From IMG/VR virus record IMGVR_UViG_3300027541_000132: a DNA stretch of 64,000 nt; one strand, written 5' to 3'. Below the pieces are notes generated by a model. The model had not been told where the DNA came from and did not search any database. It saw only the letters and a program-made list of their open reading frames with translations. Both the position numbers and the translations under genes were made by a program. This document shows positions 1 through 64,000 of this stretch, piece by piece (positions within the stretch are counted from its first letter, which is position 1; each line of letters starts with the position of its first letter). The DNA is from a virus.

Positions 1-751
1 CAAGTTTATTAAAGGTAATTGTAGTAGAAATTCTTGTTAGATATTCTTCGTACTGTTCTCCGTCTAAAGGCAATGGTTGTAGCACTTCTACATTGGCAGC
101 GTTGAATGCCGCAACGTTGGTAGCAATAGTTACAATATTTCCAAATACAAAGTTGTGAGCGGATGCAGTAGTTATAGTAACAAGGTTACTTTGACGTTTG
201 GCGCTAACAACTGCCGACACCCTAGTTGTGACTGGACCGACTGGTAGTAATCCGGTATCTTCTGTGAAAACTTGATAATATGTACTGTTTGGAGGAGTCA
301 CTCCTGAAACAGTAGTTGTAGTTCTGTATAGTGTACTTTCGTTAGACACAGTATGTCTAATAACAGTATCTGGGATATAAGTTGCTTCTGGATCAAAATC
401 GTAGATTTGAATGTCTGGATTTGGACCAGGAGTGATCCATACAGGTGCGTCTGGACCTGCAATGGTCATTGTAAATGTTCTGTCGGAAATTTCTGTACCG
501 TTAGATGCACGGATTACAAATGTAGATGTTGTGTTAGTAGAAACTTCTAAAGGAGAGCCCTTGATAACCCAAGTGCTTAAATTTGTATCGTAGGCGACTC
601 GTAGCCCGCTGGGCAAATTGCCTGCGATAACTGAAAATGTTACTCCGGTTAAGTCTGCGCTTGGAATTATAGGCAGAGGTATAGTCTGGGTCTGTCGTTC
701 GTTGTAAGTATTAAAACTGTATCCAGACGGTTGATTCCATATATTAAGCAT
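1..751 (-). CDS. Virion structural or fibre protein, partial: N-terminal 250 aa, continues beyond window start
   Basis: Open minus-strand frame from ATG (rc of 749-751, preceded by GGGGA RBS and an in-frame TAA) with no stop before position 1. Thr/Ser/Asn-rich fibre-like composition. Absent from the ORF track because no stop lies in the window. Confidence 0.6.
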   Translation of the reverse strand, partial: MLNIWNQPSGYSFNTYNERQTQTIPLPIIPSADLTGVTFSVIAGNLPSGLRVAYDTNLSTWVIKGSPLEVSTNTTSTFVIRASNGTEISDRTFTMTIAGPDAPVWITPGPNPDIQIYDFDPEATYIPDTVIRHTVSNESTLYRTTTTVSGVTPPNSTYYQVFTEDTGLLPVGPVTTRVSAVVSAKRQSNLVTITTASAHNFVFGNIVTIATNVAAFNAANVEVLQPLPLDGEQYEEYLTRISTTITFNKL

Positions 752-799
752 TGTTTAATCCCCGATACTGTATTTATCGGTACCGGGAAATTAAATTTA

Positions 800-2029
800 T
801 TACCAAGTACCGCCAGTAAATGCTACTCTGACCCAAATATCGGCTGCGCCGGTTGTATAATCTGCAATACAGCGATAAATGTACGAATTTGTAATAATAA
901 CAGTTCCGGCAGCATCTCCAGATGCGCCCTTAGATGAAGTAGGTGCAGTGGCTGTACTTAATATTAAAGAATCGTTAAGTACAAAATTTCCGCTTACTAG
1001 TACACCGTCTCCGTCAAAACTTAGGGGAATTAGGTCATATGAGCTGGTTCCAGTATTGTAAACTTTAAAGTTTAAACCAGGACTTAGTGCAGGAATTAAG
1101 TTGGACTGTGTATATGCTTCTAACTTAACTAACTGCTCAGTTGTTGTACCGTTGTTTACTTTAAACTCCATAGCAGAGCCAGATCCTAGCAAATCTAATG
1201 CGCGACCATTAATTTCTAATGCTATAGGACGAGCGCCTGAAGTTGAAGTATCAGTAACCTTTAATAATGTAGGGCTACCAGCAGTTGCATTAAACGTACC
1301 GACGCCAGTAACTGTTACATTTCCAAATGTAGAAGCACCTGTTACATCGATACCGTTTGAAAAATTAGTGTTAGGAGTTACAGTTAAATCCCCAGAAGTA
1401 GTAGTAATGGAACTTGTAACAACACCACCAGTAAAACTAGAACCAGTAATAGCGCCGCTAACAGCAAGACTAGTCAGCGTACCAACGCTGGTAATGTTTG
1501 TCTGTGCGGCAGTTAATACTGTTCCTGTTAAATTGCCTGATACATTACCAGTTACATTGCCTGATACATTACCAGTTACATTGCCTGTAAACGTACCTTT
1601 AACAACTTCTGCTGGAATTCTTCCGTTACCCGAATCAACAAGGAGAGTTGAGTCGCTTGCAAATACATTACCTTCAAGCCACCCATTAAAACCATTAGCA
1701 TTAACTAGACCAGTAACATTCACGTTACCAACATAAGGAGTAGATGTTAAGTTAACAGCGGCACTAAAACTACCAATATTGTTGCCATCGTCAACATATG
1801 AAAAGTTTATATTTGTGTGTGTACCTGTTGCAAATACTGCCGCAACTGCATCTCTTGCGTTTTCGTCTGAAAACGCAGTTACTGATTTGCCACCGGCTGT
1901 TCCGTCGATGCCGTTGGTACTGTCGCCTACATACACTTGCTGAAGTGTTGTATCATAAATTAGTTCGCCTTCGAGGAATTTTCTTGCGGTTCTCTCAGCG
2001 GTTGTTCCTCTACGGATTTGTAATGCCAT
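800..2029 (-). CDS. Tail-fibre or structural protein (409 aa) with conserved N-terminal motif
   Basis: ORF-track entry. N-terminus 'ALQIRRGT...LEGELIYDT..VYVGD' is followed by G/T/N-rich β-repeat sequence with tandem 'GNVTGNVSGNVTGNVSGNLTG'. RBS AAGGAGAG is upstream. Confidence 0.7.
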   Translation of the reverse strand: MALQIRRGTTAERTARKFLEGELIYDTTLQQVYVGDSTNGIDGTAGGKSVTAFSDENARDAVAAVFATGTHTNINFSYVDDGNNIGSFSAAVNLTSTPYVGNVNVTGLVNANGFNGWLEGNVFASDSTLLVDSGNGRIPAEVVKGTFTGNVTGNVSGNVTGNVSGNLTGTVLTAAQTNITSVGTLTSLAVSGAITGSSFTGGVVTSSITTTSGDLTVTPNTNFSNGIDVTGASTFGNVTVTGVGTFNATAGSPTLLKVTDTSTSGARPIALEINGRALDLLGSGSAMEFKVNNGTTTEQLVKLEAYTQSNLIPALSPGLNFKVYNTGTSSYDLIPLSFDGDGVLVSGNFVLNDSLILSTATAPTSSKGASGDAAGTVIITNSYIYRCIADYTTGAADIWVRVAFTGGTW

Positions 2030-2041
2030 TCTATTCTCTCC

Positions 2042-2659
2042 TTATGCTATGGGTCCAGCGTCTATACTTATAGGGCTCGGGTCGGTAAACGTGCCCATGT
2101 CCGTTCCAATTTCATTTAACAAATAAGTAATTGGATCGTAGTACGTAGGTGCAATGGGTCCATAGTCAAATGTATTTACCTGTCTATCTAAAAGTGTTAC
2201 ATCAACAAACGGGTTTTGAGTTGCAGTTCCGCCGTTTCTAATTAAACCTACAACATTTCCAGTTAAAGTGCCAGAAAATGTAGTGGCTGTAACAGTACTA
2301 ATGTTATTAATAGCCTGCCCATTAAAGTCAACTGTAGCCGTTGGATGTAAATCTAACTGCAACACATCTCCTACTAATTGTAATCTTAGTGGTCCTAGCG
2401 CATCTAGTTTTCTAAGTTCTAGATTGCTGTCTGCGTTCTTTTGTTTAAAAACACCTAGTCCTGAAGTGCCTATATTTTCAGCACTAACTGGAGCATAACC
2501 GTTGTTGTACAGATATTCAAAGTTAGTTTTAACTTTTTCAAAGGCTGTACGCAGGTCGTCCCCAGTACCGTCGTTGACGACATTTCCTAGGTTAATCTCT
2601 TGTAAATCATCATATAATGCCATGTTATTTTCCTTAGAATCTACCAACAACAATCTCAA
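2042..2659 (-). CDS. Structural protein (205 aa) with fibre N-terminal motif
   Basis: N-terminus 'NLGNVVNDGTGDDLRTAFEKVKTNFEYLY' matches the motif at the start of the 3102-aa protein. Confidence 0.65.
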   Translation of the reverse strand: MRLLLVDSKENNMALYDDLQEINLGNVVNDGTGDDLRTAFEKVKTNFEYLYNNGYAPVSAENIGTSGLGVFKQKNADSNLELRKLDALGPLRLQLVGDVLQLDLHPTATVDFNGQAINNISTVTATTFSGTLTGNVVGLIRNGGTATQNPFVDVTLLDRQVNTFDYGPIAPTYYDPITYLLNEIGTDMGTFTDPSPISIDAGPIA

Positions 2660-5600
2660 CTAGGCCTTCGCCTAAATCGTCTTTGTTCTCTAAACTCTTA
2701 CCAATAATAGTTCCTACAGATGGAGTATTATTAACTATTGCGTAACCTTTCTTAGCCGCAGTAACTAGAATATCACCTTTCTTAACCTTACCAAGTACTT
2801 TACATGGCAAGCGTCCTGTTAGGCCTACTGCTAGTGGATGTTTTCCTGCTAAATCAGAGTTCATCAAATGCGCTGGTTTTTCAGAAATAACACCAGCAAC
2901 TCTAGTATCGTTATGTTTGTCAGTGACTGTAATTTCTTCATCACCACCAAATACTACAACAGTACCAGTTTCATATTCTGCATCTGACAAGTATTTTTCA
3001 GCCAAGTCAGCGTAACGAGCACTTGTAGCAGTACCATTGAATAATGTTGCGTATAGTGTGTCGGTAAATGGATTACAATAAATGCCGCCTGTGCCATATA
3101 CACTATTACCGCTACCCCATAACATTTGATATGTGCTGTTACTATCGTTGTTATAGTTAATTGTAACTGTACTTGCATTACCTGCAATGTTCATTGACTG
3201 TCCGCTAATGAACGAAGCAACTTTTGCGGCTGTAGCAGAGCGATAGTAGTTATCGCCAAACTTAGCCATTATGTATGTAATGGTGCCACCACTTACATCG
3301 TCGCTACTGTTAAAGTAACTGCTGTTAATATAACGTCCGTTGAAGTCACCGTTAACGTCACGTGCAACTAATGTGCTTCCTGTGGCCGCACTTGTTGCGT
3401 TAGTTTGGATTGTACGTGTTGTACTACCATCGTAACTTGAACCAGCAGTGAAACTTAGGTATGTGCTTAGACCCAGTGTACCAGCCAATGTACCAGTAAC
3501 AGCACCGTAGATAGTTCCACCAACACGTAGGTCGCCACTGATACCTGCACCGCCTGTAACCTGTAATGTACCAGTACCGTTGGCAGCACCTGTTACTGCT
3601 TGGTTAGCAGTTAAGGTTACTGTATCGTTAGCAGACAACAATTTAAAATAACCATTACCTCGAGTAGTTGCACCAATGTTTACGTTGTTTATTGATCCGA
3701 CACTGGCCGGAGCAATAGTTACAGTACCGGTACCACTTGGACTTAGTGTTACGTTAGCATTAGCAGGACTAAATGTTGTAGTGCTTGCTGATGTTATTGC
3801 GTTTGCACTTAAAGTACCAACTGTGGTAATAGTTGTGCCTGCTGAAGTAGTTCCAACTGCTGTTAAGAAGTCTACAGCACCGGGTGTAGTCATAGTCAGT
3901 GTAGTTCCGCTGACGCTTAAGGTCTTATAACTACTTGAAGTTAAGTCTAACTGTGCTACAGCAACACGGCCGCTACCATCAGATTGTATCAATGAACTAG
4001 CCTGAGCACTTGTACTAATGTTTGTTGTACTGTAAGCGTTTGGACCAATAGCAGTTAAAATCATTGCACGACCATTGCTACCTACTGATCCTGGAGCAAA
4101 TGACGCATTCTTAATACCATCGCCGTTGGTAACAATCTGTCCAGATGTTACTTGACGAGGATATGTAGCACTGCCTGTATTATTACCTAAATAAGTGTCG
4201 TTGGCAATATACTGTAATTTAGTTTGTAATACACCTGTAGTTGTTGAACTGGATGTTTGCAACTCAATCCAACCGTTAGTTGCAGTAAATTCTGTACTCT
4301 TGAAACTTGCTAGACCCAAATCTGCCTGTGCAATACTTGTAGCATTTGCACGAGTAGTTGCTTTATTCATGTCTAACTTACTTTGTGCAATAGCCGCACT
4401 AGAATTAACGTCTGCGTTAATAATTACATTAGACTTGATGTTTAAAGCAAGATTTTTAGTTCCAGGAGTCAATGAAGTTTGAATATCGCCTGTGCTAACT
4501 GTTTCAGCGTTGATCCATTTAACTCCGTTATAAACTAATAAATCATTTAAACTTCTTGCTGGACTTGTTGAAGTATCAACTCTGTCATCGCTTAGTTCTT
4601 GATTTCTAACATATAACTTGTTAGCCGCATCTGTATCAGCAGTAGGACTACCTAAGTTAGCAATAACAAATCCGCCCATGTCCATTGGATCTGGACCAGT
4701 AAATGTTAACAAACCAGCACGATCCATGTAGCCTGGACCAATTAGTGCAGTTGGATCTAGAACGTTATTTGTACGATCCATTCCAAGACGTCTGTCAATG
4801 TAACCTTGTGTTGCCGCTTCAGTTGGTAGCGCATCGTTAGCACCGTCAGTAAATCTATCATCGTTTGAGAATTCACTAACTGTAACACCACGCTTAAATC
4901 CTAGACCGTCTAAGTTTGACAACGCAATAGATGCCGCAAACGTTACACGACCAGTACCTTGGTCAACTGTAAAGAATCGACCTACACGGAAAATACCGTC
5001 TTGGTCTGTGGTTACATAGAAACAACGTCCTCTTGTACGTTCTGTAACTTCACGTGCTTGGTTAGGTTCTTTTGGAGCACCGTAAATCTTGCTTGGGAAG
5101 TTAGTATCGTTATAGCCTCCAGTACCAATGTCTAAGAAGTCATGTCCTGTAACACGGCAAGTACTAATACGTACAATAACTTCTGCTGGCTCTGTGCTAG
5201 ATAAACCTGCACGTAATGTTGGAGGTTCAGAAATATCCAAGTTAAAGTCTGGATCAACTGGTGTATTAATACCGCTAGCAGATGTTCCTGCTAGACACTT
5301 ATCAGCGACATCTTCTATTTCAACATAAGCGTAACCGGCTAATAACCCCATGTCAGTGTAACTTAAAATTTTATGAATCTTGCCATCCCAGGCAGTAATC
5401 ATATCTCCGGTATTAAGTCTGCTTTCAATGTCAGTTTCGTTTACACGGTCGATGGCAATCTTAGTATCACCAGCAGTCGACCCCATAGTCTGTCCAACAT
5501 TATCTGGATCAGCGTTAGATACATTTTCTGCATTGACTAGTAATTTTACATAATCGTAAGTTGTATCGAAGCCTAGAATACTTTCGTCTACCGCAAGGTC

Positions 5601-8600
5601 TTCATTTAATGGACCTTTGTTACCGTATGCTAACACACGATAAACAATAGCACCTGCATCGGGATCACCGACGAATGTCAATGCAGTACTTGGACGAACC
5701 GGGTTAGTGTCATCGACTTCGTAGAACTTAAAGTTTTGGTTACTGCGAATAATAATTGGTTGGTCATGTGACAATGCTACGGCCAAGCCGTTTGTAGCAG
5801 TATCATTATTACCGCCAGTGTTGATGTTTAGACGTAGAACGTTGCCTAGGCCCCATAGGCTAGCCAAACCGCCTGCCCATGTTCCAGGATTGGTACTGTA
5901 CTCTAGTGTAACACTAGATGTTGTACTAGCGGTAGCAGTATATACACCGTTAAACCCAGAAGTTGTTGATCCACTAACTGTGTAAGGTACACCAATTCTT
6001 GGTGTATATGGTTCAGCAGTGAACGAATATGTTACGTAATATTTTCCGCCTGTTGGCCCAGTCTTAAGTGGTGTTCCAGAAACAGACTGTGCCAAGGTAC
6101 TTGAAACATCAGTTACACCTGCAACTTCGTAACGAGCAATACCGTTACCAATAATAGTTTTAACAGTGATAAAGAAGCCCGAACCTGTTCCGCCTACGTT
6201 TGTATTACTGCAACTTAAAATATCACCTTCGCTGTATCTAATACCTGCGGCAACTAAACCTACAGTAGTTACTACACCTCCTGACACAACAATGTTAGCA
6301 GTGATACCACTACCAGTTCCGCCTGTTAACGGAACATTAATATATGTGCCGTTGGTATAACCACTACCACCGATTAAACTAGTTGCGTCTAGTTCTGTAA
6401 CAACGCCAGCGCCGTGGTTAATTTCAACTTCAGATACGTTGTATGGTGAGTAATCATGTTGGTAGAAAAATACCTGTAAATCACCAACATCGTTGTCTGT
6501 GCTATAAATTCCTTGTTTGTAAACACGAGCAACCTGCATCATGTTGTCTGACAAGTTACACTTATCTGGAACTTCTAATGGATCACTACCTTCAGAAATA
6601 ATACCATACTCGCCGTGTGCGTTAGAACCGTTCAATGAACGAATCTGTCCACCGTTGTTGGCATAATAAGCAGTCCAGCAATAGTAACTGAACACAGAAA
6701 CTGTTTCAATCAAACCAATGTTTGTAGCAACCAGTCCATAACCTAAGTCGTTAATCTGTGTAAAGTCATTTGAACACATACTGGTGTTACCAGCACTTAG
6801 TAGCATAAAGTCTTTTACATACTCTATGGTAGTAGTGCCAGTGCCAAATGCACCCGGGTCACTTGGATAACGTAGTGTCATCGAAGTTAGTGTAGATGCT
6901 ACACACTCTACAGCATCATTGTTATAGTTAGAGTTGCTGTTGCCAAACACTCTATAACGTGTTTTAGTTCTAGGAGCAGTAGTTCCAACGGGCGTAACAA
7001 TGCTGAATACTACATCGTAAGATCCATCCCCGACGCCCGAGTCTGCCTTGCTAGTGAAGGTAGAAATAGTATATTCTAAGTCGTTAGTTACAGGAGTAGT
7101 TGTAGAAAGAACTAATCTGTATGTTGGGTAAACGATAGGTTTGGCACCAGTTAATACTGTTGAAACATCTACTTCCGGGTCTGTAATAACTTCGTTTAAT
7201 AAATCAAACAACTGTCCTGCTCGTGTAACAAATGCAGAGCCGTCGTAGTCAGAACTGAATACCTGTGATACTCTATTCTCTACAGCAACATCGTTAATAA
7301 CTTGATAATTTAATGTTGGTGGAACTTGATTCAATACAGCCTGTGCAACTTCCTTGGCATAGGCAAATGAATCTAATGTTTGTGATAATTGATTTTCTAA
7401 TACAACACGGCTACTAGCAGTACCTACATAGTAACGCTGTGCGGCACGAATTGTTAAGTATGTTCCGCCATATAACAAGTCTGCTGAAACTGCGGCAACA
7501 ATAAAGCCAACGTCTCGTGAACAAATTTCTTCATTGTAAACTAATGTGTTTGTATAATTAGCATCGATATAATTTGTTACAGCAGTTTGTAAAGTTGACT
7601 TAGCACTTTGTAGTGCAGAATTTGCACCAGTTAAGCCAGCACTTACCCAAGCAGTACTTGGAGTAATTGTTGAAGGAACAGAACCGAGCCCAAGGTCGAT
7701 AATTGTTAAAATTTCTCCAATACGCTGTCCAGCAGTAGCACTGGCAGAACTGTTACCTGGAGTACCGCGAACCTGCGCAACACCACCTTGTAATGCAGTA
7801 ATAGGTAAGTCTAATGCAATGTCTTCAACTAGACTTTGTAGATAACCATATGCGGCCAATGTTGCTGGTTTCTCAGGAGCCGCAACTTGTAGAGTTGTGT
7901 AAGAATAATAAGCCTTACCAGCAATCAATGTTTGAATGTTACCACCGTAGGTTAGGTCGTGATATAGTGCATCTAAAATGTATTCTGTATCACGTAAGCA
8001 TACAGCAGGGTCATAACTTAATCCAACATAGTTGTTAGAAATATATTGAATTACTTCTGCTTTAATAAATTCTCTGTTAGATTCAATCAGTGTTCTAGCA
8101 CGATTATAATTTACATCGTAGCCTGTTGGATCAGGAGTTACGATTGCAGGTTCTTGAGTTAGTCCGTTAGTAATAACATCTAAGAACATATTCATGTTGG
8201 TAGTTACACTAGTAACTGCGGTAGCACTTGCACTAACAACAGATAATATTTCATCTCTTAAGAAAGTAAATGCGTCAATAGTTGCGGCTTTTTGTACGCC
8301 AACAGCCACAGCGGCTGAAGCTCTGTAATAAGATCTTGCCGCTGTAATTGTCTGGAAGTTGCCGCCAAACATTAAGTCGTAACCAATAGCATCAATTACA
8401 TAACCCACGTCACGTTGACATGTAGCAGAATCATAGGTAAATCCTACATATTTGTTGTTAATGTAGTTAATAACTTCTGCTTTGATAAAATCTTTATTAT
8501 CGACTAACAATGCACGAGCACCACGAGCACTTGGCGGATTTTCTAAAATGCCAATGAACTCGTCAAACAAATCTTGAATAGTTGCTTCTGCTAAGCCGCC

Positions 8601-11600
8601 ATCGGTAATATCGGTATCGATATACTGTAGAACAGATTGTTGATATCGTACTGTTGGATCTTCGTTATTAATAACATTTAATATCAATGTTTCAATGTAG
8701 TTAATAGCCGCAAGTGTGTTGGCCAACTGCTGGTCAATAACAATCTTAGAACTAGCACTAGCATTGAAGTATGCTAGAGCTGCCTGAACTGTTTTTAAAT
8801 TACCGCTATAATAAATGTCGTGTGCAATAGCATCGCAGATGTATCCAGTGTCACGAGCACAAGTATCTTGGTTGTAACTATATCTTTGTTGTAGATAAAC
8901 TAATGTGTCAGACTTGATACTTTCTTTGTTGTTTAACAATAATGTTCTGCTGTCTGTTAACGAACCAGACACACTATAGAAAGTTGGATATTCAATAGTA
9001 GGAGCCGCTTCACGTCCGCTTAAAATAATAGTATTAATGTAGCCCATTAACACACCTACTCTAGCAGATTCAGTTGCGCTACCTGGATTAACTAAATCAA
9101 ATACCTGTGTTACAGCACTTTGTTTAGGGAACGGAACAGGAGTATTAGTAACAACTAACTGTGCAACACCACTGGCATAGGCCAATGCTTCTGTGGTTTG
9201 CAATGTTTGTCCAGGAATTTGCAAACTTCCGTTACCATCGTAATATTGATATCCGGCTTCTACAGTTGCCGAGTTACCTTCATATAGTAAGTCGTAAACA
9301 ATAGAATTTAAAATGTATGCCGCATCTCGACGACACTTGTCTTCGTCGTAGACAAAGTCTGGATATTCTTCAGCAATCCAGGCAATAATTTCTTCTTTAA
9401 TAAATTCAATGTTATCTAAAATAAGATTTTTTGCATTTACTCTTGAAGTAGGAGCACCTGACGGATCTGACCATGTAATTGTATCTGATGAAATAATACC
9501 GTTAGCAATGATATCTGTTATCTCATCAAAACTTGCTTCTGCTCTTAGACGTGCAACAGAGTTACCGGCTAATACATCAGAAATTAATGTTCTTGTATAG
9601 ATTAACGCATCTAAGTATTCATCTTTTTGGTCTGGAAGAATACTGTATTGTGTGCCGCGATAGTATGATTGTCCAGCACGTACAGCATTAAAGTTTGTAC
9701 CTAGTGCTAGATCGTAACCTAGTGCATCAACAATCAATCCAACGTCACGAGCACATTTGGTTTCGTTGAATGTAAATGGTGGACTTAGTTCTGTATTAAT
9801 ATAACCAATAACTTCTGCTTTGATAAAGTCGATGTTTCGACGAATTAATTTTCTAGCATTTCCATAGCCGTTGCCGTCATCAGTGTATGCTTCAACTTTA
9901 AAAGTTCTTCCGTCAATAACAAATGAGCAAGGAGTTGTTGGAGCACGTTCACTGCCTGTTACTAGGAATTCTGTGTCGCTGATTTTTTCTTGAATCTTAA
10001 GAGGAACGTTACCAGCAAAGCCGTCAACATACTGTCCACCAGCAAAACGTTGTTTGTTTAGTGATCCTGCAAAAGAACCGGACTGTTGAATATATGCAGA
10101 CTTGGTTAAAATTTCACCTTCTGGGTCAAGTACCATCATAAAGCCGCCGTGGCCTTGACAGGTAATCTGACGAATAATAACAGCATCGTTACATAAGAAT
10201 ACGTCAAGGTCTCTGTTGTTCTTTGGTTCACTTAAAATATCAGACGGGTCTGTTAGATAGTGATAACCGTATTCTGTGCTGGTTAAAGTTAATCCGTCAA
10301 ATGTTTTATCTCTACGGAACCAAACGTCAACCCATGGACTGCGACTTGGGCGGTCCGCTGGACGAACAATACATCTACGCAATTCGTCACCAACGATAGC
10401 AACGTTTGGCGGGACACGAATTGGATAGTCTTCAAAATAGATACCAGATTCAACAACAATACTAATTTGGATATTTTTAACTGCTTGGTCAAACTCTAGG
10501 TTTTCGCCAGGCACAAAATCACCAATAACATCCTGCAAGTCAAAATAGTCTTCGCCGATACTTGAACTACCATCGGAGCCATAGTATTGATAAATGAAAC
10601 CCTGTGCGCCGCTGGTACGTCCAACAACAATCTTACCGGAGACAATATCTGGTTTTGGTAATTGACCTTGGTCAACACGAGAACCACCGTTGTTAGTAAA
10701 GTAAACACGAGTAGTACCAGATGCACCAGATTCAATTCTTGTAACTTCAGAGAACGCTTCACCGCCACCGTAGGCAATTAACTGACGATAAGGACCAGTT
10801 TCCCATGGTGCATCATTTACTAATTGTTCTGCTTTTTGACAGGCTTTGTTAATACTTGCATAAGCATAAGAACGATCGCGTCCTTCTTTTCCACGCGGTG
10901 TACGTGCCTGTGTGTCGTCACCGCCTGTGGTAACGTACAAGTTAAATCTGCTTGAATAACTTGAATTATCTACATAATATTTTGTAGCGGCTTGTAAGTC
11001 ATCTTCTCCGTTAGGCGTACCAGCACCTGCAAGTCCGCCTGGATGATCTGCTAAGTTTAGCACACCAGTCATATCGCCGCCAGTTTTTAATACAACTTCT
11101 GCGGCACGTGGTGCTTGGTTACCTGTGGCGTTTGCTGGCACATTTAAGTGACCAGTCATTGTGTCGCCTGTAATGTTTACATATTTGGAGTCGGCATAAC
11201 CTTTGTTAATAGCAAAGGAATCTATGCTATAAAGAGTTTCGTGCTGTGTGTTGAAACTATTAACAGCAGTTTGGAAATCTGTTTGATTAATAGGACTGCG
11301 TAAGCCGCCGATTAATTGATTACGTGCATCCAGCGCATATTGTAATTTTGGTAATGGGTCGTCCTGTAATTTAGAACTTAATGTATCAATTTTAACGGAA
11401 CCGTAACTGGTAATAGTACCAGTTGCCGCACTAGTTGATAAGTTTGTTCCTGCGTTTGTATATACTAGAACATTGTCTACTGTGCCAGTTAACAATAGGG
11501 CAGAAGTAGTGTTAAATGAAGTATTGTCTGTGGACGCGATTGTAACTCGTTGTCCAGGATCTAAATTGTGGTTTGCTGAAAGTGTAATAGTGGCAACGTT

Positions 11601-11942
11601 GCTACTTCTTGATACACTAACAATATCAAAGGTTTCTTGCTCGGAATAATCAAACTGGATAGTACCGTTAGGACTGAAAAAGTCTTTGAATACTAAACTA
11701 GTACCAATAGAATTAACTACTGGAATCTTATTACCTTGTCCTACTAATGTATCAGGAGTATCGCTAAGGTCAGTGAACTTTAAAAATCCGCCTTGACCGA
11801 AAACAGCATATAACTCTTGGAAGTTTTCATTCGTTTTTCTAAACGCTTCACGGATACTATCACCAGTTCCGTCATTACCTGATACGCCGATGTCGACTAT
11901 TTTACGTGCCATTGAATACTCCAAAAAAGACTTTGTATCCAA
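2634..11942 (-). CDS. Giant virion fibre or adhesin-like structural protein (3102 aa) with internal tandem repeats
   Basis: Single uninterrupted 9.3-kb ORF. The N-terminal 'GVSGNDGTGDSIREAFRKTNENFQELY' motif is shared with other fibre proteins. Six or more ~150-aa repeats carry 'N.EFIKAEVI.YI...Y....C.RD.GYI.DA...DL.YGGN'. The C-terminal portion is Thr/Ser/Gly-rich. Confidence 0.85.
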   Translation of the reverse strand: MDTKSFLEYSMARKIVDIGVSGNDGTGDSIREAFRKTNENFQELYAVFGQGGFLKFTDLSDTPDTLVGQGNKIPVVNSIGTSLVFKDFFSPNGTIQFDYSEQETFDIVSVSRSSNVATITLSANHNLDPGQRVTIASTDNTSFNTTSALLLTGTVDNVLVYTNAGTNLSTSAATGTITSYGSVKIDTLSSKLQDDPLPKLQYALDARNQLIGGLRSPINQTDFQTAVNSFNTQHETLYSIDSFAINKGYADSKYVNITGDTMTGHLNVPANATGNQAPRAAEVVLKTGGDMTGVLNLADHPGGLAGAGTPNGEDDLQAATKYYVDNSSYSSRFNLYVTTGGDDTQARTPRGKEGRDRSYAYASINKACQKAEQLVNDAPWETGPYRQLIAYGGGEAFSEVTRIESGASGTTRVYFTNNGGSRVDQGQLPKPDIVSGKIVVGRTSGAQGFIYQYYGSDGSSSIGEDYFDLQDVIGDFVPGENLEFDQAVKNIQISIVVESGIYFEDYPIRVPPNVAIVGDELRRCIVRPADRPSRSPWVDVWFRRDKTFDGLTLTSTEYGYHYLTDPSDILSEPKNNRDLDVFLCNDAVIIRQITCQGHGGFMMVLDPEGEILTKSAYIQQSGSFAGSLNKQRFAGGQYVDGFAGNVPLKIQEKISDTEFLVTGSERAPTTPCSFVIDGRTFKVEAYTDDGNGYGNARKLIRRNIDFIKAEVIGYINTELSPPFTFNETKCARDVGLIVDALGYDLALGTNFNAVRAGQSYYRGTQYSILPDQKDEYLDALIYTRTLISDVLAGNSVARLRAEASFDEITDIIANGIISSDTITWSDPSGAPTSRVNAKNLILDNIEFIKEEIIAWIAEEYPDFVYDEDKCRRDAAYILNSIVYDLLYEGNSATVEAGYQYYDGNGSLQIPGQTLQTTEALAYASGVAQLVVTNTPVPFPKQSAVTQVFDLVNPGSATESARVGVLMGYINTIILSGREAAPTIEYPTFYSVSGSLTDSRTLLLNNKESIKSDTLVYLQQRYSYNQDTCARDTGYICDAIAHDIYYSGNLKTVQAALAYFNASASSKIVIDQQLANTLAAINYIETLILNVINNEDPTVRYQQSVLQYIDTDITDGGLAEATIQDLFDEFIGILENPPSARGARALLVDNKDFIKAEVINYINNKYVGFTYDSATCQRDVGYVIDAIGYDLMFGGNFQTITAARSYYRASAAVAVGVQKAATIDAFTFLRDEILSVVSASATAVTSVTTNMNMFLDVITNGLTQEPAIVTPDPTGYDVNYNRARTLIESNREFIKAEVIQYISNNYVGLSYDPAVCLRDTEYILDALYHDLTYGGNIQTLIAGKAYYSYTTLQVAAPEKPATLAAYGYLQSLVEDIALDLPITALQGGVAQVRGTPGNSSASATAGQRIGEILTIIDLGLGSVPSTITPSTAWVSAGLTGANSALQSAKSTLQTAVTNYIDANYTNTLVYNEEICSRDVGFIVAAVSADLLYGGTYLTIRAAQRYYVGTASSRVVLENQLSQTLDSFAYAKEVAQAVLNQVPPTLNYQVINDVAVENRVSQVFSSDYDGSAFVTRAGQLFDLLNEVITDPEVDVSTVLTGAKPIVYPTYRLVLSTTTPVTNDLEYTISTFTSKADSGVGDGSYDVVFSIVTPVGTTAPRTKTRYRVFGNSNSNYNNDAVECVASTLTSMTLRYPSDPGAFGTGTTTIEYVKDFMLLSAGNTSMCSNDFTQINDLGYGLVATNIGLIETVSVFSYYCWTAYYANNGGQIRSLNGSNAHGEYGIISEGSDPLEVPDKCNLSDNMMQVARVYKQGIYSTDNDVGDLQVFFYQHDYSPYNVSEVEINHGAGVVTELDATSLIGGSGYTNGTYINVPLTGGTGSGITANIVVSGGVVTTVGLVAAGIRYSEGDILSCSNTNVGGTGSGFFITVKTIIGNGIARYEVAGVTDVSSTLAQSVSGTPLKTGPTGGKYYVTYSFTAEPYTPRIGVPYTVSGSTTSGFNGVYTATASTTSSVTLEYSTNPGTWAGGLASLWGLGNVLRLNINTGGNNDTATNGLAVALSHDQPIIIRSNQNFKFYEVDDTNPVRPSTALTFVGDPDAGAIVYRVLAYGNKGPLNEDLAVDESILGFDTTYDYVKLLVNAENVSNADPDNVGQTMGSTAGDTKIAIDRVNETDIESRLNTGDMITAWDGKIHKILSYTDMGLLAGYAYVEIEDVADKCLAGTSASGINTPVDPDFNLDISEPPTLRAGLSSTEPAEVIVRISTCRVTGHDFLDIGTGGYNDTNFPSKIYGAPKEPNQAREVTERTRGRCFYVTTDQDGIFRVGRFFTVDQGTGRVTFAASIALSNLDGLGFKRGVTVSEFSNDDRFTDGANDALPTEAATQGYIDRRLGMDRTNNVLDPTALIGPGYMDRAGLLTFTGPDPMDMGGFVIANLGSPTADTDAANKLYVRNQELSDDRVDTSTSPARSLNDLLVYNGVKWINAETVSTGDIQTSLTPGTKNLALNIKSNVIINADVNSSAAIAQSKLDMNKATTRANATSIAQADLGLASFKSTEFTATNGWIELQTSSSTTTGVLQTKLQYIANDTYLGNNTGSATYPRQVTSGQIVTNGDGIKNASFAPGSVGSNGRAMILTAIGPNAYSTTNISTSAQASSLIQSDGSGRVAVAQLDLTSSSYKTLSVSGTTLTMTTPGAVDFLTAVGTTSAGTTITTVGTLSANAITSASTTTFSPANANVTLSPSGTGTVTIAPASVGSINNVNIGATTRGNGYFKLLSANDTVTLTANQAVTGAANGTGTLQVTGGAGISGDLRVGGTIYGAVTGTLAGTLGLSTYLSFTAGSSYDGSTTRTIQTNATSAATGSTLVARDVNGDFNGRYINSSYFNSSDDVSGGTITYIMAKFGDNYYRSATAAKVASFISGQSMNIAGNASTVTINYNNDSNSTYQMLWGSGNSVYGTGGIYCNPFTDTLYATLFNGTATSARYADLAEKYLSDAEYETGTVVVFGGDEEITVTDKHNDTRVAGVISEKPAHLMNSDLAGKHPLAVGLTGRLPCKVLGKVKKGDILVTAAKKGYAIVNNTPSVGTIIGKSLENKDDLGEGLVEIVVGRF

Positions 11943-11982
11943 TATTTAGCAGATAATTTTATAACCTTAATGTAAATAACTG

Positions 11983-12270
11983 ATGTTCATACGTATAGAT
12001 ACAGAAAAAAGTCAGCATACACGAACTAGTAAACTTGGTCGTGAGCATACTTATGAACGTAAAAAAACTATTGTAGTCCTGCGCTGTGATAACTGCGGTG
12101 AAACATTTACTAGGACTAAAGGATCAATGGATCCTAATAGGTTAAACAATAATTTCTTTCACTGTTGCCCTAGTTGCGATCCTAAGAGATTTGCACAGAA
12201 AAAAGGTGCAGAACGCAAAATCATATGGGATAAGACTGTTTCGAGCCTGGATGATATTAGTAAACTATAA
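11983..12270 (+). CDS. Zinc-ribbon protein (95 aa)
   Basis: Plus-strand ORF with CDNCG...CCPSCD (CxxC...CxxC) motifs, divergent from the giant fibre gene. Confidence 0.5.
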   Translation: MFIRIDTEKSQHTRTSKLGREHTYERKKTIVVLRCDNCGETFTRTKGSMDPNRLNNNFFHCCPSCDPKRFAQKKGAERKIIWDKTVSSLDDISKL

Positions 12271-12272
12271 AT
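12265..12272 (+). promoter_or_regulatory. T4-type late promoter box TATAAATA
   Basis: Exact TATAAATA about 24 nt upstream of the ATG at 12296. Confidence 0.55.
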
Positions 12273-12295
12273 ATTTGCTCATGGAGGACACTAGA

Positions 12296-12514
12296 ATGTT
12301 GTCATTATTAAAAAAACTATTTGGCGGTAAGTCTCAAGAAACCGTAGCAGAAGCACCATACAAGGTTGAAGCACCTAAAGTGGAAGAAACTAAAGTAGAA
12401 GCACCTGCTCCAGTTGCTGAGGCACCTAAAGCAGAAGCACCTAAGAAAAAGGCCGCTGGCCGTAAACCAGCAGCCGCAAAAAAGGCTCCTGCTAAGAAAG
12501 CCCCTAAGAAGTAA
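12296..12514 (+). CDS. Histone H1-like Lys/Ala/Pro-rich basic protein (72 aa)
   Basis: ATG preceded by GGAGGA RBS and a TATAAATA box. The product 'EAPKVEETKVEAPAPVAEAPKAEAPKKKAAGRKPAAAKKAPAKKAPKK' is AKP-repeat-like. Confidence 0.6.
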   Translation: MLSLLKKLFGGKSQETVAEAPYKVEAPKVEETKVEAPAPVAEAPKAEAPKKKAAGRKPAAAKKAPAKKAPKK

Positions 12515-13631
12515 TCGCTTGTTTGTGTAGTGCAAACGAGGCTAGATTTTTAGCCTTGCTTTCGCACATAATATCAAACTGATCCCAAAAACTCAGTGCC
12601 CATTCGTTCACTGCTGTGTTCCAGTAGAAGTTCGAATGTGCTCTGAGTTTTGCTTTTTTGTGTCCACTTTCCATTAGTGAAAGTAGGGAGGGAGCGGAGT
12701 CTGTGGCATGGCCATTAAGATGCTCTTCCCGTGAAACACTATAATGTATGACAGGGCGCACACCACGCCAACTATCGATAATCCTTTTAACACGGTCGTC
12801 AGTTGCTTCAATATATTCTCCAGTATTAATCCAATGATGGTGTATGTCTAGCACCAAAGCGAGATCTTTGGCAAGTTCGAGGCTTGAGTCGATTCCCCAG
12901 GTGATTTCGTCATTTTCGATGGTGATGCAGTTTCTTGCTTCGGGGGAAAGTCTCGGGAGGGCACTTTTAATACCGGCTGGACCGGCTCTACCGGCGATGT
13001 GGACGTTGATCTTAAAGTCCTGAAATCTTTTACCATACCCCATCCATCTCGCCATATCCGCATGATACTCAAACTCCTCTATAGAACGCTGAACAATATC
13101 AGGATTGTCGCTTGCCAACACAGTAAATTGACCAGGATGAAAACTGAGACGAACGTTGCGGGAACGAGCAATATCTCCCACTTCTGCAAAATGTTTTTGG
13201 GCGTATGTCTGCACATCATTTTCACGCCAAAACCAGCACCAAGTAGGCTCAGTGTAGACAGGAAGAATATCACTGCTAAGGCGTACCATACGTAAGTCAT
13301 CATCTAATTGCCCTACCCTTTCTACTAATAATTTAGTTGAGTTGATATTTTGTTCAAGCAAAGACCACAATTTTTCAACAGCCACATCTTTGGTTTGACG
13401 GTTAAGCCAAGCCACAGTTGTTGCTCCTGTATTGTATTTCTTACATTCATCTTTGGGTTTAATACCGTCTACTTGATCTGGACGGTCGATCCATTTACAG
13501 GCAAAGCCAATACGTTTGTTCACAAAACTCTCGATAAAGTTACGATAATATATTATAGCATCGTTACTGCCAGTTGTCAACAATGATTTGGTCCTGGACA
13601 TCTTCGGGATTTGGTGTTCCGTGGAACGCAA
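12504..13631 (-). CDS. uvdE: UV DNA damage endonuclease (UvdE/UvsE family)
   Basis: Blocks 'VRLSFHPGQFTVLASDNP', 'INVHIAGRAG', 'TIENDE', 'VLDIHHHW' and 'DIMCESKAKNLASF' match UVDE TIM-barrel motifs. The start may be the internal Met at residue 11. Confidence 0.8.
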   Translation of the reverse strand: MRSTEHQIPKMSRTKSLLTTGSNDAIIYYRNFIESFVNKRIGFACKWIDRPDQVDGIKPKDECKKYNTGATTVAWLNRQTKDVAVEKLWSLLEQNINSTKLLVERVGQLDDDLRMVRLSSDILPVYTEPTWCWFWRENDVQTYAQKHFAEVGDIARSRNVRLSFHPGQFTVLASDNPDIVQRSIEEFEYHADMARWMGYGKRFQDFKINVHIAGRAGPAGIKSALPRLSPEARNCITIENDEITWGIDSSLELAKDLALVLDIHHHWINTGEYIEATDDRVKRIIDSWRGVRPVIHYSVSREEHLNGHATDSAPSLLSLMESGHKKAKLRAHSNFYWNTAVNEWALSFWDQFDIMCESKAKNLASFALHKQAITS

Positions 13632-14259
13632 TTACGCTACAATCCGGGTTCATAGACGGGCTACGCACCGTCTTAAACACGTTTTTACCCTGAACCCTAA
13701 TCAACTCTTCCCGCTGTCTTATTTCCCACTTGTAGCTCTGTATCCAAGTTTCAGGGAAAAATTTTATAATACTTTTGTGTGACTGCCAAATCCAATCTTG
13801 ATCACCTGGGAACTTTTTGGTTAACGCTGGATTGTTTTCCAAATCGTCCCAAATATTGCTGAAATGGTTACTGGGCCAACGCAGTACAGCACTACCTAAT
13901 TTTGGTGGCACACGTCTAAACACTCTGCCTACATCTTCCAAACCAACAAAATTTCCAGGCAGGTACGAAACCAATTTGTCTATATTACCTACAATAACCA
14001 TATCCAAATCAAAGAACAAATTTACATCACCGTCTGGAAAATGTCCTTGTTTAAAGATATATGGTTTCCACCACCAACCAGAAAACAGTCCTTTGGGCAA
14101 GGGTTTAATTTTAATTGCAGGATTTAAGTTTGTAGGATCTTCAGTAAAGCAATAAAAATCAAAAGGCACAGTTAAGTGCCTTGAGACCATATTGTAAAGT
14201 TTGTTTACATATTCCGGACCGTACTTTGTACCGTGTTTTAAACTAATGACGTTTAGCAT
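13564..14259 (-). CDS. Hypothetical protein (231 aa), possible DxD glycosyltransferase-like
   Basis: ORF-track entry with 'FFDLDMVIVGNIDKL' (DxD-like). No firm homology recognised. Confidence 0.45.
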   Translation of the reverse strand: MLNVISLKHGTKYGPEYVNKLYNMVSRHLTVPFDFYCFTEDPTNLNPAIKIKPLPKGLFSGWWWKPYIFKQGHFPDGDVNLFFDLDMVIVGNIDKLVSYLPGNFVGLEDVGRVFRRVPPKLGSAVLRWPSNHFSNIWDDLENNPALTKKFPGDQDWIWQSHKSIIKFFPETWIQSYKWEIRQREELIRVQGKNVFKTVRSPSMNPDCSVIAFHGTPNPEDVQDQIIVDNWQ

Positions 14260-14409
14260 TACCAGTGCCTTATTACACCCGCTACAATGAATATGTTAGT
14301 TATTATATAAGTCAATACAATAACAGTTCGAATCAATGCAATCCTGTCCGCTTCTTGTTTGGTAACACCGGCTTTCTCTCCTAGTGCCTTGGCCCATAGT
14401 CTCCAAAAC

Positions 14410-14967
14410 TTACGTACCATCTTTATAAAAAACACTACGACTCTTAGGAGTTTCCCACCATTCGATGCTGTGAACTTTGACGCCTAATTTTTTCATTTTG
14501 ACATCAACTAATTCTGCCATCCAACTACTTAGGTGTTCCGATGTTGGAACAAAGTCTACTACCATAAATCCTTCGTAGTATTCTTGTTCAGGACCAGACA
14601 TATTAGCATAATAGATTGGATGAATATGCCAACCTGCAACGTATTCGGTTTCTGGAACATACACTGGAATTAGCTCGACTTTTTCTCCCAGCATCTTAGT
14701 AAACAGCGGATCGTTTTTATCAATAATAAATTGATGATCAATATAAGTGTTGATCCATTTCTTTAGCCATTCTAAATGTCTAAAGTCAGTGACCATTCCA
14801 GTTTTATCTAATCCGTCGCCTGTTAAATGAACCTGCATTTTACCTTCGTGTCCATGTAAATGTCTGCAAGCACATTTCAAGTCTGCCGCATATTCGCCGT
14901 TTAGTGTTTGTGTATGAACACGATGTCCATAACAAAATTCAAATGTTTTATCAATGATCCAAGTCAT
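14410..14967 (-). CDS. queD: 6-pyruvoyl-tetrahydropterin synthase / QueD-like
   Basis: 'CYGHRVH...CACRHLHGHEGKM' matches the PTPS/QueD Cx5HGH zinc-binding signature. Confidence 0.65.
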   Translation of the reverse strand: MTWIIDKTFEFCYGHRVHTQTLNGEYAADLKCACRHLHGHEGKMQVHLTGDGLDKTGMVTDFRHLEWLKKWINTYIDHQFIIDKNDPLFTKMLGEKVELIPVYVPETEYVAGWHIHPIYYANMSGPEQEYYEGFMVVDFVPTSEHLSSWMAELVDVKMKKLGVKVHSIEWWETPKSRSVFYKDGT

Positions 14968-15057
14968 CTCTTGCCCTTTTTAAGTTAAGTTTGATGACAC
15001 GCAGAGTATTTAAAGAGGGGTGAGCGTCTAGTCCTCTATTGATACAGTATATAGGTA

Positions 15058-15696
15058 TTACATTATACTGTCAATAGTTTTGAATTTAACATTTGCCAAA
15101 AGCCAACTACTGGGCATCTGCCATTCTGTATTGTTAAAAACTACAAAGTACTTATCGGGGAAACATTCAAACACGCGAGCAATCTGGTATATCCAATACC
15201 TTGGATCCACTGCGGGTTTAGTAGCATCTGCATAGTTAGCAGTATCTTTGTAAATGTTATTGACAAACTGTGTTGGGCTGTGTAGATCAAAACCAAATAA
15301 GTTTACATGGTCGTCTAGCATAGCGGCTAACAAAACAGCATACGGACCACTGCCCCATTGAAAAGGCTCGTCAGGTCTAGTAGTGCCCTGGTAAGGCAAG
15401 TCTGGTAATATTTTTACAGGATTGTTTTTGTAGAAGTGTGCCCAATCTTTTCTAGTATAGATTGTGCCAGCAAAGTGGCTATCCAGTGCTTCTTGTACCA
15501 TACGTCTGTCTACACAGACTAAATGGTCGACTGAGTAGTCTCTATGTATGGCGTTACAGCCAACTTTAGTTTCTGTAAGTGAATTTAAATCTAAATGTTT
15601 TCTGGATTCGCCGTTGCCAAATACAGATATCATCTTCCGCCAATATAACCGAACGGCTCCCAAGTACCAGGAGTACCGCTCATTACGCAGATCCAT
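15058..15696 (-). CDS. Hypothetical protein (212 aa)
   Basis: ORF-track entry with no recognised motif. Confidence 0.45.
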   Translation of the reverse strand: MDLRNERYSWYLGAVRLYWRKMISVFGNGESRKHLDLNSLTETKVGCNAIHRDYSVDHLVCVDRRMVQEALDSHFAGTIYTRKDWAHFYKNNPVKILPDLPYQGTTRPDEPFQWGSGPYAVLLAAMLDDHVNLFGFDLHSPTQFVNNIYKDTANYADATKPAVDPRYWIYQIARVFECFPDKYFVVFNNTEWQMPSSWLLANVKFKTIDSIM

Positions 15697-17243
15697 CCAA
15701 CGTAACTAGTTCTTACTGGACTGCTATTCCAAATGATATCGCCTTTGTTCCAGGCTTTTTCTGTAGGAGCACCTACGCCGTGTGCAAAGCGTTTACCATT
15801 GATAACCATCATTCCGTCTACGCTGAATGCCGCATCTTCTTGTGGGTTGGTAATGTTTACACTTAGTTGTCCATAGATGTTTACATTTCTAGTTGTATTA
15901 TTTTTGTCACCGATACGGATACTGCCAGCGTTATCTACTTCAAAGTCTTCGCCAATGCCAAACTTATCTGCTGTAATACCACTGCTGGATAATCTTAATG
16001 TGCCCGAGCCGTCTTTGATTGTTACAGAATTGTTAATTGTAACTACGCTGTCTTGTACAGTAATGCTGTCTGACAAGTTTACTGTTCCAGCAACATCTAA
16101 TGATGTCAGTGTGCCTAAACGAGTAAGACTAGAGTTAACAACGCTAACTCCTAGGTCAGTTCTGTTTAATACACTCTTACCGTCGATCCAGAATTCTTTG
16201 TTAATTGCTAATTCAAGACTTTCTGAAGAATAGATTCTGTCAGGGTTTGGAAGCATAATAAACTGACGTGTACCACCTTCGCCCTTCCATTGCATACCCT
16301 TGCCAAAAATACTGTTATCCTTACTGGCTATAAATTCTATTGGACTAGTTTTTTCGATTCTGATGTCAGATACAATGCTGTCTACTTCTAATCTGCCGTG
16401 AACTTTGACTATTGCGCCTTTGCTCTTAGCATTGCCAAACTCTGTAGTGTTTCCTGATACTGTAATACGTCTTGTGTTATCGGTAACAATACTGAAACTG
16501 TTACTGCCCCAAGTACCTACAAAACCCACTGAGTCTTGATCCGCACCTAAAATTACTTCTACATTATTGTCAACGGCACTGATAACTGCGTTTGGTTCTT
16601 CTGTATTGACACCTAGTCTTCCTAGGGCATTAACAAAAACTGTGTCACCTAGGTTTGTTTCGCCTGTAACACGTAGTTCTTCTAAAGGACCCACTGTGCG
16701 TAGGTTACTGTCACGTACTGAATTACCTAATCTTGTGCGCTCTAAAACATCTGTGCCTTCAATTTGATACTTAGAACCTTTGTATAAATCAATAGATTCT
16801 GTGCTGAAAATTCTTTTTGGGTTTGCTTTAAAAACAAACTGATAACTTACATCTGGGCTGTCCCATTGCAAGCCTTTACCATCTAAATCGCTGAGTTGTC
16901 TGCTGGCAAAAGAAATGGATTTTGTAAATGATTCTAGGCTTTGTTCTGAAATAACATTCTTAACTAACAGCGTATCTGCTTCTAATTTGCCGTTAACTTT
17001 TAAGTTAGCAAATTCGCTAGTACCTGCGGCAACAATTTTTCCAGCGCCAAGAACGCCTTCTACGTGAATGTTTCCGCTAATTCTGTCAGCACTTAATACG
17101 CCAACCTGTACACCTTTATCTGTAACAATCATCTGCTCACGTGTAGCAGTATCAGAAATGCCCTTAGATAGTGTGCCACCGTTAGCGGCTGATTTTAGTG
17201 CGTCACCTAAATCTTGAAGAATTTTGTCGATGTTTGAGCTCAT
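15630..17243 (-). CDS. Tail-fibre protein (538 aa)
   Basis: The ORF-track frame has a Cys-rich, non-protein-like N-terminus. The plausible start is the internal ATG giving 'MSSNIDKILQDLGDALKSAANGG', preceded by a TATAAATA box. The product is β-rich fibre-like with C-terminus 'GTPGTWEPFGYIGGR'. Confidence 0.7.
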   Translation of the reverse strand: MSSNIDKILQDLGDALKSAANGGTLSKGISDTATREQMIVTDKGVQVGVLSADRISGNIHVEGVLGAGKIVAAGTSEFANLKVNGKLEADTLLVKNVISEQSLESFTKSISFASRQLSDLDGKGLQWDSPDVSYQFVFKANPKRIFSTESIDLYKGSKYQIEGTDVLERTRLGNSVRDSNLRTVGPLEELRVTGETNLGDTVFVNALGRLGVNTEEPNAVISAVDNNVEVILGADQDSVGFVGTWGSNSFSIVTDNTRRITVSGNTTEFGNAKSKGAIVKVHGRLEVDSIVSDIRIEKTSPIEFIASKDNSIFGKGMQWKGEGGTRQFIMLPNPDRIYSSESLELAINKEFWIDGKSVLNRTDLGVSVVNSSLTRLGTLTSLDVAGTVNLSDSITVQDSVVTINNSVTIKDGSGTLRLSSSGITADKFGIGEDFEVDNAGSIRIGDKNNTTRNVNIYGQLSVNITNPQEDAAFSVDGMMVINGKRFAHGVGAPTEKAWNKGDIIWNSSPVRTSYVGWICVMSGTPGTWEPFGYIGGR

Positions 17244-17250
17244 AGTGTAG

Positions 17251-17258
17251 TATTTATA
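17251..17258 (-). promoter_or_regulatory. T4-type late promoter box (TATAAATA on minus strand)
   Basis: Plus-strand 'tatttata' is the reverse complement of TATAAATA, just upstream of the fibre gene start at 17243. Confidence 0.5.
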
Positions 17259-17306
17259 TAGAATCCAACATAGCATAAATATTGGTAACACAGGAATATA
17301 CCTAAA

Positions 17307-19241
17307 ATGCCAGCAGCCTTTTACGATTTTTTTAGAAAAATAAGATTTAGACCCAGCGAAAGCGTTACAACTATCCCCAACGCAATTACTGTAGATACTG
17401 AAATTGAAGCAGACAGCGTCACGGATACTGCTACCATTGTTGCTGGGCAGAATATTGCATTTAGCATTGAGGATAGTTCCACAGCAACGCCTGGACAGAC
17501 AACTGATACCATTACAATTCATGGTCCAGATTATCAAACTTATGTACCGTTAGGCACAACAAAGTTACGTTTAGAGCGCGACCTAGGCGCAGAGACTAGC
17601 GATATCGAATTATATCCAGATCCACTAAGTCCAATTCTTATTACTAGAACTGGCGCAAATCAGATTACAATTGGTTCTAACAGTCCTAGTTTACCATTTA
17701 GCCAAGAACAAATTGAAGATTTATCTGCTTCACTTTTGACTAACGGAACACATACAGAGTTAACAGTTACCTATCAGGATTCCGTTACTTTGCCATCGAC
17801 ATTTGCTCAAAATGCAACTAGCGGCTCGGGCATTAATGCTGTATTCAATATTTCAATTATTAACAATACCTATGTGGCCAGCGTTAGCAATGGTGGTACT
17901 GGTTTTGCCGCAGGTAATACCGTAACAGTCTATGGAACTAATTTCCCAGGCGGATTGAATCCGGCCAACAATGTAACAATTACTGTAGGCTCTGTTGATG
18001 GTAGCGGAACAATTTTAACTATTACTTCTGCAACAGGAACTCCAATAGCATCAGATAACATAGATTTGGCTGTTACATCTACACTACAAAATGTTACAAG
18101 CCGCGGTGCAACAACTACATCAGCAATTACGATTAGTAATGCTACAGGCAGTAGTAATACATCTACTGGCGCATTAAAATTAACCGCCGGCGGCCTTGCT
18201 GTATTTGAAAATGCTAACATTGGTGGGTATGTAAAAGCAACAACATTTGAAAGTACTCAGACAACTGGTACTGCTCCATTTACTGTGGCTAGCACTACCG
18301 CTGTGGCAAATTTACAAGCCGCCACTGCAAGTAAATGGCATACTGCTCGTACAGTTACATTCACAGGCGATGTAACAGGTTCATTCAGCATCGATGGATC
18401 GGCAGATGTTACTAGCGTAGCATTAACAGTTGGCAGTGATACAGTTGCACTTGGTACAGATACTACAGGTAACTATGTTGCTACAGCCGGAGTAAGCGGT
18501 AACGGTCTATCAGGAAGTTCGAGTTCAGAAGGTGGAACATTTACAGTTAGTTCAAATGCTACTGCAAACAACACAGCATCAACTATTGTATTCCGTGATA
18601 CTAACGGCGACTTTAGTGCAGGCACAATTACAGCCACAGCGTTTACAGGACCAGCAAGTCAGGTAGCATTAACAGCAACATCGACTAATGCCGCACACTA
18701 TCTAACATTTGTCGATACAACCACAGGTAACGAAAATATTAGAACTGATGTAGACTTAGCCTACAATCCTAGCACAAATGTTCTTACAGCAGGGACATTC
18801 AGTGGTATTATCAGTGGTAGTACAGTCAGTGCAAGTAGTACACTTAGCATTGGCACTAGCACAATTGAAACGGTTTCAGTTAACCCAGCGGCACTTACTG
18901 GCGCAACAACATTAGATTGCAAAACAAATAGTGTGTTTTACTATTCCTCTAATGCAGCCGCAAACTGGACACTGAACTTCCGTGGTGACGGAAGTACAAC
19001 AATGAATACATTCTTAACCACAGGACAGAGTGTAACAGTAGTATTGCTAGCCACACAAGGCGGCACAGCATACTATCCAACAGCGTTTACTGTCGATGGA
19101 TCTGCCGTTACTCCTAAATGGTTAGGCGGTGCCGCACCGACAGGCGGTAATGCTAGTAGCATTGACTCATATTCATTTACAATTATTAAAACAGCCGCAA
19201 GTACATATACAATTATTGCTAGTCAGGCTAGATTTGCTTAA
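17307..19241 (+). CDS. Structural or fibre protein (644 aa), Thr/Ser/Gly-rich
   Basis: Plus-strand ORF divergent from the fibre gene, fibre-like in composition. 'cATAAATAtt' lies upstream. Confidence 0.65.
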   Translation: MPAAFYDFFRKIRFRPSESVTTIPNAITVDTEIEADSVTDTATIVAGQNIAFSIEDSSTATPGQTTDTITIHGPDYQTYVPLGTTKLRLERDLGAETSDIELYPDPLSPILITRTGANQITIGSNSPSLPFSQEQIEDLSASLLTNGTHTELTVTYQDSVTLPSTFAQNATSGSGINAVFNISIINNTYVASVSNGGTGFAAGNTVTVYGTNFPGGLNPANNVTITVGSVDGSGTILTITSATGTPIASDNIDLAVTSTLQNVTSRGATTTSAITISNATGSSNTSTGALKLTAGGLAVFENANIGGYVKATTFESTQTTGTAPFTVASTTAVANLQAATASKWHTARTVTFTGDVTGSFSIDGSADVTSVALTVGSDTVALGTDTTGNYVATAGVSGNGLSGSSSSEGGTFTVSSNATANNTASTIVFRDTNGDFSAGTITATAFTGPASQVALTATSTNAAHYLTFVDTTTGNENIRTDVDLAYNPSTNVLTAGTFSGIISGSTVSASSTLSIGTSTIETVSVNPAALTGATTLDCKTNSVFYYSSNAAANWTLNFRGDGSTTMNTFLTTGQSVTVVLLATQGGTAYYPTAFTVDGSAVTPKWLGGAAPTGGNASSIDSYSFTIIKTAASTYTIIASQARFA

Positions 19242-19250
19242 GGTTTAACA

Positions 19251-21332
19251 ATGCCATTATTAACTACATTAGGTAGCGCAGGCGTACAATCATATGGAAC
19301 TTCTGGAATACAGCCGGGAGGAAGTTTGTACTTTGTTGGCGGCAGTCAGTACTTAACATTTTCGGGAACTAGTTTAACCTACGGTACGGCAAACTTTACC
19401 ATAGAGTTTTGGTGGAAACCAATTACTAATTTGACTGGTATTAAAGTTTTATATGCTCAATGGTTTGGTAACAATAATTATCTTTGGATTTATCAACGTG
19501 ATGGCCAAATTGTATTTGCCACAGTAGGCGGCGCCATTCGAGCATTTGGTGGAACATTGACATTAAACACTTGGAATCATATTGCTTTAGTTCGAAACAG
19601 TGGTAGTGCTAGATTGTTCGTAAACGGTGTAGCCTATGCTTCTGCAACCTGTACTAATAACTATGCTACTAATACAACATATAATCCGTGTGTGGGGCAA
19701 TGGTATCCGGGCAATAGTACTTACCCAGCATTGGGTTACTTAACCAATTTAAGAATTTCTAAGAGTGCGTTATACACTACAGGATTTACTCCTAGCAAAG
19801 TTCCTTTTACTAGAACAAGTCAGGGTGCAACCGCATCTCTATTATTAAATGTAAAATCTAGTGGAACATTTACTACTGATAGTTCAGCCAATGCGATAGC
19901 AGTGACAAACAATCTTGTAACATATATTGCTGAATCTCCATATACTGAAAATTATGTAACGCCGCCAACAGTAACAGTAGTATCTGCTACAGTAACTCCA
20001 TCTACTCTTACAGGCAGCGAGGGTAGTGCAATTACGTTTACTATTGCTGGAACAAACGTTACAGATGGAACATACTACTATACAATTGAACAAGCATCCG
20101 GTAGTACAGCAATTACTACATCTGATTTTACCTCTGCATCCTTGTCTGGTACATTTACAATGACCAGCAATAGCGGATCATTTAATATAACACCTGCAAA
20201 GGATTTATTTACAGAAGGTACCGAAACGTTTTCTGTTGCAGTAAGACAAACATCGATTACAGGAACAATTATTGGCGCCAGTGATGAAATAACTATAACA
20301 GATATTTCTATTACACCAACATTAACACCTGACGCGGCAACTGTAAACGAAGGAAGTAGTGTATCGTTCACCGCAGCCAATGTTGGCCCAGACGGAACAT
20401 ACTACTGGACAACATCTGGTATTAGTGCAGGCGATGTAACTGCTACTAGCGGCTCATTTACAATAAGCGGTAGTACTGGTGGAATAGAAAACGGCACGGG
20501 CACATTTAGCATCACTACGTCTTCGGATAGAACAACCGAAGGATCTGAAACTATGAACGTACAAGTTCGAAGTGGCAGTACTAGCGGAACTATTATTGTA
20601 TCAACTAGTGTAACGATACTTGATACCTCATTGACACCATTTACTTCATTTACTGCCAATAGTACTATTGCAGAAATGGCAGGCAACATATCCGGGTATG
20701 CTACATCGACTACATTACAAGTAGGAAACCTTGGGCCTGCTGGAACATATTATTATACATTTAATAACGTATCTGGAACACTATTGACCACAGATATTTC
20801 TACAGGAAGTCTATCAGGATCTTTCACAACAACTTCATTAAATCAAACAACTACATTAACTATCGGTGCGGCCTCTGATACTGTAGCAGAAACTAATAGT
20901 GTCCAAGTGTTTACAGTTCAAATTAGAGAAGGTTCTATATCAGGAACAGTATTAGTAACTAGTGGACAGATAATATTATACGATTCATCGATGACAATTT
21001 CTGCAGTTTCTCCGAACCCTGCTAGTGAAGGTAACGGATTAAACATTACAGTAACTACACCATTATCGTCTCCTAACGGAATGGTTCAAGGAACATATTG
21101 GTTAACATTTGAAAGCACCAGCTCTGCTGTAGCCGCAGACGTTAGCGGACTACCGTATTCGTTTAATATTACCAGCCAAGGAAACTATTTTATTAACGGT
21201 ATAGTTTCTATTCGTGCCACGGACGGAGCAGAAGCCGCAGAAACATTTAGAATTGGTGTGAGACAAGGGTCCACTACCGGAACCCTTGTTGGACTAAGTC
21301 CTGTGATTACAATTAACGCTAGTGCTACTTAA
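19251..21332 (+). CDS. Structural protein with N-terminal LamG/ConA-like domain and four tandem repeat domains (693 aa)
   Basis: N-terminus 'FTIEFWWKP...NTWNHIALVRNSGSARLFVNGV' is LamG-like. Repeats are centred on 'DGTYYYT', 'DGTYYWT', 'AGTYYYT' and 'QGTYWLT'. Confidence 0.7.
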   Translation: MPLLTTLGSAGVQSYGTSGIQPGGSLYFVGGSQYLTFSGTSLTYGTANFTIEFWWKPITNLTGIKVLYAQWFGNNNYLWIYQRDGQIVFATVGGAIRAFGGTLTLNTWNHIALVRNSGSARLFVNGVAYASATCTNNYATNTTYNPCVGQWYPGNSTYPALGYLTNLRISKSALYTTGFTPSKVPFTRTSQGATASLLLNVKSSGTFTTDSSANAIAVTNNLVTYIAESPYTENYVTPPTVTVVSATVTPSTLTGSEGSAITFTIAGTNVTDGTYYYTIEQASGSTAITTSDFTSASLSGTFTMTSNSGSFNITPAKDLFTEGTETFSVAVRQTSITGTIIGASDEITITDISITPTLTPDAATVNEGSSVSFTAANVGPDGTYYWTTSGISAGDVTATSGSFTISGSTGGIENGTGTFSITTSSDRTTEGSETMNVQVRSGSTSGTIIVSTSVTILDTSLTPFTSFTANSTIAEMAGNISGYATSTTLQVGNLGPAGTYYYTFNNVSGTLLTTDISTGSLSGSFTTTSLNQTTTLTIGAASDTVAETNSVQVFTVQIREGSISGTVLVTSGQIILYDSSMTISAVSPNPASEGNGLNITVTTPLSSPNGMVQGTYWLTFESTSSAVAADVSGLPYSFNITSQGNYFINGIVSIRATDGAEAAETFRIGVRQGSTTGTLVGLSPVITINASAT

Positions 21333-22525
21333 GAACTAGCCTTAAGAAGAATAATCTCTTCGTTAATGCGTCCATTCATACGAGCCTCTGTAGCATTAAT
21401 CTCGTCTAAGAACTTACGCAACTGCACCTTACCAGCGGCTTTGAACTCTTTCATCTTTTCCTCTGGCTTACGCACAGTCTTCATAATGCTGAGTGTTTCG
21501 CTAAAGCCGGTAATTGTGGTGCCTTTAACACCTAATTCCATATATTCGTTGGCAACATACTTGCCCAACTTACGGCTCTTAGTGTTATAAACCCACAACT
21601 CCTTGCTACCGATAATGTCAGTAGGATTAATTGACACCAATTTCAATGGCTCGTCAGTTTTCTTGTACTTGAGTTTAGCAACAAGTTTGTCAACACTGAC
21701 TGCTTTCTTAGCACGAGGAGCACGATTCACTTTGGCTTCCTGCATTAACATAGTACAGGCGTTTTGAATCTCCTGCAAAAATGTAATGAAGTTACGAATC
21801 TGCTTTTTGCTACGATGACTGTAACCTTCTTTCAACTGTTCGTCTGCTTTACCGCTGGCAAGCTCTTCTAGTTCTGCCAAATCGCGAGCATAAAAGTCAC
21901 GAATGATACGAGCGTGTGCGGCTTTGGCCTGCTGGCTCTTCAACAAATTAAGAACCTTAAATGCTTTTGGATCAAAGTTTTCCGGATCGATTTGAAACGA
22001 CTCATAGGCCTTTTCAATTTCTTCAGTCATATTCAGCGCAACTTCACGCAGACGTTCTTGAATGCTAGGAGTGTACACTTCTTTTTTGACTTCAACTTTT
22101 TCTTCGCCCTCGGTATCGTCTTTGCCTTCGAGGATTACATTGACAATGGCATTACGCAACCAAGCGGCGGTGTCCTTGCCGCTGTTAAAGTCTGCACGTT
22201 GCGGAGTCATACCACGTAACAGACAGTGAGCAATGGCGCCCATTGTGGTGCTGATACGATTGTCTTTGACTTTCTTAATAGCAACAATGTCTTCTTTAGC
22301 ACAGCCTGCATCAGTCATCCACTTAACAATAATTGGCTTGTAAGTTTTAATGTCGCTTTCTAAACGATAGTAGTCCATGCTACTACGAAAGTGTTTATGG
22401 AACTTGTCGGCATCCCAAGATTCGCAACCTTCCCAATTTGGGCTAGTATCTTTGACTGCACGAGTGCGGTGTGCAATAACTTGCTTTTTGGTTACACGGG
22501 TTTTGGTTGCTGTCTTAGTAGCCAT
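21329..22525 (-). CDS. Hypothetical protein (398 aa)
   Basis: ORF-track entry with basic N-terminus 'MATKTATKTRVTKKQ'. Confidence 0.5.
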   Translation of the reverse strand: MATKTATKTRVTKKQVIAHRTRAVKDTSPNWEGCESWDADKFHKHFRSSMDYYRLESDIKTYKPIIVKWMTDAGCAKEDIVAIKKVKDNRISTTMGAIAHCLLRGMTPQRADFNSGKDTAAWLRNAIVNVILEGKDDTEGEEKVEVKKEVYTPSIQERLREVALNMTEEIEKAYESFQIDPENFDPKAFKVLNLLKSQQAKAAHARIIRDFYARDLAELEELASGKADEQLKEGYSHRSKKQIRNFITFLQEIQNACTMLMQEAKVNRAPRAKKAVSVDKLVAKLKYKKTDEPLKLVSINPTDIIGSKELWVYNTKSRKLGKYVANEYMELGVKGTTITGFSETLSIMKTVRKPEEKMKEFKAAGKVQLRKFLDEINATEARMNGRINEEIILLKASS

Positions 22526-22565
22526 TTTTGCTCCTGTTAATTAACTTAATAAACATATTATATAG

Positions 22566-22856
22566 TCACTCTTCCGAAATGTCAACTCCGCTCCAATACA
22601 GAACAAACCAATCCAAATCCTTTTTATTCTTAAACCAAAATTGGGTATAGCTCATTCTGCGAGCTCTTTTGGGCCAAATATACGTCTTAAACGTATTGTA
22701 ACACCAATTACTTATATTTTGGTAAGTAGATTCGCTAAACGGTTCTTCAAACCCGTCCCATTCCGGAAAGAGTTCTTGTTGTCCACTTTGGGTAACATAA
22801 TAAACGTCAGCAGTCCAAAACCCGTCTCTTTTGTCGATTCGGAACTGTGGTTTCAT
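22566..22856 (-). CDS. Hypothetical protein (96 aa)
   Basis: ORF-track entry. Confidence 0.45.
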   Translation of the reverse strand: MKPQFRIDKRDGFWTADVYYVTQSGQQELFPEWDGFEEPFSESTYQNISNWCYNTFKTYIWPKRARRMSYTQFWFKNKKDLDWFVLYWSGVDISEE

Positions 22857-23161
22857 TACAACATGAAATTTATTTTTTGGATGTTCTCAAACTTAAAACT
22901 ACGCCAATTGCCAATTACGGTATCCCAAACTGTACAAAGAACTTCTGAAGTTTTTGGGTTCTCTACTGTAGGGCAAATGCCTTCTTTAAGAGTACACTTC
23001 ATTTCTCTCAGTGTGCCATCAGTTTTTTTGAATGTTACTTCCACTGTGTCGTGCATACGTAGAACGTTAATCAACCATTCGCGAAATGACTTGCGTTCAT
23101 CTTCTGTGGCAGTAGCATACCAATCACTTTGAAACTCTACTAAATCTGTTACCTGTGTCAT
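22856..23161 (-). CDS. Hypothetical protein (101 aa)
   Basis: ORF-track entry, translationally coupled with its neighbours. Confidence 0.45.
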   Translation of the reverse strand: MTQVTDLVEFQSDWYATATEDERKSFREWLINVLRMHDTVEVTFKKTDGTLREMKCTLKEGICPTVENPKTSEVLCTVWDTVIGNWRSFKFENIQKINFML

Positions 23162-23162
23162 A

Positions 23163-23726
23163 TTAAAACTCCAAATCTGCGGCTAATACATATCTAAATT
23201 CTTTACTCTGTGGAGGAGTTGGTCTGTGATATATCTTGCCAGGATATATTAACCAATGATTCTGCACAGGCTCTATGGTGATTCGTTCTGGCTGACCGAC
23301 ACCGTTAGGGGCAAACTCTGTACCACTTGACTTATAGTCTGCATCGGTGGGTATCTTTAAATACCAAATGCCTGATACAGTAGTTTTCCCTTCGGTATAA
23401 TGGTGCGTGTGCCAAAGATTATCTCGATCCTCGGTAATTTCATTGTTAGTCATGAAACTCCAAGCCATTAATTGATTAATCTTTACTTCTTTACCTAAAT
23501 ACATAAACACACTAAAGATAAAACTCATTCTAAATTTCATCCAAAGCGGGTCAGGCAATCCAAATAAATTAACCTGTGTTTGATACTTGGGACTGTTTTT
23601 AAAATACTGTCCAGAATTTACAATGTCTGTAATTCGTTGTATAGCATCGGCCTGGTCTTGTTCTGTAATTACAGAACTAAAATTATATTTTTCAAATTGC
23701 CCAGTATGGTCTACGTATGTGGTCAT
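23163..23726 (-). CDS. Hypothetical protein (187 aa), possible 2OG-Fe(II) oxygenase-like
   Basis: 'WHTHHYTE...GKIYHRP' is only a weak His-cluster resemblance. Confidence 0.4.
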
Positions 23727-24346
23727 TCACGTTTCTCAATTACTTTATCTGCAAGTCCATATTCAACAGCCTGTTGTGCAGATAAGAATGTATCAAACTT
23801 CATGTCGCCAAACATTTCGTCATAGGTTTTACCTGCCGTATTGTGTTTAACATACAATTCAGTTAGACGTTTGTTGATACGCTGACTTTCCTCGTAAGTA
23901 CGTTTAGCATCTTCGAACTGTAGTTCTTGTACGTGTACGCTACCACGTGTGCCAGGAGTTCCTGAACTAACACGATGAATCATTGTGCGACTTTCTGGCA
24001 ATACAAATCGTTTACCTTTTGCACCAGCAGACGCTAGGAATGATCCCATACTTGCGGCCTGCCCAACTACGTAAGTGGCAACATCTGGTTTGATAAACTG
24101 CATGGTATCGTAAATAGCCAGTCCCGCAGTTACACTTCCACCAGGACTGTTAATAAACAGACTAATGTCTTTTTCGCTATTCTCACTTTCGAGGAATAGC
24201 AGTTGTGCCACAATCACACTGGCTGAATGTTCATTGACGTCGGTGTCTAACATAATTACACGATCCTTTAATAGACGTGAATAAATGTCATAGGCACGTT
24301 CGCCTTTGTTTGTGGACTCTACTACCATTGGCACCAAATGTGGCAT
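23723..24346 (-). CDS. clpP: ATP-dependent Clp protease proteolytic subunit ClpP
   Basis: '[62 protein letters not shown]' contains the ClpP catalytic Ser (GxSxG-like 'ASMGS') and the conserved Ser/His region. Confidence 0.9.
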
Positions 24347-24347
24347 C

Positions 24348-24632
24348 TTATTCTACCTTTTCGTAAGTTTGTTCAAAAATATCTGGCTTGCAGGCATAGA
24401 ACTCGCCCTGCACTCCTTTAATAATCCAATCGCCTTCGGTGGCAATATGTTTAACTGTTAAACCTATACCGTCTTCTAATGTGCGTATTTCTGCTTCGGC
24501 TGGATCATTGTTATGTTCTTTGCGAATGTTGCCTAGAGATTCTCCGCAGAATTCTTCTAACTGTGCAACAGATTCGTCTGTGTAAAAAAATTGTACAGCC
24601 TCGATAATCACAGGCTTCTTACGAAATTTCAT
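24348..24632 (-). CDS. Hypothetical protein (94 aa)
   Basis: ORF-track entry. Confidence 0.45.
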
Positions 24633-25335
24633 TATGTTCCTTTGCTAACGTAAAATTAAAAAGTTTATAAAAATACAATTGATCTATCCTGTCAACTTCA
24701 TAGAAGGTATCAAACGCAACTTCAGTCTTGTCAACAACTAACTGCTTAAACATCTCCAATAAAGGATTATCGCTGGCTACTTCGATGTTGTATAGATAAC
24801 GGTCATCTGTAAACCAAAAACGATTAATATTTCGCTTCTGTTGTCTGCTAGAAGTAGTCTTCAAATACTTTAATTTTAGTTGACTCTTAACAGGCTTACC
24901 CATACCACGAATTATACGTGGAACATCTGTGGTGTTATATTGTTTTTTGAAATCATCGTATATCATATCTTCTTCGTAAAAGTAAGGAAGTTTATAATAT
25001 ATACCTAGGTCTTTGCCTTCGCAGGTATGAATACGATTTTCTAACAAATAGCAAACACGACTTCTAAAGTCACTGATATTTCTAGCATTAGTAAGATTAG
25101 ACCAAAAGTATTTCTTACCGTAATATTTTCTAATCTTTTCGGCTAATGTTCTAGTTTCATCTTTGATATTATTTTTTACACGGTCGTCTTCCATGGAATA
25201 AAAAGAACCTGGATTTCCCTCCATAAGTTCTTTTAGACTTACAGACAACACCAGTGGATCTTCTTGAAACTCCGTGGCTTTTTCTTTATAAGTTGCGGAA
25301 AAAATATTATCAAGATCTGAAACTACAACGTTCAT
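24619..25335 (-). CDS. Hypothetical protein (238 aa)
   Basis: ORF-track entry. Confidence 0.45.
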   Translation of the reverse strand: MNVVVSDLDNIFSATYKEKATEFQEDPLVLSVSLKELMEGNPGSFYSMEDDRVKNNIKDETRTLAEKIRKYYGKKYFWSNLTNARNISDFRSRVCYLLENRIHTCEGKDLGIYYKLPYFYEEDMIYDDFKKQYNTTDVPRIIRGMGKPVKSQLKLKYLKTTSSRQQKRNINRFWFTDDRYLYNIEVASDNPLLEMFKQLVVDKTEVAFDTFYEVDRIDQLYFYKLFNFTLAKEHNEIS

Positions 25336-25571
25336 TATCTGCCCTCTGTATATTTTTGACCTTTTGGTCCGTTACTAATAAAATCCATTCCGGCCATACG
25401 ACCTTCGTAAACTCTGCCATTCCAGTTCATTAATAGTTTAACACTTTTGTTCATTACCACAGTTAAGTTACGACCTTCATTGAATGCCATAACATCTGCT
25501 TGAACAACTCTACCCGAACTTTCCTGTTTAACTTCGCAGGTAGCATCGTATCTCACTTTAATATTACTCAT
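25335..25571 (-). CDS. Hypothetical protein (78 aa)
   Basis: ORF-track entry with overlapping start/stop. Confidence 0.4.
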   Translation of the reverse strand: MSNIKVRYDATCEVKQESSGRVVQADVMAFNEGRNLTVVMNKSVKLLMNWNGRVYEGRMAGMDFISNGPKGQKYTEGR

Positions 25572-25957
25572 GGCGCACTCTGTACTTGTTCTGATTCGGA
25601 TTCATATTTGCCAGCAATGGCTTCTAATAAATCAAAGTTTTCTTCTGCACGTTGAATTGCTTCATATGCTTTCTTCAGTGCGGGATTATTTTCTGCGGCA
25701 TATTTTCTGGCCTGTTGCTTACTACGCTGTTCACGTGCCCACTCTAACAAACTTTCTGCTTCTTGTGTAAGTTCAACAGTGGCATAATTCATGTTTAGTT
25801 GTTGCCATGAATTGCCATCGTTGACTTCCATAGCACTCGTGTTAGGGTTATACCGCAACATACCTGCACCACTGGAGCCAGGACTAATATAGTTACTGCT
25901 GGGCTGGCCACCAGATACAGTAACAAATCTTCCACTAGAATTAATACCTTTAATCAT
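25568..25957 (-). CDS. Hypothetical protein (129 aa)
   Basis: ORF-track entry. Confidence 0.45.
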   Translation of the reverse strand: MIKGINSSGRFVTVSGGQPSSNYISPGSSGAGMLRYNPNTSAMEVNDGNSWQQLNMNYATVELTQEAESLLEWAREQRSKQQARKYAAENNPALKKAYEAIQRAEENFDLLEAIAGKYESESEQVQSAP

Positions 25958-26379
25958 TTATACTCCTTATCTAATTCTACATTAGTTAGTCCAGCCACTG
26001 TTTGAAATTTATCCCATGCCGCCTTGGCCGCGGGATTAGTAGCCAACTCACTGCTAGGCAAAACTGTTTCTAACCAAATCTCTGGGCGACGACTTGGATG
26101 TGCGCCAAACTTTCTTGGCTGGTGCATTTTACCCGAATCATACAATTCGATGCTAATATCACGAAACTGTTGTTCGTTATGATAACCAGTCCATTCTGGG
26201 TTACTCCAGATACTGCCCGCACTACGACCACCGCCGTAGCCTTCCCAAATATTGCCCCATTGTTCATCGTTATGCGGATCAAAGTCCGTACGAGTAATGA
26301 GAACAAGAACATCATTGATATCTACAACACCATCAACAATGTCTCGAACACAACGGCTATAACTTAATCCAACTTTCAT
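25954..26379 (-). CDS. Hypothetical protein (141 aa)
   Basis: ORF-track entry. Confidence 0.45.
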   Translation of the reverse strand: MKVGLSYSRCVRDIVDGVVDINDVLVLITRTDFDPHNDEQWGNIWEGYGGGRSAGSIWSNPEWTGYHNEQQFRDISIELYDSGKMHQPRKFGAHPSRRPEIWLETVLPSSELATNPAAKAAWDKFQTVAGLTNVELDKEYK

Positions 26380-27266
26380 TATACTTCCAATACTATGTTA
26401 GGGTTCCAGCCACTATCTTCGCTGTAACCATCTGATTCGTAACCACGTGGATTACACACAACTCTTGTTTCACCAATCATATAATCAAAACAATGATGAG
26501 TGTGACCGTGTACCCACAGTTTGATTTGTGGACGATCCAAGATGAACTCACTCAAATCACTGTGGTAAGCACCGTTCATTAGTGTTTCACCTCTGTACTG
26601 TTCGTGTACACTTTGGAAACTCGGCGAATGATGTCCTACTACAACAAACTTTTCGTCAGGGCGTTCTGCTACTACATTTTTGATGTAGCCAAGCATATGA
26701 CGATGACGGATAACAGTATCATGTGGCTTAAGGTTAGTGTAACCTTCTTCTTCCTTTTTGATAACACGAAAGTCATTCATCATATCCCGCACAGCATGGA
26801 GTGTCAAAGGATCACCTTTGTTCATGTCAGTCCACAATGTACCACCAATAAATGTTACATCATCAATTTTCTTTGAGCCTGCCTCCAAGAAGTAGACATT
26901 AGGGAACTGAGCGCACTCCTCAGATAGTACAGTAAGTGTACGATTCCATTTACCGTGATAGAATTCATGGTTACCCGCTACGTAAATTGTATTTGGGAAT
27001 TGGAAACTGCAACGTTTCAAAAAGTCACGAAAGCGAGCTACCCTTTGTTGTTTACGTCCAAGGTCAGCAAACGCACCATACTCGTAGATGCTGGGCACAA
27101 CAGGATGGTCGTAGAGTTCCTCTGCAATCATAATATCGCCGGCAAGAATAAGCACATCGTAATCCTGATCATTTTGGATATTGATGTCGCTAAACTCTAA
27201 ATGGAGATCTGACACAAGTTTAATTTTCATACTAGTATTATACTTGAAATGTACCGATTCTGTCAA
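26379..27266 (-). CDS. Calcineurin-like metallophosphoesterase
   Basis: 'LVSDLHLE', 'GDIM', 'GNHEF' and 'VHGHTHH' match MPP-superfamily metal-binding motifs. Confidence 0.8.
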   Translation of the reverse strand: MTESVHFKYNTSMKIKLVSDLHLEFSDINIQNDQDYDVLILAGDIMIAEELYDHPVVPSIYEYGAFADLGRKQQRVARFRDFLKRCSFQFPNTIYVAGNHEFYHGKWNRTLTVLSEECAQFPNVYFLEAGSKKIDDVTFIGGTLWTDMNKGDPLTLHAVRDMMNDFRVIKKEEEGYTNLKPHDTVIRHRHMLGYIKNVVAERPDEKFVVVGHHSPSFQSVHEQYRGETLMNGAYHSDLSEFILDRPQIKLWVHGHTHHCFDYMIGETRVVCNPRGYESDGYSEDSGWNPNIVLEV

Positions 27267-27633
27267 TGCTATTGCCCCATTTTAATATAAAAAATGTAGC
27301 ATCTTGAGCAGTTAGTTTGGCTGTTATAGCATAATCGGTATGATAGTTCATTGGAGCCATATGTCTATGCCATATAGGAGTTTCTACAGCGTGACTCATA
27401 ACCCATTTACCCGATTCGCTTTCCTGCCATTCTAATAATGGTTGTGCGGCATACAGGTCTGGATCTTCCACATCTCCCATTTTAAATCGATGTACAATTA
27501 GTTCTTTGAACTCTACAACCTTGTCATCGATTAAATTATATTGATGTTTGTAATGACCCGGAGGATTATTATTGTAATTGTTTGGAGTGGGCATAGTTAC
27601 AGGCCAATTAAAACGGCCACTTATTGTTCCCAT
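27238..27633 (-). CDS. Hypothetical protein (start set at internal Met 'MGTISGRF')
   Basis: The longer track ORF overlaps the upstream acidic gene by 116 nt. An internal ATG with an AGGAAG RBS reduces the overlap. Confidence 0.4.
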   Translation of the reverse strand: MGTISGRFNWPVTMPTPNNYNNNPPGHYKHQYNLIDDKVVEFKELIVHRFKMGDVEDPDLYAAQPLLEWQESESGKWVMSHAVETPIWHRHMAPMNYHTDYAITAKLTAQDATFFILKWGNSIDRIGTFQV

Positions 27634-28147
27634 TTTCTTCCTGCCATTTTCGAACAGACTCAGCAAGTTCTTCTCTAGTACGTAATTTAACGTTTTCTTC
27701 AACAACAGTACCGTCATCTTCACAGAGACTGACTTGGAAAGGAGCGTCGATAACTAGGTAGTCATCTTCAACTTGCCAATCATGATTGCCTTCAAACAAC
27801 CAAGCCGCACCACTGCGCTCGTCGTCATCGTCTGGATCGCCTTCTAGGTAACACTCTTTAATTTGTTCTTGCTCTTCTTCAGTGATATCATCGCTAAATT
27901 CAAACCAACAAGCGTGTTGGTCATCTAATTCAGACCCCCAACCGCAGTCTGTCTTAGCGTGTGCTTGAGCATCGCCTTCTAAAGGCAAGTTACAATCCAT
28001 GTCTTCTTCAACAAACCCTTGACCCCAACGATAGTGATCATCGATGTTGAACCAACTAATTGAACCATCCGCATTTTCGCGGTACATTTCAATGTGCCAG
28101 CAGATACTTTTCTTTTCTAACGGTTTGATCAGATATACTTTGCTCAT
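27608..28147 (-). CDS. Highly acidic protein (179 aa), paralogue of 28369-28980; candidate DNA mimic
   Basis: Strongly acidic (D/E-rich) product with 'CWHIEMY', 'EEEQEQIKECY' and 'DPDDDDERS', paralleling the neighbouring acidic ORF. Confidence 0.6.
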   Translation of the reverse strand: MSKVYLIKPLEKKSICWHIEMYRENADGSISWFNIDDHYRWGQGFVEEDMDCNLPLEGDAQAHAKTDCGWGSELDDQHACWFEFSDDITEEEQEQIKECYLEGDPDDDDERSGAAWLFEGNHDWQVEDDYLVIDAPFQVSLCEDDGTVVEENVKLRTREELAESVRKWQEENGNNKWPF

Positions 28148-28150
28148 TCT

Positions 28151-28372
28151 TCAACTCCGAAATGTTCTTGCCACATACGCTTGGGTTCGCTGATTATTGG
28201 TTGCCTTGCCATGAAACCATTCAGATTCTACCATTGCATCCAACACCATTCGTTCCATCAACTCTACATACTTTTCTGCGTATGCTTGACTATACGGCAT
28301 TGCTGTAGTTTCGTTTTGCTTGACAGCATAGATACGAGCCTGTTGCTCAAGTTGTTGAATTCGTTCGTTCAT
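28151..28372 (-). CDS. Hypothetical protein (73 aa)
   Basis: ORF-track entry. Confidence 0.4.
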   Translation of the reverse strand: MNERIQQLEQQARIYAVKQNETTAMPYSQAYAEKYVELMERMVLDAMVESEWFHGKATNNQRTQAYVARTFRS

Positions 28373-28980
28373 TCTTCGTCCTTAAAGTCAATAACATTAC
28401 CGTCTTCATCTGCACAGATGATGCGTACAGTTTCGCCGTCTTCGTTTTTAATCTCAATAGGACCCCAAATCCACCATTCAGTTTCATCTTGATACCATGA
28501 ATCTTCGCGATCTTCTAAATCGTAAATGCTATTCTCGTCGATAAACTCTTGCAGTTCTTCTTCCTCTTCTTCTGTTAGGCCATCAAACTCGATATCATAC
28601 CAGCAACCACCGTCGTCCATACTGATAAGTTCAACTTCTTCAATATTATTGTATGAGCAGTCTAGCATATTGATGCTGTCTTTTCGGCCATCGCCTCCAG
28701 GAACTTCTGTAAATTCAAATTCTGGAGGATTGTCGTCACTGGTTTCTACTGACCATTCTCCCCAACGGAATCCATTGGTGGTAGTAATTCTGCCTTTACC
28801 TTCTCGTTGAACCCAAAATTCAACTTCTTGTACACTCTTTTTGTAATAAGTTCTTACTGTCCAGGTTGCCATGCTACTTCTCCTTAAAGTTCTAAACCGT
28901 TTTGTTTGGCATAATCCTCGGGTGATTGACGTTTTTTCTGATACTCTGCTTCGTGCATATCGCATAGCGTACGAATCCAT
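28369..28980 (-). CDS. Highly acidic protein (203 aa), paralogue of 27608-28147
   Basis: 'GGCWYDIEFD', 'LTEEEEEELQEFI' and 'EDREDSWYQDETEWWIW' share patterns with the other acidic ORF. Confidence 0.6.
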   Translation of the reverse strand: MDSYAMRYARSRVSEKTSITRGLCQTKRFRTLRRSSMATWTVRTYYKKSVQEVEFWVQREGKGRITTTNGFRWGEWSVETSDDNPPEFEFTEVPGGDGRKDSINMLDCSYNNIEEVELISMDDGGCWYDIEFDGLTEEEEEELQEFIDENSIYDLEDREDSWYQDETEWWIWGPIEIKNEDGETVRIICADEDGNVIDFKDEE

Positions 28981-29366
28981 CCGCCATCTCTACGTTTGCC
29001 AGGAGCACAACATTCTTCGCAACAAGAGTCTGCCCAGGATTCTGCCATGGTAACCATGCCGTGAATGTATTCGTCACCGCCTTGATAATAGAAACGAAGC
29101 CCGCCAAACTTTTCTTTAATTTGTTCTACAACTACCTGCGGAATAAGTTCACGAGCAGGTTCTTTTTTATTTTCAACGTCCCAATCGTGTTGCTTCTTTG
29201 CCCAATCAATCCTGCCCTGTATATTGGCACAGAGATTTTCTAGGATAGGCCACCAACCTTTACCTACAGCAAATCCGCCGTAGCGTTCCGCAAACATTAA
29301 TGGAAATCTTTCTTCCATACGTTTAGCAAAGGCTTCGTATTCGTTATACTCTTGATCTTCTGTCAT
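28884..29366 (-). CDS. Hypothetical protein (160 aa), Cys-rich C-terminus
   Basis: ORF-track entry containing 'CCEECCAPG'. Confidence 0.45.
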   Translation of the reverse strand: MTEDQEYNEYEAFAKRMEERFPLMFAERYGGFAVGKGWWPILENLCANIQGRIDWAKKQHDWDVENKKEPARELIPQVVVEQIKEKFGGLRFYYQGGDEYIHGMVTMAESWADSCCEECCAPGKRRDGGWIRTLCDMHEAEYQKKRQSPEDYAKQNGLEL

Positions 29367-29617
29367 TTTATATCATCCGAGGTTTCAGGGAAATGGCTAA
29401 TAATTAAATCTAATGCTTCAATGGTACGCATATTGATTACAACATCTTCAGGGTGTAACCAATAGCCGTCTGGATTTGATTCTGTTTTAGGATTCTTTTT
29501 CCATTGACGTAATTCTTTTTTCAAGTAAGCACGATAGTCTTTTAGATTAAGACTAGTAATTCGATCCGCAGTTTCGCCATCAATCCATTGATAAGGTTTA
29601 TGCTTTGCTTTACTCAC
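29363..29617 (-). CDS. Hypothetical protein (84 aa)
   Basis: ORF-track entry. Confidence 0.4.
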   Translation of the reverse strand: MSKAKHKPYQWIDGETADRITSLNLKDYRAYLKKELRQWKKNPKTESNPDGYWLHPEDVVINMRTIEALDLIISHFPETSDDIK

Positions 29618-29835
29618 GACTTCAGTCCTTCTAACGTTTGACGTTTGGCTTCTTCTTTGACTTCTTGTTTATGAATTGTCTGCAATCCGCGAAACATTTC
29701 TTCGACTACATGAATAATAGCATTCTTACCGTCTTCAGTTAAGTGACTGTATTCAGGACTTACAGTACTTTCGTGCCAGACTCTACCGTTTTGGCTAAGT
29801 TCTAGTAATGCTCCATAGAGCATATCCTTGTGCAT
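29614..29835 (-). CDS. Hypothetical protein (start trimmed to Met 'MHKDMLYG')
   Basis: The longer track ORF would overlap the ligase 3' end by 245 nt, so an internal Met downstream of the ligase stop was chosen. Confidence 0.35.
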   Translation of the reverse strand: MHKDMLYGALLELSQNGRVWHESTVSPEYSHLTEDGKNAIIHVVEEMFRGLQTIHKQEVKEEAKRQTLEGLKS

Positions 29836-29848
29836 ACTTCTGCGGATA

Positions 29849-31171
29849 TCAAATTTTCTCGCCACTTTGGAACCCTCTAAAATGTAAGAAGCGCGGAAAG
29901 CGTAAAGAGTAACTTCCATCCTGGTTTTGTGTGATAGCGTCAGCACGTACCTCAACGATTTTGCCAACCACCTCTTCACGACCGGACCAATAAGCATCGC
30001 GATCAGCATCAGTAAAACCGCTACCAACATTAACAATGATATCACGTCCATCGTCTCTGCCTTCGCAAACAAAAGCGCCAAGTTTTCCGACATTTTTACC
30101 TGTTCCTTCTTCTACTGCTGTAACAGCCAATGACACTTCGATAAATGGCTTTAGTTTAAGCCAAGCCACACTACGTTTACATTCATATCCAGCATTAGGA
30201 TCTTTGATCATAATACCTTCGTAACCGCCATCGATTGCCTTTTGATTAATTTCTTTGAAACGTTTTTTACCTGCATCAGTATCGAGATCGACAAGTTCGT
30301 GTCCAACAACTGCTACATTAGGTAACGCATCTTTATGTTTCTTGTGCCAGTAGTAGACCATATCGCTACGATCCGATTGGCTTTTATCCCAAGAGCCTTG
30401 TTCAAAGTTTGACAAAGGTAGTACGTCAAACAAATTAAGTACAGCATCATCGCTTTGTACATCACTCTTGCGGTGTACCTGCTTCATCAAATCTTGGAAA
30501 CTGCTAGACATAACTTCGCCGTCTAGCACCAAATCATATGGCGGAGGATCTTGTTTAACTACTGCACTAATCTGCTCTGCTATGTGAGGAAAATTGACAA
30601 GCTCTTTGCCGTTACGACTAAACATATCAACACGCCCGTCGGCCCTGACGATAGTAATAACTCGTACTCCATCAAGTTTGACTTCGATAAGTTTCTTTCC
30701 AACCACCTTAGCCTCATGATTTGCGCTATCGTGAGCGAGCTGGCAACTAAACACAGGCACACTATAGTGAGCATATTTCTTCTCCACAACTTTGTTGATT
30801 GTTTTTTCGCTTACGCCACAACGCAAGTCTTTAATAAGGATACGACGATACCAGCCATTCCACTGTTTCTTAGTGGCTGACTTTATCATTGTTTGAATCA
30901 TATCCCTCGCTGTATTACCGGTGACATTGCGAGTGACAAAGCCAGTAATAGCGAGAGTAAAACTGCCCCAGTCTAAGCCTGGACCGTCTGCATCTGTTTT
31001 CTCTGGGATTTGTTTAAGTCCAAAGGTAATCATTGGATCTAATGCAAGACGCACACCTTCGAAGAATTCGTTGTTACCTGCCTCCGCTTGTGCAAGAATG
31101 ATTGCTTCTTTGTTCAAACGACTAGGATGATCTTCTAGTGTACTAATAACATTTTGGCATGGATCGCTCAC
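29849..31171 (-). CDS. ATP-dependent DNA ligase
   Basis: Motif I 'IEVKLDGVRVI' (KxDG adenylation lysine) plus OB-domain region. T4 gp30-like size. Confidence 0.85.
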   Translation of the reverse strand: MSDPCQNVISTLEDHPSRLNKEAIILAQAEAGNNEFFEGVRLALDPMITFGLKQIPEKTDADGPGLDWGSFTLAITGFVTRNVTGNTARDMIQTMIKSATKKQWNGWYRRILIKDLRCGVSEKTINKVVEKKYAHYSVPVFSCQLAHDSANHEAKVVGKKLIEVKLDGVRVITIVRADGRVDMFSRNGKELVNFPHIAEQISAVVKQDPPPYDLVLDGEVMSSSFQDLMKQVHRKSDVQSDDAVLNLFDVLPLSNFEQGSWDKSQSDRSDMVYYWHKKHKDALPNVAVVGHELVDLDTDAGKKRFKEINQKAIDGGYEGIMIKDPNAGYECKRSVAWLKLKPFIEVSLAVTAVEEGTGKNVGKLGAFVCEGRDDGRDIIVNVGSGFTDADRDAYWSGREEVVGKIVEVRADAITQNQDGSYSLRFPRFLHFRGFQSGEKI

Positions 31172-31203
31172 AATATCTCCTAAAATTTAACTATGCTATT
31201 ATT

Positions 31204-31917
31204 TTACTGCCAAATTAACTCTTTGTCAATTGGTTTGACATAATTTAATTGGGTTTCAATGGATTTGGTTGTGTAATTTACACCGTGTGCTTTGACTCTG
31301 GCACGTATAGTTTGAGTCTCTCCAGTCTTACCTAGTGCAGACTTATTCAAAAAGTTTACCAAATGACCGCCATCTGTGACAGCATCGTGGGCATAGCAGT
31401 TAAGTTTTTTGACATATCTAGTATTAACATATCTAATATTCAGTAAAATTGGCTCACCTACTACTCCGATATGCTCTTGTTTGGCAGTTTTGGACTCTGT
31501 GATAATACGTTTCTTTTCCATTTCTTTGAAATACAAACTAGGAACGCTGGCCAAAATACCAAAGTCTTTAAAAATTACTTCAGGTTTTTGAGTACTAGAA
31601 AACACTCGTTGCATATAGTCGTTGAGATTGTCTGCAATAACACCAAATGTCAGTCTACGATAATAATGTATAATAGCACTGGCTGTATCTGTATCTTCCT
31701 GAGTAACTTTGACCAGTACTTTATAATCTTTATTCAAGTCCGGAACCATTTGATAACTCAAATGTTCTTTGCTATTCCAGCGTTCATCGCTGTCAGGATC
31801 TGCATTGGTAAAAGCACTAACGCTGGTATAGCCTTTAGTTCTAAAAATAGCACAGGCCATAGCCAAAACATTTTCAGCAGGCCATGTACGTTCATTTAAT
31901 GGAGTAAAATCATTCAT
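31204..31917 (-). CDS. Hypothetical protein (237 aa)
   Basis: ORF-track entry. Confidence 0.45.
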   Translation of the reverse strand: MNDFTPLNERTWPAENVLAMACAIFRTKGYTSVSAFTNADPDSDERWNSKEHLSYQMVPDLNKDYKVLVKVTQEDTDTASAIIHYYRRLTFGVIADNLNDYMQRVFSSTQKPEVIFKDFGILASVPSLYFKEMEKKRIITESKTAKQEHIGVVGEPILLNIRYVNTRYVKKLNCYAHDAVTDGGHLVNFLNKSALGKTGETQTIRARVKAHGVNYTTKSIETQLNYVKPIDKELIWQ

Positions 31918-32155
31918 AATCGATCATCGTTTGTTGTTGAATAAGAATGTTTTTGCCTATTTCAAATAAGCCTACCCCGCCAATAAGGTCTTTAACGCTG
32001 GCGTGAATGTTTACTTCGCCATCTTTGTCTATACTGGCCATGACAAATTCTTCCATGCTACCTTCTTCGATACGCTTACGCACTTCTTCGATAACATCCA
32101 GCATATTTTCTTTGCGACGTTTTTCGTTGCGGTCGTTGATGTTAATTACTTCCAT
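31910..32155 (-). CDS. Hypothetical protein (81 aa)
   Basis: ORF-track entry. Confidence 0.4.
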   Translation of the reverse strand: MEVININDRNEKRRKENMLDVIEEVRKRIEEGSMEEFVMASIDKDGEVNIHASVKDLIGGVGLFEIGKNILIQQQTMIDYE

Positions 32156-32636
32156 TAGATTCTCCTTTATTACCCTTAAGATAATCTTTTTCTTTGTAAG
32201 TCTTAATCATGTGACAACGACAGCAGAGTGTTTGAATATTTTCTGCAACATCTTTACCACCATCGCTTTGACGTTCTAAGTGGTCGCCGTGCATTACACC
32301 ACGCATACAACGTAATTTATGGAACGGATCTTCGATATCGTCAAACTGCGGATCAACACGAGGATCGTATCCACACTTCTCGCACACCCACCCACGATAG
32401 AATGTGTGTGGACGATCCGCTTTGCCCATACCACCGTACTCTGTTAATTGCAGTTGGTGTTCACGACAGTAACCATCGCTACCAGGACCATCGAAGATTG
32501 TAAGGTCATTGTCACAATCTTCTAACTTACATTTGCATTGTAAGCGATATTGTTCCTTAAGGATACTCTGTCCTTTGAGTTTATCCTTATTAGGATCTCT
32601 GAGCTTGGACATATTACCACAAGTCTTTCTTAGCAA
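32142..32636 (-). CDS. HNH endonuclease
   Basis: 'CEKCGY...HGDHLERQSDGG...NIQTLCCRCH' matches the HNH ββα-metal motif with zinc-coordinating Cys pairs. Confidence 0.8.
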   Translation of the reverse strand: MLRKTCGNMSKLRDPNKDKLKGQSILKEQYRLQCKCKLEDCDNDLTIFDGPGSDGYCREHQLQLTEYGGMGKADRPHTFYRGWVCEKCGYDPRVDPQFDDIEDPFHKLRCMRGVMHGDHLERQSDGGKDVAENIQTLCCRCHMIKTYKEKDYLKGNKGESNGSN

Positions 32637-33759
32637 CAGTAAAACCGTTGTTAGCAGAATATTCTGGTGTCTTCAATTTAGTACTCTTCTTAACCTGTGC
32701 AATCAAGAACGGAATACCTGTACGCATTTCTGAAGTAAAGCCACGCAATCCTGACTCTGCGTATGACTCTGGGTTGGCCTTCTTGTACCATTCTTCATAG
32801 GCCATCTTAACCTTATCCCAGAACGGACCGTTGGGGCCAAAGTCACCATCGAAGTATTCTTTTGTAAATGCCGCAAAGTCTAGCAAGTATTTGTCATCAA
32901 CAGTAATGCCTTGTTCAAAACACAGATTAAAGTATTCGTATAACTGACGTGCTTCCTTAGGTTCTACAGGACGTTGTTGGTTTAAGTAAGTCCAGTACTG
33001 AGCAAACATACGGGTGACTTCCGGATCCTTACGAGTCTTCAGACTCTTGCTCATAAGTGTGTCAGCCAACAAACTGAACGCACCAGGTTGGTCTTCGTCA
33101 CCAAACTTGCTGTGTGTGGCAAACAAGCCAGCGGCCGCAAGATAATCGTTCTTCTTGGCTGTGTCAGTCCATTCGGTGTCATCTGCACCGTCAACCTTAG
33201 AGCCATAAACCATTTGCTTGTACTTGTCAATGAAGTCAAGTTCTTCTTTAGCATCGCCGTTTAACAAAATAAAGTTACGACGAATTTCTAATTTGTGTTT
33301 TACATTATACACAACCACTGGCACCATTGTTTGTGCTGTGCGTTCACCGAACACTTTGGTAAGAATAATGTAAAGAGTAATTGCGGTGTGCTGTCCGTCC
33401 CAGGCAATGTAATAACCAGGCTTGTCTTCGTCAATATAAACTTGAATAGCCATAGTCATTGTGCTACGGAAGTGTTGAAGAATGTTTAGAACATGTCGCA
33501 GATTAAGACTGCGTTGCATCGTGGAGTCAATTAGGATCTTGTCCATTGGCACCATGATTGCTTGGCACAACAGCAGGTCGGTAAAGGTTGTCCATTCTTT
33601 GTGACGACGTTTAAATTCGTCAACTACTCCGGTGAGTAGTCCAACAAACATAGGAGCGGTTTTGAGTGCTTCAGCCAAACGTTCTTGTAGAGTTACAAAA
33701 TGGCTATCCGATTTGAGATATTGCTCGTTGATAATCTGAGCATGGGTTTTTTGTGTCAT
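32614..33759 (-). CDS. DGQHR-like (DndB/ParB-related) domain protein (381 aa)
   Basis: The motif 'YIAWDGQHTAITLY' resembles the DGQHR signature. Confidence 0.5.
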   Translation of the reverse strand: MTQKTHAQIINEQYLKSDSHFVTLQERLAEALKTAPMFVGLLTGVVDEFKRRHKEWTTFTDLLLCQAIMVPMDKILIDSTMQRSLNLRHVLNILQHFRSTMTMAIQVYIDEDKPGYYIAWDGQHTAITLYIILTKVFGERTAQTMVPVVVYNVKHKLEIRRNFILLNGDAKEELDFIDKYKQMVYGSKVDGADDTEWTDTAKKNDYLAAAGLFATHSKFGDEDQPGAFSLLADTLMSKSLKTRKDPEVTRMFAQYWTYLNQQRPVEPKEARQLYEYFNLCFEQGITVDDKYLLDFAAFTKEYFDGDFGPNGPFWDKVKMAYEEWYKKANPESYAESGLRGFTSEMRTGIPFLIAQVKKSTKLKTPEYSANNGFTVAKKDLW

Positions 33760-33854
33760 ATAATTTCCTTTCTAGGCCTTCTCTTGGCCACCTACACACA
33801 ACATTATTATTGTGTATATGGAATATTATACAGTCAAATTATTTAAAAGTCAAG

Positions 33855-34070
33855 TCAAAGGCGGTATGTAATTCGGCCTTTGGACAAATCGTAAGGGCTC
33901 ATTTCAATCCGAACTTTGTCGCCCAAGATGATTTTGATTTTATTTTGGCGCAGTCGGCCATTAGTGTAGCAAGTAAGAACATGCCCATTTTCCAAAGTTA
34001 CCCTAAACATATTGCTAGGTAATACTTCAGAAATGGATCCTTCCATTTCTAATAAATCGCTTTTGCTCAT
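33855..34070 (-). CDS. infA: Translation initiation factor IF-1 homologue
   Basis: The 71-aa product aligns along its length with bacterial IF-1 ('[61 protein letters not shown]' against the S1-like OB fold of InfA). Confidence 0.85.
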
Positions 34071-34239
34071 TCTTTAGTAAAGATCATACGACCATCGGTT
34101 ACGGAGATATGAATTTTATCTCCTTCTTTCCATCCCATTTTTTCACAGATTTCAGGAGGAATTTTGAACATGACATTATCTGGATCTCCAGGTATGTCTT
34201 CGAATATTTCCTCTACCGTGTACGTTTTTGATTCGTTCA
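34067..34239 (-). CDS. Small AbrB/MazE-like (swapped-hairpin) protein, 57 aa
   Basis: Product: [57 protein letters not shown]. '[29 protein letters not shown]' matches the SpoVT/AbrB pattern. The stop overlaps the IF-1 ATG (ATGA). Below the track's 60-aa cutoff. Confidence 0.5.
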
Positions 34240-34279
34240 TAATCCTTAGTTTATTATATTAGTTTAAAAATGTCAACTT

Positions 34280-36934
34280 TTAGTTTACCGATATATTGAC
34301 ATTTGGTGCAGGAAATATCCCCAAACGCACATTCATAGTCAGCGCCGATTGGGTGTTAATAGTTATTGGTAATGATGCGGTATTACTGCTAACCGTCATT
34401 ACTCCAGTTAATGGAACACTAACATCACCAGCCGCAAATGGATATGTTGCTACAGTAGTAGACCAACGAGCGTTAACTCCTGTATGTACATCAACTTGAT
34501 TAGGAGTGGCTTCGTAAAAGACTGCTTCGTAAACCATATTAGGTGAACCTAGTGTGCCAGATGTAGACGCTGTTCCCTCCCAGCGAACACGGAAAGTTCT
34601 GTTAGGTGCTGTGCCTTCTGCACCATAATAGATTCGTTGACAACTATTGTCTGCAGAACTTATCATTATCTTTGGATAAGGAGGGTTAGTACCATTTAAC
34701 TGACTCCAGTTTGATGAACCAGCACCAAATGTGATATATGTATTTGTTCCAATATAAATTGTATTGTATGTTGTACCACAGAATGTTACATTGAACGGCA
34801 GTGGAACAGTCCAGTATCCATCGTCTTGACTGCCAACAAAGGTCAACGCTCCAGGCACAGTAGGTGTTGAACTAGACAATGCTAGGGCACCTAATATACT
34901 ATTTGTAATAACACTACTGGAACCGTTAGGTAAACCAGTAGTTAAGAATCTATTTCCGCTGTTAGGTCTTGTATCTAAAGTTATACCAGTAACTATAGCA
35001 TCAGCAGTATAAACACCAGAGAACGCAGTAGTAGTCAATGAACCGGACGGCGCAGGCTTTGCTGTAATAATATAAGGAACCTGTGTACCATTAGCAACGT
35101 TAGTAGTAGTTAATGTTACTGTAGCAGTTTGAGTATTTGATACTGTTGAATCGTCTACTGCTAGACTAAATGTTGCGGCCTTATTATAACTGTTAAGAGT
35201 TTTCTTTCTTGGATATACTTGTCCACTGGTAGGTCTGTACCAGTTGTTTACTGTTGGGAAAGGTGTTGGATAATATCCACCGACTTCTTGACCTGGATGT
35301 CTTGTTCCTTGAAAGAACAACATCTTTCTACAACTATTTGGATTGTAAGTAAACCCAGCATCTTTACCATCAAACGTTCCGCCGTTGGTACTTAATACTG
35401 TGTCTGTACTAATTGCGGCTATTAATGCACGAGCATCTGCCTGTGTCATACGAGGATATTTTTCTGCATAACAGGCAATTACACCTACGGTATTAGGACA
35501 ACTCATACTAGTGCCAGGACACTTTTTAAAATTATTATTAATTGAGTCAGATCCGCCTAATGCAGTAACTCTTGGATCAGTAGCGGCAGTCCCATCATAC
35601 AACGATGCTCCACTATTCCAAACACTTTGAACACCAGAACCGGGTGCATATACATCAATGCGAGGACCGTAGTTACTAAATTCTGCTTTGTAGTCGCCGA
35701 CCTCAATACCAGTCGAGGCGTAGATACTAGCATTTGTTGCTTCGTTGTGTTGTCCTATTGCTCCGCTACAGATAATTTTTGTATCTTCTGTGCCACCATT
35801 TGCCGAGCCAGGACTACTACCTCGGTGAATATAGTAACTAACTCCTCCGTAGACCATATAATTGTCATAGTCAGGACCTCCAGGAACATCTATATACCAA
35901 TAACTATTTCCTGCGCTGGCTACAATGATGACGCCTTCGCTCATCGCCTCAATCATATCTATATCCGTTGCGGAACTTTGTGTTGGCAATGCCGCACCAG
36001 TACGGATCCTAAATGTGTCTAAATCTGCTGTAGTCCATCCTGTACTAGGACGATTATATGTAACACCTCTATAATACACAGAACTAATGCTAGACTCTGT
36101 AATTCCATTTAAACGATATCCCCAACTGTTATTCATAACTGTTGGATTTTTAACACCAGTCAACGGATTGATTGGTTTATTTTTATGAAATTCTCTTACA
36201 TAATCTATGCTATCGTAGAATGTAATATTATAGATATTAGCATCGCGAGCAAACCCTTGTGTGTTACCTGCACAGTTTCCAGTAGTATGTCCACCATGTT
36301 CTTGTAATCGGTAACCCGGATAACTGTATTCGCCTGCCGCACCACCAGTTACTACAGGATTGTGTTGCTCCCAGTTGTATTCAACCATTCGGCTATAACC
36401 AGTACCATCTGGATTCTGTGCATATTCGTACACAGTAGGGTACGGAGTTCCATCGTCCATAACAACTACGTCAACATTTTTACCACTGGCATCCATAATA
36501 ATAGTTGCCGCTTGATTAACTGTGCCAGTAATACCCCAATTACTAATATCTGTTTTTCTGTTTAGTCGTAACAGGCCCCAGTTGATATCGACGCTGTCGC
36601 TGGCCACACGTTTGTCAAAGTTTGAACTAGTTTGAGTAAACCCGTCACAGCCGATAACCATACCAAGATCTGTATGATTTAATTCAACAGTAAAAACTCT
36701 AGGATCGTTTCTAACCTGTGCCGCTTCGTCATAGGTCAACATATAATGTGTATTTCGACTAATAGGTCGTCTGTTAACACACTCTACCATTCGATCAGGA
36801 ATGTATAAATTTCCGCTAGGTGTTTCCATATCTTTATAAAACTCTTCCGAGTCTTTAAAGTCTTTTAAGGTAACAATGTATTCTTTAAGACTTTGATCTT
36901 CTGGATTCCCTAGATGAGGAATTGGTGTTGTCAT
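34280..36934 (-). CDS. Fibre or structural protein with subtilisin-like (S8) serine peptidase domain (884 aa)
   Basis: Catalytic-triad motifs are present: 'VVMDDGTPYP' (Asp), 'HGGHTTGNCAGN' (His) and 'GTSMSCPNTVG' (Ser). N-terminal and C-terminal regions are fibre-like. Confidence 0.75.
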   Translation of the reverse strand: MTTPIPHLGNPEDQSLKEYIVTLKDFKDSEEFYKDMETPSGNLYIPDRMVECVNRRPISRNTHYMLTYDEAAQVRNDPRVFTVELNHTDLGMVIGCDGFTQTSSNFDKRVASDSVDINWGLLRLNRKTDISNWGITGTVNQAATIIMDASGKNVDVVVMDDGTPYPTVYEYAQNPDGTGYSRMVEYNWEQHNPVVTGGAAGEYSYPGYRLQEHGGHTTGNCAGNTQGFARDANIYNITFYDSIDYVREFHKNKPINPLTGVKNPTVMNNSWGYRLNGITESSISSVYYRGVTYNRPSTGWTTADLDTFRIRTGAALPTQSSATDIDMIEAMSEGVIIVASAGNSYWYIDVPGGPDYDNYMVYGGVSYYIHRGSSPGSANGGTEDTKIICSGAIGQHNEATNASIYASTGIEVGDYKAEFSNYGPRIDVYAPGSGVQSVWNSGASLYDGTAATDPRVTALGGSDSINNNFKKCPGTSMSCPNTVGVIACYAEKYPRMTQADARALIAAISTDTVLSTNGGTFDGKDAGFTYNPNSCRKMLFFQGTRHPGQEVGGYYPTPFPTVNNWYRPTSGQVYPRKKTLNSYNKAATFSLAVDDSTVSNTQTATVTLTTTNVANGTQVPYIITAKPAPSGSLTTTAFSGVYTADAIVTGITLDTRPNSGNRFLTTGLPNGSSSVITNSILGALALSSSTPTVPGALTFVGSQDDGYWTVPLPFNVTFCGTTYNTIYIGTNTYITFGAGSSNWSQLNGTNPPYPKIMISSADNSCQRIYYGAEGTAPNRTFRVRWEGTASTSGTLGSPNMVYEAVFYEATPNQVDVHTGVNARWSTTVATYPFAAGDVSVPLTGVMTVSSNTASLPITINTQSALTMNVRLGIFPAPNVNISVN

Positions 36935-36935
36935 A

Positions 36936-39095
36936 TTATGCTTCCAATTGTAGTAGTTTTACTGTAACAGTAATAGCCGCTGTTGAGCCGCTTCTGTTAA
37001 CTACTTTAATTTGTATATCTGTAGTTGGACTAGATTCATCGTTATAGCCAAATACACCAGGAGTAAATGTTTGTGTTTGTGCTCCGGTAGTAATTACCTC
37101 AGCAATTACTCCACTACCTGGTACTGGATCATCTGTAATTGCACGACTAGCATCTGCTGTACGTGCCGCAGAAGATGTATAAACAGTTACCCAAGCCGCC
37201 GCACTAGTTTGAATACTTAATAACGCATAACCACTGAAGCCTGTAATTGTAGCATTAGCACTGGCTAAGTTTGCTATCGAAGAAGTAGTAACAGAACGTG
37301 TTGTTCTGGTCGATAGTGTACCACCGCCGCCCCCGCCACCAGTTGCATCGGTATCATTAACCCATGCACTACCATTCCATTTTAAAACTTGCCCAACACT
37401 TGGACTAGAAACAGTCACATCTGCCAGGTCATTAATACTGGCCGTAGAAATATCTGTGCCACCACCTCCGCCGCTAATTGTTGTCCATGCCAATGTTCCT
37501 GAACCGTTTGTTGCTAGAACTTGTCCACTGGTTCCGTCTGTGGCTGGGAATGTGAACCCTGGAAATCTTGTTGTGCCGTTTTCTTTGAATACCCATGTAG
37601 GCTTGGTAATATCGTTGAACGTTTGAATATAGATATCGTTCTCAGCATATAGCCCCCAACCAATAGTTGGACCTGCTAGGAATTCTTTCCAACCAACTGA
37701 TGCTTGTCCATTGGCAGCACTGCCTGCATTAATAATACCGTTGTTAGGTAGTGTTACTGAACCGTCTGTATTAAATGTAAAATCTTTAGTACCGTTTGTA
37801 GTTAATTTAACACCGGTATTATTTAAAATAATTTTATTAGTATATGCGCTATGACTTACACCCCAGTTAAGTGTAATGCTACCTGCGGTATCGGCAACAT
37901 TAATGGCAAACGGGTCGTTAGTATTTCTTGTATATCCGTCCACAGCCAATGTACCGTTGTCAAATGCAATAGTGCCACCTGCTGGTAATGTTAGAGTACC
38001 ATCGTCTCCAAATATCCAACCATGCACGGTTGCACCATAGTTACCAGTTGAAATCTTTACTGCCTTTAATCCATCGGAATCAGAATTAAAGCCAATGGTC
38101 GCCAAATCGAGACCGTTAGAAGATGTCCAGCCTACTAATATCTGAGAATTATTACCCGGTGCCGCAATATGTATTGATTCATTTAGTGCCTGAATCATCA
38201 TCGTTCCGAGACTTGGGCTATAGTCGCCTAACTTAGCAATTTTTAAATTAGTAGGAAAATCTAACGCACCGTCTGTACCAAATGACCAAGTATTAGTACT
38301 ATTAGTAATCGAAGGAGTTGTGACGTCTGCAAATTCTACGCTATCTGTTGTGTTTAAATTTTGATTAGGTGCATCTAACAAATCGTTATAACTTACACTC
38401 TGACCAATAGTTGCACTTAAAGTGGTAGCAGTTGCTTGACAGCGAACAGCGAAAGGAATCTGTTGCCAATCGGACGCTACAAAGGAGGCAAACGGATCAG
38501 TTACGCCACCGATGTAAACATACATATAATCTGTACAGATTGTAGCAACATCAACAACTCCATTGATATCGCTGTCAGAATAGTGGTTACCGCCAGTGTC
38601 TACGGTGGCGCCGCTGATATAACCATCAGCATCTAATGTTGCAGAATACGTTGCTCTGATCCATCCATAGGGAACAGTTAGTTGTGTACCACCTAATACT
38701 GCCCATGCAAAAGCATCGATTAATTTAACATTTAAAGCGTTCCCCCATGTTCTGTCTTGTACTGGACCTGCTTTGGGATAGACTTCAACTGCTTGGTGTC
38801 CAGTAGGATCATAAACACCAGGAAGAATAACCTGTCCATTAGTAGTTGCTGATAGTTTGGCATCGCCAATATACACAGATCCAGAACCAACATATAAACT
38901 GTGCCAACGATTTGTAGGGCTACCTAAGTTGTATGTTAAATCACTGTCTGGAACAATATTTTGTGATACTGCTGAAAAGTCACCTTCTGGAATTGTAGTG
39001 TACAATTCTCCGATCATTGTATCAATCTTTTTTAAGGCTGATCCTAACGGTTCTCTACTAATGCCGTCGCCTAAATTTAATGGTGTATATGCCAT
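36936..39095 (-). CDS. Tail-fibre protein (719 aa)
   Basis: N-terminus 'LNLGDGISREPLGSALKKIDTMIGELY' is a variant of the motif. Contains poly-Gly runs (GGGGGGG, GGGGG) and a β-rich sequence. Confidence 0.7.
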   Translation of the reverse strand: MAYTPLNLGDGISREPLGSALKKIDTMIGELYTTIPEGDFSAVSQNIVPDSDLTYNLGSPTNRWHSLYVGSGSVYIGDAKLSATTNGQVILPGVYDPTGHQAVEVYPKAGPVQDRTWGNALNVKLIDAFAWAVLGGTQLTVPYGWIRATYSATLDADGYISGATVDTGGNHYSDSDINGVVDVATICTDYMYVYIGGVTDPFASFVASDWQQIPFAVRCQATATTLSATIGQSVSYNDLLDAPNQNLNTTDSVEFADVTTPSITNSTNTWSFGTDGALDFPTNLKIAKLGDYSPSLGTMMIQALNESIHIAAPGNNSQILVGWTSSNGLDLATIGFNSDSDGLKAVKISTGNYGATVHGWIFGDDGTLTLPAGGTIAFDNGTLAVDGYTRNTNDPFAINVADTAGSITLNWGVSHSAYTNKIILNNTGVKLTTNGTKDFTFNTDGSVTLPNNGIINAGSAANGQASVGWKEFLAGPTIGWGLYAENDIYIQTFNDITKPTWVFKENGTTRFPGFTFPATDGTSGQVLATNGSGTLAWTTISGGGGGTDISTASINDLADVTVSSPSVGQVLKWNGSAWVNDTDATGGGGGGGTLSTRTTRSVTTSSIANLASANATITGFSGYALLSIQTSAAAWVTVYTSSAARTADASRAITDDPVPGSGVIAEVITTGAQTQTFTPGVFGYNDESSPTTDIQIKVVNRSGSTAAITVTVKLLQLEA

Positions 39096-39150
39096 GGGAA
39101 ATCCTCGCTTATCCTATATTTAGCGAGTTTTGGTATAGATACAATAGTCA

Positions 39151-39174
39151 AAAAAATACCCGCCGAAGCGGGTA
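39151..39174 (-). terminator. Rho-independent terminator
   Basis: Hairpin TACCCGC-CGAA-GCGGGTA followed (on the minus strand) by T7, immediately downstream of the stop of 39186-39779. Confidence 0.7.
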
Positions 39175-39185
39175 AAGTTTGTAGT

Positions 39186-39779
39186 TTATTCGTCTTCCCA
39201 GGGTACAGGAATCCAACCTAGTTTAAGTAAATCTGCTTCTATTTCTTCTGTAACAATGCCTTCGGGCACATATCCTGTACGCTTTTGCCATTGTTCATTA
39301 GTTTCTTTAGCATCGTACTCTTGATTAAGTCCGCCCATACCTGAACAGTACCAATCAATGTAATCACCTTCTTGACGCATATCTGCAACAATGCCGCCAG
39401 CACTACGCCAACTAGCACTCCACAAATCTTTGTCAGGATCTTGTCGCAGATAAGGAAACATTTCTTTACGAACAAAACGCATATTACACATAGCCGCATA
39501 AAGATTCTGTGCATAGGCATCGCTGTTACGAACCTTGGCTAGAATCCAATCTGTACTACGTAGGTCGTATTCTAAATTATTTTCCTGCCATTCGGGGTTA
39601 GACATGTTTTCTTCGTCTTGTTCACGAAAGGTTTTAAAAAGATTTAAGTAATCTTCTCTAGGCTCTTTACCTTCTTCCGCACAACGTTCGATATATCCGT
39701 TTAATTGAAAACTATGACGCTCTGGGCTTGAGCTTATTTTAACGTTTGTATCCGGTGAATCCGAGTTTTCTGTAGGCAT
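39186..39779 (-). CDS. Hypothetical protein (197 aa)
   Basis: ORF-track entry. Confidence 0.5.
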   Translation of the reverse strand: MPTENSDSPDTNVKISSSPERHSFQLNGYIERCAEEGKEPREDYLNLFKTFREQDEENMSNPEWQENNLEYDLRSTDWILAKVRNSDAYAQNLYAAMCNMRFVRKEMFPYLRQDPDKDLWSASWRSAGGIVADMRQEGDYIDWYCSGMGGLNQEYDAKETNEQWQKRTGYVPEGIVTEEIEADLLKLGWIPVPWEDE

Positions 39780-40272
39780 TACGCACTCCTATAGCCTGTC
39801 GTTTAGCATCTTCTAACGCATTGTGTTTTGCATCCTGCGGCATTTCAGGATCTGCTAGTTCAAACAATGTACGTGTGTCACGCATTTCCCAGAAGTTCCA
39901 AGGATATGCACGACCTAATTTTTCGTAGATATTCTGCAAAATCATTAAGTCAAAAGTAGCACCGTGACTCCAAAAATGACTGCACCCCCATGCTAGTGCA
40001 TGAAACTGATTAATAACTTCATGGATTGGAATACGATCCCTTGGATCAAATGCTTCCTCCATGATGTTAGTATCCTGCTGATTCCACCATTTTAGTGTGT
40101 CGTCGCTTACAGTACAACCTAGAGCATCTTGGCTGTCTATCTCCACACGCAGATAAAGTTCTTTCATGGGTGCATTTGTAAACGGATCAAACCTTACTGC
40201 GCCCAAGGTAAGAATAGTTGCTGTAGTCTTTGTGTCAAGAGTTTCCAAGTCGACCATTAAGTGTTGTGCCAT
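39739..40272 (-). CDS. DEDDh 3'-5' exonuclease (T4 DexA-like / DnaQ family)
   Basis: Exo I 'VDLETLD', Exo II 'HGATFDLMIL' and Exo III 'HNALEDAKRQA' are present. Confidence 0.8.
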   Translation of the reverse strand: MAQHLMVDLETLDTKTTATILTLGAVRFDPFTNAPMKELYLRVEIDSQDALGCTVSDDTLKWWNQQDTNIMEEAFDPRDRIPIHEVINQFHALAWGCSHFWSHGATFDLMILQNIYEKLGRAYPWNFWEMRDTRTLFELADPEMPQDAKHNALEDAKRQAIGVRNAYRKLGFTGYKR

Positions 40273-40275
40273 ATA

Positions 40276-40638
40276 TTATACCAGAATGAAAATGATTAAA
40301 AGATAACCTAGTTGATGAGCCATTTGATCTAGGCCTAAATGATTCCAAAATTCCTTAGTAGTAATATCTCTATTACCCCAATTCATTTTAGCCCAGTCTA
40401 TGTGGTAGTGCATTATAAAATCTAACGCACCCATAGCCAGTGCTACATTAAGATTGGCCACAGTTAGCACGACTACGGTTGTACCAAAGCCGTGTTTTAG
40501 ACTGTGTTTAATGCCACGCCAGTCGAGATAAATTCCTTTATGCTTGACCTCTTCGTCACTTTGATTAACAAAGTCAATGTACCAATGCTTAACCTGAAGT
40601 AAAGCCAATAGAATGAGTGCAATAGTTAGATAGTCCAT
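40276..40638 (-). CDS. Small membrane protein (120 aa)
   Basis: N-terminal hydrophobic helix 'LTIALILLALLQV' and a second at the C-terminus. Confidence 0.5.
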   Translation of the reverse strand: MDYLTIALILLALLQVKHWYIDFVNQSDEEVKHKGIYLDWRGIKHSLKHGFGTTVVVLTVANLNVALAMGALDFIMHYHIDWAKMNWGNRDITTKEFWNHLGLDQMAHQLGYLLIIFILV

Positions 40639-40676
40639 GCTTATGATTATACTATCTTATTAATGTAAAGTCAAGT

Positions 40677-40862
40677 TTACTTCTTGGGTTTATCGTTCGA
40701 TTCGTCCAAATCGTAGTATTCGTTTTTCATTATTGCTTCATCAAACTTTTCTGCATCTGTCTTTTTATTTTTTCGAAAAATGTTATCGTAATTATTACGA
40801 TAGTTGTCAGTGACTCCTTTGGTTTGAATAGAGTCGCCTGTGATGTCGTTTCTTGCTACCAT
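40677..40862 (-). CDS. Hypothetical protein (61 aa)
   Basis: ORF-track entry. Confidence 0.35.
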   Translation of the reverse strand: MVARNDITGDSIQTKGVTDNYRNNYDNIFRKNKKTDAEKFDEAIMKNEYYDLDESNDKPKK

Positions 40863-40898
40863 ACCACACTCCTTAAAAGTATAGTTATCTGGAGAAGG

Positions 40899-41357
40899 TC
40901 AAGTTCTCCAGATTTCCTTAAAGCCTTCGTCTTCGGTTGGCATTTCAAAAGTATCAATCATGCTACGCATAACTGAATCTGGAATGTTCTTGCCTGGACG
41001 ACTGGCTAAACGTCGATCCAATTCTTCCTTTTTAGGAGTTGGAAATACCACAGCAATATGTTCATAGTTAGGCAACATATTGAACTTACGCTTACGGCTC
41101 TTAATCGAAACACTGGTCTGATCCCAGATGATATCTAAATTATTTGCCTTACAAATTTCGACTTGGTTAGCCATCAACTTTACGGCAATAGGCATATATT
41201 CATCAAAAACTTCGTTGTAGGTTTTACCCATTTTTTCAGCGTATTCTTCCACAAACTTATCTGTGCTAACCACAGGAATATCCTTAGCCCAGTCTTGATT
41301 CTTAATCCAAGTGCTCTTACCTGCACCTGGCACTCCGATTAATTGATAACACTTCAT
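40899..41357 (-). CDS. pnk: Polynucleotide 5'-kinase (T4 Pnk kinase-domain-like, P-loop), kinase-only
   Basis: Walker A 'LIGVPGAGKSTW' and C-terminal 'IPDSVMRSMIDTF' parallel the T4 Pnk kinase domain (GCPGSGKSTW ... VPIDVLRSMYKSM). No phosphatase domain is present. Confidence 0.75.
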   Translation of the reverse strand: MKCYQLIGVPGAGKSTWIKNQDWAKDIPVVSTDKFVEEYAEKMGKTYNEVFDEYMPIAVKLMANQVEICKANNLDIIWDQTSVSIKSRKRKFNMLPNYEHIAVVFPTPKKEELDRRLASRPGKNIPDSVMRSMIDTFEMPTEDEGFKEIWRT

Positions 41358-41614
41358 GGTTGAAAGTTGTCCCTTCCTTTTGTATGCTTACTGATTTCGG
41401 CTAAGGTTGCCCTTAGCATTTGAATTTCCATTGCGGCTTCTTCTAACAAGTTAGCAATCTTGTCGGGCTTACCTTCTGTGACTGCTAACCTGCCAGGAAT
41501 CTGCCTACGTATCTCTGCTCGTTTATACAAGCGGAACACTAGGCTTTGCTCTGCTACAGGCAAATGACTTTCATCTTCACATCTCATACTGTCTCCATAT
41601 AGTTGCGTACCCAA
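41354..41614 (-). CDS. Hypothetical protein (86 aa)
   Basis: ORF-track entry. Confidence 0.4.
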   Translation of the reverse strand: MGTQLYGDSMRCEDESHLPVAEQSLVFRLYKRAEIRRQIPGRLAVTEGKPDKIANLLEEAAMEIQMLRATLAEISKHTKGRDNFQP

Positions 41615-42468
41615 GATAAACGAGCTTGCTCGTCCATAGCAGTATACTCCTCAATGTTAGCACGGATAGCATCCACTAGTGGATAGTATTCTTCGTCTAA
41701 ATTGTGCTTGATGTCTTTGTTCAAGTCTACTAACTTGTCTGTGCGTGGATTGCGAGCAACCCACTTTGAAGTCAAGTAGTAAGGTGACTTGATCTTAGAA
41801 CCAACGCCGTCCTTAGTATAGAATACAAAACCTTCGTGCTTAACAGTCTTTACTAGAGCCTTTAACTCGCCTACTGTAGTAGTAAAGATATCCACAGGGA
41901 GGCATCCAAGATGCTTGCCCAAAGGTTCTAGCGTAAACTTTTCGTAGTATAACTTACCGTTCCAGTCTTTGTGACGGAATCCGATAAAGTACAGTCCAGG
42001 TTCTTCAGGTATGATGTGTGGGTCAGTTGGATGAACGCACTCAAACATAAAAGTAAAATCTGGGGCACATCTTAGTACATCACGGAAGTTATCAGTGATA
42101 TATTCCTTTGCCATATCGACAAACTCGCCTGAAGTAGAACCTGTTGTTGAAACTAGGATATCTCCATTGTGCCAAGTCATAGCAACCATAAAGCCGTTAA
42201 CTTTACGAAGTGCTGTGATCTCAGTATCGTCGGATAGCACTGGTGCTTCCTTTTCAATACCATAGTTATAGATCTTTGTGAATGGTCGTTGTACTACATT
42301 AAACTCAGAGTCTACAATAGTACCTCGACATTCGGCGATGTATTCGTTCCACAAGTTATCGTAGAACACTTTCTTCTTGTACTTTAGCACATAGATACCA
42401 TCGCCACATTCTTTCATGTTGACTAGGTTACTAGTGTTTACATACTCCTTCAATTCATCTTTAAACAT
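41584..42468 (-). CDS. rnlA: RNA ligase 1 (T4 RnlA-like)
   Basis: 'IAECRGTIVDSEFNVVQRPFTKIYNYGIE' parallels T4 RnlA 'ALECRGIMFEMDGE...SRPMEKFFNLNENP'. The nucleotidyltransferase motif I 'RKVNGFMV' (KxNG) is present. Start taken at Met 'MFKDELKEY'. Confidence 0.75.
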   Translation of the reverse strand: MFKDELKEYVNTSNLVNMKECGDGIYVLKYKKKVFYDNLWNEYIAECRGTIVDSEFNVVQRPFTKIYNYGIEKEAPVLSDDTEITALRKVNGFMVAMTWHNGDILVSTTGSTSGEFVDMAKEYITDNFRDVLRCAPDFTFMFECVHPTDPHIIPEEPGLYFIGFRHKDWNGKLYYEKFTLEPLGKHLGCLPVDIFTTTVGELKALVKTVKHEGFVFYTKDGVGSKIKSPYYLTSKWVARNPRTDKLVDLNKDIKHNLDEEYYPLVDAIRANIEEYTAMDEQARLSWVRNYMETV

Positions 42469-43009
42469 GATGACCCTTAATTTCGTTGTTTTTAATTCTG
42501 CCAATCGCATATTCCATTGACACAACAATCTCACCGGTTGAATCCATACCTACATCGAATGCACGATACTTTTCTAATCCACTAACACCTCCGTGTAAGT
42601 GACCATGAAAATGTAATGCTCCTCTGTGCATTTGATCCCACTCAGCAATCGGATAGTGAAACATGACAATCTTGTGACCATCATATGTAATATCCAAATA
42701 CTCGTGTACTTCTGCAAACGCACCACGGAACGTTTCGTCCATCAATGTCTTACGGTCATGATTTCCTCTAATTAAAATCTTTGTGCCATTCAAACGCTTT
42801 ACCATTCTACCAGCATCACTACCTGACATGAACGCTACATCGCCTAAGATGTAGACTGTGTCTTCAGGTTTGACTTTATGGTTCCATTCTTCGGCCATGG
42901 CGTTGTTCATATATGCAACGTCGTCTTTAAATCGTGCTCTCGTCACTGGACAGAACTTCATGATGTTCTTATGTCCAAAGTGTAAGTCGCTTGTAATCCA
43001 TGTTTTCAT
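42461..43009 (-). CDS. Calcineurin-like metallophosphoesterase (lambda-PPase / Pnkp-phosphoesterase-like)
   Basis: 'ITSDLHFGH', 'GDVAF', 'GNHD' and 'FHGHLHGG' motifs are present. Start taken at ATG 43007-43009 because the upstream part of the track ORF is unlikely to be coding. Confidence 0.75.
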   Translation of the reverse strand: MKTWITSDLHFGHKNIMKFCPVTRARFKDDVAYMNNAMAEEWNHKVKPEDTVYILGDVAFMSGSDAGRMVKRLNGTKILIRGNHDRKTLMDETFRGAFAEVHEYLDITYDGHKIVMFHYPIAEWDQMHRGALHFHGHLHGGVSGLEKYRAFDVGMDSTGEIVVSMEYAIGRIKNNEIKGHHV

Positions 43010-43042
43010 TTTTTCGCTCTTCTTTCTTGTTATATTATACAG

Positions 43043-43068
43043 CCAAAAGAACGCCCTGTCAACTCTCG
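43043..43068 (-). terminator. Rho-independent terminator
   Basis: GCCCTGTC-(10 nt)-GACAGGGC hairpin followed by a T-rich tract on the minus strand, downstream of the phosphatase gene stop at 43090. Confidence 0.6.
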
Positions 43069-43089
43069 AAGACAGGGCAAATGTTGTTT

Positions 43090-43557
43090 TTATACAACGG
43101 GCTTGTATGTGCGCCAATCGTCGATGTTGGGCTTTTCGTCCGCATCGTAGGTCCAACCCAAGGCTCGCATCATTCTGTGCTTAACGAGCAGATTAGGGCT
43201 TCTAAACCGCCCTGTATCCTGAAAGCCCAGCATTACGCCTACTTCGCATACAGCACCGCTACGACAAATTCCAGCAAAACAATGAACAACAACGTTCATT
43301 TTGTTATCCAAAGCGTGTTGTAAAAGAGCCACAAGTTGATTGGCTTGTTCTTGACTACACTTCATTGCTTCGTCGTCTACGTGGTCGTTTTCCTCCACGT
43401 CCAAAAATTCAAAGTTATGAATTTCCTTGAACTTATGGGCAGGAGTAGGACGCCAGCTCGCCGGGTCAACGATACTAATCAGCATACTATTTTCGCCTGC
43501 TTCGTGATGAAATCTTTTTGGGATATCATCGGCGGCTACATTTTCAATCCAAGGCAT
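43090..43557 (-). CDS. Dual-specificity / protein-tyrosine phosphatase
   Basis: 'VVHCFAGICRSGAV' matches the CX5R P-loop signature (HCxAGxxRSG). Confidence 0.8.
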   Translation of the reverse strand: MPWIENVAADDIPKRFHHEAGENSMLISIVDPASWRPTPAHKFKEIHNFEFLDVEENDHVDDEAMKCSQEQANQLVALLQHALDNKMNVVVHCFAGICRSGAVCEVGVMLGFQDTGRFRSPNLLVKHRMMRALGWTYDADEKPNIDDWRTYKPVV

Positions 43558-43566
43558 AATGCCTCC

Positions 43567-43935
43567 TTATTTTTTCATTGCTTCCATCATTCCGAAAAGT
43601 TCAGCCCATTGTTCACTAGGCTTTTGACCTTCGTTAAGATTCATAATAGCAAGAAAATCCTTGTAGTTTTCTGGAACCTTGAAATAGATGTTAGCATAAG
43701 TGCAGTCAAATGAGTCGTCCTCATCATGACTGTACCAAGGATGTTCTGACATTTCATCAAAAACATCTTCGTAGTCTTCACGGTTACCACCACCATTACG
43801 TGTATGAACAACAATGTAACCTTCATCCATATAGACATTACGGAAACGACCAAAGTCGCTTGCAGTTTTGCCTAGAATTTCAAGTAACTTTCCGCTATCG
43901 GGATTCATGCCAAATATCATGTTGTACATTGACAT
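43567..43935 (-). CDS. Hypothetical protein (122 aa)
   Basis: ORF-track entry. Confidence 0.45.
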   Translation of the reverse strand: MSMYNMIFGMNPDSGKLLEILGKTASDFGRFRNVYMDEGYIVVHTRNGGGNREDYEDVFDEMSEHPWYSHDEDDSFDCTYANIYFKVPENYKDFLAIMNLNEGQKPSEQWAELFGMMEAMKK

Positions 43936-43937
43936 AA

Positions 43938-44309
43938 TTACTCCTTTACAAAATCAACTCTTTCACTGTAATAGCCATTCGATTGACCTAGCCAACGAAT
44001 GTCCACATAACCCTTGCGAGTTGCAAACTTGTAGAAAGTCCATGTGTAAGACTCGTATGCTTCGAAGTCGGCTGGGCTTTCGCCATCAACTTCTTCTGCT
44101 ATTAGAATCTCTGAACCTACTAAGTCCTGCAAATCGCCGACTATGCTTTCTATGCTTACGCTTTCGCAACAGTCTTGCTCGTGATACATACGATAGCGTT
44201 CGCCATCTGTGGTTTCAAAAACGATCTCGTCGCCACTCTCGTTGATGTTGGACAAAGTCTTGCCCTTCAACACATCAACGTTACAATATTCTCTGTCCCA
44301 ATATCCCAT
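43938..44309 (-). CDS. Hypothetical protein (123 aa)
   Basis: ORF-track entry. Confidence 0.45.
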   Translation of the reverse strand: MGYWDREYCNVDVLKGKTLSNINESGDEIVFETTDGERYRMYHEQDCCESVSIESIVGDLQDLVGSEILIAEEVDGESPADFEAYESYTWTFYKFATRKGYVDIRWLGQSNGYYSERVDFVKE

Positions 44310-44318
44310 GATATCTCC

Positions 44319-44537
44319 TTACTGCTTTCGCCGTTTCATCCAGGTGTAATCTACACCGTCTGGACACTTTCCATCTACAATGCTGTCAGCACCAAACATG
44401 CCAACAATTTCGTATTCGCTACTTTTGATAGTTACAAATACTGCCAATGTTTTTGCCCAATCCATTGCTGGGCCAAGATTATCAAAATCTCGTTCGTAAA
44501 CATTCTTGTTTACATCTTTCCATATTACTTTATACAT
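44319..44537 (-). CDS. Hypothetical protein (72 aa)
   Basis: ORF-track entry. Confidence 0.4.
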   Translation of the reverse strand: MYKVIWKDVNKNVYERDFDNLGPAMDWAKTLAVFVTIKSSEYEIVGMFGADSIVDGKCPDGVDYTWMKRRKQ

Positions 44538-44578
44538 TCAATTATTATATCTTCACTTCAATATTTTGTCAATTGGTC

Positions 44579-44653
44579 CCGCTACTACGAATCGAACGTA
44601 GACTTACTCTTTAGGAGAGAGTCGTTCTATCCATTGAACTATAGCGAGGGAGG
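44579..44653 (-). tRNA. tRNA-Arg (anticodon CCT)
   Basis: Minus-strand cloverleaf with encoded CCA, T-arm CTACG/AATCGAA/CGTAG (plus view) and anticodon loop CTCCTAA. Confidence 0.75.
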
Positions 44654-44658
44654 GAATT

Positions 44659-44767
44659 TGGTGTGACCGGGAGGGTTCGAACCTCCAAGGACGGCATATC
44701 GCCTAGTCCCGACCCACGGAGTGTTTCACAACAGTCCTGGAGCTCTGCCTATTCGCTCACGGTCACA
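44659..44767 (-). tRNA. Atypical long tRNA-like element (109 nt), anticodon undetermined
   Basis: Encoded CCA, 7-bp acceptor (GTGACCG/CGGTCAC) and canonical T-arm, but about 35 extra nt with no standard anticodon arm. An AGGAC...GTCCT stem encloses a 41-nt insert. Confidence 0.35.
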
Positions 44768-44797
44768 TACTAAGTATATAACCTTTTCAGCAGTTTG

Positions 44798-45253
44798 TCA
44801 ACGGGTTATGAGGTATTCGTAGTTCACTGTGTTGTCGTTTTCTTGCAACACACAGGCACCATTTCTGATATGGAACTTGTAGGCCATTTCAGTTTTTGGG
44901 CTAAGTGTTACAAAACGATTAACAGTTGGGAAAAGTTCTTTTATTTGATCCACTACACCAAAAAGTAGCTCTGCGGCCGCACCCGGCGCATAACTCCAAA
45001 TTGTATAGAAGATTGCTGTAGTTGGTTCTGTGGGTGTTTTAGCCAAATCTTCAACAGTTGTTGGCACAAAATCGTGCAGACTAACACAGACCATTGCACG
45101 TGGTTTTTCGCCTTCTACAGTGGTGGCGACAAATCTGCTACCGCTAACACGAAATTCTTTGGGAATTTCTGGACGTACTGGATCATCCTTGATATAGTCA
45201 AGTAATGGATTAGTAGTTTCTCTGATTAATGTTAGCATATAACTATTTAGCAT
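44798..45253 (-). CDS. Hypothetical protein (151 aa)
   Basis: ORF-track entry embedded in the tRNA region. Confidence 0.5.
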   Translation of the reverse strand: MLNSYMLTLIRETTNPLLDYIKDDPVRPEIPKEFRVSGSRFVATTVEGEKPRAMVCVSLHDFVPTTVEDLAKTPTEPTTAIFYTIWSYAPGAAAELLFGVVDQIKELFPTVNRFVTLSPKTEMAYKFHIRNGACVLQENDNTVNYEYLITR

Positions 45254-45276
45254 TTAGTGGGCAGATTATGGTGTTA

Positions 45277-45351
45277 TGGTGGTAACGGTGAGATTCGAAC
45301 TCACACCTTGCTCCGTATGAAGGAGGTGCACGACCATTATGCTACGTTACC
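45277..45351 (-). tRNA. tRNA-Met (anticodon CAT)
   Basis: CCA encoded, T-arm GTGAG/ATTCGAA/CTCAC, anticodon loop TTCATAC. Confidence 0.75.
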
Positions 45352-45890
45352 AGATTATTAGTAAGATGTCCCGAGAGTTTTGGTTTGGGTAAGGCCATCC
45401 GACGGTGCGATTCGTCCCTCTCTTTGTCTAGCCCAACATGAAGTTCTTGTAGTCTCAATCCGCTCACCTTGCACCGGCGCTTGATACATATACTCTACAG
45501 CATTAAAGTTTATAACTTCAATTAACAAAAACTTCCGATCTTTGTTAACTCCTTGCGGATGCTTTTAGAACCTTAACTACTTACTAATAAAAGGGGTGGA
45601 GAGAGAAAGGCAAGTAATAGACTGGACAATGTACAAGCGGGCTCTATAAAGATACCCTTAACAAGTCACAAGGCGCAAAGCACAGGGACCTGTATATTTC
45701 CAGTTAGCAACTCACAAAGTCGATTAATATATAGAACTGGTTCACACAAGCACGAAACGTTTTCAAGACGTTTTGCCAGTAGTTGATGTTCGGTCTCTAT
45801 AAGAGATCAAACCTTAGGCATGTAGCCTAAGTCTGTCTATCCTAATCTCCTTCTCTACTCCAGGCTCGGGCTTTCGCCTTTGCCAAAACT

Positions 45891-45964
45891 TGGTTGCGGG
45901 ACCTGGAATCGAACCAGGATCTAGAGCTTATGAGACTCTTGAGTTACCGTTTCTCTATCCCGCG
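45891..45964 (-). tRNA. tRNA with CAT anticodon (Met or Ile2) with C1·A72 mismatch
   Basis: CCA encoded, T-arm CCTGG/AATCGAA/CCAGG, anticodon loop CTCATAA. The acceptor stem has a terminal C·A mismatch. Confidence 0.6.
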
Positions 45965-45977
45965 ATAACTTTATAGG

Positions 45978-46093
45978 TGCTCTCTGTTCGACTCGAACGA
46001 AACCTGCTGAGCTCCTTATCTTCCTGGCACTTTCGGTGGGTAGTCGACTTAGCACCTAACTCGTGTTATCCAGTGTAGTTCAGCTCAGAGAGC
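45978..46093 (-). ncRNA. Long tRNA-like element (116 nt) with canonical T-arm and 7-bp acceptor pairing
   Basis: GCTCTCT...AGAGAGC acceptor complementarity spans 116 nt. The T-arm GTTCG/TTCGAGT/CGAAC is perfect. No CCA is encoded. The internal region was not foldable by eye. Confidence 0.3.
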
Positions 46094-46301
46094 ATTTATA
46101 AAGTGTCTAGCCACTCCCACCACAGGAGCCCTAAACCGAGCTGTTACTCTGTCCACTAGCCTTTCCATTTAGACGGTGCTGAGGTCCGCCTTTGTGATTT
46201 CTCAAGTCGCTTTAAACAAGCCTTGCGGTAGATCCAATGCACCGAGCCATTAAGGTGTAGCAATTACCTAACTCTATCACGCTGAGTTAACGCGGGGTCT
46301 G

Positions 46302-46874
46302 TTACAGTAAACCTTCTGCTTGCAGAACTGCTTCTGTTTTGTCAGACAATTGGATAGTTGTCTGAACATTTAACTCTAGGATTTCATCCTGAAGTTTTTG
46401 TTTCTGCTTTTTAGCAGTTGCCACTCTACGACGGAATCCGTCTAGATCTTCACGAGTGAGCACACTAGTGTCTACTGTGTCGTTGTAGCCATAGATGCTA
46501 CGACGGTTTTCGCTTTTGTCGTTACGGATCTTGTCCAAACGACCTGCTACAACCTTTGCGCTTTCGCGAACGGTCTTACTAGCCAATCCGTTGTAGAATT
46601 GGATTTGTTTTTCTAGATGTGCAACATCGGCCAATCTAGTGTCGATTCTAACTTCTGTGTTAGCACCGCTGACACTTTTACGAATCTCGTAAAGTGCTTC
46701 CACTAACGCATCTCTGCGTGTAAGGTTGTCGCAGAGTGTTCCTGCAACTTTGGAAATTTCTTGTTCCGCTTCTTGGAACTCGTTGATTTTTACTGTGGTC
46801 TCAAACTGGAAACCTTTGACGGTATCGTTGATACTGTTCTGAAGTGCATTTGCCTTACGTAGGGAGATATTCAT
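46302..46874 (-). CDS. Coiled-coil hypothetical protein (190 aa) within the tRNA array
   Basis: The track ORF's N-terminus runs through tRNA-Gly, so the start was trimmed to Met 'MNISLRKANALQ' (ATG 46872-46874). Confidence 0.5.
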   Translation of the reverse strand: MNISLRKANALQNSINDTVKGFQFETTVKINEFQEAEQEISKVAGTLCDNLTRRDALVEALYEIRKSVSGANTEVRIDTRLADVAHLEKQIQFYNGLASKTVRESAKVVAGRLDKIRNDKSENRRSIYGYNDTVDTSVLTREDLDGFRRRVATAKKQKQKLQDEILELNVQTTIQLSDKTEAVLQAEGLL

Positions 46875-46940
46875 TTGTTTTTCCTTTAATGTTTCTATTA
46901 TACAATCTTTTAAATCTAAATCAATGCCTTTTGGCAAAAC

Positions 46941-47016
46941 TGGAGCGGGAGACGAGGTTCGAACTCGCGACATTTACCTTGGCAAGGTAATGCTCTACCA
47001 ACTGAGCTACTCCCGC
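46941..47016 (-). tRNA. tRNA-Gly (GCC)
   Basis: CCA encoded, acceptor GCGGGAG/CTCCCGC, anticodon loop TTGCCAA. Confidence 0.8.
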
Positions 47017-47064
47017 ATATGAAGAACCTAAGGCAAAGTTTATAACTTATCCAAAGGCCATATA

Positions 47065-47140
47065 TGGTACACGGTACGGGAATCGAACCCGTCTTACTGA
47101 CGTGAAAGGCCAGTGTCCTAAACCGATAGACGAACCGTGC
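47065..47140 (-). tRNA. tRNA-Glu (TTC)
   Basis: CCA encoded, T-arm ACGGG/AATCGAA/CCCGT, anticodon loop CTTTCAC. Confidence 0.7.
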
Positions 47141-47146
47141 ATTACT

Positions 47147-47222
47147 TGGCTCCCCAGGGTGGGATCGAACCACCGACACCCTGATTAACAGTCAGGTGCT
47201 ACTACCGCTGAGCTACTAGGGA
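47147..47222 (-). tRNA. tRNA-Asn (GTT)
   Basis: CCA encoded, anticodon stem CCTGA/TCAGG, loop CTGTTAA. Confidence 0.8.
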
Positions 47223-47229
47223 ATAAACT

Positions 47230-47304
47230 TGGTACCTGGTGACAGTTTCGAACTGCCGACCCTCTCGGTGTAAACGAGACGCTCTACCACTGAGCTAACC
47301 AGGC
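47230..47304 (-). tRNA. tRNA-Val (TAC)
   Basis: CCA encoded, anticodon stem TCTCG/CGAGA, loop TTTACAC. Confidence 0.8.
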
Positions 47305-47314
47305 AAACTAACAT

Positions 47315-47391
<77 letters not shown>

Positions 47392-47396
47392 AATGA

Positions 47397-47472
47397 TGGA
47401 GCGGGAGGCGAGAGTTGAACTCGTCTATTTCAGTTTGGAAGACTGACGTGTAACCACAAACACTTCACCCGC
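47397..47472 (-). tRNA. tRNA-Gly (TCC)
   Basis: CCA encoded, anticodon stem TCAGT/ACTGA, loop CTTCCAA. Confidence 0.75.
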
Positions 47473-47478
47473 ATATTT

Positions 47479-47563
47479 TGGTGCCCCAGGAGAGACTCGA
47501 ACTCTCACGGCTCTCGCCACTGGCTTCTAAGACCAGCGTGTCTACCATTCCACCACCAGGGCA
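47479..47563 (-). tRNA. tRNA-Leu (TAG), type II
   Basis: 85 nt with a long variable arm, CCA encoded, anticodon loop CTTAGAA. Confidence 0.8.
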
Positions 47564-48367
47564 TTAACTGACAATACTATTTAAGTATTCCTGAATTGTC
47601 GTTGCAATTTTTTCTTGCACAGACAATTTAATTTTTGCATTCTCACCATTAGCACTCATATACTGTTTTCCGTATTCAGTACAATCTATACCAGTGTGCA
47701 TAAACTCTTTAAAAATTTCTGAGTTGTCAGGATTAGGATCTCCAAACCTAACAGTCGTCCATTTAATATTTTGAGAATCTAAAAACTTAATTAACATATT
47801 GTAACCATTTCTATGTCTACGAATATGCCAATCTTTGCTTTGACTTTTTTGAAAAGCAATACCGTTTAATCGCTTTTTATGAACTTCAATTGGATATCTA
47901 TCTGGATTCCATTCTCCGTCTACATAATTTTCACGTTCAAATACATATCGTTGATTGTTATATTTGAAACTGTGTGCTATATGACTAAACGTGTAATCTG
48001 TAACTAATACATGATCCGGTTTAGGATTCTCTGCTAGGTACTGTTTTAATCTTTTGTGATGACCTATAAAATGTCCACCGTTAATAGATATATTAACTAC
48101 ATTGGAAACATTTAAGAAATTAGGCCATGCGGCTTTTTGTTCTTCTTCCCATAGATAATGCCAAACAACATTTTCCATATTGCCATTGGGCATAGGTGTT
48201 GTAACATTGTTTTCTTTTCTATGTTTTAGATACCATTTAAAAACACTTCTAAAATCATTATGGAAACGTAGACTCCAAGTCCTCGGAGCATCGTCGTTGA
48301 CTATGTCACCAGCCAAACAATTATTGCCATTACTTTGGCAATCTCCTAAAATTAAAAGTGTTTTCAT
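47564..48367 (-). CDS. SGNH/GDSL-hydrolase-like protein (267 aa) inside the tRNA array
   Basis: N-terminal 'LILGDCQSNGNN' resembles the GDS(L) block I. Confidence 0.5.
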   Translation of the reverse strand: MKTLLILGDCQSNGNNCLAGDIVNDDAPRTWSLRFHNDFRSVFKWYLKHRKENNVTTPMPNGNMENVVWHYLWEEEQKAAWPNFLNVSNVVNISINGGHFIGHHKRLKQYLAENPKPDHVLVTDYTFSHIAHSFKYNNQRYVFERENYVDGEWNPDRYPIEVHKKRLNGIAFQKSQSKDWHIRRHRNGYNMLIKFLDSQNIKWTTVRFGDPNPDNSEIFKEFMHTGIDCTEYGKQYMSANGENAKIKLSVQEKIATTIQEYLNSIVS

Positions 48368-48381
48368 ATTAATAGTTATCT

Positions 48382-48458
48382 TGGCGCACCGTAGGGGACT
48401 TGAACCCCTGGCCTCCGACGTGACAGGCCGGCGCTCTGACCAACTGAGCTAACGGTGC
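48382..48458 (-). tRNA. tRNA-Asp (GTC)
   Basis: CCA encoded, T-arm AGGGG/ACTTGAA/CCCCT, anticodon loop CTGTCAC. Confidence 0.8.
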
Positions 48459-48597
48459 AAATTCTATTCTGAAACACACTAACCAACTACCAGAAGCATT
48501 TATAATGCCGTTATTCGGTTCGAGCTAATGTGTTTTAGAATAGTGCTAACGCTGAGATTATACGTTAGCCAATAGTGCCTCTAGCATTATAGTCAGC

Positions 48598-48827
48598 CTT
48601 GCGAGCCAACCTTCTCTAGACATCCACATAAGCCATTACTGTACCTATGTCCACTATCAGCATCGCCGTTTTTAAAGACAGGCAGTAGTCTTGTCGCCAT
48701 ATGCTATTCTACGCTATCTACTCCGTTGACCTTGCGAGCCATTCAGCGGCGCTAACCACTTACGAAACTTCCAGCATAAACAGATTTCACCTTGCGAGCT
48801 ACGTCTGACTCGATTACCTTGCGGCTC
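48598..48827. repeat. Four copies of CCTTGCGrGC motif in an ORF-free island
   Basis: CCTTGCGAGC at 48598, 48731 and 48791, and CCTTGCGGCT at 48818. Related CCTTGCGG is seen at 45551, 46221 and 49213. Confidence 0.6.
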
Positions 48828-48876
48828 GAGTATTAGATGCTTTTCACATATGACCGAGGCAGTCTTTGCATTTTAT

Positions 48877-48949
48877 AATCGATAGTTGGGATCGAACCAA
48901 CAGTCCATTGCTTAAGAGGCAATTGCGTTACCATTACGCTATATCAAAC
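48877..48949 (-). tRNA. tRNA-Lys (CTT)-like, no encoded CCA, U1·U72
   Basis: T-arm GTTGG/GATCGAA/CCAAC, anticodon stem ATTGC/GCAAT, loop CTCTTAA. The acceptor stem's terminal pair is mismatched. Confidence 0.55.
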
Positions 48950-49598
48950 CTACCGCGATGAGCTGCCTCTGTTGCTCAATAACCTTTTGGATTACTGAAT
49001 ACAACTCACCACATACCTTTTGTCTCGCGGACTACTCAGTGATATTTCACGATCAATGTCCTGCATCAAAACAGTCCACTAACCATTAATATTGCATACA
49101 AGCCCTTAGGAGCGACCCCTTGGACAAATACACTACCCTTTCTCATACCAATTCGCAAGTTGGTTTTGTTAGGAAGTCAGCACCACCCGTTACTTTTCAT
49201 GCACCCTGGTTCCCTTGCGGGCCAGTCGATACACATTCTTTCCCTAACACTTGCTTCATTGTTACATCCACCGGTCTTCTCAGTGAACGCTACCTCGCGG
49301 TAGTGAGCAGGCTTGTTTACATGAACCATTACTGGCGGAGTTGCGTAGGCTTACCTCCTTTGGGTTGATCACTCAACTTATTCTTCGTCAACGGCGAACC
49401 GCCAACAGGATAATAAACTACCCTTAAATTTTTACCATTAAAAAATAACATTACACCCTATGGGATGAAACGTATTTCTGAGTGGAGTTCGATTCTCCTC
49501 ATAAGCCATTGTTCACGGTTTTCTCAGAAGGGTAAGATGGCCTTATCCTTCATAAGTCTATGCGTCCATAGACGATACCCGTCAATGCTATTTCTTAA

Positions 49599-49684
49599 TG
49601 GTGGATGCGGCTGGAGTCGAACCAGCAGTGCCGTAAGGCGGCGGATTTACAGTCCACTGGGGTTACCAATTTTCCTACACATCC
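49599..49684 (-). tRNA. tRNA-Tyr (GTA), type II
   Basis: 86 nt, CCA encoded, T-arm GCTGG/AGTCGAA/CCAGC, anticodon loop CTGTAAA. Confidence 0.75.
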
Positions 49685-49771
49685 ATATCTGCTTGAAATT
49701 TTTAAAGAACTAGGTTAATTTCTTAACTAGTCTCTATTGTATATGAACTTTAGAAACTAGTCAAGACATTT

Positions 49772-49866
49772 TGGCAGTGAGTAAGGGATTCGAACCCTTG
49801 ATCCCCGTTTTTGCAGGAATGCCTTCTTAGCAGGAAGGTGCCTTCGACCAGCTCGGCCAACTCACT
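49772..49866 (-). tRNA. tRNA-Ser (GCT), type II
   Basis: 95 nt, CCA encoded, anticodon stem CCTTC/GAAGG, loop CTGCTAA. Confidence 0.75.
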
Positions 49867-49910
49867 ATATTTGTATTATACGATCAACTGTTAAACAAGT
49901 CAACACCTTT

Positions 49911-50000
49911 TGGCCGAAGCGGTGAGATTCGAACTCACGGACCCTTTCGGATCGTCTGTTTTCAAGACAGGTGCAATAAACCGGACTCTGCCACGCTTCG
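49911..50000 (-). tRNA. tRNA-Ser (TGA), type II
   Basis: 90 nt, CCA encoded, anticodon loop CTTGAAA. Confidence 0.7.
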
Positions 50001-50046
50001 TTGTTTTACTTGTATAATTCGTTGTAGATAGAATCTGCTACAAATG

Positions 50047-50124
50047 TGGTACCCCTGCTCCGATTCGAACGGAGAGAACTTCTCCTTTTGAGAGAGACGA
50101 CTTTACCAATTTGTCCACAGGGGT
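50047..50124 (-). tRNA. Type-I tRNA with anticodon CAA (Leu-family anticodon, short variable arm)
   Basis: CCA encoded, acceptor ACCCCTG/CAGGGGT, T-arm CTCCG/ATTCGAA/CGGAG, anticodon loop CTCAAAA. Confidence 0.55.
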
Positions 50125-50129
50125 ATATC

Positions 50130-50203
50130 TGGTGCTCAAGGAAAGAATCGAACTTTCGATTGTGTCGTACCAAGACACTGGTATACCATTTACCTACAAG
50201 AGC
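50130..50203 (-). tRNA. tRNA-Thr (GGT), acceptor stem with U·U at 5-68 and 6-67
   Basis: CCA encoded, anticodon stem GTGTC/GACAC, loop TTGGTAC. Confidence 0.65.
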
Positions 50204-50205
50204 CT

Positions 50206-50277
50206 TGGCGCCTCTGAGTAGATTCGAACTACTATAACCTGGTTTAGAAGACCTGGCACTGCTCCATCAGCAGAGGC
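50206..50277 (-). tRNA. tRNA-Arg (TCT)
   Basis: CCA encoded, anticodon loop CTTCTAA, one A·A in the anticodon stem. Confidence 0.65.
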
Positions 50278-50278
50278 A

Positions 50279-50355
50279 TGGTACCCTTGGTTGGATTCGA
50301 ACCTACACACAACGGATTTTAAATCCATTCGCATTACCAATTAGCGTACAAGGGC
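50279..50355 (-). tRNA. Type-I tRNA with anticodon TAA (Leu-family anticodon, short variable arm)
   Basis: CCA encoded, anticodon stem ATGGA/TCCGT, loop TTTAAAA, 5-nt variable loop. Confidence 0.55.
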
Positions 50356-50362
50356 ATAATTA

Positions 50363-50438
50363 TGGTGCCGCCCCTTGGGATCGAACCAAGTTCCTCGGTG
50401 CTTCAAACCGGTGCAATGACCACATTTGCTAAAGCGGC
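50363..50438 (-). tRNA. tRNA-Phe (GAA)
   Basis: CCA encoded, T-arm CTTGG/GATCGAA/CCAAG, anticodon loop TTGAAGC. Confidence 0.7.
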
Positions 50439-50442
50439 GATA

Positions 50443-50519
50443 TTTGGGGTGAAGCCGGGAATCGAACCCTGCCTTACTGTTTCACAGACAGCCGTGCGGA
50501 CCACTACACTAGCAACACC
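50443..50519 (-). tRNA. tRNA-His (GTG)
   Basis: Discriminator C73 and an extra 5' G (G-1) are consistent with His. Anticodon loop CTGTGAA. Two U·U mismatches in the acceptor stem. Confidence 0.65.
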
Positions 50520-50521
50520 AT

Positions 50522-50598
50522 TGGCCGGCCCTGAGAGACTCGAACTCCCAACCTCCAGTTTCGAAGACTGGCACTCTAATCCATTGAGTTAAGGACCG
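50522..50598 (-). tRNA. tRNA-Arg (TCG)
   Basis: CCA encoded, anticodon stem CCAGT/ACTGG, loop CTTCGAA. Confidence 0.75.
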
Positions 50599-50605
50599 TT
50601 AAAAT

Positions 50606-50679
50606 TGGCAGGCCTACCAGGACTCGAACCTGGAACGACTGAGTCAAAGTCAGTTGTGTTACCATTACACCATAGGCCA
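50606..50679 (-). tRNA. tRNA-Gln (TTG)
   Basis: CCA encoded, anticodon stem ACTGA/TCAGT, loop CTTTGAC, U1·U72. Confidence 0.7.
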
Positions 50680-50904
50680 ACAGATTGAATTTGTAAGTAG
50701 TTGCCCCATCGTTATAGCAACCATTCACCCATGTATATAAAGCCGGCTGGGACTCGGTACGTCACTTGGGATACTAGTCCAGTTAGCAACCAATCTGCAG
50801 GGATCTTCCGATCCCCCGGGAGTTGAACCCGTCCCCTTTTACTATTAAGGTAGTTCGAACTTACCTACAATAGCGTGACATTCTCTTGCTGACACTTACA
50901 AAAC

Positions 50905-50979
50905 TTGGTGCCCCAGGATGGAATCGAACCACCACACCCTGCTTACAAAACAGGACCTCTACCACTAAGGATACAAGGG
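50905..50979 (-). tRNA. tRNA-Thr (TGT)
   Basis: CCA encoded, anticodon loop TTTGTAA, U6·U67. Confidence 0.7.
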
Positions 50980-50984
50980 CAAAA

Positions 50985-51062
50985 TTGGTCTCCACGGTAC
51001 GATTCGAACGTACAGCCTCCTGACTCCAGATCAGGCCGTCTACCAGATTGACATTACGCAGA
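50985..51062 (-). tRNA. tRNA with atypical anticodon loop UCUGGAG (34-36 = TGG, C33)
   Basis: CCA encoded, T-arm GTACG/ATTCGAA/CGTAC, perfect anticodon stem CCTGA/TCAGG, but C at position 33. Confidence 0.5.
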
Positions 51063-51072
51063 GATAAAAATA

Positions 51073-51147
51073 ATTGCGACCGAAGGACTCGAACCTTCGC
51101 GGTAATCTAGAATGCCCCGGCAAGGCCGGTTAACCCACCATTGTCGC
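51073..51147 (-). tRNA. tRNA-like with non-canonical anticodon arm (CCGGC-CTT-GCCGG hairpin)
   Basis: T-arm GAAGG/ACTCGAA/CCTTC and acceptor TGCGACC/TGTCGCA, with no CCA. The anticodon region forms a 5-bp/3-nt hairpin instead of a 7-nt loop. Confidence 0.35.
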
Positions 51148-51151
51148 AAAT

Positions 51152-51226
51152 TTGGTGGAGGCCGAGGAAATCGAATCCTTCTAGACATCTTCCTTGCAAG
51201 GGAAGACCGTAGCCCACTACTGCCCC
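51152..51226 (-). tRNA. tRNA-Ala (TGC)
   Basis: CCA encoded, perfect anticodon stem CTTCC/GGAAG, loop CTTGCAA. Confidence 0.7.
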
Positions 51227-51303
51227 CAAATTGGTGTTAGTTTCTATACCACCCATTGAAACTAACAAACATTGAGAGAACATGGATGAACCCACAAGAT
51301 CTC

Positions 51304-51378
51304 TATTTGCTCTGGTATAGCGTACGGGGATCGAACCCGCCTAGTCACCTTGAAAGGGTGATGACCTCCCCAGAAGTC
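51304..51378 (-). tRNA. tRNA-Glu (TTC), second copy
   Basis: CCA encoded, anticodon stem TCACC/GGTGA, loop CTTTCAA. Confidence 0.7.
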
Positions 51379-51384
51379 GAACGC

Positions 51385-51458
51385 TATGTAAATTGGTTCC
51401 TGGACCGAGAATTGAACTCAGAATGACCGGTTATCAGCCGATTGTTATACCATTTAAC
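51385..51458 (-). tRNA. tRNA-Ile (GAT)
   Basis: CCA encoded, anticodon stem ATCGG/CCGGT, loop CTGATAA. Confidence 0.8.
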
Positions 51459-51640
51459 TATCCAGGAATAATACTATACAAAAAGAAACTAACGACAATG
51501 CGCTATGCACCCAGAGTCTATAGTTCCTGGCTGTGGTTAGTTTGTTTTTATACACTACCATATGGAAGCACTCTTATGCCTTTTTCGTCATAAGATGGTG
51601 GCCCGTCCTTACTACTGACGCTATGCGACCAGTTAAGAAT

Positions 51641-51715
51641 GCTTTCATATGGTAGGGGCACAGAGAATCGAACTCTGATTTACGGGTTAAAAGCCCGCTA
51701 CTTTAACCATTAAGT
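51641..51715 (-). tRNA. tRNA-Lys (TTT)
   Basis: CCA encoded, T-arm CAGAG/AATCGAA/CTCTG, anticodon loop CTTTTAA. Confidence 0.75.
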
Positions 51716-51718
51716 TAT

Positions 51719-51794
51719 ACCCCCATATGGTCCCTGCTGTGAGATTCGAACTCACACCTCATTGATTAAGAGTCAAGTGCGCTACCATTGACGC
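51719..51794 (-). tRNA. tRNA-Lys (CTT)
   Basis: CCA encoded, T-arm GTGAG/ATTCGAA/CTCAC, anticodon loop CTCTTAA. Confidence 0.65.
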
Positions 51795-51974
51795 TAAACA
51801 GGGTTGTACGTATTGATTTGATTTTACGTGCCAACCCTAGACCATACGGGAGATCTAGAGTGACACTAACGTTTAGCACGTTTCATGCTACTCTCCTTTT
51901 AATATTTTTTCAAAACTTGATACAACACGAACATTATAACTAACACTACAAGTACTGCCATAATATTCTCCTTA

Positions 51975-52064
51975 TGGTCCCCCGTTGAGGAATCGAACCT
52001 CATCCTGGACCTTATCTAGATTAATCGGTTATAAGCCGACCTGCTCTCCATGAGCTAACGGGGG
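51975..52064 (-). tRNA. Type-II (long variable arm) tRNA with apparent anticodon TAT
   Basis: 90 nt, CCA encoded, acceptor CCCCCGT/ACGGGGG, anticodon stem GTCGG/CCGAT, loop CTTATAA. The anticodon and class combination is unusual. Confidence 0.45.
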
Positions 52065-52072
52065 ATATAACC

Positions 52073-52150
52073 TGGAGCAACGGGTCAGATTTGAACTGAC
52101 GGTTTTACGGATTTGCAATCCGTTGCATTGGGCCTCTCTGCCACCGTTGC
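52073..52150 (-). tRNA. tRNA-Cys (GCA)
   Basis: CCA encoded, anticodon stem ACGGA/TCCGT, loop TTGCAAA. Confidence 0.7.
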
Positions 52151-52155
52151 ATTAT

Positions 52156-52230
52156 TGGCGTACCCCCAGGGACTCGAACCCCGACTAGCAGTTTTGGAGA
52201 CTGTCGTGCTGCCATTAACACTAGGGATAC
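52156..52230 (-). tRNA. tRNA-Trp (CCA)
   Basis: CCA encoded, classic anticodon loop CTCCAAA. Confidence 0.8.
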
Positions 52231-52429
52231 ATAACACTCTCTTTCGAAAGTGTGTATTAAAGCATACTACTCATCGGCTACTGCCATTTGATTGTTCGGC
52301 AGTATGCTTTAATACGCTACCTTTTTACACATTCTAGTTATCGCCTAGAACTTACCATCCGGTAGGCCGCCCACATTAAGCCCATGTTTTACGTGCAGGC
52401 AGGGTCGCGTTCCCTATAACACGTTTGAG

Positions 52430-52600
52430 ATTAGTCTTGCTCTACGAGCTCAACTTCTCTCTTGTAAAGTGCTGTGTGATAAGCACGAGCACGATTAAAC
52501 TTTTCTTCGATGAGTTTTTCAAAAGCATCGTCGTCCAGTTCATGCTCACTTAGCACTTTGGCACTTTTCTGTTTTCTAAAATCTTCAAAATTCATTTTCA
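52430..52600 (-). CDS. Small hypothetical protein (56 aa)
   Basis: Product MKMNFEDFRKQKSAKVLSEHELDDDAFEKLIEEKFNRARAYHTALYKREVELVEQD. Below the track cutoff, found by manual translation. Confidence 0.35.
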
Positions 52601-52620
52601 TTTCCAAATCTTACAAAACA

Positions 52621-52649
52621 AAAAACCCTGGGTTTTTAGTCCAGGGTTC
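52621..52649 (-). terminator. Rho-independent terminator
   Basis: AACCCTGG-(9 nt)-CCAGGGTT hairpin followed on the minus strand by TTTTTGTTTTG. Confidence 0.65.
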
Positions 52650-53073
52650 TTAAAAGTTATTGTGTATGTTACTGTTAACTTACACGATCCTCCAAGAACC
52701 CTACGATAATCTCAGGTGTACGATCATTACCTAGACCTAGCCCGACATTACTAAACTGTGACCAATAGGCGGACATACATGCCGGCGCTTTGGCTTGTTT
52801 AGATATCGTTTGTCTATGTAAACTAATCGTTTGCATTTTGTTTCTCTTTTTCTTACCTTCTTAAAAGTTGTAGCGGAATTGCTACTGTCTTTGTATTGTA
52901 ATGCCTTTCAACATCTTTGTCAACATCTTTTTGTCTTTTTTGGACAACCTAATGTTTTGTGGAAAGTGATTGCTTTACAATATTTGTATTATATGAGTAT
53001 TTATAAAACTTGTCAATACCTATGTTGAAATGTGGCGATTTTGCAACATTTTGAAAACCGCCACACTTTTGTA

Positions 53074-53592
53074 TTAACCGTTTAGTACTTTTGCTAGACT
53101 ATTGATCACTGCGGCAATACGTCCGATGTCACGAAGTTGTTCTACGGTGTAGCCTTCCTTCTTCAATGTTTCGTAGTGCGCCTTAACACAGAAATGACAC
53201 TTGCCAACAATACTTGCGGCAAGACTGTATGCTTCAAAGCGAGCCTTGGTAGTTCCGCCATGGCTTGCGATAGCGTTCATGCGTAACTGTGCTGGCAAGC
53301 CCTTTAGTTGCTCATCGTCTGCCATCTCAACATATGGATACCAAACGTTGTTCTGTGCCATAATTGAACCAGCGGTCATCGCGGCATCACGTTCTTTTTC
53401 GTCTGTGATGTTGCTCATGATGAAACTAATCAATTTTCCATTGCCGGTGCTCATAGCCGCGGCCAATGCACAACCTTCTGCTTCTACAACATCTGATAGT
53501 GTACTACGCTTGATTACTGCATCCAGATTTAGTTTTGTGTCCTTGGCGTATTCTGGTAAACCTTCTTTTAATTGATCAACCCATTGTGTCAT
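53074..53592 (-). CDS. ahpD: AhpD-like alkylhydroperoxidase / carboxymuconolactone decarboxylase family protein
   Basis: 'GKCHFCVKAH' matches the AhpD CxxCxxxH redox motif. Confidence 0.7.
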   Translation of the reverse strand: MTQWVDQLKEGLPEYAKDTKLNLDAVIKRSTLSDVVEAEGCALAAAMSTGNGKLISFIMSNITDEKERDAAMTAGSIMAQNNVWYPYVEMADDEQLKGLPAQLRMNAIASHGGTTKARFEAYSLAASIVGKCHFCVKAHYETLKKEGYTVEQLRDIGRIAAVINSLAKVLNG

Positions 53593-54026
53593 AGTGTGTC
53601 TCCTTTAGTTGCTTTGGCTATGCTTTTATAGCCTTTGTAAGTTGGGTGTACGTGATCCGGGCTAGTTTCGTGCTTTCTAGCATCTATTACAAAGTCCTTG
53701 TATTTTTCTGCTACTGCAAGAACTGCCCGTCTCTTATCGTCCTTGATATTAGGTACAATCCAATAAACACGAGTGGCGTCTACTAGTTGTCTTAGACTGT
53801 CTAGTTCCTCCACTGTGTTTATTTTTGCTGTATCGTTTGACCCTAGACTAATGATTACATTTTTTGCCTGTGTAGTGCCCTGAGTGTGTAACACATGACG
53901 ATTAACATAGTCATAACTGTTAATGCCACTCTTAGCACGAGTAACACATTCTGTACGAACTTGTCCTACTCCTACTGCTAGGCTATCGCCTAGGATTAAA
54001 CAATCAAGCATAATTGATCCTATCAA
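53589..54026 (-). CDS. SGNH/GDSL hydrolase
   Basis: 'ILGDSLAVG' (GDS block I) and 'GSND' (block III-like) are present. Confidence 0.65.
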   Translation of the reverse strand: MIGSIMLDCLILGDSLAVGVGQVRTECVTRAKSGINSYDYVNRHVLHTQGTTQAKNVIISLGSNDTAKINTVEELDSLRQLVDATRVYWIVPNIKDDKRRAVLAVAEKYKDFVIDARKHETSPDHVHPTYKGYKSIAKATKGDTL

Positions 54027-54562
54027 AGAGTTTCGCCGCCTACTGTACGGTTACAAGCGCACAACTCACCAGTTTGTAGCGCATCAAGAATACGTAAAGT
54101 TTCTTCTGGGCTACGACCAACGTTCAAGTTGTTGACAGTAACGTGCTGGATAACGTTCTCTGGGTCAACAATAAATGTAGCACGTAGAGCCGCACCTGCT
54201 GGAGCATAAAATACACCCAACTGCTCAATCAATGACAACTCGCCACGCTGTGTGTCTGCAAATTGTGTATGTGTAATTTTCTGTAAGTCTGGGTGTGCTT
54301 TTTGCCATGCGATTTTACAAAACTCGTTATCTGTGCTACCTGTTAGCAATACTGCGTCACGGTCAGCAAAGTCACCTGCTAGTTTATCGTAGGCTACAAT
54401 CTCTGTAGGGCAAACGAATGTGAAGTCCTTTGGGTAGTAAACGATTACTTTCCACTTGCCAGCAAAACTTTCATCTGTAATGTCAAAGAAAGCATCTTCT
54501 GGTTGTCCTGGCTTAACACCAGTAATTGCGAATTTTTCTAATTTATGTCCAACTGTTTTCAT
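54023..54562 (-). CDS. ahpC: Peroxiredoxin (AhpC/Prx family)
   Basis: Peroxidatic Cys motif 'DFTFVCPTEI' and a C-terminal resolving Cys region. Confidence 0.85.
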   Translation of the reverse strand: MKTVGHKLEKFAITGVKPGQPEDAFFDITDESFAGKWKVIVYYPKDFTFVCPTEIVAYDKLAGDFADRDAVLLTGSTDNEFCKIAWQKAHPDLQKITHTQFADTQRGELSLIEQLGVFYAPAGAALRATFIVDPENVIQHVTVNNLNVGRSPEETLRILDALQTGELCACNRTVGGETL

Positions 54563-54698
54563 TTGTTTCTCCTTGTGTGTGTTTGAAAACTATAACAACT
54601 CTTCGTTGTATGTGTATATTATATATCCTATTAAAATGCAAAATCAATAGGTTTTTCCAATAATTATTTTAATAACGCTTATAGGTTTTTTCAATAAC

Positions 54699-54719
54699 AA
54701 AAGGGCCCGAAGGCCCTTT
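54699..54719. terminator. Bidirectional Rho-independent terminator (GGGCC-CGAA-GGCCC)
   Basis: Perfect GC hairpin flanked by A-run and T-run (AAAAGGGCCCGAAGGCCCTTT). A second identical copy lies at 63141-63162. Confidence 0.8.
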
Positions 54720-54735
54720 ATTAATTTTGGTTTGA

Positions 54736-55296
54736 TTAGAAACCGTACTTGTAACCAACACTTACTACGTTACTGTTGATATCACCTTCCTGGCGATCAA
54801 ATCCAAGAAAGGCTGTACCATTTTTAGTAACACCGTAGTCAGCACCAATTCTCCAAGTGCGTGTCATGTAGTTGTCGCCACTGGAGAAACCAGTACGATA
54901 ACGATAACCAGCTCTTAGACCAAAACGATCATTAACTGCAATCTTAACACCTGGTTCAACAGAGTAGTAATCGAAACGATTACCAACTTGCCATTTCTCA
55001 CCGACTGCACCGCGAACATATCCGCTTAGTTTGTCTGTAATACCAACTGTTGGAGTAACACCAACTTCTAGTTTACTAGAGTTTGCACCGTTACCATTTG
55101 TGTACATGTTTTCACCTTTTAGGTCAACACCAACATTTGATGCGGCTTGTGTACCGATAGTAAACTCATAACCTTGTTGGTTGGCTCCTGTGCCACGTGG
55201 ATCTTCGAATTTATATTCCAATCCAACTACGTTACCTGCCGCAGAAGCGACACCGGCAACAGCGGCAAACAGAGTTGCAATAACAAATTTTTTCAT
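54736..55296 (-). CDS. Outer-membrane β-barrel protein (OmpW/OmpA-like) with signal peptide
   Basis: Signal peptide 'MKKFVIATLFAAVAGVASA', alternating β-strand pattern, and a C-terminal 'VGYKYGF' aromatic β-signal. Confidence 0.75.
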   Translation of the reverse strand: MKKFVIATLFAAVAGVASAAGNVVGLEYKFEDPRGTGANQQGYEFTIGTQAASNVGVDLKGENMYTNGNGANSSKLEVGVTPTVGITDKLSGYVRGAVGEKWQVGNRFDYYSVEPGVKIAVNDRFGLRAGYRYRTGFSSGDNYMTRTWRIGADYGVTKNGTAFLGFDRQEGDINSNVVSVGYKYGF

Positions 55297-55431
55297 TTTA
55301 AATTTTCCTTATGTGTAAACCGTACGGCAAATTTACATACCTTCCGTACGGCAATTAAAAGCGATTATACTAAATCACTTTGTATAGTATATATAAGTGT
55401 AAATCAGTAGTCAATATATTTTAGTGCCAAA

Positions 55432-55971
55432 TCAACTATATTCAAACGGTGTACTTGGGTGTCCATAGTCGACATGTAAATTGGATCCTTTAGTGTCATC
55501 GTATTGTGTGTAGTACGACTCGTTTGGTTTAACTTCTCTCCAATCATCATACTTGAGTTGGGCGAACGTTACTTGTTTCCTATCCAAAAGATCACAAATA
55601 ATAAATGTACTAGTACATCTACCTTGAATGTATTTCATAGGACCGTGCTTGTATTCGTTAGCCAACAATGCTTTGTGCATTTCGCTATGAGGTCTAAACA
55701 TAATTCTAGTAATACCTAACTTTTGGTTACGTAGTCTAAATTTATCTATTAACGTGAGTTCGGAGATTTGAGCATTGTTTTCATCGTCGACACGTAATAG
55801 TACGTTCTTGACTTTAATGCTACCTTTTGTATGACTGTTGTCTGGTGTTTCCTTGGTGCTCCAAGCAACTGTACAGTCTACGTGATTGACATATAATGTC
55901 TCCCCATGAAATTTTAAGACCCACATAGGTATGGTCTGATCTTCTAAGTGTTTTTTGTTAAAATGGAACAC
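55432..55971 (-). CDS. Hypothetical protein (179 aa)
   Basis: ORF-track entry. Confidence 0.45.
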   Translation of the reverse strand: MFHFNKKHLEDQTIPMWVLKFHGETLYVNHVDCTVAWSTKETPDNSHTKGSIKVKNVLLRVDDENNAQISELTLIDKFRLRNQKLGITRIMFRPHSEMHKALLANEYKHGPMKYIQGRCTSTFIICDLLDRKQVTFAQLKYDDWREVKPNESYYTQYDDTKGSNLHVDYGHPSTPFEYS

Positions 55972-56052
55972 TAGGTCCTTACAAGCATATTCAATCTATT
56001 TCATTTTCGTTTCCTTTAGTTAAAGGGGGACTTTCACCCCCCGTGTTTTTAT

Positions 56053-56811
56053 TTACGCAAATATTTCTAATGCAGTACCGCATTCTGAACAGAACTTAGC
56101 GTGAGCTTTATTCTGCTTGCCGCAAGTTACGCATTTTGGTTTGGCTTTAACTGTCACTGCCTTTTCAACAGGTTTGTTATCTCCCAAGTCGCCTACTAGT
56201 CTCAGCACAATATTGTGTACTGTAGATTCTAGTGCGCCAACTGTGACATGTTGGAATGACTGAGTGGACTTGCTACCTGGAACAGTAATGCCGGTTTCAT
56301 TTTTAAAACTTGCGGCACTTGCTGTTACATTCATACTGTTAAGACTGGCATTGGTAGAGTAAGTAGCACCCATCGGGCTTGCCCAATCTCCTGTACTACC
56401 ACTAATACCCCTAGTAAGAGTAGTTGAGCTCCAAGTAGGAATGTTTAGAATAGGGCGTGGAATTTCAAATTGATATTCAACACGGATTAACCCGTCTTCT
56501 AGTTTGATACCACGTGGACCATCTTCAATTGCACTTGTGCGTTCGATAAACTTAAACTTGTTACCTTCGGAGAGATTGCCGTTTTTAATCCAACGCTCTA
56601 AGTCGACAGTCCGACCCGGGTCAATGACCAATCCGCCAGGGACGACATTCTCTCCGTCGATAAACACATTTACGACAGCACGAGTTGTATTAAGATTTTT
56701 GAGTAAGATACTATATTCGCTAGCGAACGGAATATAGACTGTGTCCTTGAATTCACGGAGCACTTTGCCTTTTGATTTGATAGAGGCTACTAGTTTTTGA
56801 TTATACATCAT
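56053..56811 (-). CDS. Hypothetical protein with C-terminal zinc ribbon (252 aa)
   Basis: C-terminus 'CVTCGKQNKAHAKFCSECG'. Confidence 0.5.
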   Translation of the reverse strand: MMYNQKLVASIKSKGKVLREFKDTVYIPFASEYSILLKNLNTTRAVVNVFIDGENVVPGGLVIDPGRTVDLERWIKNGNLSEGNKFKFIERTSAIEDGPRGIKLEDGLIRVEYQFEIPRPILNIPTWSSTTLTRGISGSTGDWASPMGATYSTNASLNSMNVTASAASFKNETGITVPGSKSTQSFQHVTVGALESTVHNIVLRLVGDLGDNKPVEKAVTVKAKPKCVTCGKQNKAHAKFCSECGTALEIFA

Positions 56812-56890
56812 GGTTCTTCCTTTTTACGGCGTACACTCTAAACGCCTAGTTATTAAAGAGTGTTAGTGTAGGACCACCCTACAAATTTAT

Positions 56891-57115
56891 TTATATCGGC
56901 ACTTCGATCAGTTGAAAAATTCTCCAATCTCTGCGATCAGCCACTTTTTTCTTCTTGTTCTCTTCCTGAACATACTTCAAGAAGCTCTGTGCCTGTTCCA
57001 TAGTACCGTAGAAGATGTCATTACCGTAAGCATAAGTTCCTACCGAGCCGGTTTCGCCTTCCCAGTAATGTCCTACTGCGTAGTTAAACTGTTTTGCTTG
57101 TTTCTTCTTTGCCAT
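56891..57115 (-). CDS. Hypothetical protein (74 aa)
   Basis: ORF-track entry. Confidence 0.4.
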   Translation of the reverse strand: MAKKKQAKQFNYAVGHYWEGETGSVGTYAYGNDIFYGTMEQAQSFLKYVQEENKKKKVADRRDWRIFQLIEVPI

Positions 57116-57332
57116 GATTGTCTTTCATATATGGCGGAATCTTTTCAGATTCTTCTTGTGTCATAAACCGTTGTGGTTCATGTGCCCAATGTGGCATCCA
57201 TGACCAACCCCACGACTTCCAATATTTGGCAACTAAGTTATTAGCGATAAGAATACCGCCTAGGATTATCAAGAATCCTAAAACTGTTAAAACTGATCCG
57301 GCTAAAAATACTGCCGCCTGATCCATATCCAT
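57084..57332 (-). CDS. Small membrane protein (82 aa)
   Basis: Hydrophobic segment 'AVFLAGSVLTVLGFLIILGGILIA'. Confidence 0.45.
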   Translation of the reverse strand: MDMDQAAVFLAGSVLTVLGFLIILGGILIANNLVAKYWKSWGWSWMPHWAHEPQRFMTQEESEKIPPYMKDNHGKEETSKTV

Positions 57333-57353
57333 ACTACTTCTCTTTCTTAAAAA

Positions 57354-57427
57354 TGGTGCGCTAGACAGGAATCGAACCTGCTATCGGGAGTTTAGAAGTC
57401 CCTGCCTATCCATTGAGCTTCAAGCGC
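57354..57427 (-). tRNA. Candidate amber-suppressor tRNA (anticodon CTA), type I
   Basis: CCA encoded, acceptor GCGCTTG/CTAGCGC (U6·U67), T-arm GCAGG/TTCGATT/CCTGT, anticodon arm GGGAC/TTCTAAA/CTCCC (C·C at the loop-closing pair). Positions 34-36 = CUA. Confidence 0.55.
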
Positions 57428-57428
57428 A

Positions 57429-57638
57429 TTATCGTTCCCAAATTGTAGTCATGTTGAGCCAACGTGCTACGGGTTTAACTACCAGCGGAATCATTAAGCA
57501 AAGAATCCAAACCATTTGGATGTATTCTGCTTCTGTAAATTTGTAGGCAATGTTAGCAAAGCCAACTACTAGATAAATGGCGGACAGCCAAAAGAGGTAA
57601 TGTCCGCCACTGCGTTGCCAAAGTAAACGTTTTAACAT
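57429..57638 (-). CDS. Small membrane protein (69 aa)
   Basis: Two hydrophobic helices. Confidence 0.45.
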   Translation of the reverse strand: MLKRLLWQRSGGHYLFWLSAIYLVVGFANIAYKFTEAEYIQMVWILCLMIPLVVKPVARWLNMTTIWER

Positions 57639-57639
57639 A

Positions 57640-58440
57640 TTACTTACCGTTGGTAGTAACAGTAGGAGTTACAACACCGTTGATAACCAAAGTTTGACCT
57701 TTGAAGTTGGCAATAGCATCGGGCAACTTACGCATGGCTTCTGCTTCTGCCTCCGCCTTCAACAATGGAATTGCCATCGGATTGGCCTGCATCGATTCGT
57801 TACGTTTCTTAGCAGTAGCAACTTTGACTTCTTCGGTCTTGTACTCGTTCTTGGCTTTGACCAATTCGTTGGCGCTGGCTACAACAGAGTCTGCAGGCAC
57901 AATGTTACGAATAAGAACTTGTCCAATTACAATAGTACCATCCAACTTTTCTTCAGCCAGTGTACGAGTAACTTGTTCTTTGATTTCAGTTTCCATTGCT
58001 TGACGTGCATCACCCATTTCCAATGCTTCATACTTACGTGCGGCTTTGTAGATAGCATTACGTGAAGCATTAAAGATGTAATTATACATCAAGTAAACAT
58101 CGCCATTATGACTAGCGTGGAATGATTTATTTTTTGTATTATAAATCTCGGCCACTTGTGCTTGATTGATATTATAAGTAACCAACGCATCAAAGTCCTT
58201 CATTGTGCTATTATCTTTAGCCAATGGAGTCATGTCTTCAACTTTGACACTAATTTCCTTAGTTGGGAATGTAAGTACATCGCCGATAATAGTTTGGTTA
58301 AACGAACCAGGAAGCAATTCCTCATTCTTGACCTGCTTGTCAAAACCGACACGGAGACCAACTTCACCAGTTTCGATACGAGTACAACCCGTTGCCAAAA
58401 CTGCGGCGGCAAGAATAGAGAGAGTTAAAATACGCTTCAT
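57640..58440 (-). CDS. SPFH/band-7 domain lipoprotein
   Basis: Lipobox 'LATGC' after the signal sequence. A prohibitin/HflC-like region with an Ala/Glu-rich coiled coil ('KAEAEAEAMRK'). Confidence 0.65.
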   Translation of the reverse strand: MKRILTLSILAAAVLATGCTRIETGEVGLRVGFDKQVKNEELLPGSFNQTIIGDVLTFPTKEISVKVEDMTPLAKDNSTMKDFDALVTYNINQAQVAEIYNTKNKSFHASHNGDVYLMYNYIFNASRNAIYKAARKYEALEMGDARQAMETEIKEQVTRTLAEEKLDGTIVIGQVLIRNIVPADSVVASANELVKAKNEYKTEEVKVATAKKRNESMQANPMAIPLLKAEAEAEAMRKLPDAIANFKGQTLVINGVVTPTVTTNGK

Positions 58441-58622
58441 TGTTTTTCCTTAAAATAAAATTACGATTGCTGTCATCACCATTAGTGCTAACAGTGAAAC
58501 AATTATACTATAGGCCAATGACTTTGTCAATGACCAACGCTCCTTGCCCTCCATTTTCCTCCAGGTAGTAATACCTAAATGGATCAGGACGGCAAGGATT
58601 GCAAAGACTAGCCAAAGTCTAA

Positions 58623-59420
58623 TCATTGTGTTACCTTAAGAGCGGCATCGACTGCGGCCTTAACAGCGGCATCCAACTGCTCTTGTGTGTAGGCTTCATC
58701 CTGGACAGGTGCTTTGAAAGCATCGTCTGGATGTACGCCCAATTCACCAATAACTTCGTAGCGGCAAGCACGACCCTTAGACGCATTGTAGTCAGTAGGA
58801 ATGCTTACAACATCACGTGGATTGATCTTAAGGATCACTGTACGTTCACCACCAAAGTGGTCCAAGTACTCACGTGAGCAGAAGTGCAGACCAGAACTAC
58901 AAGTGTTTTCGGCCTTGTCGTCAACTTGGTTGCGCTCCATTTCAACAATCTGTCCAACAGAGTTATCCATTGTACCACTGTGGCAATCCTTATAGTCCTT
59001 ACGAACTTTCTTGTATGCCAAGAAGTGACCGTCATTGGTAATTGGCAAATTACCCTTTTCCAAAAACTTGTACAGTTCTGTAACAGCACGATGACTTGGG
59101 TTGCTCATCAAGTTCTCCATAAACTGAACCATAGGCTCAATTGGGAAACCATCTTGGTACATAGAAATAATTCTATCTGCCAATGTGTTGTGGAACTCTT
59201 GTCCCTTCCAGTAGAACTTGTCTCCTTGGATAGCGATGTTACCAGCACCATATTCGAGCACAATTTTCTTTGGCTCAATTACTTCCTGTACTGTGTCCCA
59301 GTCACCTGTCTTAATTGCTTCTTTGACTTTCTCATAGGCAATATGAGTAGAAGTAATTGTATGTGGATTGTTGTTAATTACAACAACAATATTTTTGCCT
59401 TGAATCAAATATGGAAACAT
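58623..59420 (-). CDS. rIIB: rIIB protector-from-prophage-induced-early-lysis protein
   Basis: 'LENLMSNPSHRAVTELY...DCHSGTMDNSVG...CSSGLHFCSREY...INPRDVVSIPTDYNASKGRACRYEV' closely parallels T4 rIIB. ATG at 59418-59420, one nt after the rIIA stop. Confidence 0.85.
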   Translation of the reverse strand: MFPYLIQGKNIVVVINNNPHTITSTHIAYEKVKEAIKTGDWDTVQEVIEPKKIVLEYGAGNIAIQGDKFYWKGQEFHNTLADRIISMYQDGFPIEPMVQFMENLMSNPSHRAVTELYKFLEKGNLPITNDGHFLAYKKVRKDYKDCHSGTMDNSVGQIVEMERNQVDDKAENTCSSGLHFCSREYLDHFGGERTVILKINPRDVVSIPTDYNASKGRACRYEVIGELGVHPDDAFKAPVQDEAYTQEQLDAAVKAAVDAALKVTQ

Positions 59421-59421
59421 T

Positions 59422-61584
59422 TTAAACACCTTTCTGTGTGTCAATCAAATTAACGTACTCAGCAACTTCATGATTTGGCGCACTACGCAAGTATGCCAAC
59501 AACGGATAACGCTTACTAATGGTTGCACATTCATCAGTAAACTTCTGCACTTGAGCTTCTGGACTAAAGGTTACACCAGGAGCATAACGATTGCACAAAC
59601 GCTTCAAACTTTGTTCACTGTACTTAATCTTTTCATAGCCCTTGAACTGTTTTACCAATTCAACATACGGACTATTTTTGTTAGTAACATTAAACATGAT
59701 GCTTTCATTATACTGCAACAGGTTGAAATTGTCAACAGCCTGCAATACCAAACTCATAACAAGTTTATTATCAATTGGCTTGCTCAAAACACTAACAATG
59801 TGCTCTTCAATGTTGACCCAATTCTTTTGAGTCTTAATAAACTCAATGTCGCCTTTACGCACACCGTAGATTGTAGTCTTCAAACCAGTTAAACCACAGT
59901 CTTTCAAATCGTTGTAAAACTCTTTGACGTTGCTCATACCATACTTACTTTGAACTTCAAAACCGCTCAAAGGCAAGTAGTAGTAAGTAGTAGCATCATC
60001 AAAACTGTCAGCCTTACCAGCATCACGCCAAACCATTTCGCGTTCACGATAGTAGCCACCTGTGCCACGTTCTTGCAAACACAAGATTGTAACGTTCTTT
60101 GCCAAACCAACTTGACGTTCTTTCTTCGACAACGAACTGGCTTTTACAATACGATCCTCTGGAGGATTAGCAATAGCCTTAAAGAACGCCTTAGTGTTCA
60201 TGACTTTGTCTTTGTTTAATTTATCTAAGACAAAGACTGTAGCACTATTGTCTGGCTTAGTTTCACGATAGTGGAACTTGGCACGTTCAAGGGCACCGAT
60301 ATTGGTATCATTAACGATAAACTGTACACGGTCCTCTACAGTAATGCCCCAGTAGGCAAACATATCGTAATGCCCTTGAGCGTTCTTGTTATCACTGTAT
60401 TGTGTGTCAGCCTTACGGTTAGGATATGCCTTAGTGTGCTTGGCATAGTTAAAACCTCTGATAACGATGTTGTATTTCTTAGCAAGATCTTCAACACCCA
60501 TTTTGAAAGTCTTAGTACCGCCGTAACGGCTGTCATCGAATGTAGACAGGTTAGTGTCTGCTACATACTTCTTAACCGCCGCTTGCCACAAACCATTATG
60601 ATACTTCTTAGTCAAGAAGATAGCACGATCCCACAGGTTAGGAATAGCATCTGCTTCTTTGGCTACGTGAACAGCCAACTGAGCATTTACTGCCTCTAAC
60701 TTGCGCTTGATGGCATCTACAGTCTGAGGAATGTATGACAAACCTTCACGGCTTGCTTGGAAGTCTAATTCGCCAATAGCAAAGTGCATTTCCAAACCAC
60801 AGTTCAACAACAGGCGCAATTCGCCCATAGCCTGTTCTGTGTTAGGAACATCTATAGGATAGGCAATATTGCCCATGATGGCTACAGCACGACGGTGTCC
60901 GTCTGTGTATGAGTGAACGCCTGGAATGATATCCTTAGCATCATATTCTACATCACGGAAACGGAAGTCGCTGACACCGCTGATAACTGGGCGCAGAGCA
61001 AAATAAGTGTAGACATATCGTGCTTCTTCTTGGAACTTACTAAAGTCCCAACGGTCACTGACTGAGAATTTAACTTCGACACCGTCGGGTTCGCTGGTTT
61101 GTTCTTCACCCATCTTGGCAATACTAGGCACACCTGCTTCGTTAATAAAAGCAGAGTAAACACCTTTAACGCCGTCTTTGATTGCGGTTACCGTGAAGTT
61201 ATCTGTATAACTAAAAGGACTCTTAGAACCCAAACCTAATGCGCCGATAAAATCGTTGCTGTTGGTCTTAGTACTTTCAAAGTATGTGGTATAGATGTTT
61301 GTAACTTGTTCGTGGCTCAAACCAGTACCATAGTCACGAATACTAAACCAAGGTTCCAATTGGTTGGGCAAGTGTACATCAAAAGGAGTATCTTGTTTGC
61401 CTGCGGCAGTATGGCTATCTACTGCGTTACAACTCAGTTCACGGATGATAGCACGGATCTTGTTAGCATACAAGCCTGAACTCAAAATGTTAAATGCCTT
61501 AGCAGAGTTGCGAATACGGAACTCGCCCACTTCACTTACATTACTCAAAATTGCTTCGTTTTGCGGAGCATTGTTAATAATCAT
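59422..61584 (-). CDS. rIIA: rIIA protein (GHKL ATPase-domain)
   Basis: 'SNDFIGALGLGSKSPFSYTDNFTVTAI' is near-identical to T4 rIIA. The Bergerat N-box 'IRELSCNAVDS' and G1 box 'IRDYGTGLS' are present. Start at Met 'MIINNAPQ' with an AAAGG RBS. Confidence 0.9.
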   Translation of the reverse strand: MIINNAPQNEAILSNVSEVGEFRIRNSAKAFNILSSGLYANKIRAIIRELSCNAVDSHTAAGKQDTPFDVHLPNQLEPWFSIRDYGTGLSHEQVTNIYTTYFESTKTNSNDFIGALGLGSKSPFSYTDNFTVTAIKDGVKGVYSAFINEAGVPSIAKMGEEQTSEPDGVEVKFSVSDRWDFSKFQEEARYVYTYFALRPVISGVSDFRFRDVEYDAKDIIPGVHSYTDGHRRAVAIMGNIAYPIDVPNTEQAMGELRLLLNCGLEMHFAIGELDFQASREGLSYIPQTVDAIKRKLEAVNAQLAVHVAKEADAIPNLWDRAIFLTKKYHNGLWQAAVKKYVADTNLSTFDDSRYGGTKTFKMGVEDLAKKYNIVIRGFNYAKHTKAYPNRKADTQYSDNKNAQGHYDMFAYWGITVEDRVQFIVNDTNIGALERAKFHYRETKPDNSATVFVLDKLNKDKVMNTKAFFKAIANPPEDRIVKASSLSKKERQVGLAKNVTILCLQERGTGGYYREREMVWRDAGKADSFDDATTYYYLPLSGFEVQSKYGMSNVKEFYNDLKDCGLTGLKTTIYGVRKGDIEFIKTQKNWVNIEEHIVSVLSKPIDNKLVMSLVLQAVDNFNLLQYNESIMFNVTNKNSPYVELVKQFKGYEKIKYSEQSLKRLCNRYAPGVTFSPEAQVQKFTDECATISKRYPLLAYLRSAPNHEVAEYVNLIDTQKGV

Positions 61585-61692
61585 CTTTAGCCTTTCTGCG
61601 CCTAGTTGTTTACTGTATGTGTATATTATAGCAAATGAACTGTGGTCTGTCAACTGTCGATGAGTCCAAAATATGAACCCATCGACACAAGA

Positions 61693-61884
61693 TTAACCAA
61701 TTTGATCTATGCGGGCTCTCCAATAGATCTCATAAGTGCCTTGATTACAGGCTTCTGCGTAGGTTTCGGCCTCTTCGCGGGTAGTGAAGAATTTGGTTTC
61801 TTCTGGGCAAGGACGCTGTCCCCATCCTGCTTCGTACTCAGTTACGGTGACTTTGTACAGGGTGCTAACTCTAACTTCGGACAT
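61693..61884 (-). CDS. Hypothetical protein (63 aa)
   Basis: ORF-track entry. Confidence 0.4.
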   Translation of the reverse strand: MSEVRVSTLYKVTVTEYEAGWGQRPCPEETKFFTTREEAETYAEACNQGTYEIYWRARIDQIG

Positions 61885-61979
61885 TTTGGGCTCCTTTCTT
61901 ACTAGGCTTTTAGTATAAGCGATCTAGTAAGAAATGTCAATCGTAAAAAAGGTGTTGTATTTCTACAACACCCTTGCGC

Positions 61980-63059
61980 TTAAAAAGCGTCCCAGTAAGA
62001 GTAAGTCTTCTCTTTAACTTTGGTAAGGATAAGGCTTGCACCTTCCTTGTTAGTGAACACGTACTTGGTACCATTGTCATCAATCTTCTTCAACTCGTCC
62101 GGAGTGAATCGGATACCCTGCCAATCCCAATCTTCGTCACCAGTTTCTTCGTCACGTTCAATAACCTTGTAAGAAATGTTGACATTCTTGTTAAGAGGAT
62201 TGCCTTCCCATTCCTTGTCTTCAAAATTGTTTTCTTTGACTTCTTCGCCATTGATAACCAACTTGATTGCATAACGAGAAGTCGAACCGTATTCTGGTTT
62301 GGCATTCAGCATAGTCATTGCTTCCTGCGGAGTTTCGTCGAAACGATTCATTTCTTCAACCAATGCCTTCAGCATGTCAAAGTTGAATTGGTCAAACGTA
62401 CCAGCAATACCTACAATCTTTTCAATGTGTTCTTTGTTTTGAAGATTGTCCATGCAGTATTCACGAATGAAGTCTGCATCCAAGCCCTTATACTCAAGGC
62501 TGTAATAAACACGACCAGGACGATTACGCATATGGCTATTAACACGCCATTTGTCGTTACAAGTAAGCACAAACAACTTTTTGGTTGGGTACACACCGTC
62601 CAGCAGAGTCAGCATCTGTTCTTGCTCGTGTTCATCATAGACTTTTTCAAATTCATCAAACACTACAATTACAGGTTGTTCAATACTTTGAATGAACGCA
62701 TTGAATTGGTCTCCACACCAAGGAGCATTGATTACAATAGTAGGAATACCTTTGTCATATCCCTTGACAGAAAGCATCTTAGCCAATAGTGTTTTGCCAG
62801 AACCTTTTTCACCAGTAAGCATTACGCCAGTAGTACTGGGACGATCCTCAAACGCATAAAGAATACGGTCGGCACGTTTGTTTGTATCGCCGTAAATCTT
62901 GCCTTTGATTTCGAACTTGTCAATTGTTTCAAGAAACAACTGCCCAGACATCTCGTCCTTTTTAACGACATAGTTACCAGCCGGCAACTTCTCTTGAATA
63001 TCAAGTGCTTCTTTTTTGGATACTCGGTAAGTGCTACCTTGCTTTAGGAAATAGGTCAT
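61980..63059 (-). CDS. AAA+ family ATPase (359 aa)
   Basis: Walker A 'GEKGSGKT' and Walker B 'VIVVFDEFE'. Confidence 0.7.
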   Translation of the reverse strand: MTYFLKQGSTYRVSKKEALDIQEKLPAGNYVVKKDEMSGQLFLETIDKFEIKGKIYGDTNKRADRILYAFEDRPSTTGVMLTGEKGSGKTLLAKMLSVKGYDKGIPTIVINAPWCGDQFNAFIQSIEQPVIVVFDEFEKVYDEHEQEQMLTLLDGVYPTKKLFVLTCNDKWRVNSHMRNRPGRVYYSLEYKGLDADFIREYCMDNLQNKEHIEKIVGIAGTFDQFNFDMLKALVEEMNRFDETPQEAMTMLNAKPEYGSTSRYAIKLVINGEEVKENNFEDKEWEGNPLNKNVNISYKVIERDEETGDEDWDWQGIRFTPDELKKIDDNGTKYVFTNKEGASLILTKVKEKTYSYWDAF

Positions 63060-63140
63060 GTGATCTTTCTATGAAATAAAACTGCGATACTGTGTATTAT
63101 AGGCTCGGACAGGGCATCTGTCAATGTGTTTGGTAAAATA

Positions 63141-63162
63141 AAAAAGGGCCCGAAGGCCCTTT
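63141..63162. terminator. Rho-independent terminator, second copy of GGGCCCGAAGGCCC hairpin
   Basis: AAAAAAGGGCCCGAAGGCCCTTT, identical to the stem-loop at 54699-54719. A strong T-run follows on the minus strand. Confidence 0.8.
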
Positions 63163-63427
63163 GGTTGTTTGGGTTACAAGGTAAGTCCTACCCCGGAGTT
63201 GCAGTTTCTTAGGCTGCTACTAGACCATTGTCGGCTGTGAAGCCTTCAACAGTGAAGTACTCAAATGTAGATGCGTTTGCATTTACTAGTTTTGCTTGAT
63301 TTACGGTCATCGCCTACCGTGTTGCCGTCTCTACTATCTACCCCTGTCGAAACCATGGCAGGCCCATCATAAAAACACAATACCAAAGTAAATTTACAAT
63401 GAATACCAAAGTAAATTTATGTCCTTA

Positions 63428-63475
63428 TGGTGGACCTGGCGGGAGTCGAACCCGCGTCCAGAAGTCCTTCGCTTT
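63428..63475 (-). ncRNA. tRNA 3'-half-like fragment (T-arm + acceptor + CCA) resembling tmRNA/tRNA 3' end
   Basis: ...GGACGCGGGTTCGACTCCCGCCAGGTCCACCA has a perfect T-arm GCGGG/AGTCGAA/CCCGC. No complementary 5' acceptor strand was found. It lies directly downstream of ORF 63496-63972. Confidence 0.4.
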
Positions 63476-63495
63476 GAAGGGATTACAACAATTCT

Positions 63496-63972
63496 TTAAA
63501 CGCCTGCCTTTGCTAATGTGCCAAATATCCAAGGTTTTGGATCTAAGTCAATTGTCCAAGATGTCGGTTCATTTCTCATATCTTTTTTGTACACAATATT
63601 TATTTGGTCGTGTGTTAGTTTGACTAAGAAGCCGTCTGTTAATTGTTTTAGATTAGCCTTAACTGTTGCGTAATCTACAAAGGCAACAGCGAATGTTCCT
63701 TTAATTTGGACTATCATTAAATGATTAAAAACTTTGTCTAGTGTAGTTCTTTGATTCTTACTTTCGTAAACATTTTTTAATTTAAGACTGATTGTCTTTT
63801 TAGGAGTTCCTGACTTTGCGTAGAACAAAGGTTCGTTGCCAGTTTTAACTTCTACGTCGCCATTGGTCCAATCGGTAAATTTTATATCGTAATCGCGAAC
63901 GTCAGTCCACTCGATGTTCTTTTTATGATTAGATAATTGCATTGCCGCAATAATGAATTTTTCTTTCATCAT
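63496..63972 (-). CDS. Hypothetical protein (158 aa)
   Basis: ORF-track entry. Confidence 0.5.
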   Translation of the reverse strand: MMKEKFIIAAMQLSNHKKNIEWTDVRDYDIKFTDWTNGDVEVKTGNEPLFYAKSGTPKKTISLKLKNVYESKNQRTTLDKVFNHLMIVQIKGTFAVAFVDYATVKANLKQLTDGFLVKLTHDQINIVYKKDMRNEPTSWTIDLDPKPWIFGTLAKAGV

Positions 63973-64000
63973 TCGATTTGTGGATTCATTTAATACTGTC

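Follow-up and report, generated by a model that had tools for sequence, protein, structure and literature searches.

The window, the whole 64,000-nucleotide stretch of DNA analysed here, from an uncultivated large phage (IMG/VR record IMGVR_UViG_3300027541_000132), contains a gene set which is probably a tRNA end-healing and sealing operon with its enzymes encoded as separate proteins, a reading to which we assign a probability of about 0.65.

Gene content and layout

The putative tRNA-repair gene set is intact and lies entirely on the minus strand, and the gene calls of 155, 182, 294, 77, 152, 61, 120 and 177 aa are identical in a second, independent assembly of the same phage. An ORF check recovered the five genes named in the initial annotation (exonuclease, kinase, ligase, phosphoesterase and dual-specificity phosphatase) as intact ORFs at the coordinates given there, although that list was incomplete, having missed the conserved 77-aa gene between the ligase and the kinase. 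The features of the locus are:

44574-52230, minus strand: tRNA array, 31 genes (ARAGORN; Rfam tRNA matches)
44544-44572, minus strand: promoter-like TTGACA-17-TATAAT, 12/12 (consensus scan; pattern match only)
43090-43557, minus strand: putative CX5R phosphatase, 155 aa (Pfam, AF2, Foldseek)
43034-43062, minus strand: promoter-like TTGACA-17-TATAAT, 12/12 (consensus scan and direct sequence reading)
42461-43009, minus strand: metallophosphoesterase (MPE), 182 aa, binuclear, aq_1665-like (PF00149, phrog_547, PDB 1xm7)
41584-42468, minus strand: predicted Rnl1-family ATP-dependent RNA ligase, 294 aa (phrog_562, TIGR02308, BLASTP against T4 RnlA)
41354-41587, minus strand: p77, helical conserved protein, 77 aa (conservation in related loci)
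40899-41357, minus strand: predicted Pnk-family polynucleotide 5'-kinase without phosphatase domain, 152 aa (AAA_33, TIGR04075, profile against PDB)
39739-40862, minus strand: p61, DUF3307 membrane protein and DEDDh exoribonuclease (Pfam)
40674-40646: promoter-like site near the p61/DUF3307/exonuclease stretch (pattern scan)
39739-40272, minus strand: DEDDh exoribonuclease, Rv2179c-like, 3'-5' (PF16473)
39174-39157: terminator-like hairpin (same scan as the promoter-like sites)

All of these genes lie on the minus strand, which puts the tRNA array upstream of the gene set in terms of transcription. The two are co-oriented, as originally described, but the set follows the array instead of directly preceding it, and three small ORFs (about 1 kb) lie between them. 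The promoter-like site at 44544-44572 comes right after the last array tRNA (Arg-CCT) and before p72-p123-p122-phosphatase, and the one at 43034-43062 occupies the gap between the phosphatase and MPE genes, with the MPE start codon 25 nt further on. The MPE, ligase, p77 and kinase genes follow a perfect sigma-70-like consensus and are chained by overlapping stop and start codons: read directly, the MPE stop overlaps the ligase start (ATGTTTAA), while p77 overlaps the ligase stop and the kinase start, each via ATGA. The MPE and the ligase are translationally coupled. The p61, DUF3307 and exonuclease genes are probably a transcription unit separate from the conserved module. Near the cluster there are also a 719-aa ORF (36936-39095) with PHROG matches solely of unknown function and one of 884 aa that matches a protease weakly; clear tail and baseplate genes are located at ~15.6-21.3 kb.

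RNA ligase and kinase

The product of 41584-42468 is assigned to the Rnl1 family on the basis of its similarity to phrog_562 (the T4 RnlA family, 2.7e-50), TIGR02308 (6.7e-8, well under the equivalog cut-off) and T4 RnlA itself (BLASTP 3e-7, with the catalytic residues aligned). Counterparts of T4 Arg54, Lys75, Lys99, Gly102, Glu159, Glu227, Gly228, Lys240 and Lys242 are invariant family-wide, and the Rnl1 nucleotidyltransferase motifs, on which the initial assignment depended, are retained at positions aligning with the T4 Rnl1 catalytic residues. The protein is shorter than its T4 relative (294 vs 374 aa), lacks the distal ~55-80 residues of the T4 Rnl1 C-terminal domain and has Thr109 in place of T4 Lys119. 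According to work from the Shuman laboratory, it is this C-terminal domain that reportedly gives T4 Rnl1 its tRNA specificity.

The truncation would suit a rather unlikely alternative, namely a kit for RNA (or nucleic-acid) end repair in general, with no dedication to tRNA. Its substrates would be whatever transcripts, rRNAs and even DNA ends had been damaged by toxins of the host (mRNA interferases, colicins that cut rRNA or Cas13-type collateral RNases, for instance), and the tRNA proximity would reflect no more than a shared early-expressed 'translation support' region. T4 Pnk-family kinases, which are established to use both DNA and RNA, are in line with such a kit, whereas Rnl1-family ligases are known to seal single strands or loops and the physiological substrate in T4 is tRNA, which argues for dedicated tRNA repair.

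On profile comparison the kinase falls within the Pnk/Pnkp clade and is of the kinase-only type. It matches AAA_33 (Pfam, 9e-17) and TIGR04075 (NCBIfam, bacterial Pnkp, 4.3e-7), and its profile retrieved Pnkp1 (6.8e-15), T4 Pnk (8.4e-12), PSTK (1e-10), CthPnk (2.7e-10) and mammalian PNKP (2e-7) from the PDB, unrelated kinases appearing only at 1e-5 or worse; NCBIfam and PHROGs rank the relatives in the same order. The top solved relatives are thus either repair-system 5'-kinases for RNA/DNA or a kinase that acts on tRNA, and the earlier description of a stand-alone 152-aa kinase domain, with no phosphatase domain attached, stands without reassignment to an unrelated P-loop kinase. A dNMP kinase identity for 40899-41357 was rejected, as the profile favours Pnkp1, T4 Pnk and CthPnk. 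Conserved residues include P-loop K14/S15, D33, R116 and R120. The residue three positions past the catalytic Asp, Arg38 in T4 Pnk, is Val36 here and varies within the clade. The closest cultured homologue is encoded by Caulobacter phage Cr30, in a gene directly 3' of an RNA ligase.

Two phosphatases and other proteins

The MPE matches PF00149 and phrog_547 (3.6e-53), and its five metal-binding motifs (D8-x-H10, G56-D57, G82-N83-H84-D85, H118 and G136-H137-x-H139) are all invariant. Its profile found PDB entry 1xm7 (aq_1665) at 2.3e-27 and GpdQ weakly, but not the CthPnkp and lambda-phosphatase domains. The separate phosphoesterase of the initial annotation is therefore real, motif-complete and binuclear, but its likening to bacterial Pnkp does not go beyond analogy. 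The MPE domains of CthPnkp and lambda phosphatase take off 2',3'-cyclic phosphates (PMC2190708), and a 2',3'-cyclic phosphodiesterase/3'-phosphatase activity is proposed for the MPE here. Its family is present in ~1534 phage records, vs 766 with this ligase, and includes phages without such a ligase, so the MPE is not intrinsically an RNA-repair enzyme. The nearest NCBIfam match is the DNA-repair-linked PdeM family (3.7e-5), which would also fit a general end-repair kit.

The CX5R protein carries the motif HCFAGICRS (H92-C93-x5-R99-S100) and scores 29.1 bits against PF22785 (cut-off 27), 29.7 bits against DSPc (under its cut-off of 33.5) and 20.6 bits against PF22784 (below the cut-off of 27). 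Its AF2 model (pLDDT 88), for which Foldseek placed atypical DUSPs and VH1 on top (TM about 0.5), indicates a cysteine phosphatase with a dual-specificity-phosphatase fold. PF22784 bears the Pfam name 'Swiss Army Knife protein, DSP-PTPase phosphatase domain', and Swiss Army Knife proteins are predicted RNA-repair proteins; the CX5R phosphatase differs from them in its sub-threshold score and in being small and stand-alone, as is its whole family, in which no RNA-repair domain fusions were found. The one cultured-phage homologue lies 6-7 kb away from genes for an MPE and a kinase, and no RNA ligase was found within ±10 kb of it.

For p77, no Pfam or PHROG family match was found, nor any structural neighbour of its AF2 model (pLDDT 86). 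The exonuclease belongs to PF16473 (Rv2179c-like, 4.9e-38) and displays the DEDDh residues D8/E10, D108 and H150/D155. No match to the Hen1 2'-O-methyltransferase was obtained among the genes at 39.2-45.3 kb or the other window ORFs scanned.

Synteny in related phages

The search for the same synteny, suggested earlier, was successful. Two sets were used: a strict one of 22 related viral contigs on which the module has 5 kb or more of sequence to either side, and a wider one of 82 related loci. The phosphatase-MPE-ligase-p77 block is kept in 21/22 loci and the kinase is present in 17/22, at four different positions in the cluster. In 16 of the 22 a close kinase homologue accompanies the kept block, always co-oriented and within 2.8-10.9 kb; in one further locus the ligase is immediately preceded by a small, divergent P-loop kinase, and in five no kinase was seen within the flanks examined. 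In the wider set, the MPE occurs in 81/82 loci, p77 in 72/82 and a CX5R phosphatase adjoining the MPE in 73/82. This clustering exceeds chance by far. The exonuclease, in contrast, which had been counted as part of the set, is beside the module in 0/82 loci, DUF3307 in 5/82 and p61 in 3/82, placing all three outside the conserved module though inside the 39739-43557 interval.

It is very unlikely that these are functionally independent early genes, with the MPE and cysteine phosphatase serving as protein or nucleotide phosphatases for host takeover, the kinase acting on small molecules and the RnlA homologue working mainly in tail-fibre attachment, in which T4 gp63 also takes part. The structural neighbours of the cysteine phosphatase are indeed protein phosphatases, the MPE family is very common in phages, AAA_33 kinases include gluconokinase-like enzymes, and the cluster adjoins a virion-type region (the 719-aa and 884-aa ORFs). 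However, MPE, ligase, p77 and kinase are translationally coupled, the set survives four gene-order rearrangements, the triad is repeated in unrelated cultured phages, the kinase profile puts polynucleotide kinases 5-10 orders of magnitude over small-molecule kinases, and the nucleotidyl-transfer residues of the ligase are invariant.

Association with tRNA arrays

Rather than the ~36 tRNA genes counted originally, ARAGORN detected 31 in the array and a further one at 57354, plus a tmRNA, which is permuted (two-piece). In related loci all the neighbouring tRNA genes (509/509) are co-oriented with the module, 19 of the 32 loci that could be evaluated have a tRNA within 3 kb upstream of it, and tRNAs flank it on both sides in 7/22. 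Such tight linkage, with the module between tRNAs in several loci, speaks against a general end-repair kit.

GOLLD RNA is found within the same tRNA arrays as the module, which, together with the permuted tmRNA, the 3'-5' exoribonuclease just downstream in this genome and the unusual length of some array tRNAs (e.g. Ile-TAT, 90 nt by ARAGORN), would be compatible with a role in maturing the RNA island of the phage itself, for example through trimming, remodelling of ends, or ligation of split or permuted pieces of tRNA/GOLLD precursors. This reading is nevertheless improbable: RNase P and RNase Z/exonucleases leave 5'-P and 3'-OH ends in bacteria, making a kinase and a ligase superfluous, the exonuclease is syntenic in no related locus, the triad also occurs in phages without an annotated tRNA gene within ±5 kb, and neither ARAGORN nor Rfam detected a split tRNA gene.

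Comparison with known systems

In T4, Pnkp and Rnl1 mend PrrC-cut tRNA-Lys (PMC10264068). T4 Pnkp (PseT) and RnlA (gp63) are likewise phage-encoded, have a kinase and a ligase homologous to those described here, and by analogy the chemistry would be the same (5'-OH kinase, 2',3'-cyclic/3'-phosphate removal, ATP-dependent sealing), with a counter-defence role against anticodon nucleases presumed in both. The T4 kinase is fused to a DxDxT acyl-phosphatase, whereas the kinase here is a free-standing protein accompanied by a binuclear MPE as the separate phosphatase; the cysteine phosphatase and the 77-aa protein are additions. The genes here form one operon beside a tRNA array, while T4 rnlA (136340-137464) is near pseT, with alc and pseT.1-3 between them, and the T4 tRNA cluster is elsewhere in the genome.

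A Pnk-type kinase, an ATP-dependent ligase and a metallophosphoesterase are likewise brought together in Clostridium thermocellum Pnkp/Hen1 and Capnocytophaga gingivalis Pnkp1-Rnl-Hen1. Among solved structures Pnkp1 comes closest to our kinase, and the ligase of Pnkp1-Rnl-Hen1 is a separate polypeptide as well. The bacterial kinase, however, is fused to its MPE, the latter is of a branch resembling lambda phosphatase that went undetected by the profile of our MPE, and the ligase is of a family other than Rnl1.

The true closest relatives are the separate MPE/ligase/kinase genes of the cultured phages Pseudomonas phage M5.1 (gp33/gp31/gp29), Escherichia phage 4MG (100/103/106), Ralstonia phage RSP15 (ORF094/097/098) and Acidovorax phage ACP17, which are of the same three families, adjacent and in one orientation, and match the profiles from this locus at 1e-40 to 1e-44 (MPE), 1e-68 (ligase) and 1e-6 to 1e-10 (kinase). 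Their kinases are shorter (130-135 aa) and more divergent, and they lack the CX5R phosphatase and p77. RSP15 has a tRNA cluster just upstream of the set, as here, whereas no tRNA genes are annotated within ±5 kb of it in M5.1, 4MG and ACP17; the 4MG and M5.1 triads adjoin DNA ligase and NAD-salvage genes, which would again agree with a general kit. No biochemical characterisation of these four sets was found in the literature.

Phage RNA-repair assemblies were reportedly predicted by computation by Burroughs and Aravind in 2016. Jumbo-phage ATP-grasp RNA ligases accompany polynucleotide kinases and phosphoesterases, the phosphatase being calcineurin-like in a few phages, and tRNA provisioning and RNA repair are regarded as parallel counter-defences (Iyer et al. 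2021, PMC7824862); PTPase has 0 occurrences in that paper, and repair genes embedded in tRNA arrays are not mentioned there. The arrangement can thus no longer be called unusual, the principle having been described and the three genes lying side by side in the four cultured phages; since cultured phages commonly carry this core, the gene set is a modest variant and not a new kind of system.

Proposed pathway

In the tRNA-repair reading, the operon would be expressed together with the tRNA array of the phage itself. The binuclear MPE would open and then remove the cyclic phosphate to leave a 3'-OH, while the cysteine phosphatase may take a 2'- or 3'-monoester step or deal with another phosphorylated RNA end. 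The Pnk-type kinase, through P-loop K14/S15, the general base D33 and the lid arginines R116/R120, would phosphorylate the 5'-OH, and the Rnl1-type ligase, adenylylated at K89, would seal the 3'-OH/5'-PO4 nick. The most likely role of the operon is to mend tRNAs whose anticodon loop has been cleaved by defence ribonucleases of the host. The link between the module and co-oriented tRNA arrays recurs throughout a large phage clade, and two features are specific to this clade: the extra cysteine phosphatase and a position inside a tRNA array with a GOLLD RNA.

Gene layout of a probable RNA repair operon

The minus strand carries every gene between 39.1 and 45.3 kb of the window, among them the five genes hereafter referred to as the repair operon or module, which code for a CX5R phosphatase, a metallophosphoesterase (MPE), an Rnl1-family RNA ligase, a conserved 77-aa protein (p77) and a kinase. 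The remaining small ORFs are named by their length in amino acids.

Features of the region in transcription order (window coordinates)
52230-44574 (-), tRNA array, 31 genes, first in transcription order
between the array and the phosphatase (-), three small ORFs, p72, p123 and p122
43938-44309 (-), p123 (PF24240/DUF7448, phrog_2650)
43557-43090 (-), CX5R phosphatase, 155 aa
43062-43034 (-), TTGACA-17-TATAAT, perfect promoter consensus in the 80-nt phosphatase/MPE gap (pattern match, sequence read)
43009-42461 (-), MPE, 182 aa
42468-41584 (-), ligase, 294 aa
41587-41354 (-), p77, 77 aa
41357-40899 (-), kinase, 152 aa
3' of the kinase (-), p61, a DUF3307 membrane protein, then the exonuclease, then p197
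40674-40646, promoter-like site (consensus scan)
40272-39739 (-), exonuclease, 177 aa
39174-39157 (-), strong terminator-like hairpin after p197

The stop of the MPE gene overlaps the ligase start (ATGTTTAA) and an ATGA overlap is found at both the ligase/p77 and p77/kinase junctions, so that MPE, ligase, p77 and kinase look translationally coupled, a coupling that suggests a fixed stoichiometry. The perfect promoter consensus points to transcription by the host RNA polymerase early in infection. An ENA assembly with an identical ligase gives the same gene calls (155, 182, 294, 77, 152, 61, 120, 177 and 197 aa), and 96 blocks of the public collection contain the exact ligase sequence, the contigs being up to 0.2-1 Mb long. 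The window is part of a large myovirus-like phage possessing rIIA, ATP-dependent DNA ligase, baseplate and fibre genes, as well as a single 3102-aa ORF (2634-11942, -) which presumably codes for a giant virion or fibre protein. A search of the 5-kb region for near-identical DNA in cultured phages gave no match, and the phage has no close cultured relative.

RNA ligase

Judging by its sequence, the ligase is an Rnl1-family protein, but a distant and shorter one. It matches phrog_562 (T4 RnlA family) with an E-value of 2.7e-50 and T4 RnlA itself in BLASTP with 3e-7, while its TIGR02308 match (6.7e-8) reaches 32 bits against an equivalog cut-off of 242 bits, so that it belongs to the family as a distant member without being an equivalog. 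No Pfam model matched, and phmmer with the ligase as a single sequence gave no match in the PDB. A profile match to T4 Rnl1 in the PDB was set aside as circular, T4 RnlA being in the alignment.

In pairwise and multiple alignments, motif I (K89-V-N-G92, invariant in 8 diverse sequences) corresponds to T4 K99-E-D-G102, R48, K65 and Y67 to T4 R54, K75 and F77, E143 to T4 E159 (motif III), E212/G213 to T4 E227/G228 (motif IV) and K225/K227 to T4 K240/K242 (motif V); the aligned T4 Rnl1 residues are reportedly the ones found essential by mutagenesis in the Shuman laboratory. T4 K119 is replaced by a threonine, T109. The initial annotation had regarded the product of 41584-42468 as an RnlA ligase that should carry the Rnl1 nucleotidyltransferase motifs, and these are indeed present and aligned with T4 RnlA, so the assignment stands. 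The protein ends ~55-80 residues before the end of T4 RnlA, and only the proximal C-terminal part can be aligned, with K254 and D258 conserved in it. Of the helical domain that forms the C terminus of T4 Rnl1 (residues ~255-374) and is linked to tRNA specificity there, the distal part is missing.

Kinase

Pfam places the kinase only in the generic AAA_33 (9e-17); among more specific models it fits bacterial Pnkp TIGR04075 (4.3e-7), PSTK and phrog_505 "polynucleotide kinase" best. A profile built from clade sequences and four cultured-phage homologues was searched against all PDB sequences and matched Pnkp1 (6.8e-15), T4 polynucleotide kinase (8.4e-12), PSTK (1e-10), the C. thermocellum Pnkp kinase domain (2.7e-10) and mammalian PNKP (2e-7), whereas unrelated P-loop kinases (shikimate and adenylate kinases among them) scored no better than 1e-5. 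The P-loop GxxGxGK(S/T) is present as G8-VPGAG-K14-S15-T16, D33 aligns with the catalytic Asp general base of T4 (D35), and the lid arginines R116 and R120 align with the T4 R122/R126 region; K14/S15, D33, R116 and R120 are all invariant or nearly so.

If the product of 40899-41357 were an unrelated P-loop enzyme such as a dNMP kinase, the cluster could be a coincidence; the profile, the P-loop, D33 and the lid arginines place it with the Pnk clade instead, and the Pnk-type assignment is borne out by a ranking with polynucleotide kinases on top. The position of T4 Arg38, three residues past the catalytic Asp, which contacts the acceptor's phosphate, is occupied by Val36 here and by Val/Ile elsewhere in the clade, and the neighbouring position 34 is variable. 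The kinase domain spans the 152-aa protein end to end, with no fused phosphatase domain of the DxDxT or MPE type.

Metallophosphoesterase

The five metal-binding motifs of the MPE are complete (D8-x-H10, G56-D57, G82-N83-H84-D85, H118 and G136-H137-x-H139) and invariant in 10 sequences, and PF00149 is matched with 31.7 bits (cut-off 21.5). Among NCBIfam families, PdeM, a ligase-associated DNA-repair nuclease, comes closest (3.7e-5). Searched against all PDB sequences, the MPE profile found only the uncharacterised Aquifex protein aq_1665 (2.3e-27) and, weakly, GpdQ (1.4e-3), and did not detect the CthPnkp/lambda-phosphatase branch, for which removal of RNA 2',3'-cyclic phosphate by this fold has been established (PMC2190708). 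The proposal that a separate phosphoesterase acts "as in bacterial Pnkp" therefore holds in so far as there is a separate MPE of the same superfamily, but the branch itself is not matched, and the comparison is a superfamily-level analogy.

CX5R phosphatase

The P-loop HCFAGICRS (H92-C93-FAGIC-R99-S100) is invariant in the phosphatase family, as are D53, E55 and D58, located 35-40 residues upstream of it in the alignment, which may include the general acid. The protein scores above the PF22785 cut-off and below DSPc's own. Its AF2 model is confident (pLDDT 88), and Foldseek gave a probability of 1.0 to DUSP28, VH1 and DUSP12, with TM values of about 0.45-0.53 and 13-18% identity; the model has a DSP fold, whose resemblance to poxvirus VH1 and to the atypical dual-specificity phosphatases is distant. 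There are 502 clusters in the family at 50% identity, and the best 150 of these are almost all 75-225 aa long (longest 275 aa) and show no sign of fusion to RNA-repair domains.

The sole homologue from a cultured phage is that of freshwater Synechococcus phage BUCT-ZZ01, where a kinase and an MPE are 6-7 kb away and no ligase was detected within ±10 kb. Scans with the distant relatives P0230 and P0252 revealed no linkage to ligase or kinase, the scan with P0166 recovered the same clade and nothing else, and a single metagenome scan for distant relatives gave two short contigs without neighbours. In three related loci (L100 7508-8558, L101 5531-6581 and L102 3249-4104) two tandem CX5R paralogues directly precede the MPE. 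Pfam PF22784 is named "Swiss Army Knife protein, DSP-PTPase phosphatase domain"; Swiss Army Knife proteins are predicted RNA-repair proteins, so that a DSP-type phosphatase domain has already been proposed in an RNA-repair context.

p77 and neighbouring genes

p77 is helical, translationally coupled to ligase and kinase, and has a core (LVFRLRKRAEIRRQI...DRIADLLEEAA) more conserved than the ligase. It is represented by about 2500 clusters in metagenomes and belongs to no family in Pfam, PHROG or NCBIfam; the AF2 helical model is confident, and the structure search with it gave no neighbour (best E 4.5). Homologues in cultured phages Caulobacter BL47, Limnohabitans DC31 and Myxococcus Mx1 are surrounded by DNA-metabolism or unassigned genes, and those of cultured Caulobacter, Limnohabitans, Myxococcus and Rhodobacter phages have no adjacent RNA-repair genes. 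For these reasons p77 is considered only a putative member of the pathway.

The exonuclease, which the initial annotation had included in the gene set, is a bona fide Rv2179c-like DEDDh 3′-5′ exoribonuclease (PF16473, 4.9e-38) and has to be removed from it, as tblastn found it within ±10 kb in none of the 82 related loci described below. Like the DUF3307 protein and p61, the exonuclease is a local passenger, and the three probably belong to a transcription unit of their own with the promoter-like site 40674-40646. p123 may be another loosely linked gene; its homologue in Acidovorax phage ACP17 (52% identical, L001 13313-13708) directly follows the MPE. Other ORFs of the window, including two inside the tRNA array, were also scanned for RNA-repair enzymes (RtcB, CCA-adding, Hen1, 2H and KptA), and none were found.

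Conservation of the operon in related phages

The IMG/VR scan with the ligase returned 213 relatives. We kept 80 IMG/VR loci on contigs of up to 364 kb, with ligases 66-72% identical to that of the window plus one 100% identical fragment, and added Acidovorax phage ACP17 and Ralstonia phage RSP15, giving 82 loci for tblastn with the window proteins. Full-length contigs of the clade measure 145-364 kb.

Loci with a tblastn match, out of 82 (counts lowered by the truncation of many loci)
MPE, 81
phosphatase, 73
p77, 72
kinase, 49
DUF3307 protein, 5
p61, 3
exonuclease, 0

When the analysis is limited to the 22 loci in which the ligase is flanked by at least 5 kb on each side, the five genes are complete and co-oriented within 2.8-10.9 kb in 16, the close kinase homologue alone is missing in 5, in one of which a divergent 137-aa P-loop kinase abuts the ligase, and both kinase and phosphatase are missing in 1. 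Four different positions are seen for the kinase: ahead of the phosphatase, in the phosphatase/MPE interval, in the MPE/ligase interval, or behind p77. Selection for linkage is expected to produce this pattern, in which genes are rearranged repeatedly but not dispersed.

Of 32 evaluable loci, 19 have tRNA genes within 3 kb upstream of the module; for the downstream side the figure is 17 of 39, and 7 of 22 loci have tRNA genes on both sides. All 509 tRNAs detected in related loci (509/509) share the strand of the module. Given these synteny counts and the co-oriented tRNA linkage, the clustering is real and non-random. The check for the same synteny in related phages, proposed along with the first reading of the locus, has thus turned out in its favour: phosphatase, MPE, ligase and p77 are kept in 21 of 22 loci and the tRNA linkage recurs.

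tRNA array and associated RNA genes

A full-length GOLLD RNA (RF02032, 207 bits; gathering score 150) is located within the array at 48549-49012 (-), with tRNA-Lys(CTT) (48876-48949) embedded in it; the repair operon follows about 5 kb downstream. Seven related loci (L005, L009, L024, L030, L031, L035 and L057) also carry a full-length GOLLD on the strand of the module. GOLLD has previously been reported near phage tRNA islands (PMC12286853); no mention of GOLLD together with an RNA ligase or near RNA-repair genes was found in the searched literature.

Two ORFs of 223 aa (46302-46973, -) and 267 aa (47564-48367, -) within the array, also called in the independent assembly L105, have no match in Pfam or PHROG. 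tRNA-Ile(TAT) (51975-52064, -) is predicted to be 90 nt long, which is long for a class I tRNA, and possibly contains an intron or insertion; a similar 95-nt Ile(TAT) is present in L096. An isolated tRNA with the amber-reading anticodon CTA (ARAGORN label "Pyl"; Rfam tRNA score 38 bits) lies 5 kb past the main array at 57354-57427 (-) and could be a suppressor tRNA. Beyond the array, at 53074-54562 and 57640-58440 (-), there are auxiliary-looking genes coding for a CMD-family protein, a GDSL-like hydrolase, an AhpC/TSA peroxiredoxin and an SPFH/Band-7 protein; a stomatin/prohibitin gene also occurs near the kinase-MPE pair of Sinorhizobium phage phiN3.

A permuted (two-piece) tmRNA is encoded at 63118-63581 (-), with the tag peptide ANASTFEYFTVEGFTADNGLVAA; it also scores as the betaproteobacterial type (RF04321 138 bits; RF01850 129 bits), and similar tmRNAs are found in L015, L016, L024 and L066. 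The cultured relatives closest by ligase are Acidovorax, Variovorax and Ralstonia phages, which together with the tmRNA type hints at a betaproteobacterial host.

Comparison with known systems

The closest known relative of the operon is the split gene set of cultured phages rather than T4 or bacterial Pnkp. Pseudomonas phage M5.1 has the same order (phosphoesterase gp33, gp32, RNA ligase gp31, gp30, polynucleotide kinase gp29), and Escherichia phage 4MG (Vequintavirinae) encodes phosphoesterase 100, RNA ligase 103 and AAA protein 106. In both, which were left out of profile building, homology is confirmed by our profiles (MPE 1e-40 to 1e-44, ligase 1e-68, kinase 1e-6 to 1e-10). In Ralstonia phage RSP15, tRNAs are followed by kinase ORF098, ligase ORF097 and MPE ORF094, and Acidovorax phage ACP17 has ligase, kinase-like ORF and MPE. 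Partial sets are found in Caulobacter phage Cr30, where the closest kinase homologue directly follows the RNA ligase, and in phiN3, where a kinase homologue is near the MPE. In GenBank, the Rnl1-type ligase ORF097 of RSP15 (L002 8977-9912) is labelled "metallophosphoesterase" and the adjacent kinase "NEDD4-binding protein", the true MPE being ORF094. ASD50501 of ACP17 was rejected as the kinase, and a weak kinase-like ORF was found downstream instead.

The arrangement had been called unusual, a description that cannot be kept with the split set already present in M5.1, 4MG, RSP15 and ACP17 and with the principle already stated by Iyer et al. in 2021 (PMC7824862), who also mention that a few jumbo phages have calcineurin-like phosphatases. 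What sets the window clade apart is that a stand-alone CX5R phosphatase is constantly present as a fourth enzyme, that p77 is conserved and that the genes are physically embedded in large tRNA arrays. The literature search found no biochemical work on any of the split sets.

Proposed function

The locus is best read as an RNA healing-and-sealing operon, a reading we put at a probability of about 0.65, with the catalytic steps and the tRNA substrate being what we infer; as part of this reading, we are less sure that the operon is specific for tRNA than that it repairs RNA in general. Metal-independent anticodon nucleases leave 2',3'-cyclic-phosphate/5'-OH breaks, and T4 counters PrrC by healing and sealing (PMC10264068, PMC7824862). 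The gene set would supply the activities converting such a break to a sealed phosphodiester: the MPE, possibly helped by the cysteine phosphatase, would act as cyclic phosphodiesterase/3'-phosphatase, the kinase would carry out the 5'-kinase step, and the Rnl1 ligase, needing 3'-OH and 5'-PO4, would seal. Breaks with 3'-OH/5'-P ends would need the ligase alone. The position of the module in or after the tRNA array suggests that the phage combines tRNA replacement with repair.

The repair reading is weakened by the MPE family being much commoner in phages than this ligase (1534 against 766 records), by the missing distal part of the T4-type C-terminal domain in the ligase, by the kinase having no Arg38 equivalent, by some relatives having no kinase within reach and by the phosphatase having no RNA link outside the clade.

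A more far-reaching version may also be considered, in which the CX5R protein acts on an RNA end (a 2'- or 3'-monophosphate or a 5'-polyphosphate) and completes a four-enzyme healing pathway, and in which tRNA array, embedded GOLLD and repair operon form one coordinated "translation-protection island". That the protein is a new RNA-end phosphatase and that the three elements also act together seems improbable to us; if the island were real, the function of GOLLD would be tied to protection of tRNAs from host tRNases or to repair after them.

Significance

That the genes form a conserved operon is well supported. Cleavage of tRNA is a very common anti-phage strategy of bacteria (PrrC, RloC, PARIS, OLD, Cas13a, Schlafen), to which two phage answers are known, replacement tRNAs or mending of the cut ones. 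In the window locus and in a very abundant uncultivated clade around it (213 ligase relatives in IMG/VR, about 2500 phosphatase protein clusters, the exact ligase in those 96 blocks) both answers would share one co-oriented gene block. The clade represents a naturally "unbundled" Pnkp/Rnl pathway, each step of which could be assigned to one small protein, and offers a candidate extra step, the cysteine phosphatase, as well as a testable connection, at the genome level, of GOLLD RNA with enzymes of RNA repair. In cultured phage genomes the split triad is uncharacterised, some of its members having no name; if the biochemistry holds, a function would be provided for it in hundreds of genomes of cultured coliphages and Pseudomonas and Klebsiella phages.

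Follow-up and report, generated by a model that had tools for sequence, protein, structure and literature searches.

The minus strand between positions 44574 and 52230 of the window, the 64,000-nucleotide stretch of DNA analysed here, is a genuine tRNA island of an uncultured large phage. Judged from comparison with related islands, its oddly shaped tRNAs appear to be conserved working genes, neither folding errors nor pseudogenes, because they recur in other phage islands with compensatory base changes. A sequence-only reading of the window had presented them as isolated anomalies; instead, they belong to conserved families common to many other phages. We assign the island to a phage because its relatives, located with the 267-aa ORF (47564..48367) as query, are IMG/VR viral contigs of 110–278 kb with matching tRNA islands. 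No close cultured relative was found, and the phage's DNA ligase shares no more than 34% identity with any cultured-phage ligase. We are confident in the reading as a whole, namely a large-phage tRNA island with functional odd members that uses the host machinery.

Gene content of the island

The island contains 33 credible tRNA genes and one decayed tRNA-like element, all on the minus strand (Table 1). ARAGORN at default settings called 31 tRNAs, 30 of which reached the gathering score of Rfam RF00005; the 72-nt tRNA-Arg(UCU) had no RF00005 match in gathering or E-value mode. E-value mode added one tRNA (50990-51062, 31.6 bits); ARAGORN -ps85 called this same gene, as tRNA-Pro(UGG) (50986-51063), and also tRNA-Ala(UGC) (51153-51227). 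With the tRNA-like element at 51073-51147 included, an earlier count of about 35 was fair. All 20 amino acids are represented, as that reading held, provided that the non-canonical tRNA-Ala(UGC) is counted. The duplicates it listed are present for Glu(UUC), Lys(CUU), Gly, Ser, Thr and CAU (two each), but there are three tRNA-Arg (CCU, UCU and UCG) rather than four, and one tRNA-Lys(CUU) (48876-48949) sits within a GOLLD RNA. CCA is encoded in every tRNA except this embedded tRNA-Lys, with tRNA-His ambiguous. Of 14962 codons counted in 40 long ORFs of the window, the set can read about 85% under strict wobble, a share that rises to about 97% if U34 is allowed to read entire four-codon boxes; only CGU and CGC are left uncovered.

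Table 1. Features of the island and its flank, in minus-strand order (5′ to 3′ except for the first row's coordinate style).
Feature	Position	Strand	Evidence
Sigma-70-like promoter TTGACA-17-TACAAT	52895..52923	-	consensus match only
tRNA-Trp(CCA), CCA encoded	52156..52230	-	ARAGORN; Rfam 48 bits
tRNA-Cys(GCA)	52073..52150	-	ARAGORN, Rfam
Type-II tRNA(UAU), 90 nt	51975..52064	-	ARAGORN; Rfam 45.9 bits
Conserved mini-ORF and hairpin	51828..51895	-	sequence; homologues in 10 other loci
tRNA-Lys(CUU)	51728..51803	-	ARAGORN, Rfam
tRNA-Lys(UUU)	51650..51724	-	ARAGORN, Rfam
tRNA-Ile(GAU), anticodon loop CUGAUAA	51394..51467	-	ARAGORN
tRNA-Glu(UUC) copy 2	51313..51387	-	ARAGORN
tRNA-Ala(UGC), stunted D-arm, CCA encoded	51153..51227	-	ARAGORN -ps85
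tRNA-like element, no CCA	51073..51147	-	fold, z = -1.2
Second tRNA-Pro(UGG)	50985..51063	-	Rfam 31.6 bits; ARAGORN -ps85
tRNA-Thr(UGU), U.U at 6-67	50906..50980	-	ARAGORN
Conserved structured RNA, ~225 nt, class not assigned	50680..50905	-	homologues in at least 17 loci
tRNA-Gln(UUG), U1.U72	50606..50679	-	ARAGORN
tRNA-Arg(UCG)	50522..50598	-	ARAGORN
tRNA-His(GUG), tandem U.U mismatches	50446..50519	-	ARAGORN; Rfam 36 bits
tRNA-Phe(GAA)	50363..50438	-	ARAGORN
Type-I tRNA-Leu(UAA), 77 nt, 5-nt variable loop, Leu-type D-loop AAUUGGUAA, A73, U48	50279..50355	-	ARAGORN; Rfam 55.6 bits
tRNA-Arg(UCU), 72 nt	50206..50277	-	ARAGORN
tRNA-Thr(GGU), tandem U.U 5-68 and 6-67	50130..50203	-	ARAGORN
Type-I tRNA-Leu(CAA), 78 nt, 6-nt variable loop, D-loop AAUUGGUAA, A73, U48	50047..50124	-	ARAGORN; Rfam 54.8 bits
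tRNA-Ser(UGA), type II	49911..50000	-	ARAGORN
tRNA-Ser(GCU), type II	49772..49866	-	ARAGORN
tRNA-Tyr(GUA), type II	49599..49684	-	ARAGORN
GOLLD RNA (conserved part)	48549..49012	-	Rfam RF02032, 207 bits vs gathering 150
tRNA-Asp(GUC)	48382..48458	-	ARAGORN
267-aa ORF within island	47564..48367	-	no Pfam match
tRNA-Leu(UAG), 84 nt, canonical type II	47479..47562	-	ARAGORN
tRNA-Gly(UCC), U.U at 6-67	47397..47472	-	ARAGORN
tRNA-Pro(UGG), canonical loop UUUGGGA	47315..47391	-	ARAGORN
tRNA-Val(UAC)	47230..47304	-	ARAGORN
tRNA-Asn(GUU)	47147..47222	-	ARAGORN
tRNA-Glu(UUC) copy 1	47065..47140	-	ARAGORN
tRNA-Gly(GCC)	46941..47016	-	ARAGORN
tRNA(CAU), C1.A72 mismatch, initiator-like	45891..45964	-	ARAGORN
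tRNA(CAU), elongator Met or Ile2 type	45277..45351	-	ARAGORN
tRNA-Arg(CCU), final gene of island	44574..44648	-	ARAGORN

The sequence-only reading missed both GOLLD and the conserved non-coding elements in the gaps. GOLLD is known from phage tRNA islands, where tRNAs are carried in a linker (PMC12286853); here the embedded tRNA-Lys lacks CCA and has an 8-bp acceptor stem (ARAGORN). The ~225-nt RNA is met directly by tRNA ends at both flanks, shows compensatory changes in 24 of 42 predicted pairs in an alignment of homologues, and has no Rfam match in E-value mode. The mini-ORF (51886-51866), preceded by a Shine-Dalgarno sequence, reads ATG AAA CGT GCT AAA CGT TAG, encoding MKRAKR and a stop, with a covarying hairpin directly 3′ of it (51866-51828), immediately upstream of the two tRNA-Lys genes; its homologues in the 10 other loci differ by synonymous changes and always end in TAG. 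A few small ORFs are also present. The tabulated promoter lies upstream of the first tRNA, a second sigma-70-like promoter (49903-49875) precedes tRNA-Ser(GCU), and a promoter-like site (49764-49736) precedes tRNA-Tyr(GUA).

We propose that host RNA polymerase would make polycistronic precursors, from which RNase P and 3′ trimming enzymes of the host would release tRNAs already bearing their encoded CCA, to be charged by host aminoacyl-tRNA synthetases. Phage translation would then depend little on the host tRNA pool, which could suit phage codons poorly, be depleted by host shut-off, or suffer cleavage by tRNA-targeting defences. The island is compatible with the standard explanation of phage tRNA islands, namely that they make up for depleted host tRNAs or a mismatch in codon usage. 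Each non-canonical tRNA would be viable because the altered part is one that its synthetase can do without.

A long-arm tRNA(UAU) family

The tRNA read by eye as type II with anticodon UAU received the same fold from ARAGORN (90 nt, long variable region). It is a divergent member of a family of long-arm, putatively AUA-decoding tRNAs; our literature search found no description of a widespread long-arm AUA-reading tRNA-Ile family. Each of the 145 copies taken from viral contigs is 90–96 nt long (117/117 in a first scan and 28/28 in a second), and both scan patterns left the variable arm unspecified. Vibrio phages also carry members, as do mobile elements of bacteria including Xanthomonas, although the 42 copies from bacterial genomes are not independent evidence of arm conservation, because their search pattern fixed part of the arm.

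Within the variable arm, 4/4 pairs covary. Of 106 unique members, 101 carry the loop CAGAUAA, and all 106 have C-G as the third pair counted from the loop, a position at which G-C stands in the true anticodon arm. C29-G41 occurs in 56% of sampled phage tRNA-Ile(GAU) vs 5% of all other tRNAs, and the anticodon loops nearest to the variable-arm loop are those of tRNA-Ile(GAU). The extra arm usually resembles the tRNA-Ile(GAU) anticodon arm, in its CAGAUAA loop and its C-G pair. The window's own copy has a 3-4-bp stem and a UAGAUAA loop, without the family C-G, together with C29-G41 and A37A38 in its true anticodon arm and C4-G69, U12-A23 and A73 in its body.

E. coli IleRS discriminates 360-fold against UAU (PMC3575796), and Ile identity elements include C29-G41 and the anticodon loop (PMC9976931). 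The long-arm tRNA would decode AUA codons without the need for lysidine (TilS). As an unproven and testable lead, we infer that an extra arm copying the Ile(GAU) anticodon arm may help host IleRS to accept the otherwise rejected anticodon. This idea is geometrically problematic, because the variable arm is not located where the anticodon lies. There is an even chance that the arm is only a structural or processing element, which might stabilise the fold, serve a U34- or A37-modifying enzyme as a handle or be an insertion relic, and that its likeness to Ile(GAU) is historical, not functional. Several observations suit such an arm and count against the mimic: the loop has A instead of U at the position of U33, the window's copy is degenerate, and two of the 28 second-sample members (L177, L187) keep the arm despite unrelated loops. 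We also found no conserved protein neighbour. On the other hand, neither the loop nor the C-G pair varies among members in which the neighbouring pairs covary freely, which argues for selection on sequence and not on shape alone, and C-G at that position is otherwise Ile-specific in these islands.

Reduced and mismatched tRNAs

The island's sole tRNA-Ala was called neither by default ARAGORN nor by Rfam, including E-value mode. In its D-arm, a 4-bp stem that directly abuts the acceptor stem carries the 4-nt loop NGGG. We accept it as a gene because it has G3.U70 and A73 and strongly covarying homologues in at least nine other loci; in nine sequences of the family, both sides have changed in 14 of 22 pairs, and G3.U70 is kept in 9/9. 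The reduced tRNA keeps these two elements despite its stunted D-arm. In tRNA-Arg(UCU), a reduced D-arm (CUG-AUGGAG-CAG) likewise abuts the acceptor stem and the anticodon stem has an A.A mismatch, yet four other islands (L001, L003, L005, L006) keep the gene, with compensatory changes in the T stem and acceptor. The tRNA noted for its C33 (50985-51062) is indeed so built: it is a tRNA-Pro(UGG) with loop UCUGGAG, thus with A37 and G38, and with 3 nt separating the acceptor and D stems. Its orthologues (L087, L038, L028) show compensatory acceptor and T-stem changes around an invariant loop. The acceptor/T stack of tRNA-His(GUG) is one nucleotide short; the gene is nearly identical in L001 and L005, and its 3′ end (...CACCCCA) is as in E. 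coli tRNA-His.

In the tRNA-like element, the hairpin with a 3-nt loop folds as drawn by eye; the element also has a 5-bp acceptor and a 6-bp T arm. Neither Rfam (E-value mode) nor ARAGORN (-ps85) called it, and its match to other loci is limited to the T arm. It contains UAGAUUA and probably represents a paralogue of the type-II tRNA(UAU) that has decayed.

The U.U acceptor mismatches reported earlier do recur, in tRNA-Gly(UCC), tRNA-Thr(GGU) (×2), tRNA-His (×2), tRNA-Gln, tRNA-Thr(UGU) and the GOLLD tRNA-Lys. The 1337 unique tRNAs of related islands have 170 acceptor-stem mismatches, of which 99 are U.U, concentrated at 1-72, 6-67 and 5-68. The tandem U.U of tRNA-Thr(GGU) is identical in L003.

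The island might chiefly serve counter-defence, replacing host tRNAs cut by anticodon nucleases with resistant variants (C33/A37/G38 of tRNA-Pro, duplicate Glu and Lys, U.U stems, and maybe the extra arm of tRNA(UAU), serving as a decoy), which we regard as possible but rather unlikely. Conserved duplicates with altered anticodon loops and the conserved Lys/Arg-rich mini-ORF ahead of the Lys tRNAs would fit, and tRNAs of T5 and other phages have been reported to rescue phages from tRNA-cleaving defences. However, the set is nearly complete and not confined to known nuclease targets, and such a role is compatible with our main explanation, not exclusive of it.

Short-arm tRNA-Leu and comparison with other phages

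Automated finders did not turn the tRNAs with Leu anticodons CAA and UAA into canonical type-II tRNAs, nor tRNA(UAU) into a type-I tRNA; ARAGORN gives both Leu genes the type-I fold drawn by eye (78 and 77 nt). Orthologues of tRNA-Leu(CAA), 78-81 nt long, occur in L001, L003 and L005. Across 124 related loci, about one third of tRNA-Leu (64/181) are 76-79 nt long, while Ser and Tyr tRNAs are long without exception. All 49 unique short tRNA-Leu have A73 and U as the final variable-loop base, with a Leu-type 3-bp D stem and a D-loop of 9-11 nt, mostly 11 nt. E. coli LeuRS requires A73, A15-U48 and G18G19, and the long arm is dispensable (PMC9976931); the retained A73, Leu D-loop and U48 are what an E. 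coli-type LeuRS uses. A Streptomyces type-I tRNA-Leu was not charged by E. coli LeuRS in one report (PMC6614811), which counts against charging here.

We consider it improbable that these tRNAs recode, with tRNA(UAU) charged with Leu or Ser and the short Leu-anticodon tRNAs with another amino acid, in which case phage proteins would differ from standard translation. The anticodon is ignored by LeuRS and SerRS, and nematode nev-tRNA-Ile(UAU), a class-II tRNA charged with Leu, provides a precedent (PMC3333845, PMC4033280). The UAU family also has A73 and A15/U48, with G2-C71 in some bacterial copies. Its 4-bp D stem and 7-8-nt D-loop are nonetheless unlike the Leu/Ser type, and C2-G71, which in E. 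coli tRNA-Leu acts against SerRS (PMC9976931), is present in most phage copies. The window's copy has the E. coli Ile set except at position 34, and the short tRNA-Leu retain every Leu element tested. Least credible is that the non-canonical tRNAs are decaying pseudogenes or gene-finding artefacts and the canonical ones alone work: the tRNA-like element (no CCA, 3-nt loop, no conserved counterpart), the failure of the Rfam tRNA model for Ala and Arg(UCU) and unremarkable single-sequence folding energies would fit, whereas the Ala, Arg(UCU), Pro-C33, type-I Leu and type-II UAU tRNAs recur with compensatory substitutions and invariant anticodon loops, the reduced tRNA-Ala has no second copy in the island, and type-I tRNA-Leu occurs in cultured T5-like phages.

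Among known phages, the UAU tRNA of Vibrio phage Pontus has the same D-arm as the adjoining tRNA-Ile(GAU), a further point against recoding. The annotated 77-nt tRNA-Leu(UAG) of T5-like coliphage DT57C and that of Vibrio phage JSF10 are short, like those described here. tRNA islands are ordinary in big phages, and this one is another instance.

Gene content and coding capacity of the island

With default settings, ARAGORN called 31 tRNA genes on the minus strand of the island and none on its plus strand. The standard mark of a tRNA was a cloverleaf above the RF00005 threshold (29 bits) or an ARAGORN call at default. The Rfam tRNA model recovered 30/31 of these genes at its gathering score, missing only the 72-nt tRNA-Arg(UCU), and in E-value mode it returned one further match (31.6 bits), which ARAGORN at -ps85 identified as a second Pro(UGG) while also calling an Ala(UGC). 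The remaining -ps85 calls (44659, 45496, 49378, 51276+) were discarded as spurious or as remnants. The island total is 33 credible tRNA genes plus one tRNA-like element, to which neither Rfam RF00005 nor ARAGORN gave a tRNA call. At least one tool finds a standard-score cloverleaf for 32/33 genes; Ala(UGC) requires -ps85. Nearly all of the tRNAs have an encoded 3' CCA, and their anticodons cover all 20 amino acids, with Ala hanging entirely on the non-canonical Ala(UGC) gene. Thirty-three tRNA genes on one strand within 7.7 kb make a phage tRNA island, one more example of a strategy that is already well known.

Features of the window discussed in the text (positions in nt)
Feature	Position	Strand	Details
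Mtd_N-domain protein	800-2029	-	409 aa
Neighbouring long ORF	2634-11942	-	3102 aa; no Pfam match
tRNA island	44574-52230	-	
Possible tRNA remnant	44659-44738	-	adjoins Arg(CCU); perfect T arm, ACCA end, only 4-bp acceptor stem; called at ARAGORN -ps85 only
tRNA-Pro(UGG), canonical	47315-47391	-	loop UUUGGGA
GOLLD RNA, conserved part	48549-49012		RF02032, 207.2 bits (gathering 150), full model 1-416
tRNA-Lys(CUU)	48876-48949	-	inside the GOLLD RNA; no CCA
Structured RNA, about 225 nt	50680-50905	-	begins directly after the tRNA-Thr(UGU) CCA, stops just before tRNA-Gln
tRNA-Pro(UGG), second	50990-51062	-	loop UCUGGAG (C33, A37, G38)
tRNA-like element	51073-51147		no CCA; 3-nt loop in the fold
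tRNA-Ala(UGC)	51153-51227	-	
Mini-ORF	51828-51895	-	Shine-Dalgarno site; MKRAKR, then stop
Hydrophobic ORF, 20 codons	51899-51961	-	MAVLVVLVIMFVLYQVLKKY, then stop; good AAGGAG ribosome-binding site
Type-II tRNA(UAU)	51975-52064	-	90 nt; normal anticodon arm, loop CUUAUAA; 21-nt variable region with short hairpin
CUA-anticodon tRNA	57354-57427	-	amber-suppressor type; ARAGORN label 'Pyl'; Rfam 38 bits
Two-piece (permuted) tmRNA	63118-63581	-	RF04321 138 bits; beta_tmRNA 129 bits; tag peptide ANASTFEYFTVEGFTADNGLVAA

The sequence-only reading, which had described a near-complete tRNA repertoire here, was accurate. Its list of duplicated isoacceptors also holds, except that Arg is present three times rather than four, and that one Lys(CUU) copy lies inside a GOLLD RNA. 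The anomalies it had picked out by eye are genuine and conserved, with compensatory changes in the stems of orthologues. Our test for a functional gene was compensatory stem changes in orthologues together with an invariant anticodon loop; the type-II UAU, Ala, Arg(UCU), C33-containing Pro and type-I Leu genes showed both, and the tRNA-like element did not. Single-sequence folding energy did not separate the odd tRNAs from shuffled sequences, as is usual for tRNAs. The U.U pair is the commonest acceptor-stem mismatch in these islands (99/170), mainly at 1-72, 6-67 and 5-68.

Read with the standard code, the window contains long ORFs; its G+C content is about 40%. Among its Pfam matches are an ATP-dependent DNA ligase, a subtilase and a protein with an Mtd_N domain. 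Mtd_N is the N-terminus of the major tropism determinant, typical of diversity-generating retroelement targets. No close cultured phage was found: megablast of the whole island returned only single tRNAs at 80-92% identity, and no cultured-phage ligase exceeds 34% identity to the one in the window. Related islands were reached through a 267-aa island ORF and the unusual Arg(UCU) sequence, and homologous islands sit on viral contigs in IMG/VR as large as 278 kb. The minus strand also has strong sigma-70-like promoter matches (consensus match), some ahead of the island and some within it.

We counted 14962 codons in the 40 long ORFs of the window. The phage set can read about 85% of them under strict wobble, or about 97% if U34 reads whole four-codon boxes, which leaves uncovered only CGU and CGC, the principal Arg codons of these ORFs; ACG or GCG tRNAs are present in relatives. 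The set is close to self-sufficient. Phage tRNA islands are usually explained by codon mismatch or by loss of host tRNAs, and near-self-sufficiency agrees with both; the host would be needed to discriminate between them. A counter-defence role, which the Pro tRNA with its conserved variant anticodon loop and the duplicate Glu and Lys tRNAs would fit, is conjecture.

Outside the island, the CUA-anticodon tRNA has a U.U mismatch at 6-67. Despite this tRNA, we rejected stop-codon recoding: the 40 long ORFs end in TAA (29), TGA (10) or TAG (1), and read-through of TAG lengthens no plausible gene. The relative L002, like the window, has a permuted tmRNA, beside its tRNAs.

The long-armed tRNA(UAU) family

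What deserves experiments in the island is the tRNA(UAU) family, with an extra arm that resembles an Ile anticodon arm. Relatives L001 and L003 carry versions of 92 and 96 nt. Using a pattern made from the D-arm and anticodon of the relatives' genes, with the variable region left free, we matched at least 120 viral contigs, and 117/117 UAU tRNAs that ARAGORN found there were 90-96 nt long. A second sample, drawn with a different D-arm pattern and the arm again left free, gave 28 more viral copies, all in the same length range (28/28). Among cultured phages, 38 Vibrio phage records annotate this tRNA as tRNA-Ile; Pontus (genus Thalassavirus, Demerecviridae), the one record inspected, has a 93-nt gene.

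Bacterial genomes yielded 42 copies, in Xanthomonas, Stenotrophomonas, Microbulbifer, Marinobacter, several alphaproteobacteria, Nitrospirales and Verrucomicrobia; the search pattern included the arm, so these copies are biased for arm conservation. Most stand alone in the chromosome (e.g. loci L145, L149, L130, L144, L129 and L137), and we found no dedicated protein partner next to them, just same-order synteny and spurious ORFs overlapping the tRNA. In X. translucens, the only context examined, the tRNA adjoins Mob_Pre relaxase-family and SprT-like genes, and this copy sits in a mobile element. A comparison of the armless body with all other island tRNAs gave no origin, the best matches being scattered over Thr, Gly, His and Arg. 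The searchable literature held no description of a long-arm tRNA-Ile in phages or bacteria, which is not proof of novelty.

In an alignment of 22 sequences, the five-helix structure is 94.5% paired, and 20/25 pairs show changes in both partners, the four variable-arm pairs among them. The family arm is a 4-bp stem closing a 7-nt loop, usually with one further G opposite G. Among 106 unique members (the 72 viral ones free of arm-pattern bias, the bacterial ones biased), the arm loop reads CAGAUAA 101 times, CAGAUUA four times and UAGAUGA once. Counting from the loop, the third stem pair is always C-G (106/106), whereas the first and second covary freely. In the true anticodon arm, pair 29-41 is G-C in 106/106. 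Of all anticodon loops in these islands, those of tRNA-Ile(GAU) are nearest to the arm loop; CAGAUAA differs from CUGAUAA solely at position 33. C29-G41 itself was seen in 56% of the sampled phage tRNA-Ile(GAU), versus 5% of other tRNAs.

Identity elements for E. coli IleRS include C29-G41 and anticodon-loop bases (PMC9976931), and this synthetase favours LAU 360-fold over UAU (PMC3575796). In Mycoplasma mobile, use of UAU needed a change in IleRS (Arg865; PMC3575796). Position 34, which is G or lysidine in E. coli tRNA-Ile, is U in the window copy and in all 145 viral-contig copies sampled; the window copy carries the rest of the Ile set (A35, U36, A37, A38, A73, C29-G41, C4-G69 and U12-A23). 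In most family members, the true anticodon arm lacks C29-G41 and A38, and the variable arm has both at the corresponding positions. The extra arm thus bears the anticodon-arm Ile identity elements missing from the decoding arm.

Such an arm would help the host IleRS accept tRNA(UAU), so that a mobile element could read AUA without TilS. That the variable arm acts as a second, non-decoding identity anticodon arm, with unmodified host IleRS then charging the UAU tRNA, is a possibility we hold to be rather doubtful. The arm does not lie where IleRS expects an anticodon, and its recognition would require alternative stacking of the two hairpins or reach by the C-terminal domains of IleRS. A33 is invariant in the arm loop, and 2/28 tRNAs of the second sample have an arm with unrelated loops. 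In addition, the window's own arm is short, with loop UAGAUAA and no C-G pair, and its decoding arm has acquired C29-G41 and A38.

Less likely still is that tRNA(UAU) is charged with Leu or Ser, in the fashion of the nematode nev-tRNAs, which share its long arm and are charged with Leu (PMC3333845, PMC4033280). The D-arm is of class-I type, with a 4-bp stem and a 5-8-nt loop, versus a 3-bp stem and a 9-11-nt loop in the tRNA-Leu of the same islands, and in Pontus it is identical to the D-arm of the neighbouring tRNA-Ile(GAU). A nev-tRNA is marked by a Leu/Ser-type D-arm together with variable-arm identity elements, and the phage D-arm is not of that type.

If the extra arm does serve IleRS recognition, mobile elements would have gained a means of decoding AUA that is independent of TilS and of any change in the synthetase, and aminoacylation identity would be placed in a tRNA in a new way. 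The family, widespread in viral contigs and bacterial mobile elements, offers an experimental route to AUA reading by horizontally moving DNA in foreign hosts, and to how far identity elements can move within a tRNA.

Other long-armed phage tRNAs outside Leu, Ser and Tyr were seen at L080 6671-6757, L106 3795-3880, L102 404-489, L113 2221-2308, L077 1858-1941 and L125 826-912. They comprise Cys(GCA) of 86-87 nt, Gln(UUG) of 86 nt, a CAU tRNA of 88 nt, an 84-nt Ile(GAU) on a Leu/Ser-type body and an 87-nt Gly(UCC) (Vibrio phage Pontus). Their arms are plain short-loop hairpins, several with GAAA tetraloops, and none is an anticodon look-alike. Two further loci (L020 9722-9807 and L054 4181-4266) share an identical 86-nt Leu-type tRNA with a 6-nt anticodon loop, which ARAGORN labels 'tRNA-???' with a 2-nt anticodon.

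Short-armed tRNA-Leu and reduced tRNAs

Two tRNA-Leu of the island are type I, Leu(CAA) with 78 nt and a 6-nt variable loop and Leu(UAA) with 77 nt and a 5-nt variable loop; Leu(UAG) is an ordinary type II of 84 nt. Both short tRNAs lack the long arm of bacterial tRNA-Leu and have a Leu-type 3-bp D stem, D-loop AAUUGGUAA, U48 and A73, in line with its other marks (A73, a D-loop with Leu-type G18G19 placement, and A15-U48). Relatives have the short arm too, in other isoacceptors, with intermediates of 80-82 nt. Across 124 related loci, 64/181 tRNA-Leu are 76-79 nt long, and the Ser and Tyr tRNAs are all long; A73 and U as the last variable-loop base (U48) occur in 49/49 unique short Leu of related islands. 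The short Leu(UAG) of L001 has full-length, ungapped matches annotated tRNA-Leu in 188 records of cultured phages, mostly T5-like phages of Escherichia and Salmonella; that of DT57C has 77 nt and a 5-nt variable loop. Short-arm tRNA-Leu is common in phages and already present in well-known T5-like coliphages.

The long arm is typical of bacterial tRNA-Leu, described as almost all type II (PMC6614811, 2019), yet it is no identity element for E. coli LeuRS, which depends on A73, A15-U48 and G18G19 placement (PMC9976931). Because these elements are kept and the long arm is not used, charging of the short phage tRNA-Leu by a proteobacterial LeuRS is plausible. There is a counter-report, in that a Streptomyces type-I tRNA-Leu was not charged by E. 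coli LeuRS (PMC6614811, 2019).

The tRNA-Ala(UGC) has a 6-bp anticodon stem and a D stem that abuts the acceptor stem and is capped by a 4-nt loop, NGGG. Among nine homologues, 14/22 pairs show changes in both partners, A7 and A49 stay unpaired throughout, and G3.U70 and A73, which identify the family as tRNA-Ala, are invariant (9/9). AlaRS requires little besides G3.U70 and A73, and the reduced body fits these modest requirements. The tRNA-Arg(UCU) has a 3-bp D hairpin and is near-identical in five other loci, with compensatory changes in the T stem and acceptor. The second tRNA-Pro(UGG) differs from the canonical copy in its loop, which is invariant in three orthologues whose stems show compensatory changes. 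The tRNA-His has tandem U.U mismatches and an acceptor/T stack one nucleotide short; this form is kept in L001 and L005, and L002 has a canonical His. The tRNA-like element has no conserved counterpart in the other loci. It contains UAGAUUA and a stem like a truncated UAU anticodon arm, and we read it as a probable decayed copy of the type-II tRNA(UAU). Phage islands thus hold conserved tRNA designs that standard finders overlook or mislabel; this phage would be scored as being without tRNA-Ala.

Other RNAs of the island and comparison with known systems

The 5' variable part of the GOLLD RNA may extend towards 49598. Homologues of the 225-nt RNA occur in at least 17 other phage tRNA-island loci, and RNAalifold predicts 42 pairs, 24 of them with compensatory changes. 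It matched no Rfam family at E<=1 and had no similarity to the 'stable RNAs' of T5-like phages. An RNase P-like identity was rejected by eye: the likeness to conserved regions is passing and the order of elements wrong. The mini-ORF has homologues in 10 other loci (MKR[GAS]K[RL]), with synonymous codon changes and a TAG stop in all; a covarying hairpin lies directly 3' of it, and tRNA-Lys(CUU) and tRNA-Lys(UUU) are just downstream. Possibly it encodes a leader peptide that senses how much Lys/Arg-tRNA is available, or else amber suppression. The hydrophobic ORF lies between tRNA(UAU) and the mini-ORF.

Like the islands of T4, T5/Demerecviridae and metagenomic huge phages, the island is a one-strand tRNA cluster with small ORFs and stable RNAs in between, encoded CCA and a near-complete isoacceptor set, and type-I tRNA-Leu is common to it and the T5-like phages, in which it is Leu(UAG). 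It differs in having no close cultured relative, in its GOLLD RNA, with a two-piece tmRNA and a CUA-anticodon tRNA nearby, and in the reduced D-arms of several members. GOLLD RNAs occur in phage tRNA islands, sometimes with tRNAs in the linker; as in phage and mycobacterial tRNA arrays, this one lies within the island and has an embedded tRNA (PMC12286853).

The shortened D-arms of Ala(UGC) and Arg(UCU) resemble those of D-arm-reduced mitochondrial tRNAs. In contrast to these, the phage forms retain a GG-containing D-loop and a normal T arm, and are presumably used with bacterial ribosomes and synthetases. The short phage tRNA-Leu share a Leu anticodon, a short loop and a coexisting type-II Leu with Streptomyces coelicolor tRNA-Leu(CAA) and mitochondrial tRNA-Leu. 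Unlike those, they keep the E. coli-type Leu D-loop and U48, are seen with all four anticodons (CAA, UAA, UAG and GAG) and have 80-82-nt intermediates.

Nematode nev-tRNA-Ile(UAU) combines, as the phage family does, a long variable arm with a UAU anticodon. However, it has a Leu-type body charged with Leu, whereas the phage family has a class-I-type D-arm and a 3-4-bp arm with a 7-nt loop like that of an Ile anticodon, and is found in phages and bacterial mobile elements. A parallel in decoding would be with tRNA-Ile2(UAU) of M. mobile and with the tilS-bypass tRNA-Ile(UAU) of B. subtilis, in which UAU reads AUA without lysidine. Those tRNAs are ordinary type I, whereas the phage family carries the extra arm; and whereas charging in M. 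mobile was solved by an altered IleRS (Arg865; PMC3575796), the family of phages and mobile elements has to rely on the unchanged IleRS of its host.

What the first reader, a model, noticed from the sequence alone, without database searches (positions are those of the whole stretch)
57354..57427. Isolated candidate amber-suppressor tRNA (anticodon CUA) outside the main tRNA array
A well-formed type-I cloverleaf with encoded CCA has CUA at positions 34-36 (loop UUCUAAA), which would read UAG. Phage suppressor tRNAs are associated with stop-codon recoding or with rescue of amber-containing genes. Its location, 5 kb from the 35-tRNA array and among small membrane-protein genes, is odd. Long intact ORFs in this window argue against global recoding, so its role is unclear.
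Basis: seen in the sequence. Interest (0 to 1): 0.7.

Follow-up and report, generated by a model that had tools for sequence, protein, structure and literature searches.

The report
Suppressor tRNA gating one phage gene
A genuine stop-codon-reading tRNA in an uncultured giant phage seems to exist to read one deliberately placed UAG stop at codon 3 of a nearby gene. This would be a natural translational switch, and it also points to targets for the "orphan" suppressor tRNAs reported in some cultured jumbo phages.

Summary
Window 57354-57427 (-) is a real elongator-type tRNA with anticodon CUA, called by ARAGORN, Rfam and my own covariance model. It belongs to a family of at least 47 distinct sequences in related jumbo-phage contigs. 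All keep CUA, and 13 of 18 stem pairs show compensatory changes.

The window and 2.15 Mb of related loci read well in the standard code, so there is no general TAG recoding. The tRNA instead travels with one gene, "X" (window 55432-56004, -), a protein of unknown function.

In all 61 homologues in the window and IMG/VR loci, X has the same start: Shine-Dalgarno, ATG, 1-8 variable sense codons, an in-frame TAG, then conserved protein sequence. Synonymous variation begins right after the TAG.

A tRNA-CUA is present in 58 of 61 X loci. The other three have under 200 nt of upstream DNA. It is always on the same strand and almost always upstream.

Other huge phages, including cultured GAP32, RsoM2USA, ME3 and fHe-Yen9-04, use the same design on a PTH2 peptidyl-tRNA hydrolase gene.

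Best reading: a dedicated suppressor tRNA gates translation of one gene, as an AND gate or feed-forward loop. The inserted amino acid, X's function and the purpose of the gate remain unknown.

The parts
57354..57427 (-). tRNA with anticodon CUA (amber suppressor type), class I, CCA encoded. Acceptor stem G1-C72, C2-G71, G3-C70, discriminator A73. Loop UU-CUA-AA.
   Evidence: ARAGORN. Rfam 38.4 bits with alignment. Family model R1 scores it at 77.2 bits. Family conservation and covariation.
55432..56004 (-). Gene X: 190 codons including one in-frame TAG. Two-domain protein of unknown function, with a beta-rich N-domain and a ferredoxin-like C-domain. Stop TGA at 55432-55434.
   Evidence: Translation and sequence. 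61 of 61 homologues share the architecture. AlphaFold model pLDDT 82.9. No Pfam, PHROG or NCBIfam hit.
55996..55998 (-). In-frame amber codon TAG, codon 3 of X (ATG AAA TAG ATT GAA ...), followed by A at +4.
   Evidence: Read directly from the sequence. It is the only TAG in the window with a Shine-Dalgarno, an ATG up to 8 codons upstream and an open frame of at least 80 codons after it. TAG at this position in 61 of 61 homologues, with +4 = A in 61 of 61.
56002..56017 (-). Translation start of X: Shine-Dalgarno AAAGGAA (56017-56011), a 6-nt gap (56010-56005), then ATG (56004-56002).
   Evidence: Sequence. ATG plus a Shine-Dalgarno motif at 5-10 nt spacing in 61 of 61 homologues.
56025..56042 (-). 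G+C-rich hairpin (GGGGGG-tgaaagt-CCCCC, then TTTA) between the preceding gene and X. It could be a weak terminator, attenuator or processing site. Its role is not established.
   Evidence: Sequence. The scan flags the stem-loop as terminator-like only on the + strand.
58502..58530 (-). Perfect sigma-70 consensus promoter (TTGACA-17-TATAAT), upstream of the Band7 gene. It is the likely start of the transcript carrying the Band7 gene, the 69-aa ORF, the tRNA-CUA and the genes downstream.
   Evidence: 12 of 12 consensus match. Function is inferred.
57429..58440 (-). Upstream genes of the same strand block: the SPFH/Band7 lipoprotein gene (57640-58440) and a 69-aa membrane-like ORF (57429-57638). 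The stop codon of the latter ends 1 nt before the tRNA.
   Evidence: Pfam and PHROG hits. ORF list. Sequence.
56053..57332 (-). Three ORFs between the tRNA and X: 82 aa (membrane-like), 74 aa, and 252 aa with a C-terminal zinc ribbon. These are variable cassettes. In many relatives the tRNA lies 31-58 nt upstream of X instead.
   Evidence: Spacing across loci.

Best explanation
The tRNA is a functional phage-encoded amber suppressor whose dedicated job is to decode one UAG placed at codon 3 of gene X. Ribosomes start at the Shine-Dalgarno and AUG of X and reach UAG after two codons. They then either terminate through RF1, releasing a dipeptide, or accept the charged tRNA-CUA and go on to make the conserved 187-residue protein. 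X is therefore made only when, and in proportion to how much, the phage's own tRNA has been transcribed, processed and aminoacylated. The tRNA lies upstream on the same strand, and in many relatives only 31-58 nt ahead of X's start codon. That arrangement amounts to a coherent feed-forward AND gate, which suppresses leaky or premature expression and adds a delay.

Shown here: the tRNA, the conserved TAG, purifying selection on the codons right after it, the co-occurrence, the shared orientation, and the absence of wider recoding in the DNA examined.

Inferred: actual read-through, co-transcription, and the purpose of the gate.

Unknown: the amino acid inserted, which falls in a non-conserved N-terminal tail and so probably does not matter, and what X does. 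Gene context links X's N-domain to peptidyl-tRNA hydrolase and tRNA-repair genes.
For: The tRNA is real and under selection.
- There are 47 unique family members, all with CUA.
- 13 of 18 stem pairs show compensatory change.
- The loop is YU-CUA-A(A/C) in every member.

The target.
- X starts ATG-AAA-TAG.
- It is the only such early-TAG gene in the window.
- Over 2.15 Mb of related loci there are 69 early-TAG ORFs, and 60 of them are X. The TGA and TAA controls give 22 and 16.

Conservation.
- 61 of 61 homologues have a Shine-Dalgarno, ATG, 1-8 variable sense codons, TAG, then conserved IE[YF]ACKD.
- Codons +1 to +8 after the TAG vary synonymously: ATT/ATA/ATC, TAT/TAC, GCT/GCA/GCG, TGT/TGC, AAG/AAA, GAC/GAT.
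- In 14 loci the first alternative in-frame start is at codon +24 or +25. That lies beyond the most conserved residues, including the invariant FHFNK motif.

Co-occurrence, ascertained in both directions.
- Starting from a tRNA 3'-half search, 8 of 10 loci carry X. In the other two the tRNA lies within about 1 kb of the locus end on the side where X would be.
- Starting from X, 58 of 61 loci carry a tRNA-CUA: 55 by ARAGORN and 3 more by covariance model. The remaining 3 have under 200 nt of upstream DNA.
- Of 80 loci anchored on the Band7 gene, 1 has both elements and 79 have neither.
- In all 59 paired loci the tRNA is on X's strand, and in 57 it is upstream.

The same design occurs elsewhere.
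- Rhizobium phage RHph_I1_18 has an unannotated short X gene (M-S-E-F-M-TAG-...) 11 nt upstream of its tRNA-CUA.
- PTH2 genes with a TAG at codon 3-4 lie next to a tRNA-CUA in L154, L155 and L156.
- PTH2-like genes with the same early TAG occur in cultured GAP32, RsoM2USA, ME3 and fHe-Yen9-04.

No general recoding.
-.
- Tail-fibre and baseplate genes in the window read in the standard code.
Against: - No expression, aminoacylation or proteomic data exist. Read-through is inferred from comparative genomics alone.
- The window's copy has a U6.U67 acceptor mismatch that relatives lack, plus C13.A22 and C31.C39 mismatches. It could be less active than its relatives.
- In the window the tRNA and X are separated by 1.36 kb, three ORFs and a G+C-rich hairpin. 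Co-transcription is not assured here.
- Only 64 kb of a genome that is probably above 300 kb was seen. Most related loci come from the same early-gene neighbourhood, so other in-frame TAGs elsewhere, for example in capsid or lysis genes, are not excluded.
- About 6-8% of the phages' own genes end in TAG and show no excess of back-up stops. An efficient suppressor would extend those proteins.
- X has no recognisable fold or family, so the purpose of the gate is conjecture.
Confidence: 0.72

Rival explanations
1. Partial genome recoding (code 15 type). The suppressor serves many in-frame TAGs in late, structural or lysis genes that lie outside this window, as in crAss-like and Lak phages. X would be just one recoded gene among them.
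For: Phage suppressor tRNAs are strongly associated with TAG recoding of late genes (bioRxiv 10.1101/2021.08.26.457843, read). TAG is the rarest stop codon here, at 158 of 2093, which is the proposed precondition. Most of the genome was not seen.
Against: - Standard-code coding coverage is 0.75-0.95 in the window and about 90 loci. Reading TAG as sense gains no more than reading TGA as sense.
- Mid-gene TAG junctions are not enriched: 2.86 per 1000 TAG trinucleotides, against 3.61 for TGA and 4.37 for TAA.
- Tail-fibre and baseplate genes and a 3102-aa ORF in the window have no in-frame TAG.
- In the protein database, X was called in its truncated standard-code form (178-180 aa) on the contigs of 187-364 kb. 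The full-length 'Q' form came only from contigs of 5.4 kb or less. This is consistent with the standard code fitting whole genomes best.
- The TAG sits at a fixed, stereotyped position rather than scattered.
Confidence: 0.08
2. The tRNA's main job is general UAG read-through in the infected cell, either to perturb host proteins or to counter a host defence or RF1-dependent process. On this view the early TAG in X (or in PTH2) is a sensor, and it couples production of a translation-housekeeping factor to the level of suppression. The logic resembles the early in-frame stop in prfB, which measures RF2 activity.
For: The gated genes are linked to translation. PTH2 peptidyl-tRNA hydrolase is gated in L154-L156, and a PTH2-like gene in several cultured phages. 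In L154 the start of the short X gene overlaps the stop of the gated PTH2 gene, and in L156 a short X gene follows it. In Atu_ph07 the X N-domain sits among PTH2, RnlA RNA ligase and a kinase-phosphatase gene. The window also encodes a tmRNA. Two- to four-codon open frames resemble minigenes that provoke peptidyl-tRNA drop-off (my own knowledge of the lambda bar minigenes).
Against: There is no signature of adaptation to genome-wide read-through: TAG-terminated phage genes have no extra back-up stops. Nothing shows that X acts on tRNA, ribosomes or RF1, and the fold searches were uninformative. This view does not exclude the gate model, because it shares the read-through step.
Confidence: 0.15
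3. The mini-ORF (ATG, 1-8 codons, TAG) is an upstream leader. X would be translated by termination-reinitiation or non-canonical initiation at the AUU that follows the TAG, independently of the tRNA, and the tRNA would have another role.
For: AUU can act as a weak start codon in bacteria (my own knowledge, infC). The codon after the TAG is ATT in 45 of 48 unique sequences.
Against: - That codon also occurs as ATA and ATC. In the PTH2 and short-X versions it is GTA, AAC, AAG or AAT. This is ordinary sense-codon behaviour, not start-codon conservation.
- The Shine-Dalgarno is spaced for the ATG, not for the codon after the TAG.
- The model does not explain why the stop is always TAG and never TAA or TGA (61 of 61).
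- It does not explain why a tRNA-CUA accompanies the gene wherever enough DNA is available.
Confidence: 0.04
4. The tRNA is a decaying or accidental anticodon mutant with no function.
For: It has the second-lowest Rfam score among the window's tRNAs, three non-standard pairs, and a single-sequence fold no better than shuffles.
Against: All family members keep CUA (47 unique sequences, about 50 counting those found only by covariance model or by eye) while their stems co-vary. A search with the 3' half found no non-suppressor tRNA sharing it. The partner TAG is conserved.
Confidence: 0.01

Closest known systems
TAG-to-Gln (code 15) recoding in crAss-like, Lak and other phages with phage-encoded tRNA-CUA (Borges et al., bioRxiv 10.1101/2021.08.26.457843; Yutin et al., PMC7886860; Peters et al., PMC9523058)
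   Same: A phage-encoded CUA suppressor tRNA lets an otherwise standard-code infection read in-frame TAG. It has been proposed to act as a translational control on a subset of phage genes. The tRNA is encoded in standard-code DNA, and TAG is rare as a stop.
   Different: Here there is one TAG, in one gene or operon, at a stereotyped position (codon 3-10, just before the conserved protein begins). Code-15 phages instead scatter tens to hundreds of TAGs through late genes. Coding density does not improve under code 15. Here the tRNA's first three acceptor pairs plus discriminator are GCG/CGC plus A73, whereas these phages' own tRNA-Gln genes have TGG/CCT, TGG/CCA, TCG/CGA or AGG/CCC with G73, or TGC/GCA with U73. 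There is no evidence that the inserted residue is Gln.
Synthetic suppressor-tRNA circuits: the coherent feed-forward 'leak dampener' (Ho et al. 2021, PMC7969014) and the supD / amber-T7-RNAP AND gate (Anderson et al. 2007, from my own knowledge)
   Same: A suppressor tRNA and a target gene carrying a silent amber codon are driven together. Output needs both the mRNA and the tRNA, which cuts leak and sharpens switching. The natural module has the same parts list and the same order (tRNA upstream, same strand).
   Different: This one is natural, conserved and phage-borne. Co-regulation is inferred from position only, and the target is a protein of unknown function.
Orphan tRNA-CUA suppressors of cultured jumbo phages XacN1 and RsoM2USA (PMC5852040, PMC8504454)
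   Same: Jumbo myoviruses with large tRNA sets, a Band7 gene in the same neighbourhood as the suppressor in XacN1, and a CUA suppressor. XacN1's two suppressors share the family's anticodon arm, GAGC-CUCUAAA-ACUC, with a C31.A39 mismatch.
   Different: Those papers found no target. In-silico read-through of XacN1's 18 TAG-terminated genes gave nothing. I found an unannotated PTH2-like gene starting ATG-TTG-TAG in RsoM2USA. I found no gated gene in XacN1: its PTH2-like domain is fused into ORF364 without a TAG and it has no X homologue.
prfB (RF2) autoregulation through an early in-frame stop codon (from my own knowledge)
   Same: An in-frame stop codon early in the reading frame acts as a sensor. 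Its outcome depends on the balance between a release factor and a competing event.
   Different: prfB uses +1 frameshifting at UGA and regulates the release factor itself. Here the competing event would be cognate decoding by a dedicated tRNA, and X is not a release factor.
bldA tRNA-Leu(UAA) and TTA-containing regulators in Streptomyces (from my own knowledge)
   Same: Expression of a few specific genes is made to depend on one specialised tRNA.
   Different: bldA reads a rare sense codon, is a host gene, and has many targets. Here a stop codon is read, and tRNA and target form a compact mobile phage module.

Membership tests
Canonical elongator tRNA (Rfam RF00005) | Cloverleaf scoring above the family gathering threshold, with a G18G19 D-loop, a T-loop GGUUCGAUUCC and a 7-nt anticodon loop with U33 | tested here: met
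   38.4 bits against a threshold of 29, with the full-length model aligned and three non-standard pairs. The sequence shows AAUGGAUA and GGUUCGAUUCC.
Amber suppressor tRNA | Anticodon CUA at positions 34-36 in the register given by the structure | tested here: met
   ARAGORN, the Infernal alignment, and the invariant CUA in 50 sequences examined, including RHph_I1_18 and the two XacN1 tRNAs.
Amber suppressor tRNA | Actually aminoacylated and able to decode UAG in competition with RF1 | not testable with these tools
   Supported only indirectly, by the conserved partner TAG followed by sequence under purifying selection.
tRNA-Pyl (pyrrolysine) | Atypical structure: 6-bp anticodon stem, 3-nt variable loop, small D-loop without G18G19, no T-psi-C consensus. 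pylS and pylBCD genes are also expected. | tested here: not met
   Canonical GG in the D-loop, a canonical T-loop, an anticodon stem of at most 5 bp and a 4-nt variable loop. ARAGORN's 'Pyl' label is based on the anticodon only. The feature list is from my own knowledge.
Initiator-type tRNA reading UAG as a start codon | C1xA72 mismatch and three consecutive G-C pairs at the base of the anticodon stem | tested here: not met
   G1-C72 in 47 of the 50 sequences examined and G1.U72 in one, none with a C1xA72 mismatch. The 31:39 pair is non-Watson-Crick in 40 of 50, is U.G in 7 and A-U in 3, and is never G-C. A conserved ATG with a Shine-Dalgarno precedes the TAG.
Code-15 (TAG-recoded) phage genome | Many genes with in-frame TAG, and a clear gain in coding density when TAG is read as sense | tested here: not met
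   The gain under 'TAG sense' is no larger than under 'TGA sense' for the window and about 90 loci. TAG junctions are not enriched. This holds only for the DNA examined.
Suppressor-tRNA feed-forward / AND-gate circuit (works-like comparison) | The tRNA and the amber-bearing target are under common control, and the amber lies at a position that tolerates any residue | tested here: inconclusive
   Same strand in 59 of 59 paired loci, upstream in 57 of 59, and within 100 nt in 9. The TAG lies in a tail of variable length and sequence. Co-transcription itself was not shown. In the window a hairpin precedes X.
PTH2 peptidyl-tRNA hydrolase (as a possible identity of X) | Sequence or profile similarity to PF01981 | tested here: not met

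The most novel reading that the evidence does not exclude
Jumbo phages carry a previously unrecognised, widespread two-part translational switch. It consists of a private amber suppressor tRNA plus a single sentinel UAG placed 2-9 codons after the start of a translation-housekeeping gene: X in this clade, PTH2 peptidyl-tRNA hydrolase (with or without a short X gene) in others. The sentinel would measure the balance between suppressor and RF1, or the integrity of the tRNA pool, in the infected cell, and set production of a factor that deals with peptidyl-tRNA or termination problems. That would make it a natural analogue of both the prfB sensor and synthetic amber AND gates. It would also supply candidate targets for several 'orphan' suppressor tRNAs in cultured jumbo phages, shown here for GAP32 and RsoM2USA (a tRNA-CUA was not checked for in ME3 or fHe-Yen9-04).
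Probability: 0.4. Interest if true: 0.85.

Novelty: new variant of a known kind. Interest (0 to 1): 0.8.

Why it matters
Papers on cultured jumbo phages say they could not find what their CUA suppressor tRNAs are for. [quoted passage not shown]

This work identifies a specific, conserved and testable target class: genes that begin ATG, a few codons, then TAG. Standard annotation misses or truncates them. The gene is unannotated in RHph_I1_18, RsoM2USA and fHe-Yen9-04, and truncated in GAP32.

It also shows stop-codon reassignment in its most minimal form, with one codon in one gene. That bears on how full recoding could start, and it would be a natural example of a circuit that synthetic biologists built independently.

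There is a practical lesson too. Pipelines that switch to code 15 on short contigs write a spurious Q at this position.

Tried and rejected
1. An apparent in-frame TAG joining + strand ORFs 15733-15876 and 15877-16233 is an antisense artefact of the real gene 15630-17537 (-).

2. Database homologues of X reading 'M-K-Q-IEYAC' seemed to show Gln at the TAG position. The DNA has TAG, and the Q comes from code-15 gene calling. There is therefore no evidence for the inserted amino acid.

3. Amino-acid identity from similarity. No tRNA family in these phages is clearly closest: best alignment scores are 27-30 for Phe, Leu, Thr, Met, Gly and Arg, and Gln is among the lowest at 19.5. The first three acceptor pairs plus discriminator, GCG/CGC plus A73, are shared mainly with the phages' tRNA-Leu and a few Gly and Val, not with Gln or Lys. 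This is suggestive only.

5. Host assignment. The only hits in GTDB genomes are six MAG contigs assigned to unrelated taxa, most likely mis-binned phage DNA. Megablast of window 55000-60000 found no match among cultured phages. The best rIIA match is XacN1, at 29.5% identity.

6. Back-up stops after TAG-terminated genes show no enrichment.

7. XacN1. No X homologue, no early-TAG gene within about 5 kb of its suppressors, and its PTH2-like domain carries no TAG. Its target remains unknown.

8. Literature searches found no description of a single-gene amber gate in phages. The library is incomplete, so this is not proof of novelty.
Full report
**1. The observation**

ARAGORN finds 32 tRNA genes and one permuted tmRNA in the window. 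One tRNA, at 57354-57427 on the minus strand, has anticodon CTA. Its 'Pyl' label follows from the anticodon alone. Rfam's tRNA model matches 57357-57427 at 38.4 bits, against a gathering score of 29. The Infernal alignment puts UUCUAAA in the 7-nt loop, so positions 34-36 are CUA, and no shifted register is needed.

The gene encodes CCA, has GG in the D-loop and has a canonical GGUUCGAUUCC T-arm. It also carries three non-standard pairs (U6.U67, C13.A22, C31.C39), and its single-sequence fold is unremarkable (z = -0.89). On its own it would be a fair but not outstanding tRNA call. The main array holds 31 tRNAs, not 35, and ends 5.1 kb away.

**2. What the window is**

The window comes from an uncultured jumbo-phage-like genome with 41% G+C. 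It contains:
- rIIA and rIIB (58623-61653), an SPFH/Band7 lipoprotein gene (57640-58440) and an AAA ATPase gene;
- tail-fibre and baseplate-like genes (15630-21332), a DNA ligase gene and an endonuclease gene;
- a 3102-aa ORF;
- a GOLLD RNA and a permuted tmRNA.

Megablast of the region around the tRNA (window 55000-60000) finds no match among cultured phages. The best rIIA match is Xanthomonas jumbo phage XacN1, at 29.5% identity. IMG/VR holds hundreds of related contigs, up to 383 kb long.

**3. No general recoding**

The standard code covers the window well. Across the window and about 90 related loci, coverage under code 11 is 0.75-0.95. Reading TAG as sense gains no more than reading TGA as sense.

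TAG is the rarest stop, at 158 of 2093 and 91 of 1457 long ORFs. TAGs flanked by 60 or more open codons on both sides are no more frequent per occurrence than TGA or TAA over 2.15 Mb: 2.86, 3.61 and 4.37 per 1000. One apparent in-frame TAG near 15874 on the + strand proved to be antisense to a real minus-strand gene.

**4. The tRNA is a conserved family**

A search of IMG/VR with the tRNA's 3' half, which does not include the anticodon, gave ten loci. All ten carry a tRNA with CUA. Further loci raised this to 47 distinct sequences.

- The first three acceptor pairs G1-C72, C2-G71 and G3-C70 are almost invariant, and A73 is near-invariant.
- Acceptor positions 4-7, the D stem, the anticodon stem and the T stem co-vary. 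13 of 18 consensus pairs show both-sided compensatory changes.
- The loop is always YU-CUA-A(A/C).
- The 31:39 position is usually a mismatch (C.A in 29 of 50). XacN1's two suppressor tRNAs share this feature.

The window's U6.U67 mismatch is private to it. Relatives have A-U or G-C at that pair.

**5. The partner gene**

In loci found through the tRNA, the same gene kept appearing just downstream on the same strand. In the window it had been called as 55432-55971 from a GTG start. Reading upstream shows a Shine-Dalgarno (AAAGGAA) and then ATG AAA TAG ATT GAA TAT GCT TGT AAG GAC.... The real gene, which I call X, is therefore 55432-56004 (-), with an in-frame amber codon at 55996-55998 as its third codon.

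A mechanical scan looked for a Shine-Dalgarno, an ATG, a TAG up to 8 codons further on, and then at least 80 open codons. It finds exactly one such site in the window. With the limit relaxed to 10 codons over all loci it finds 69 sites, and 60 of them are X. The TGA and TAA controls give 22 and 16.

**6. Conservation of the design**

A search of IMG/VR with X returned 49 loci. Together with the earlier loci, this gives 61 X genes with readable 5' ends.
- All 61 have ATG with a Shine-Dalgarno motif 5-10 nt upstream.
- All 61 have 1-3 further sense codons of variable sequence (8 in one case), then TAG, then the conserved IE[YF]ACKD[VI]VFHFNKKHLED...
- The base after the TAG is A in all 61.
- The codons straight after the TAG vary synonymously while the amino acids stay fixed: ATT/ATA/ATC, GAA/GAG, TAT/TAC, GCT/GCA/GCG, TGT/TGC, AAG/AAA, GAC/GAT. 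This is the signature of translated sequence.
- In 14 loci the first possible alternative start is codon +24 or +25. Starting there would remove the most conserved part of the protein, including the invariant FHFNK motif.

The residues before the TAG differ in number and sequence. In distant homologues that appear to lack the TAG, the equivalent position is not conserved. The identity of the inserted residue probably does not matter, which points to a regulatory rather than a coding role.

**7. Co-occurrence**

ARAGORN finds a tRNA-CUA in 55 of the 61 X loci. A covariance model built from the family finds three more that ARAGORN missed: L117, L109 and L136, at 71-79 bits, all with CUCUAAA loops. 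The remaining three loci have under 200 nt of DNA upstream of X, and one of them ends inside the tRNA.

In all 59 loci with both elements the tRNA is on X's strand. In 57 it lies upstream: within 100 nt in 9, 101-600 nt in 17, and up to about 5 kb in 29. Among 80 loci anchored on the neighbouring Band7 gene, one has both elements and 79 have neither. The two elements therefore travel together as a module within a variable region of small-gene cassettes. This explains why the tRNA lies outside the main array.

**8. A caution about Gln**

Database proteins such as P0001 and P0012 read 'MAQIEYAC...' and 'MSKQIEYAC...'. That looked like a sense codon for Gln. Their DNA has TAG at that position. 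The Q comes from code-15 gene calling on short contigs. On contigs of 187-364 kb the same pipeline called the truncated standard-code form.

There is thus no evidence for which amino acid is inserted. The first three acceptor pairs plus discriminator, GCG/CGC plus A73, are shared in these phages mainly with tRNA-Leu, not with tRNA-Gln (TGG/CCT, TGG/CCA, TCG/CGA or AGG/CCC with G73, or TGC/GCA with U73) or tRNA-Lys. Overall similarity singles out no family.

**9. The same design on another gene, and in cultured phages**

- Rhizobium phage RHph_I1_18 has an unannotated 82-codon short X gene. It reads M-S-E-F-M-TAG-N-E-S-C-R-E-V-I-F-H-F-N-K... and ends 11 nt before its annotated 'tRNA-Pyl(cta)'.
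- In a 170-kb MAG contig (L154) the tRNA-CUA is followed by ATG ACA CAT TAG and a PTH2 peptidyl-tRNA hydrolase domain (PF01981, 36.3 bits). The stop codon of that gene overlaps the start of a short X gene that has no TAG.
- Two IMG/VR contigs repeat this. L155 reads M-T-H-TAG-PTH2, with the start codon 39 nt (and the TAG 48 nt) after the tRNA. L156, from a 482-kb contig, reads M-K-TAG-PTH2, then short X, then a tRNA-CUA.
- Homologous PTH2-like genes in cultured jumbo phages carry the same early TAG. Cronobacter GAP32 reads M-A-Q-TAG, and its annotated gene is a truncated TTG call. Ralstonia RsoM2USA reads M-L-TAG and is unannotated. Acinetobacter ME3 reads M-T-TAG. Yersinia fHe-Yen9-04 reads M-S-H-TAG and is unannotated. 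The direct Pfam score for the GAP32 copy is below threshold, at 17.7 bits against 23. Its assignment rests on BLAST links to the clear PTH2 members.
- GAP32 and CBB have a tRNA-CUA 3-4 kb downstream. RsoM2USA is reported to have one. I did not check ME3 or fHe-Yen9-04 for a tRNA-CUA.
- The design is not universal. XacN1's PTH2-like domain is fused into a larger ORF without a TAG. K64-1 has a plain start. An X-family phage (L140) has an ungated PTH2-like gene.

**10. What X is**

The family is small and phage-restricted, with 139 representative clusters at 50% identity and three architectures. The only functional lead is gene context. The N-domain occurs next to, or translationally coupled with, PTH2. 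In Atu_ph07 and Phosso it lies among PTH2, RnlA RNA ligase, a kinase-metallophosphatase gene and a NUDIX gene. That suggests a link to tRNA or peptidyl-tRNA metabolism, and no more than that.

**11. Mechanism**

The best-supported account is a dedicated suppressor gate. Translation of X starts normally and reaches UAG after two codons. It continues only if charged tRNA-CUA out-competes RF1. The tRNA sits upstream on the same strand, and in the window it lies behind a perfect sigma-70 consensus promoter at 58530-58502. The arrangement therefore matches a coherent feed-forward loop. That is the logic of the engineered suppressor-tRNA 'leak dampener' (PMC7969014).

Placing the stop at the very start makes failure cheap, since only a di- to tetrapeptide is wasted, and puts the inserted residue in a tolerant tail. 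The purine after the TAG fits a context that favours suppression (my own knowledge of E. coli context effects). The steps not shown are expression and charging of the tRNA, actual read-through, co-transcription, and the benefit to the phage.

A variant I cannot separate from this holds that the tRNA also acts generally and the early TAG is a sensor, tying a housekeeping factor (X or PTH2) to the level of suppression.

**12. Comparison and novelty**

Phage suppressor tRNAs and TAG recoding are known. What differs here is the minimal and stereotyped form: one sentinel codon, one gene or operon, tight physical linkage, and recurrence across distant jumbo-phage lineages on two different gene families. 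Papers on XacN1 and RsoM2USA report suppressors without identified targets. I found no description of this arrangement in the searchable literature.

I rate it a new variant of a known kind. My confidence that the tRNA's target is X's amber codon is about 0.7-0.8, and my confidence in any particular purpose for the gate is lower.

Noticed in passing
window 48549-49012 (-): A full-length GOLLD RNA (Rfam RF02032, 207 bits) sits inside the tRNA array and encloses the tRNA-Lys(CUU) gene at 48876-48949. ARAGORN's span for that tRNA ends ...GAUUA rather than ...CCA.
   Followed up: no
window 63118-63581 (-): A permuted (two-piece) tmRNA is called by ARAGORN and by Rfam (tmRNA_permuted at 138 bits, beta_tmRNA at 129 bits). 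Its predicted tag, ANASTFEYFTVEGFTADNGLVAA, is unusually long. Relatives encode the ordinary tags ANDESYALAA, ANDSQFALAA and ANDEKFLMAA.
   Followed up: no
window 51975-52064 (-); also L085 6444-6535 and L141: The tRNA-Ile(UAU) genes are 90-92 nt long, with a long extra segment after the anticodon arm (a class-II-like arm or an insertion). The feature is conserved in relatives.
   Followed up: no
window 50206-50277 (-): This 72-nt tRNA-Arg(UCU) has a shortened D-arm. Its anticodon-loop sequence CUUCUAAAC contains the loop string (UUCUAAA) of the suppressor, read one base earlier.
   Followed up: partly
window 50047-50124 and 50279-50355 (-): The tRNAs with Leu anticodons CAA and UAA are only 77-78 nt long, so they lack the long variable arm typical of bacterial tRNA-Leu. 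The UAG-anticodon Leu tRNA is 84 nt. No tRNA-Ala was found in the window's array.
   Followed up: no
window 58502-58530 (-): A perfect sigma-70 consensus promoter (TTGACA-17-TATAAT, 12 of 12) lies upstream of the Band7 gene, at the head of the strand block that contains the suppressor tRNA.
   Followed up: partly
P0001, P0012 and many other database proteins; L142 100-672, L143 2938-3513: Public protein collections hold full-length X sequences with Q at the amber position, because short contigs were translated with code 15. On long contigs the same gene is truncated to start at an internal GTG. Both forms mislead.
   Followed up: yes
L147 (XacN1) 4979-5137: XacN1's two tandem tRNA-Sup(CUA) genes lie about 4 kb downstream of a Band7 gene, much as in the window. 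They share the family's anticodon arm, including the C31.A39 mismatch, but have different acceptor stems. No gated target was found near them.
   Followed up: partly
L150 1356-1430; L151 322-398; L117 9879-9953; L109 4165-4239; L136 9749-9821: ARAGORN misses several tRNA-CUA genes or calls them as tRNA-???. L150 has an odd T-loop (GGCUCGAUACC) and L151 has C33 instead of U33. The family covariance model matches them all: the L117, L109 and L136 genes at 71-79 bits, the L150 gene at 58.2 bits and the L151 gene, more weakly, at 42.4 bits.
   Followed up: partly
L144 (Atu_ph07) 70-5517; L146 (Phosso): A cluster of genes with tRNA-related annotations surrounds the X-domain protein: RnlA RNA ligase, NUDIX, PTH2, and an AAA_33 kinase fused to a metallophosphatase. 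In these phages the X domain is fused to an N-terminal helical domain and has no TAG.
   Followed up: partly
window 2634-11942 (-): A single 3102-aa ORF of unknown function. It was not examined.
   Followed up: no
H82-H86 (Sinorhizobium phages phiM12, phiM7 and phiM19): These phages carry genes annotated 'tRNA-TERM' that resemble the GAP32 suppressor tRNA. I did not check whether they have an early-TAG target gene.
   Followed up: no
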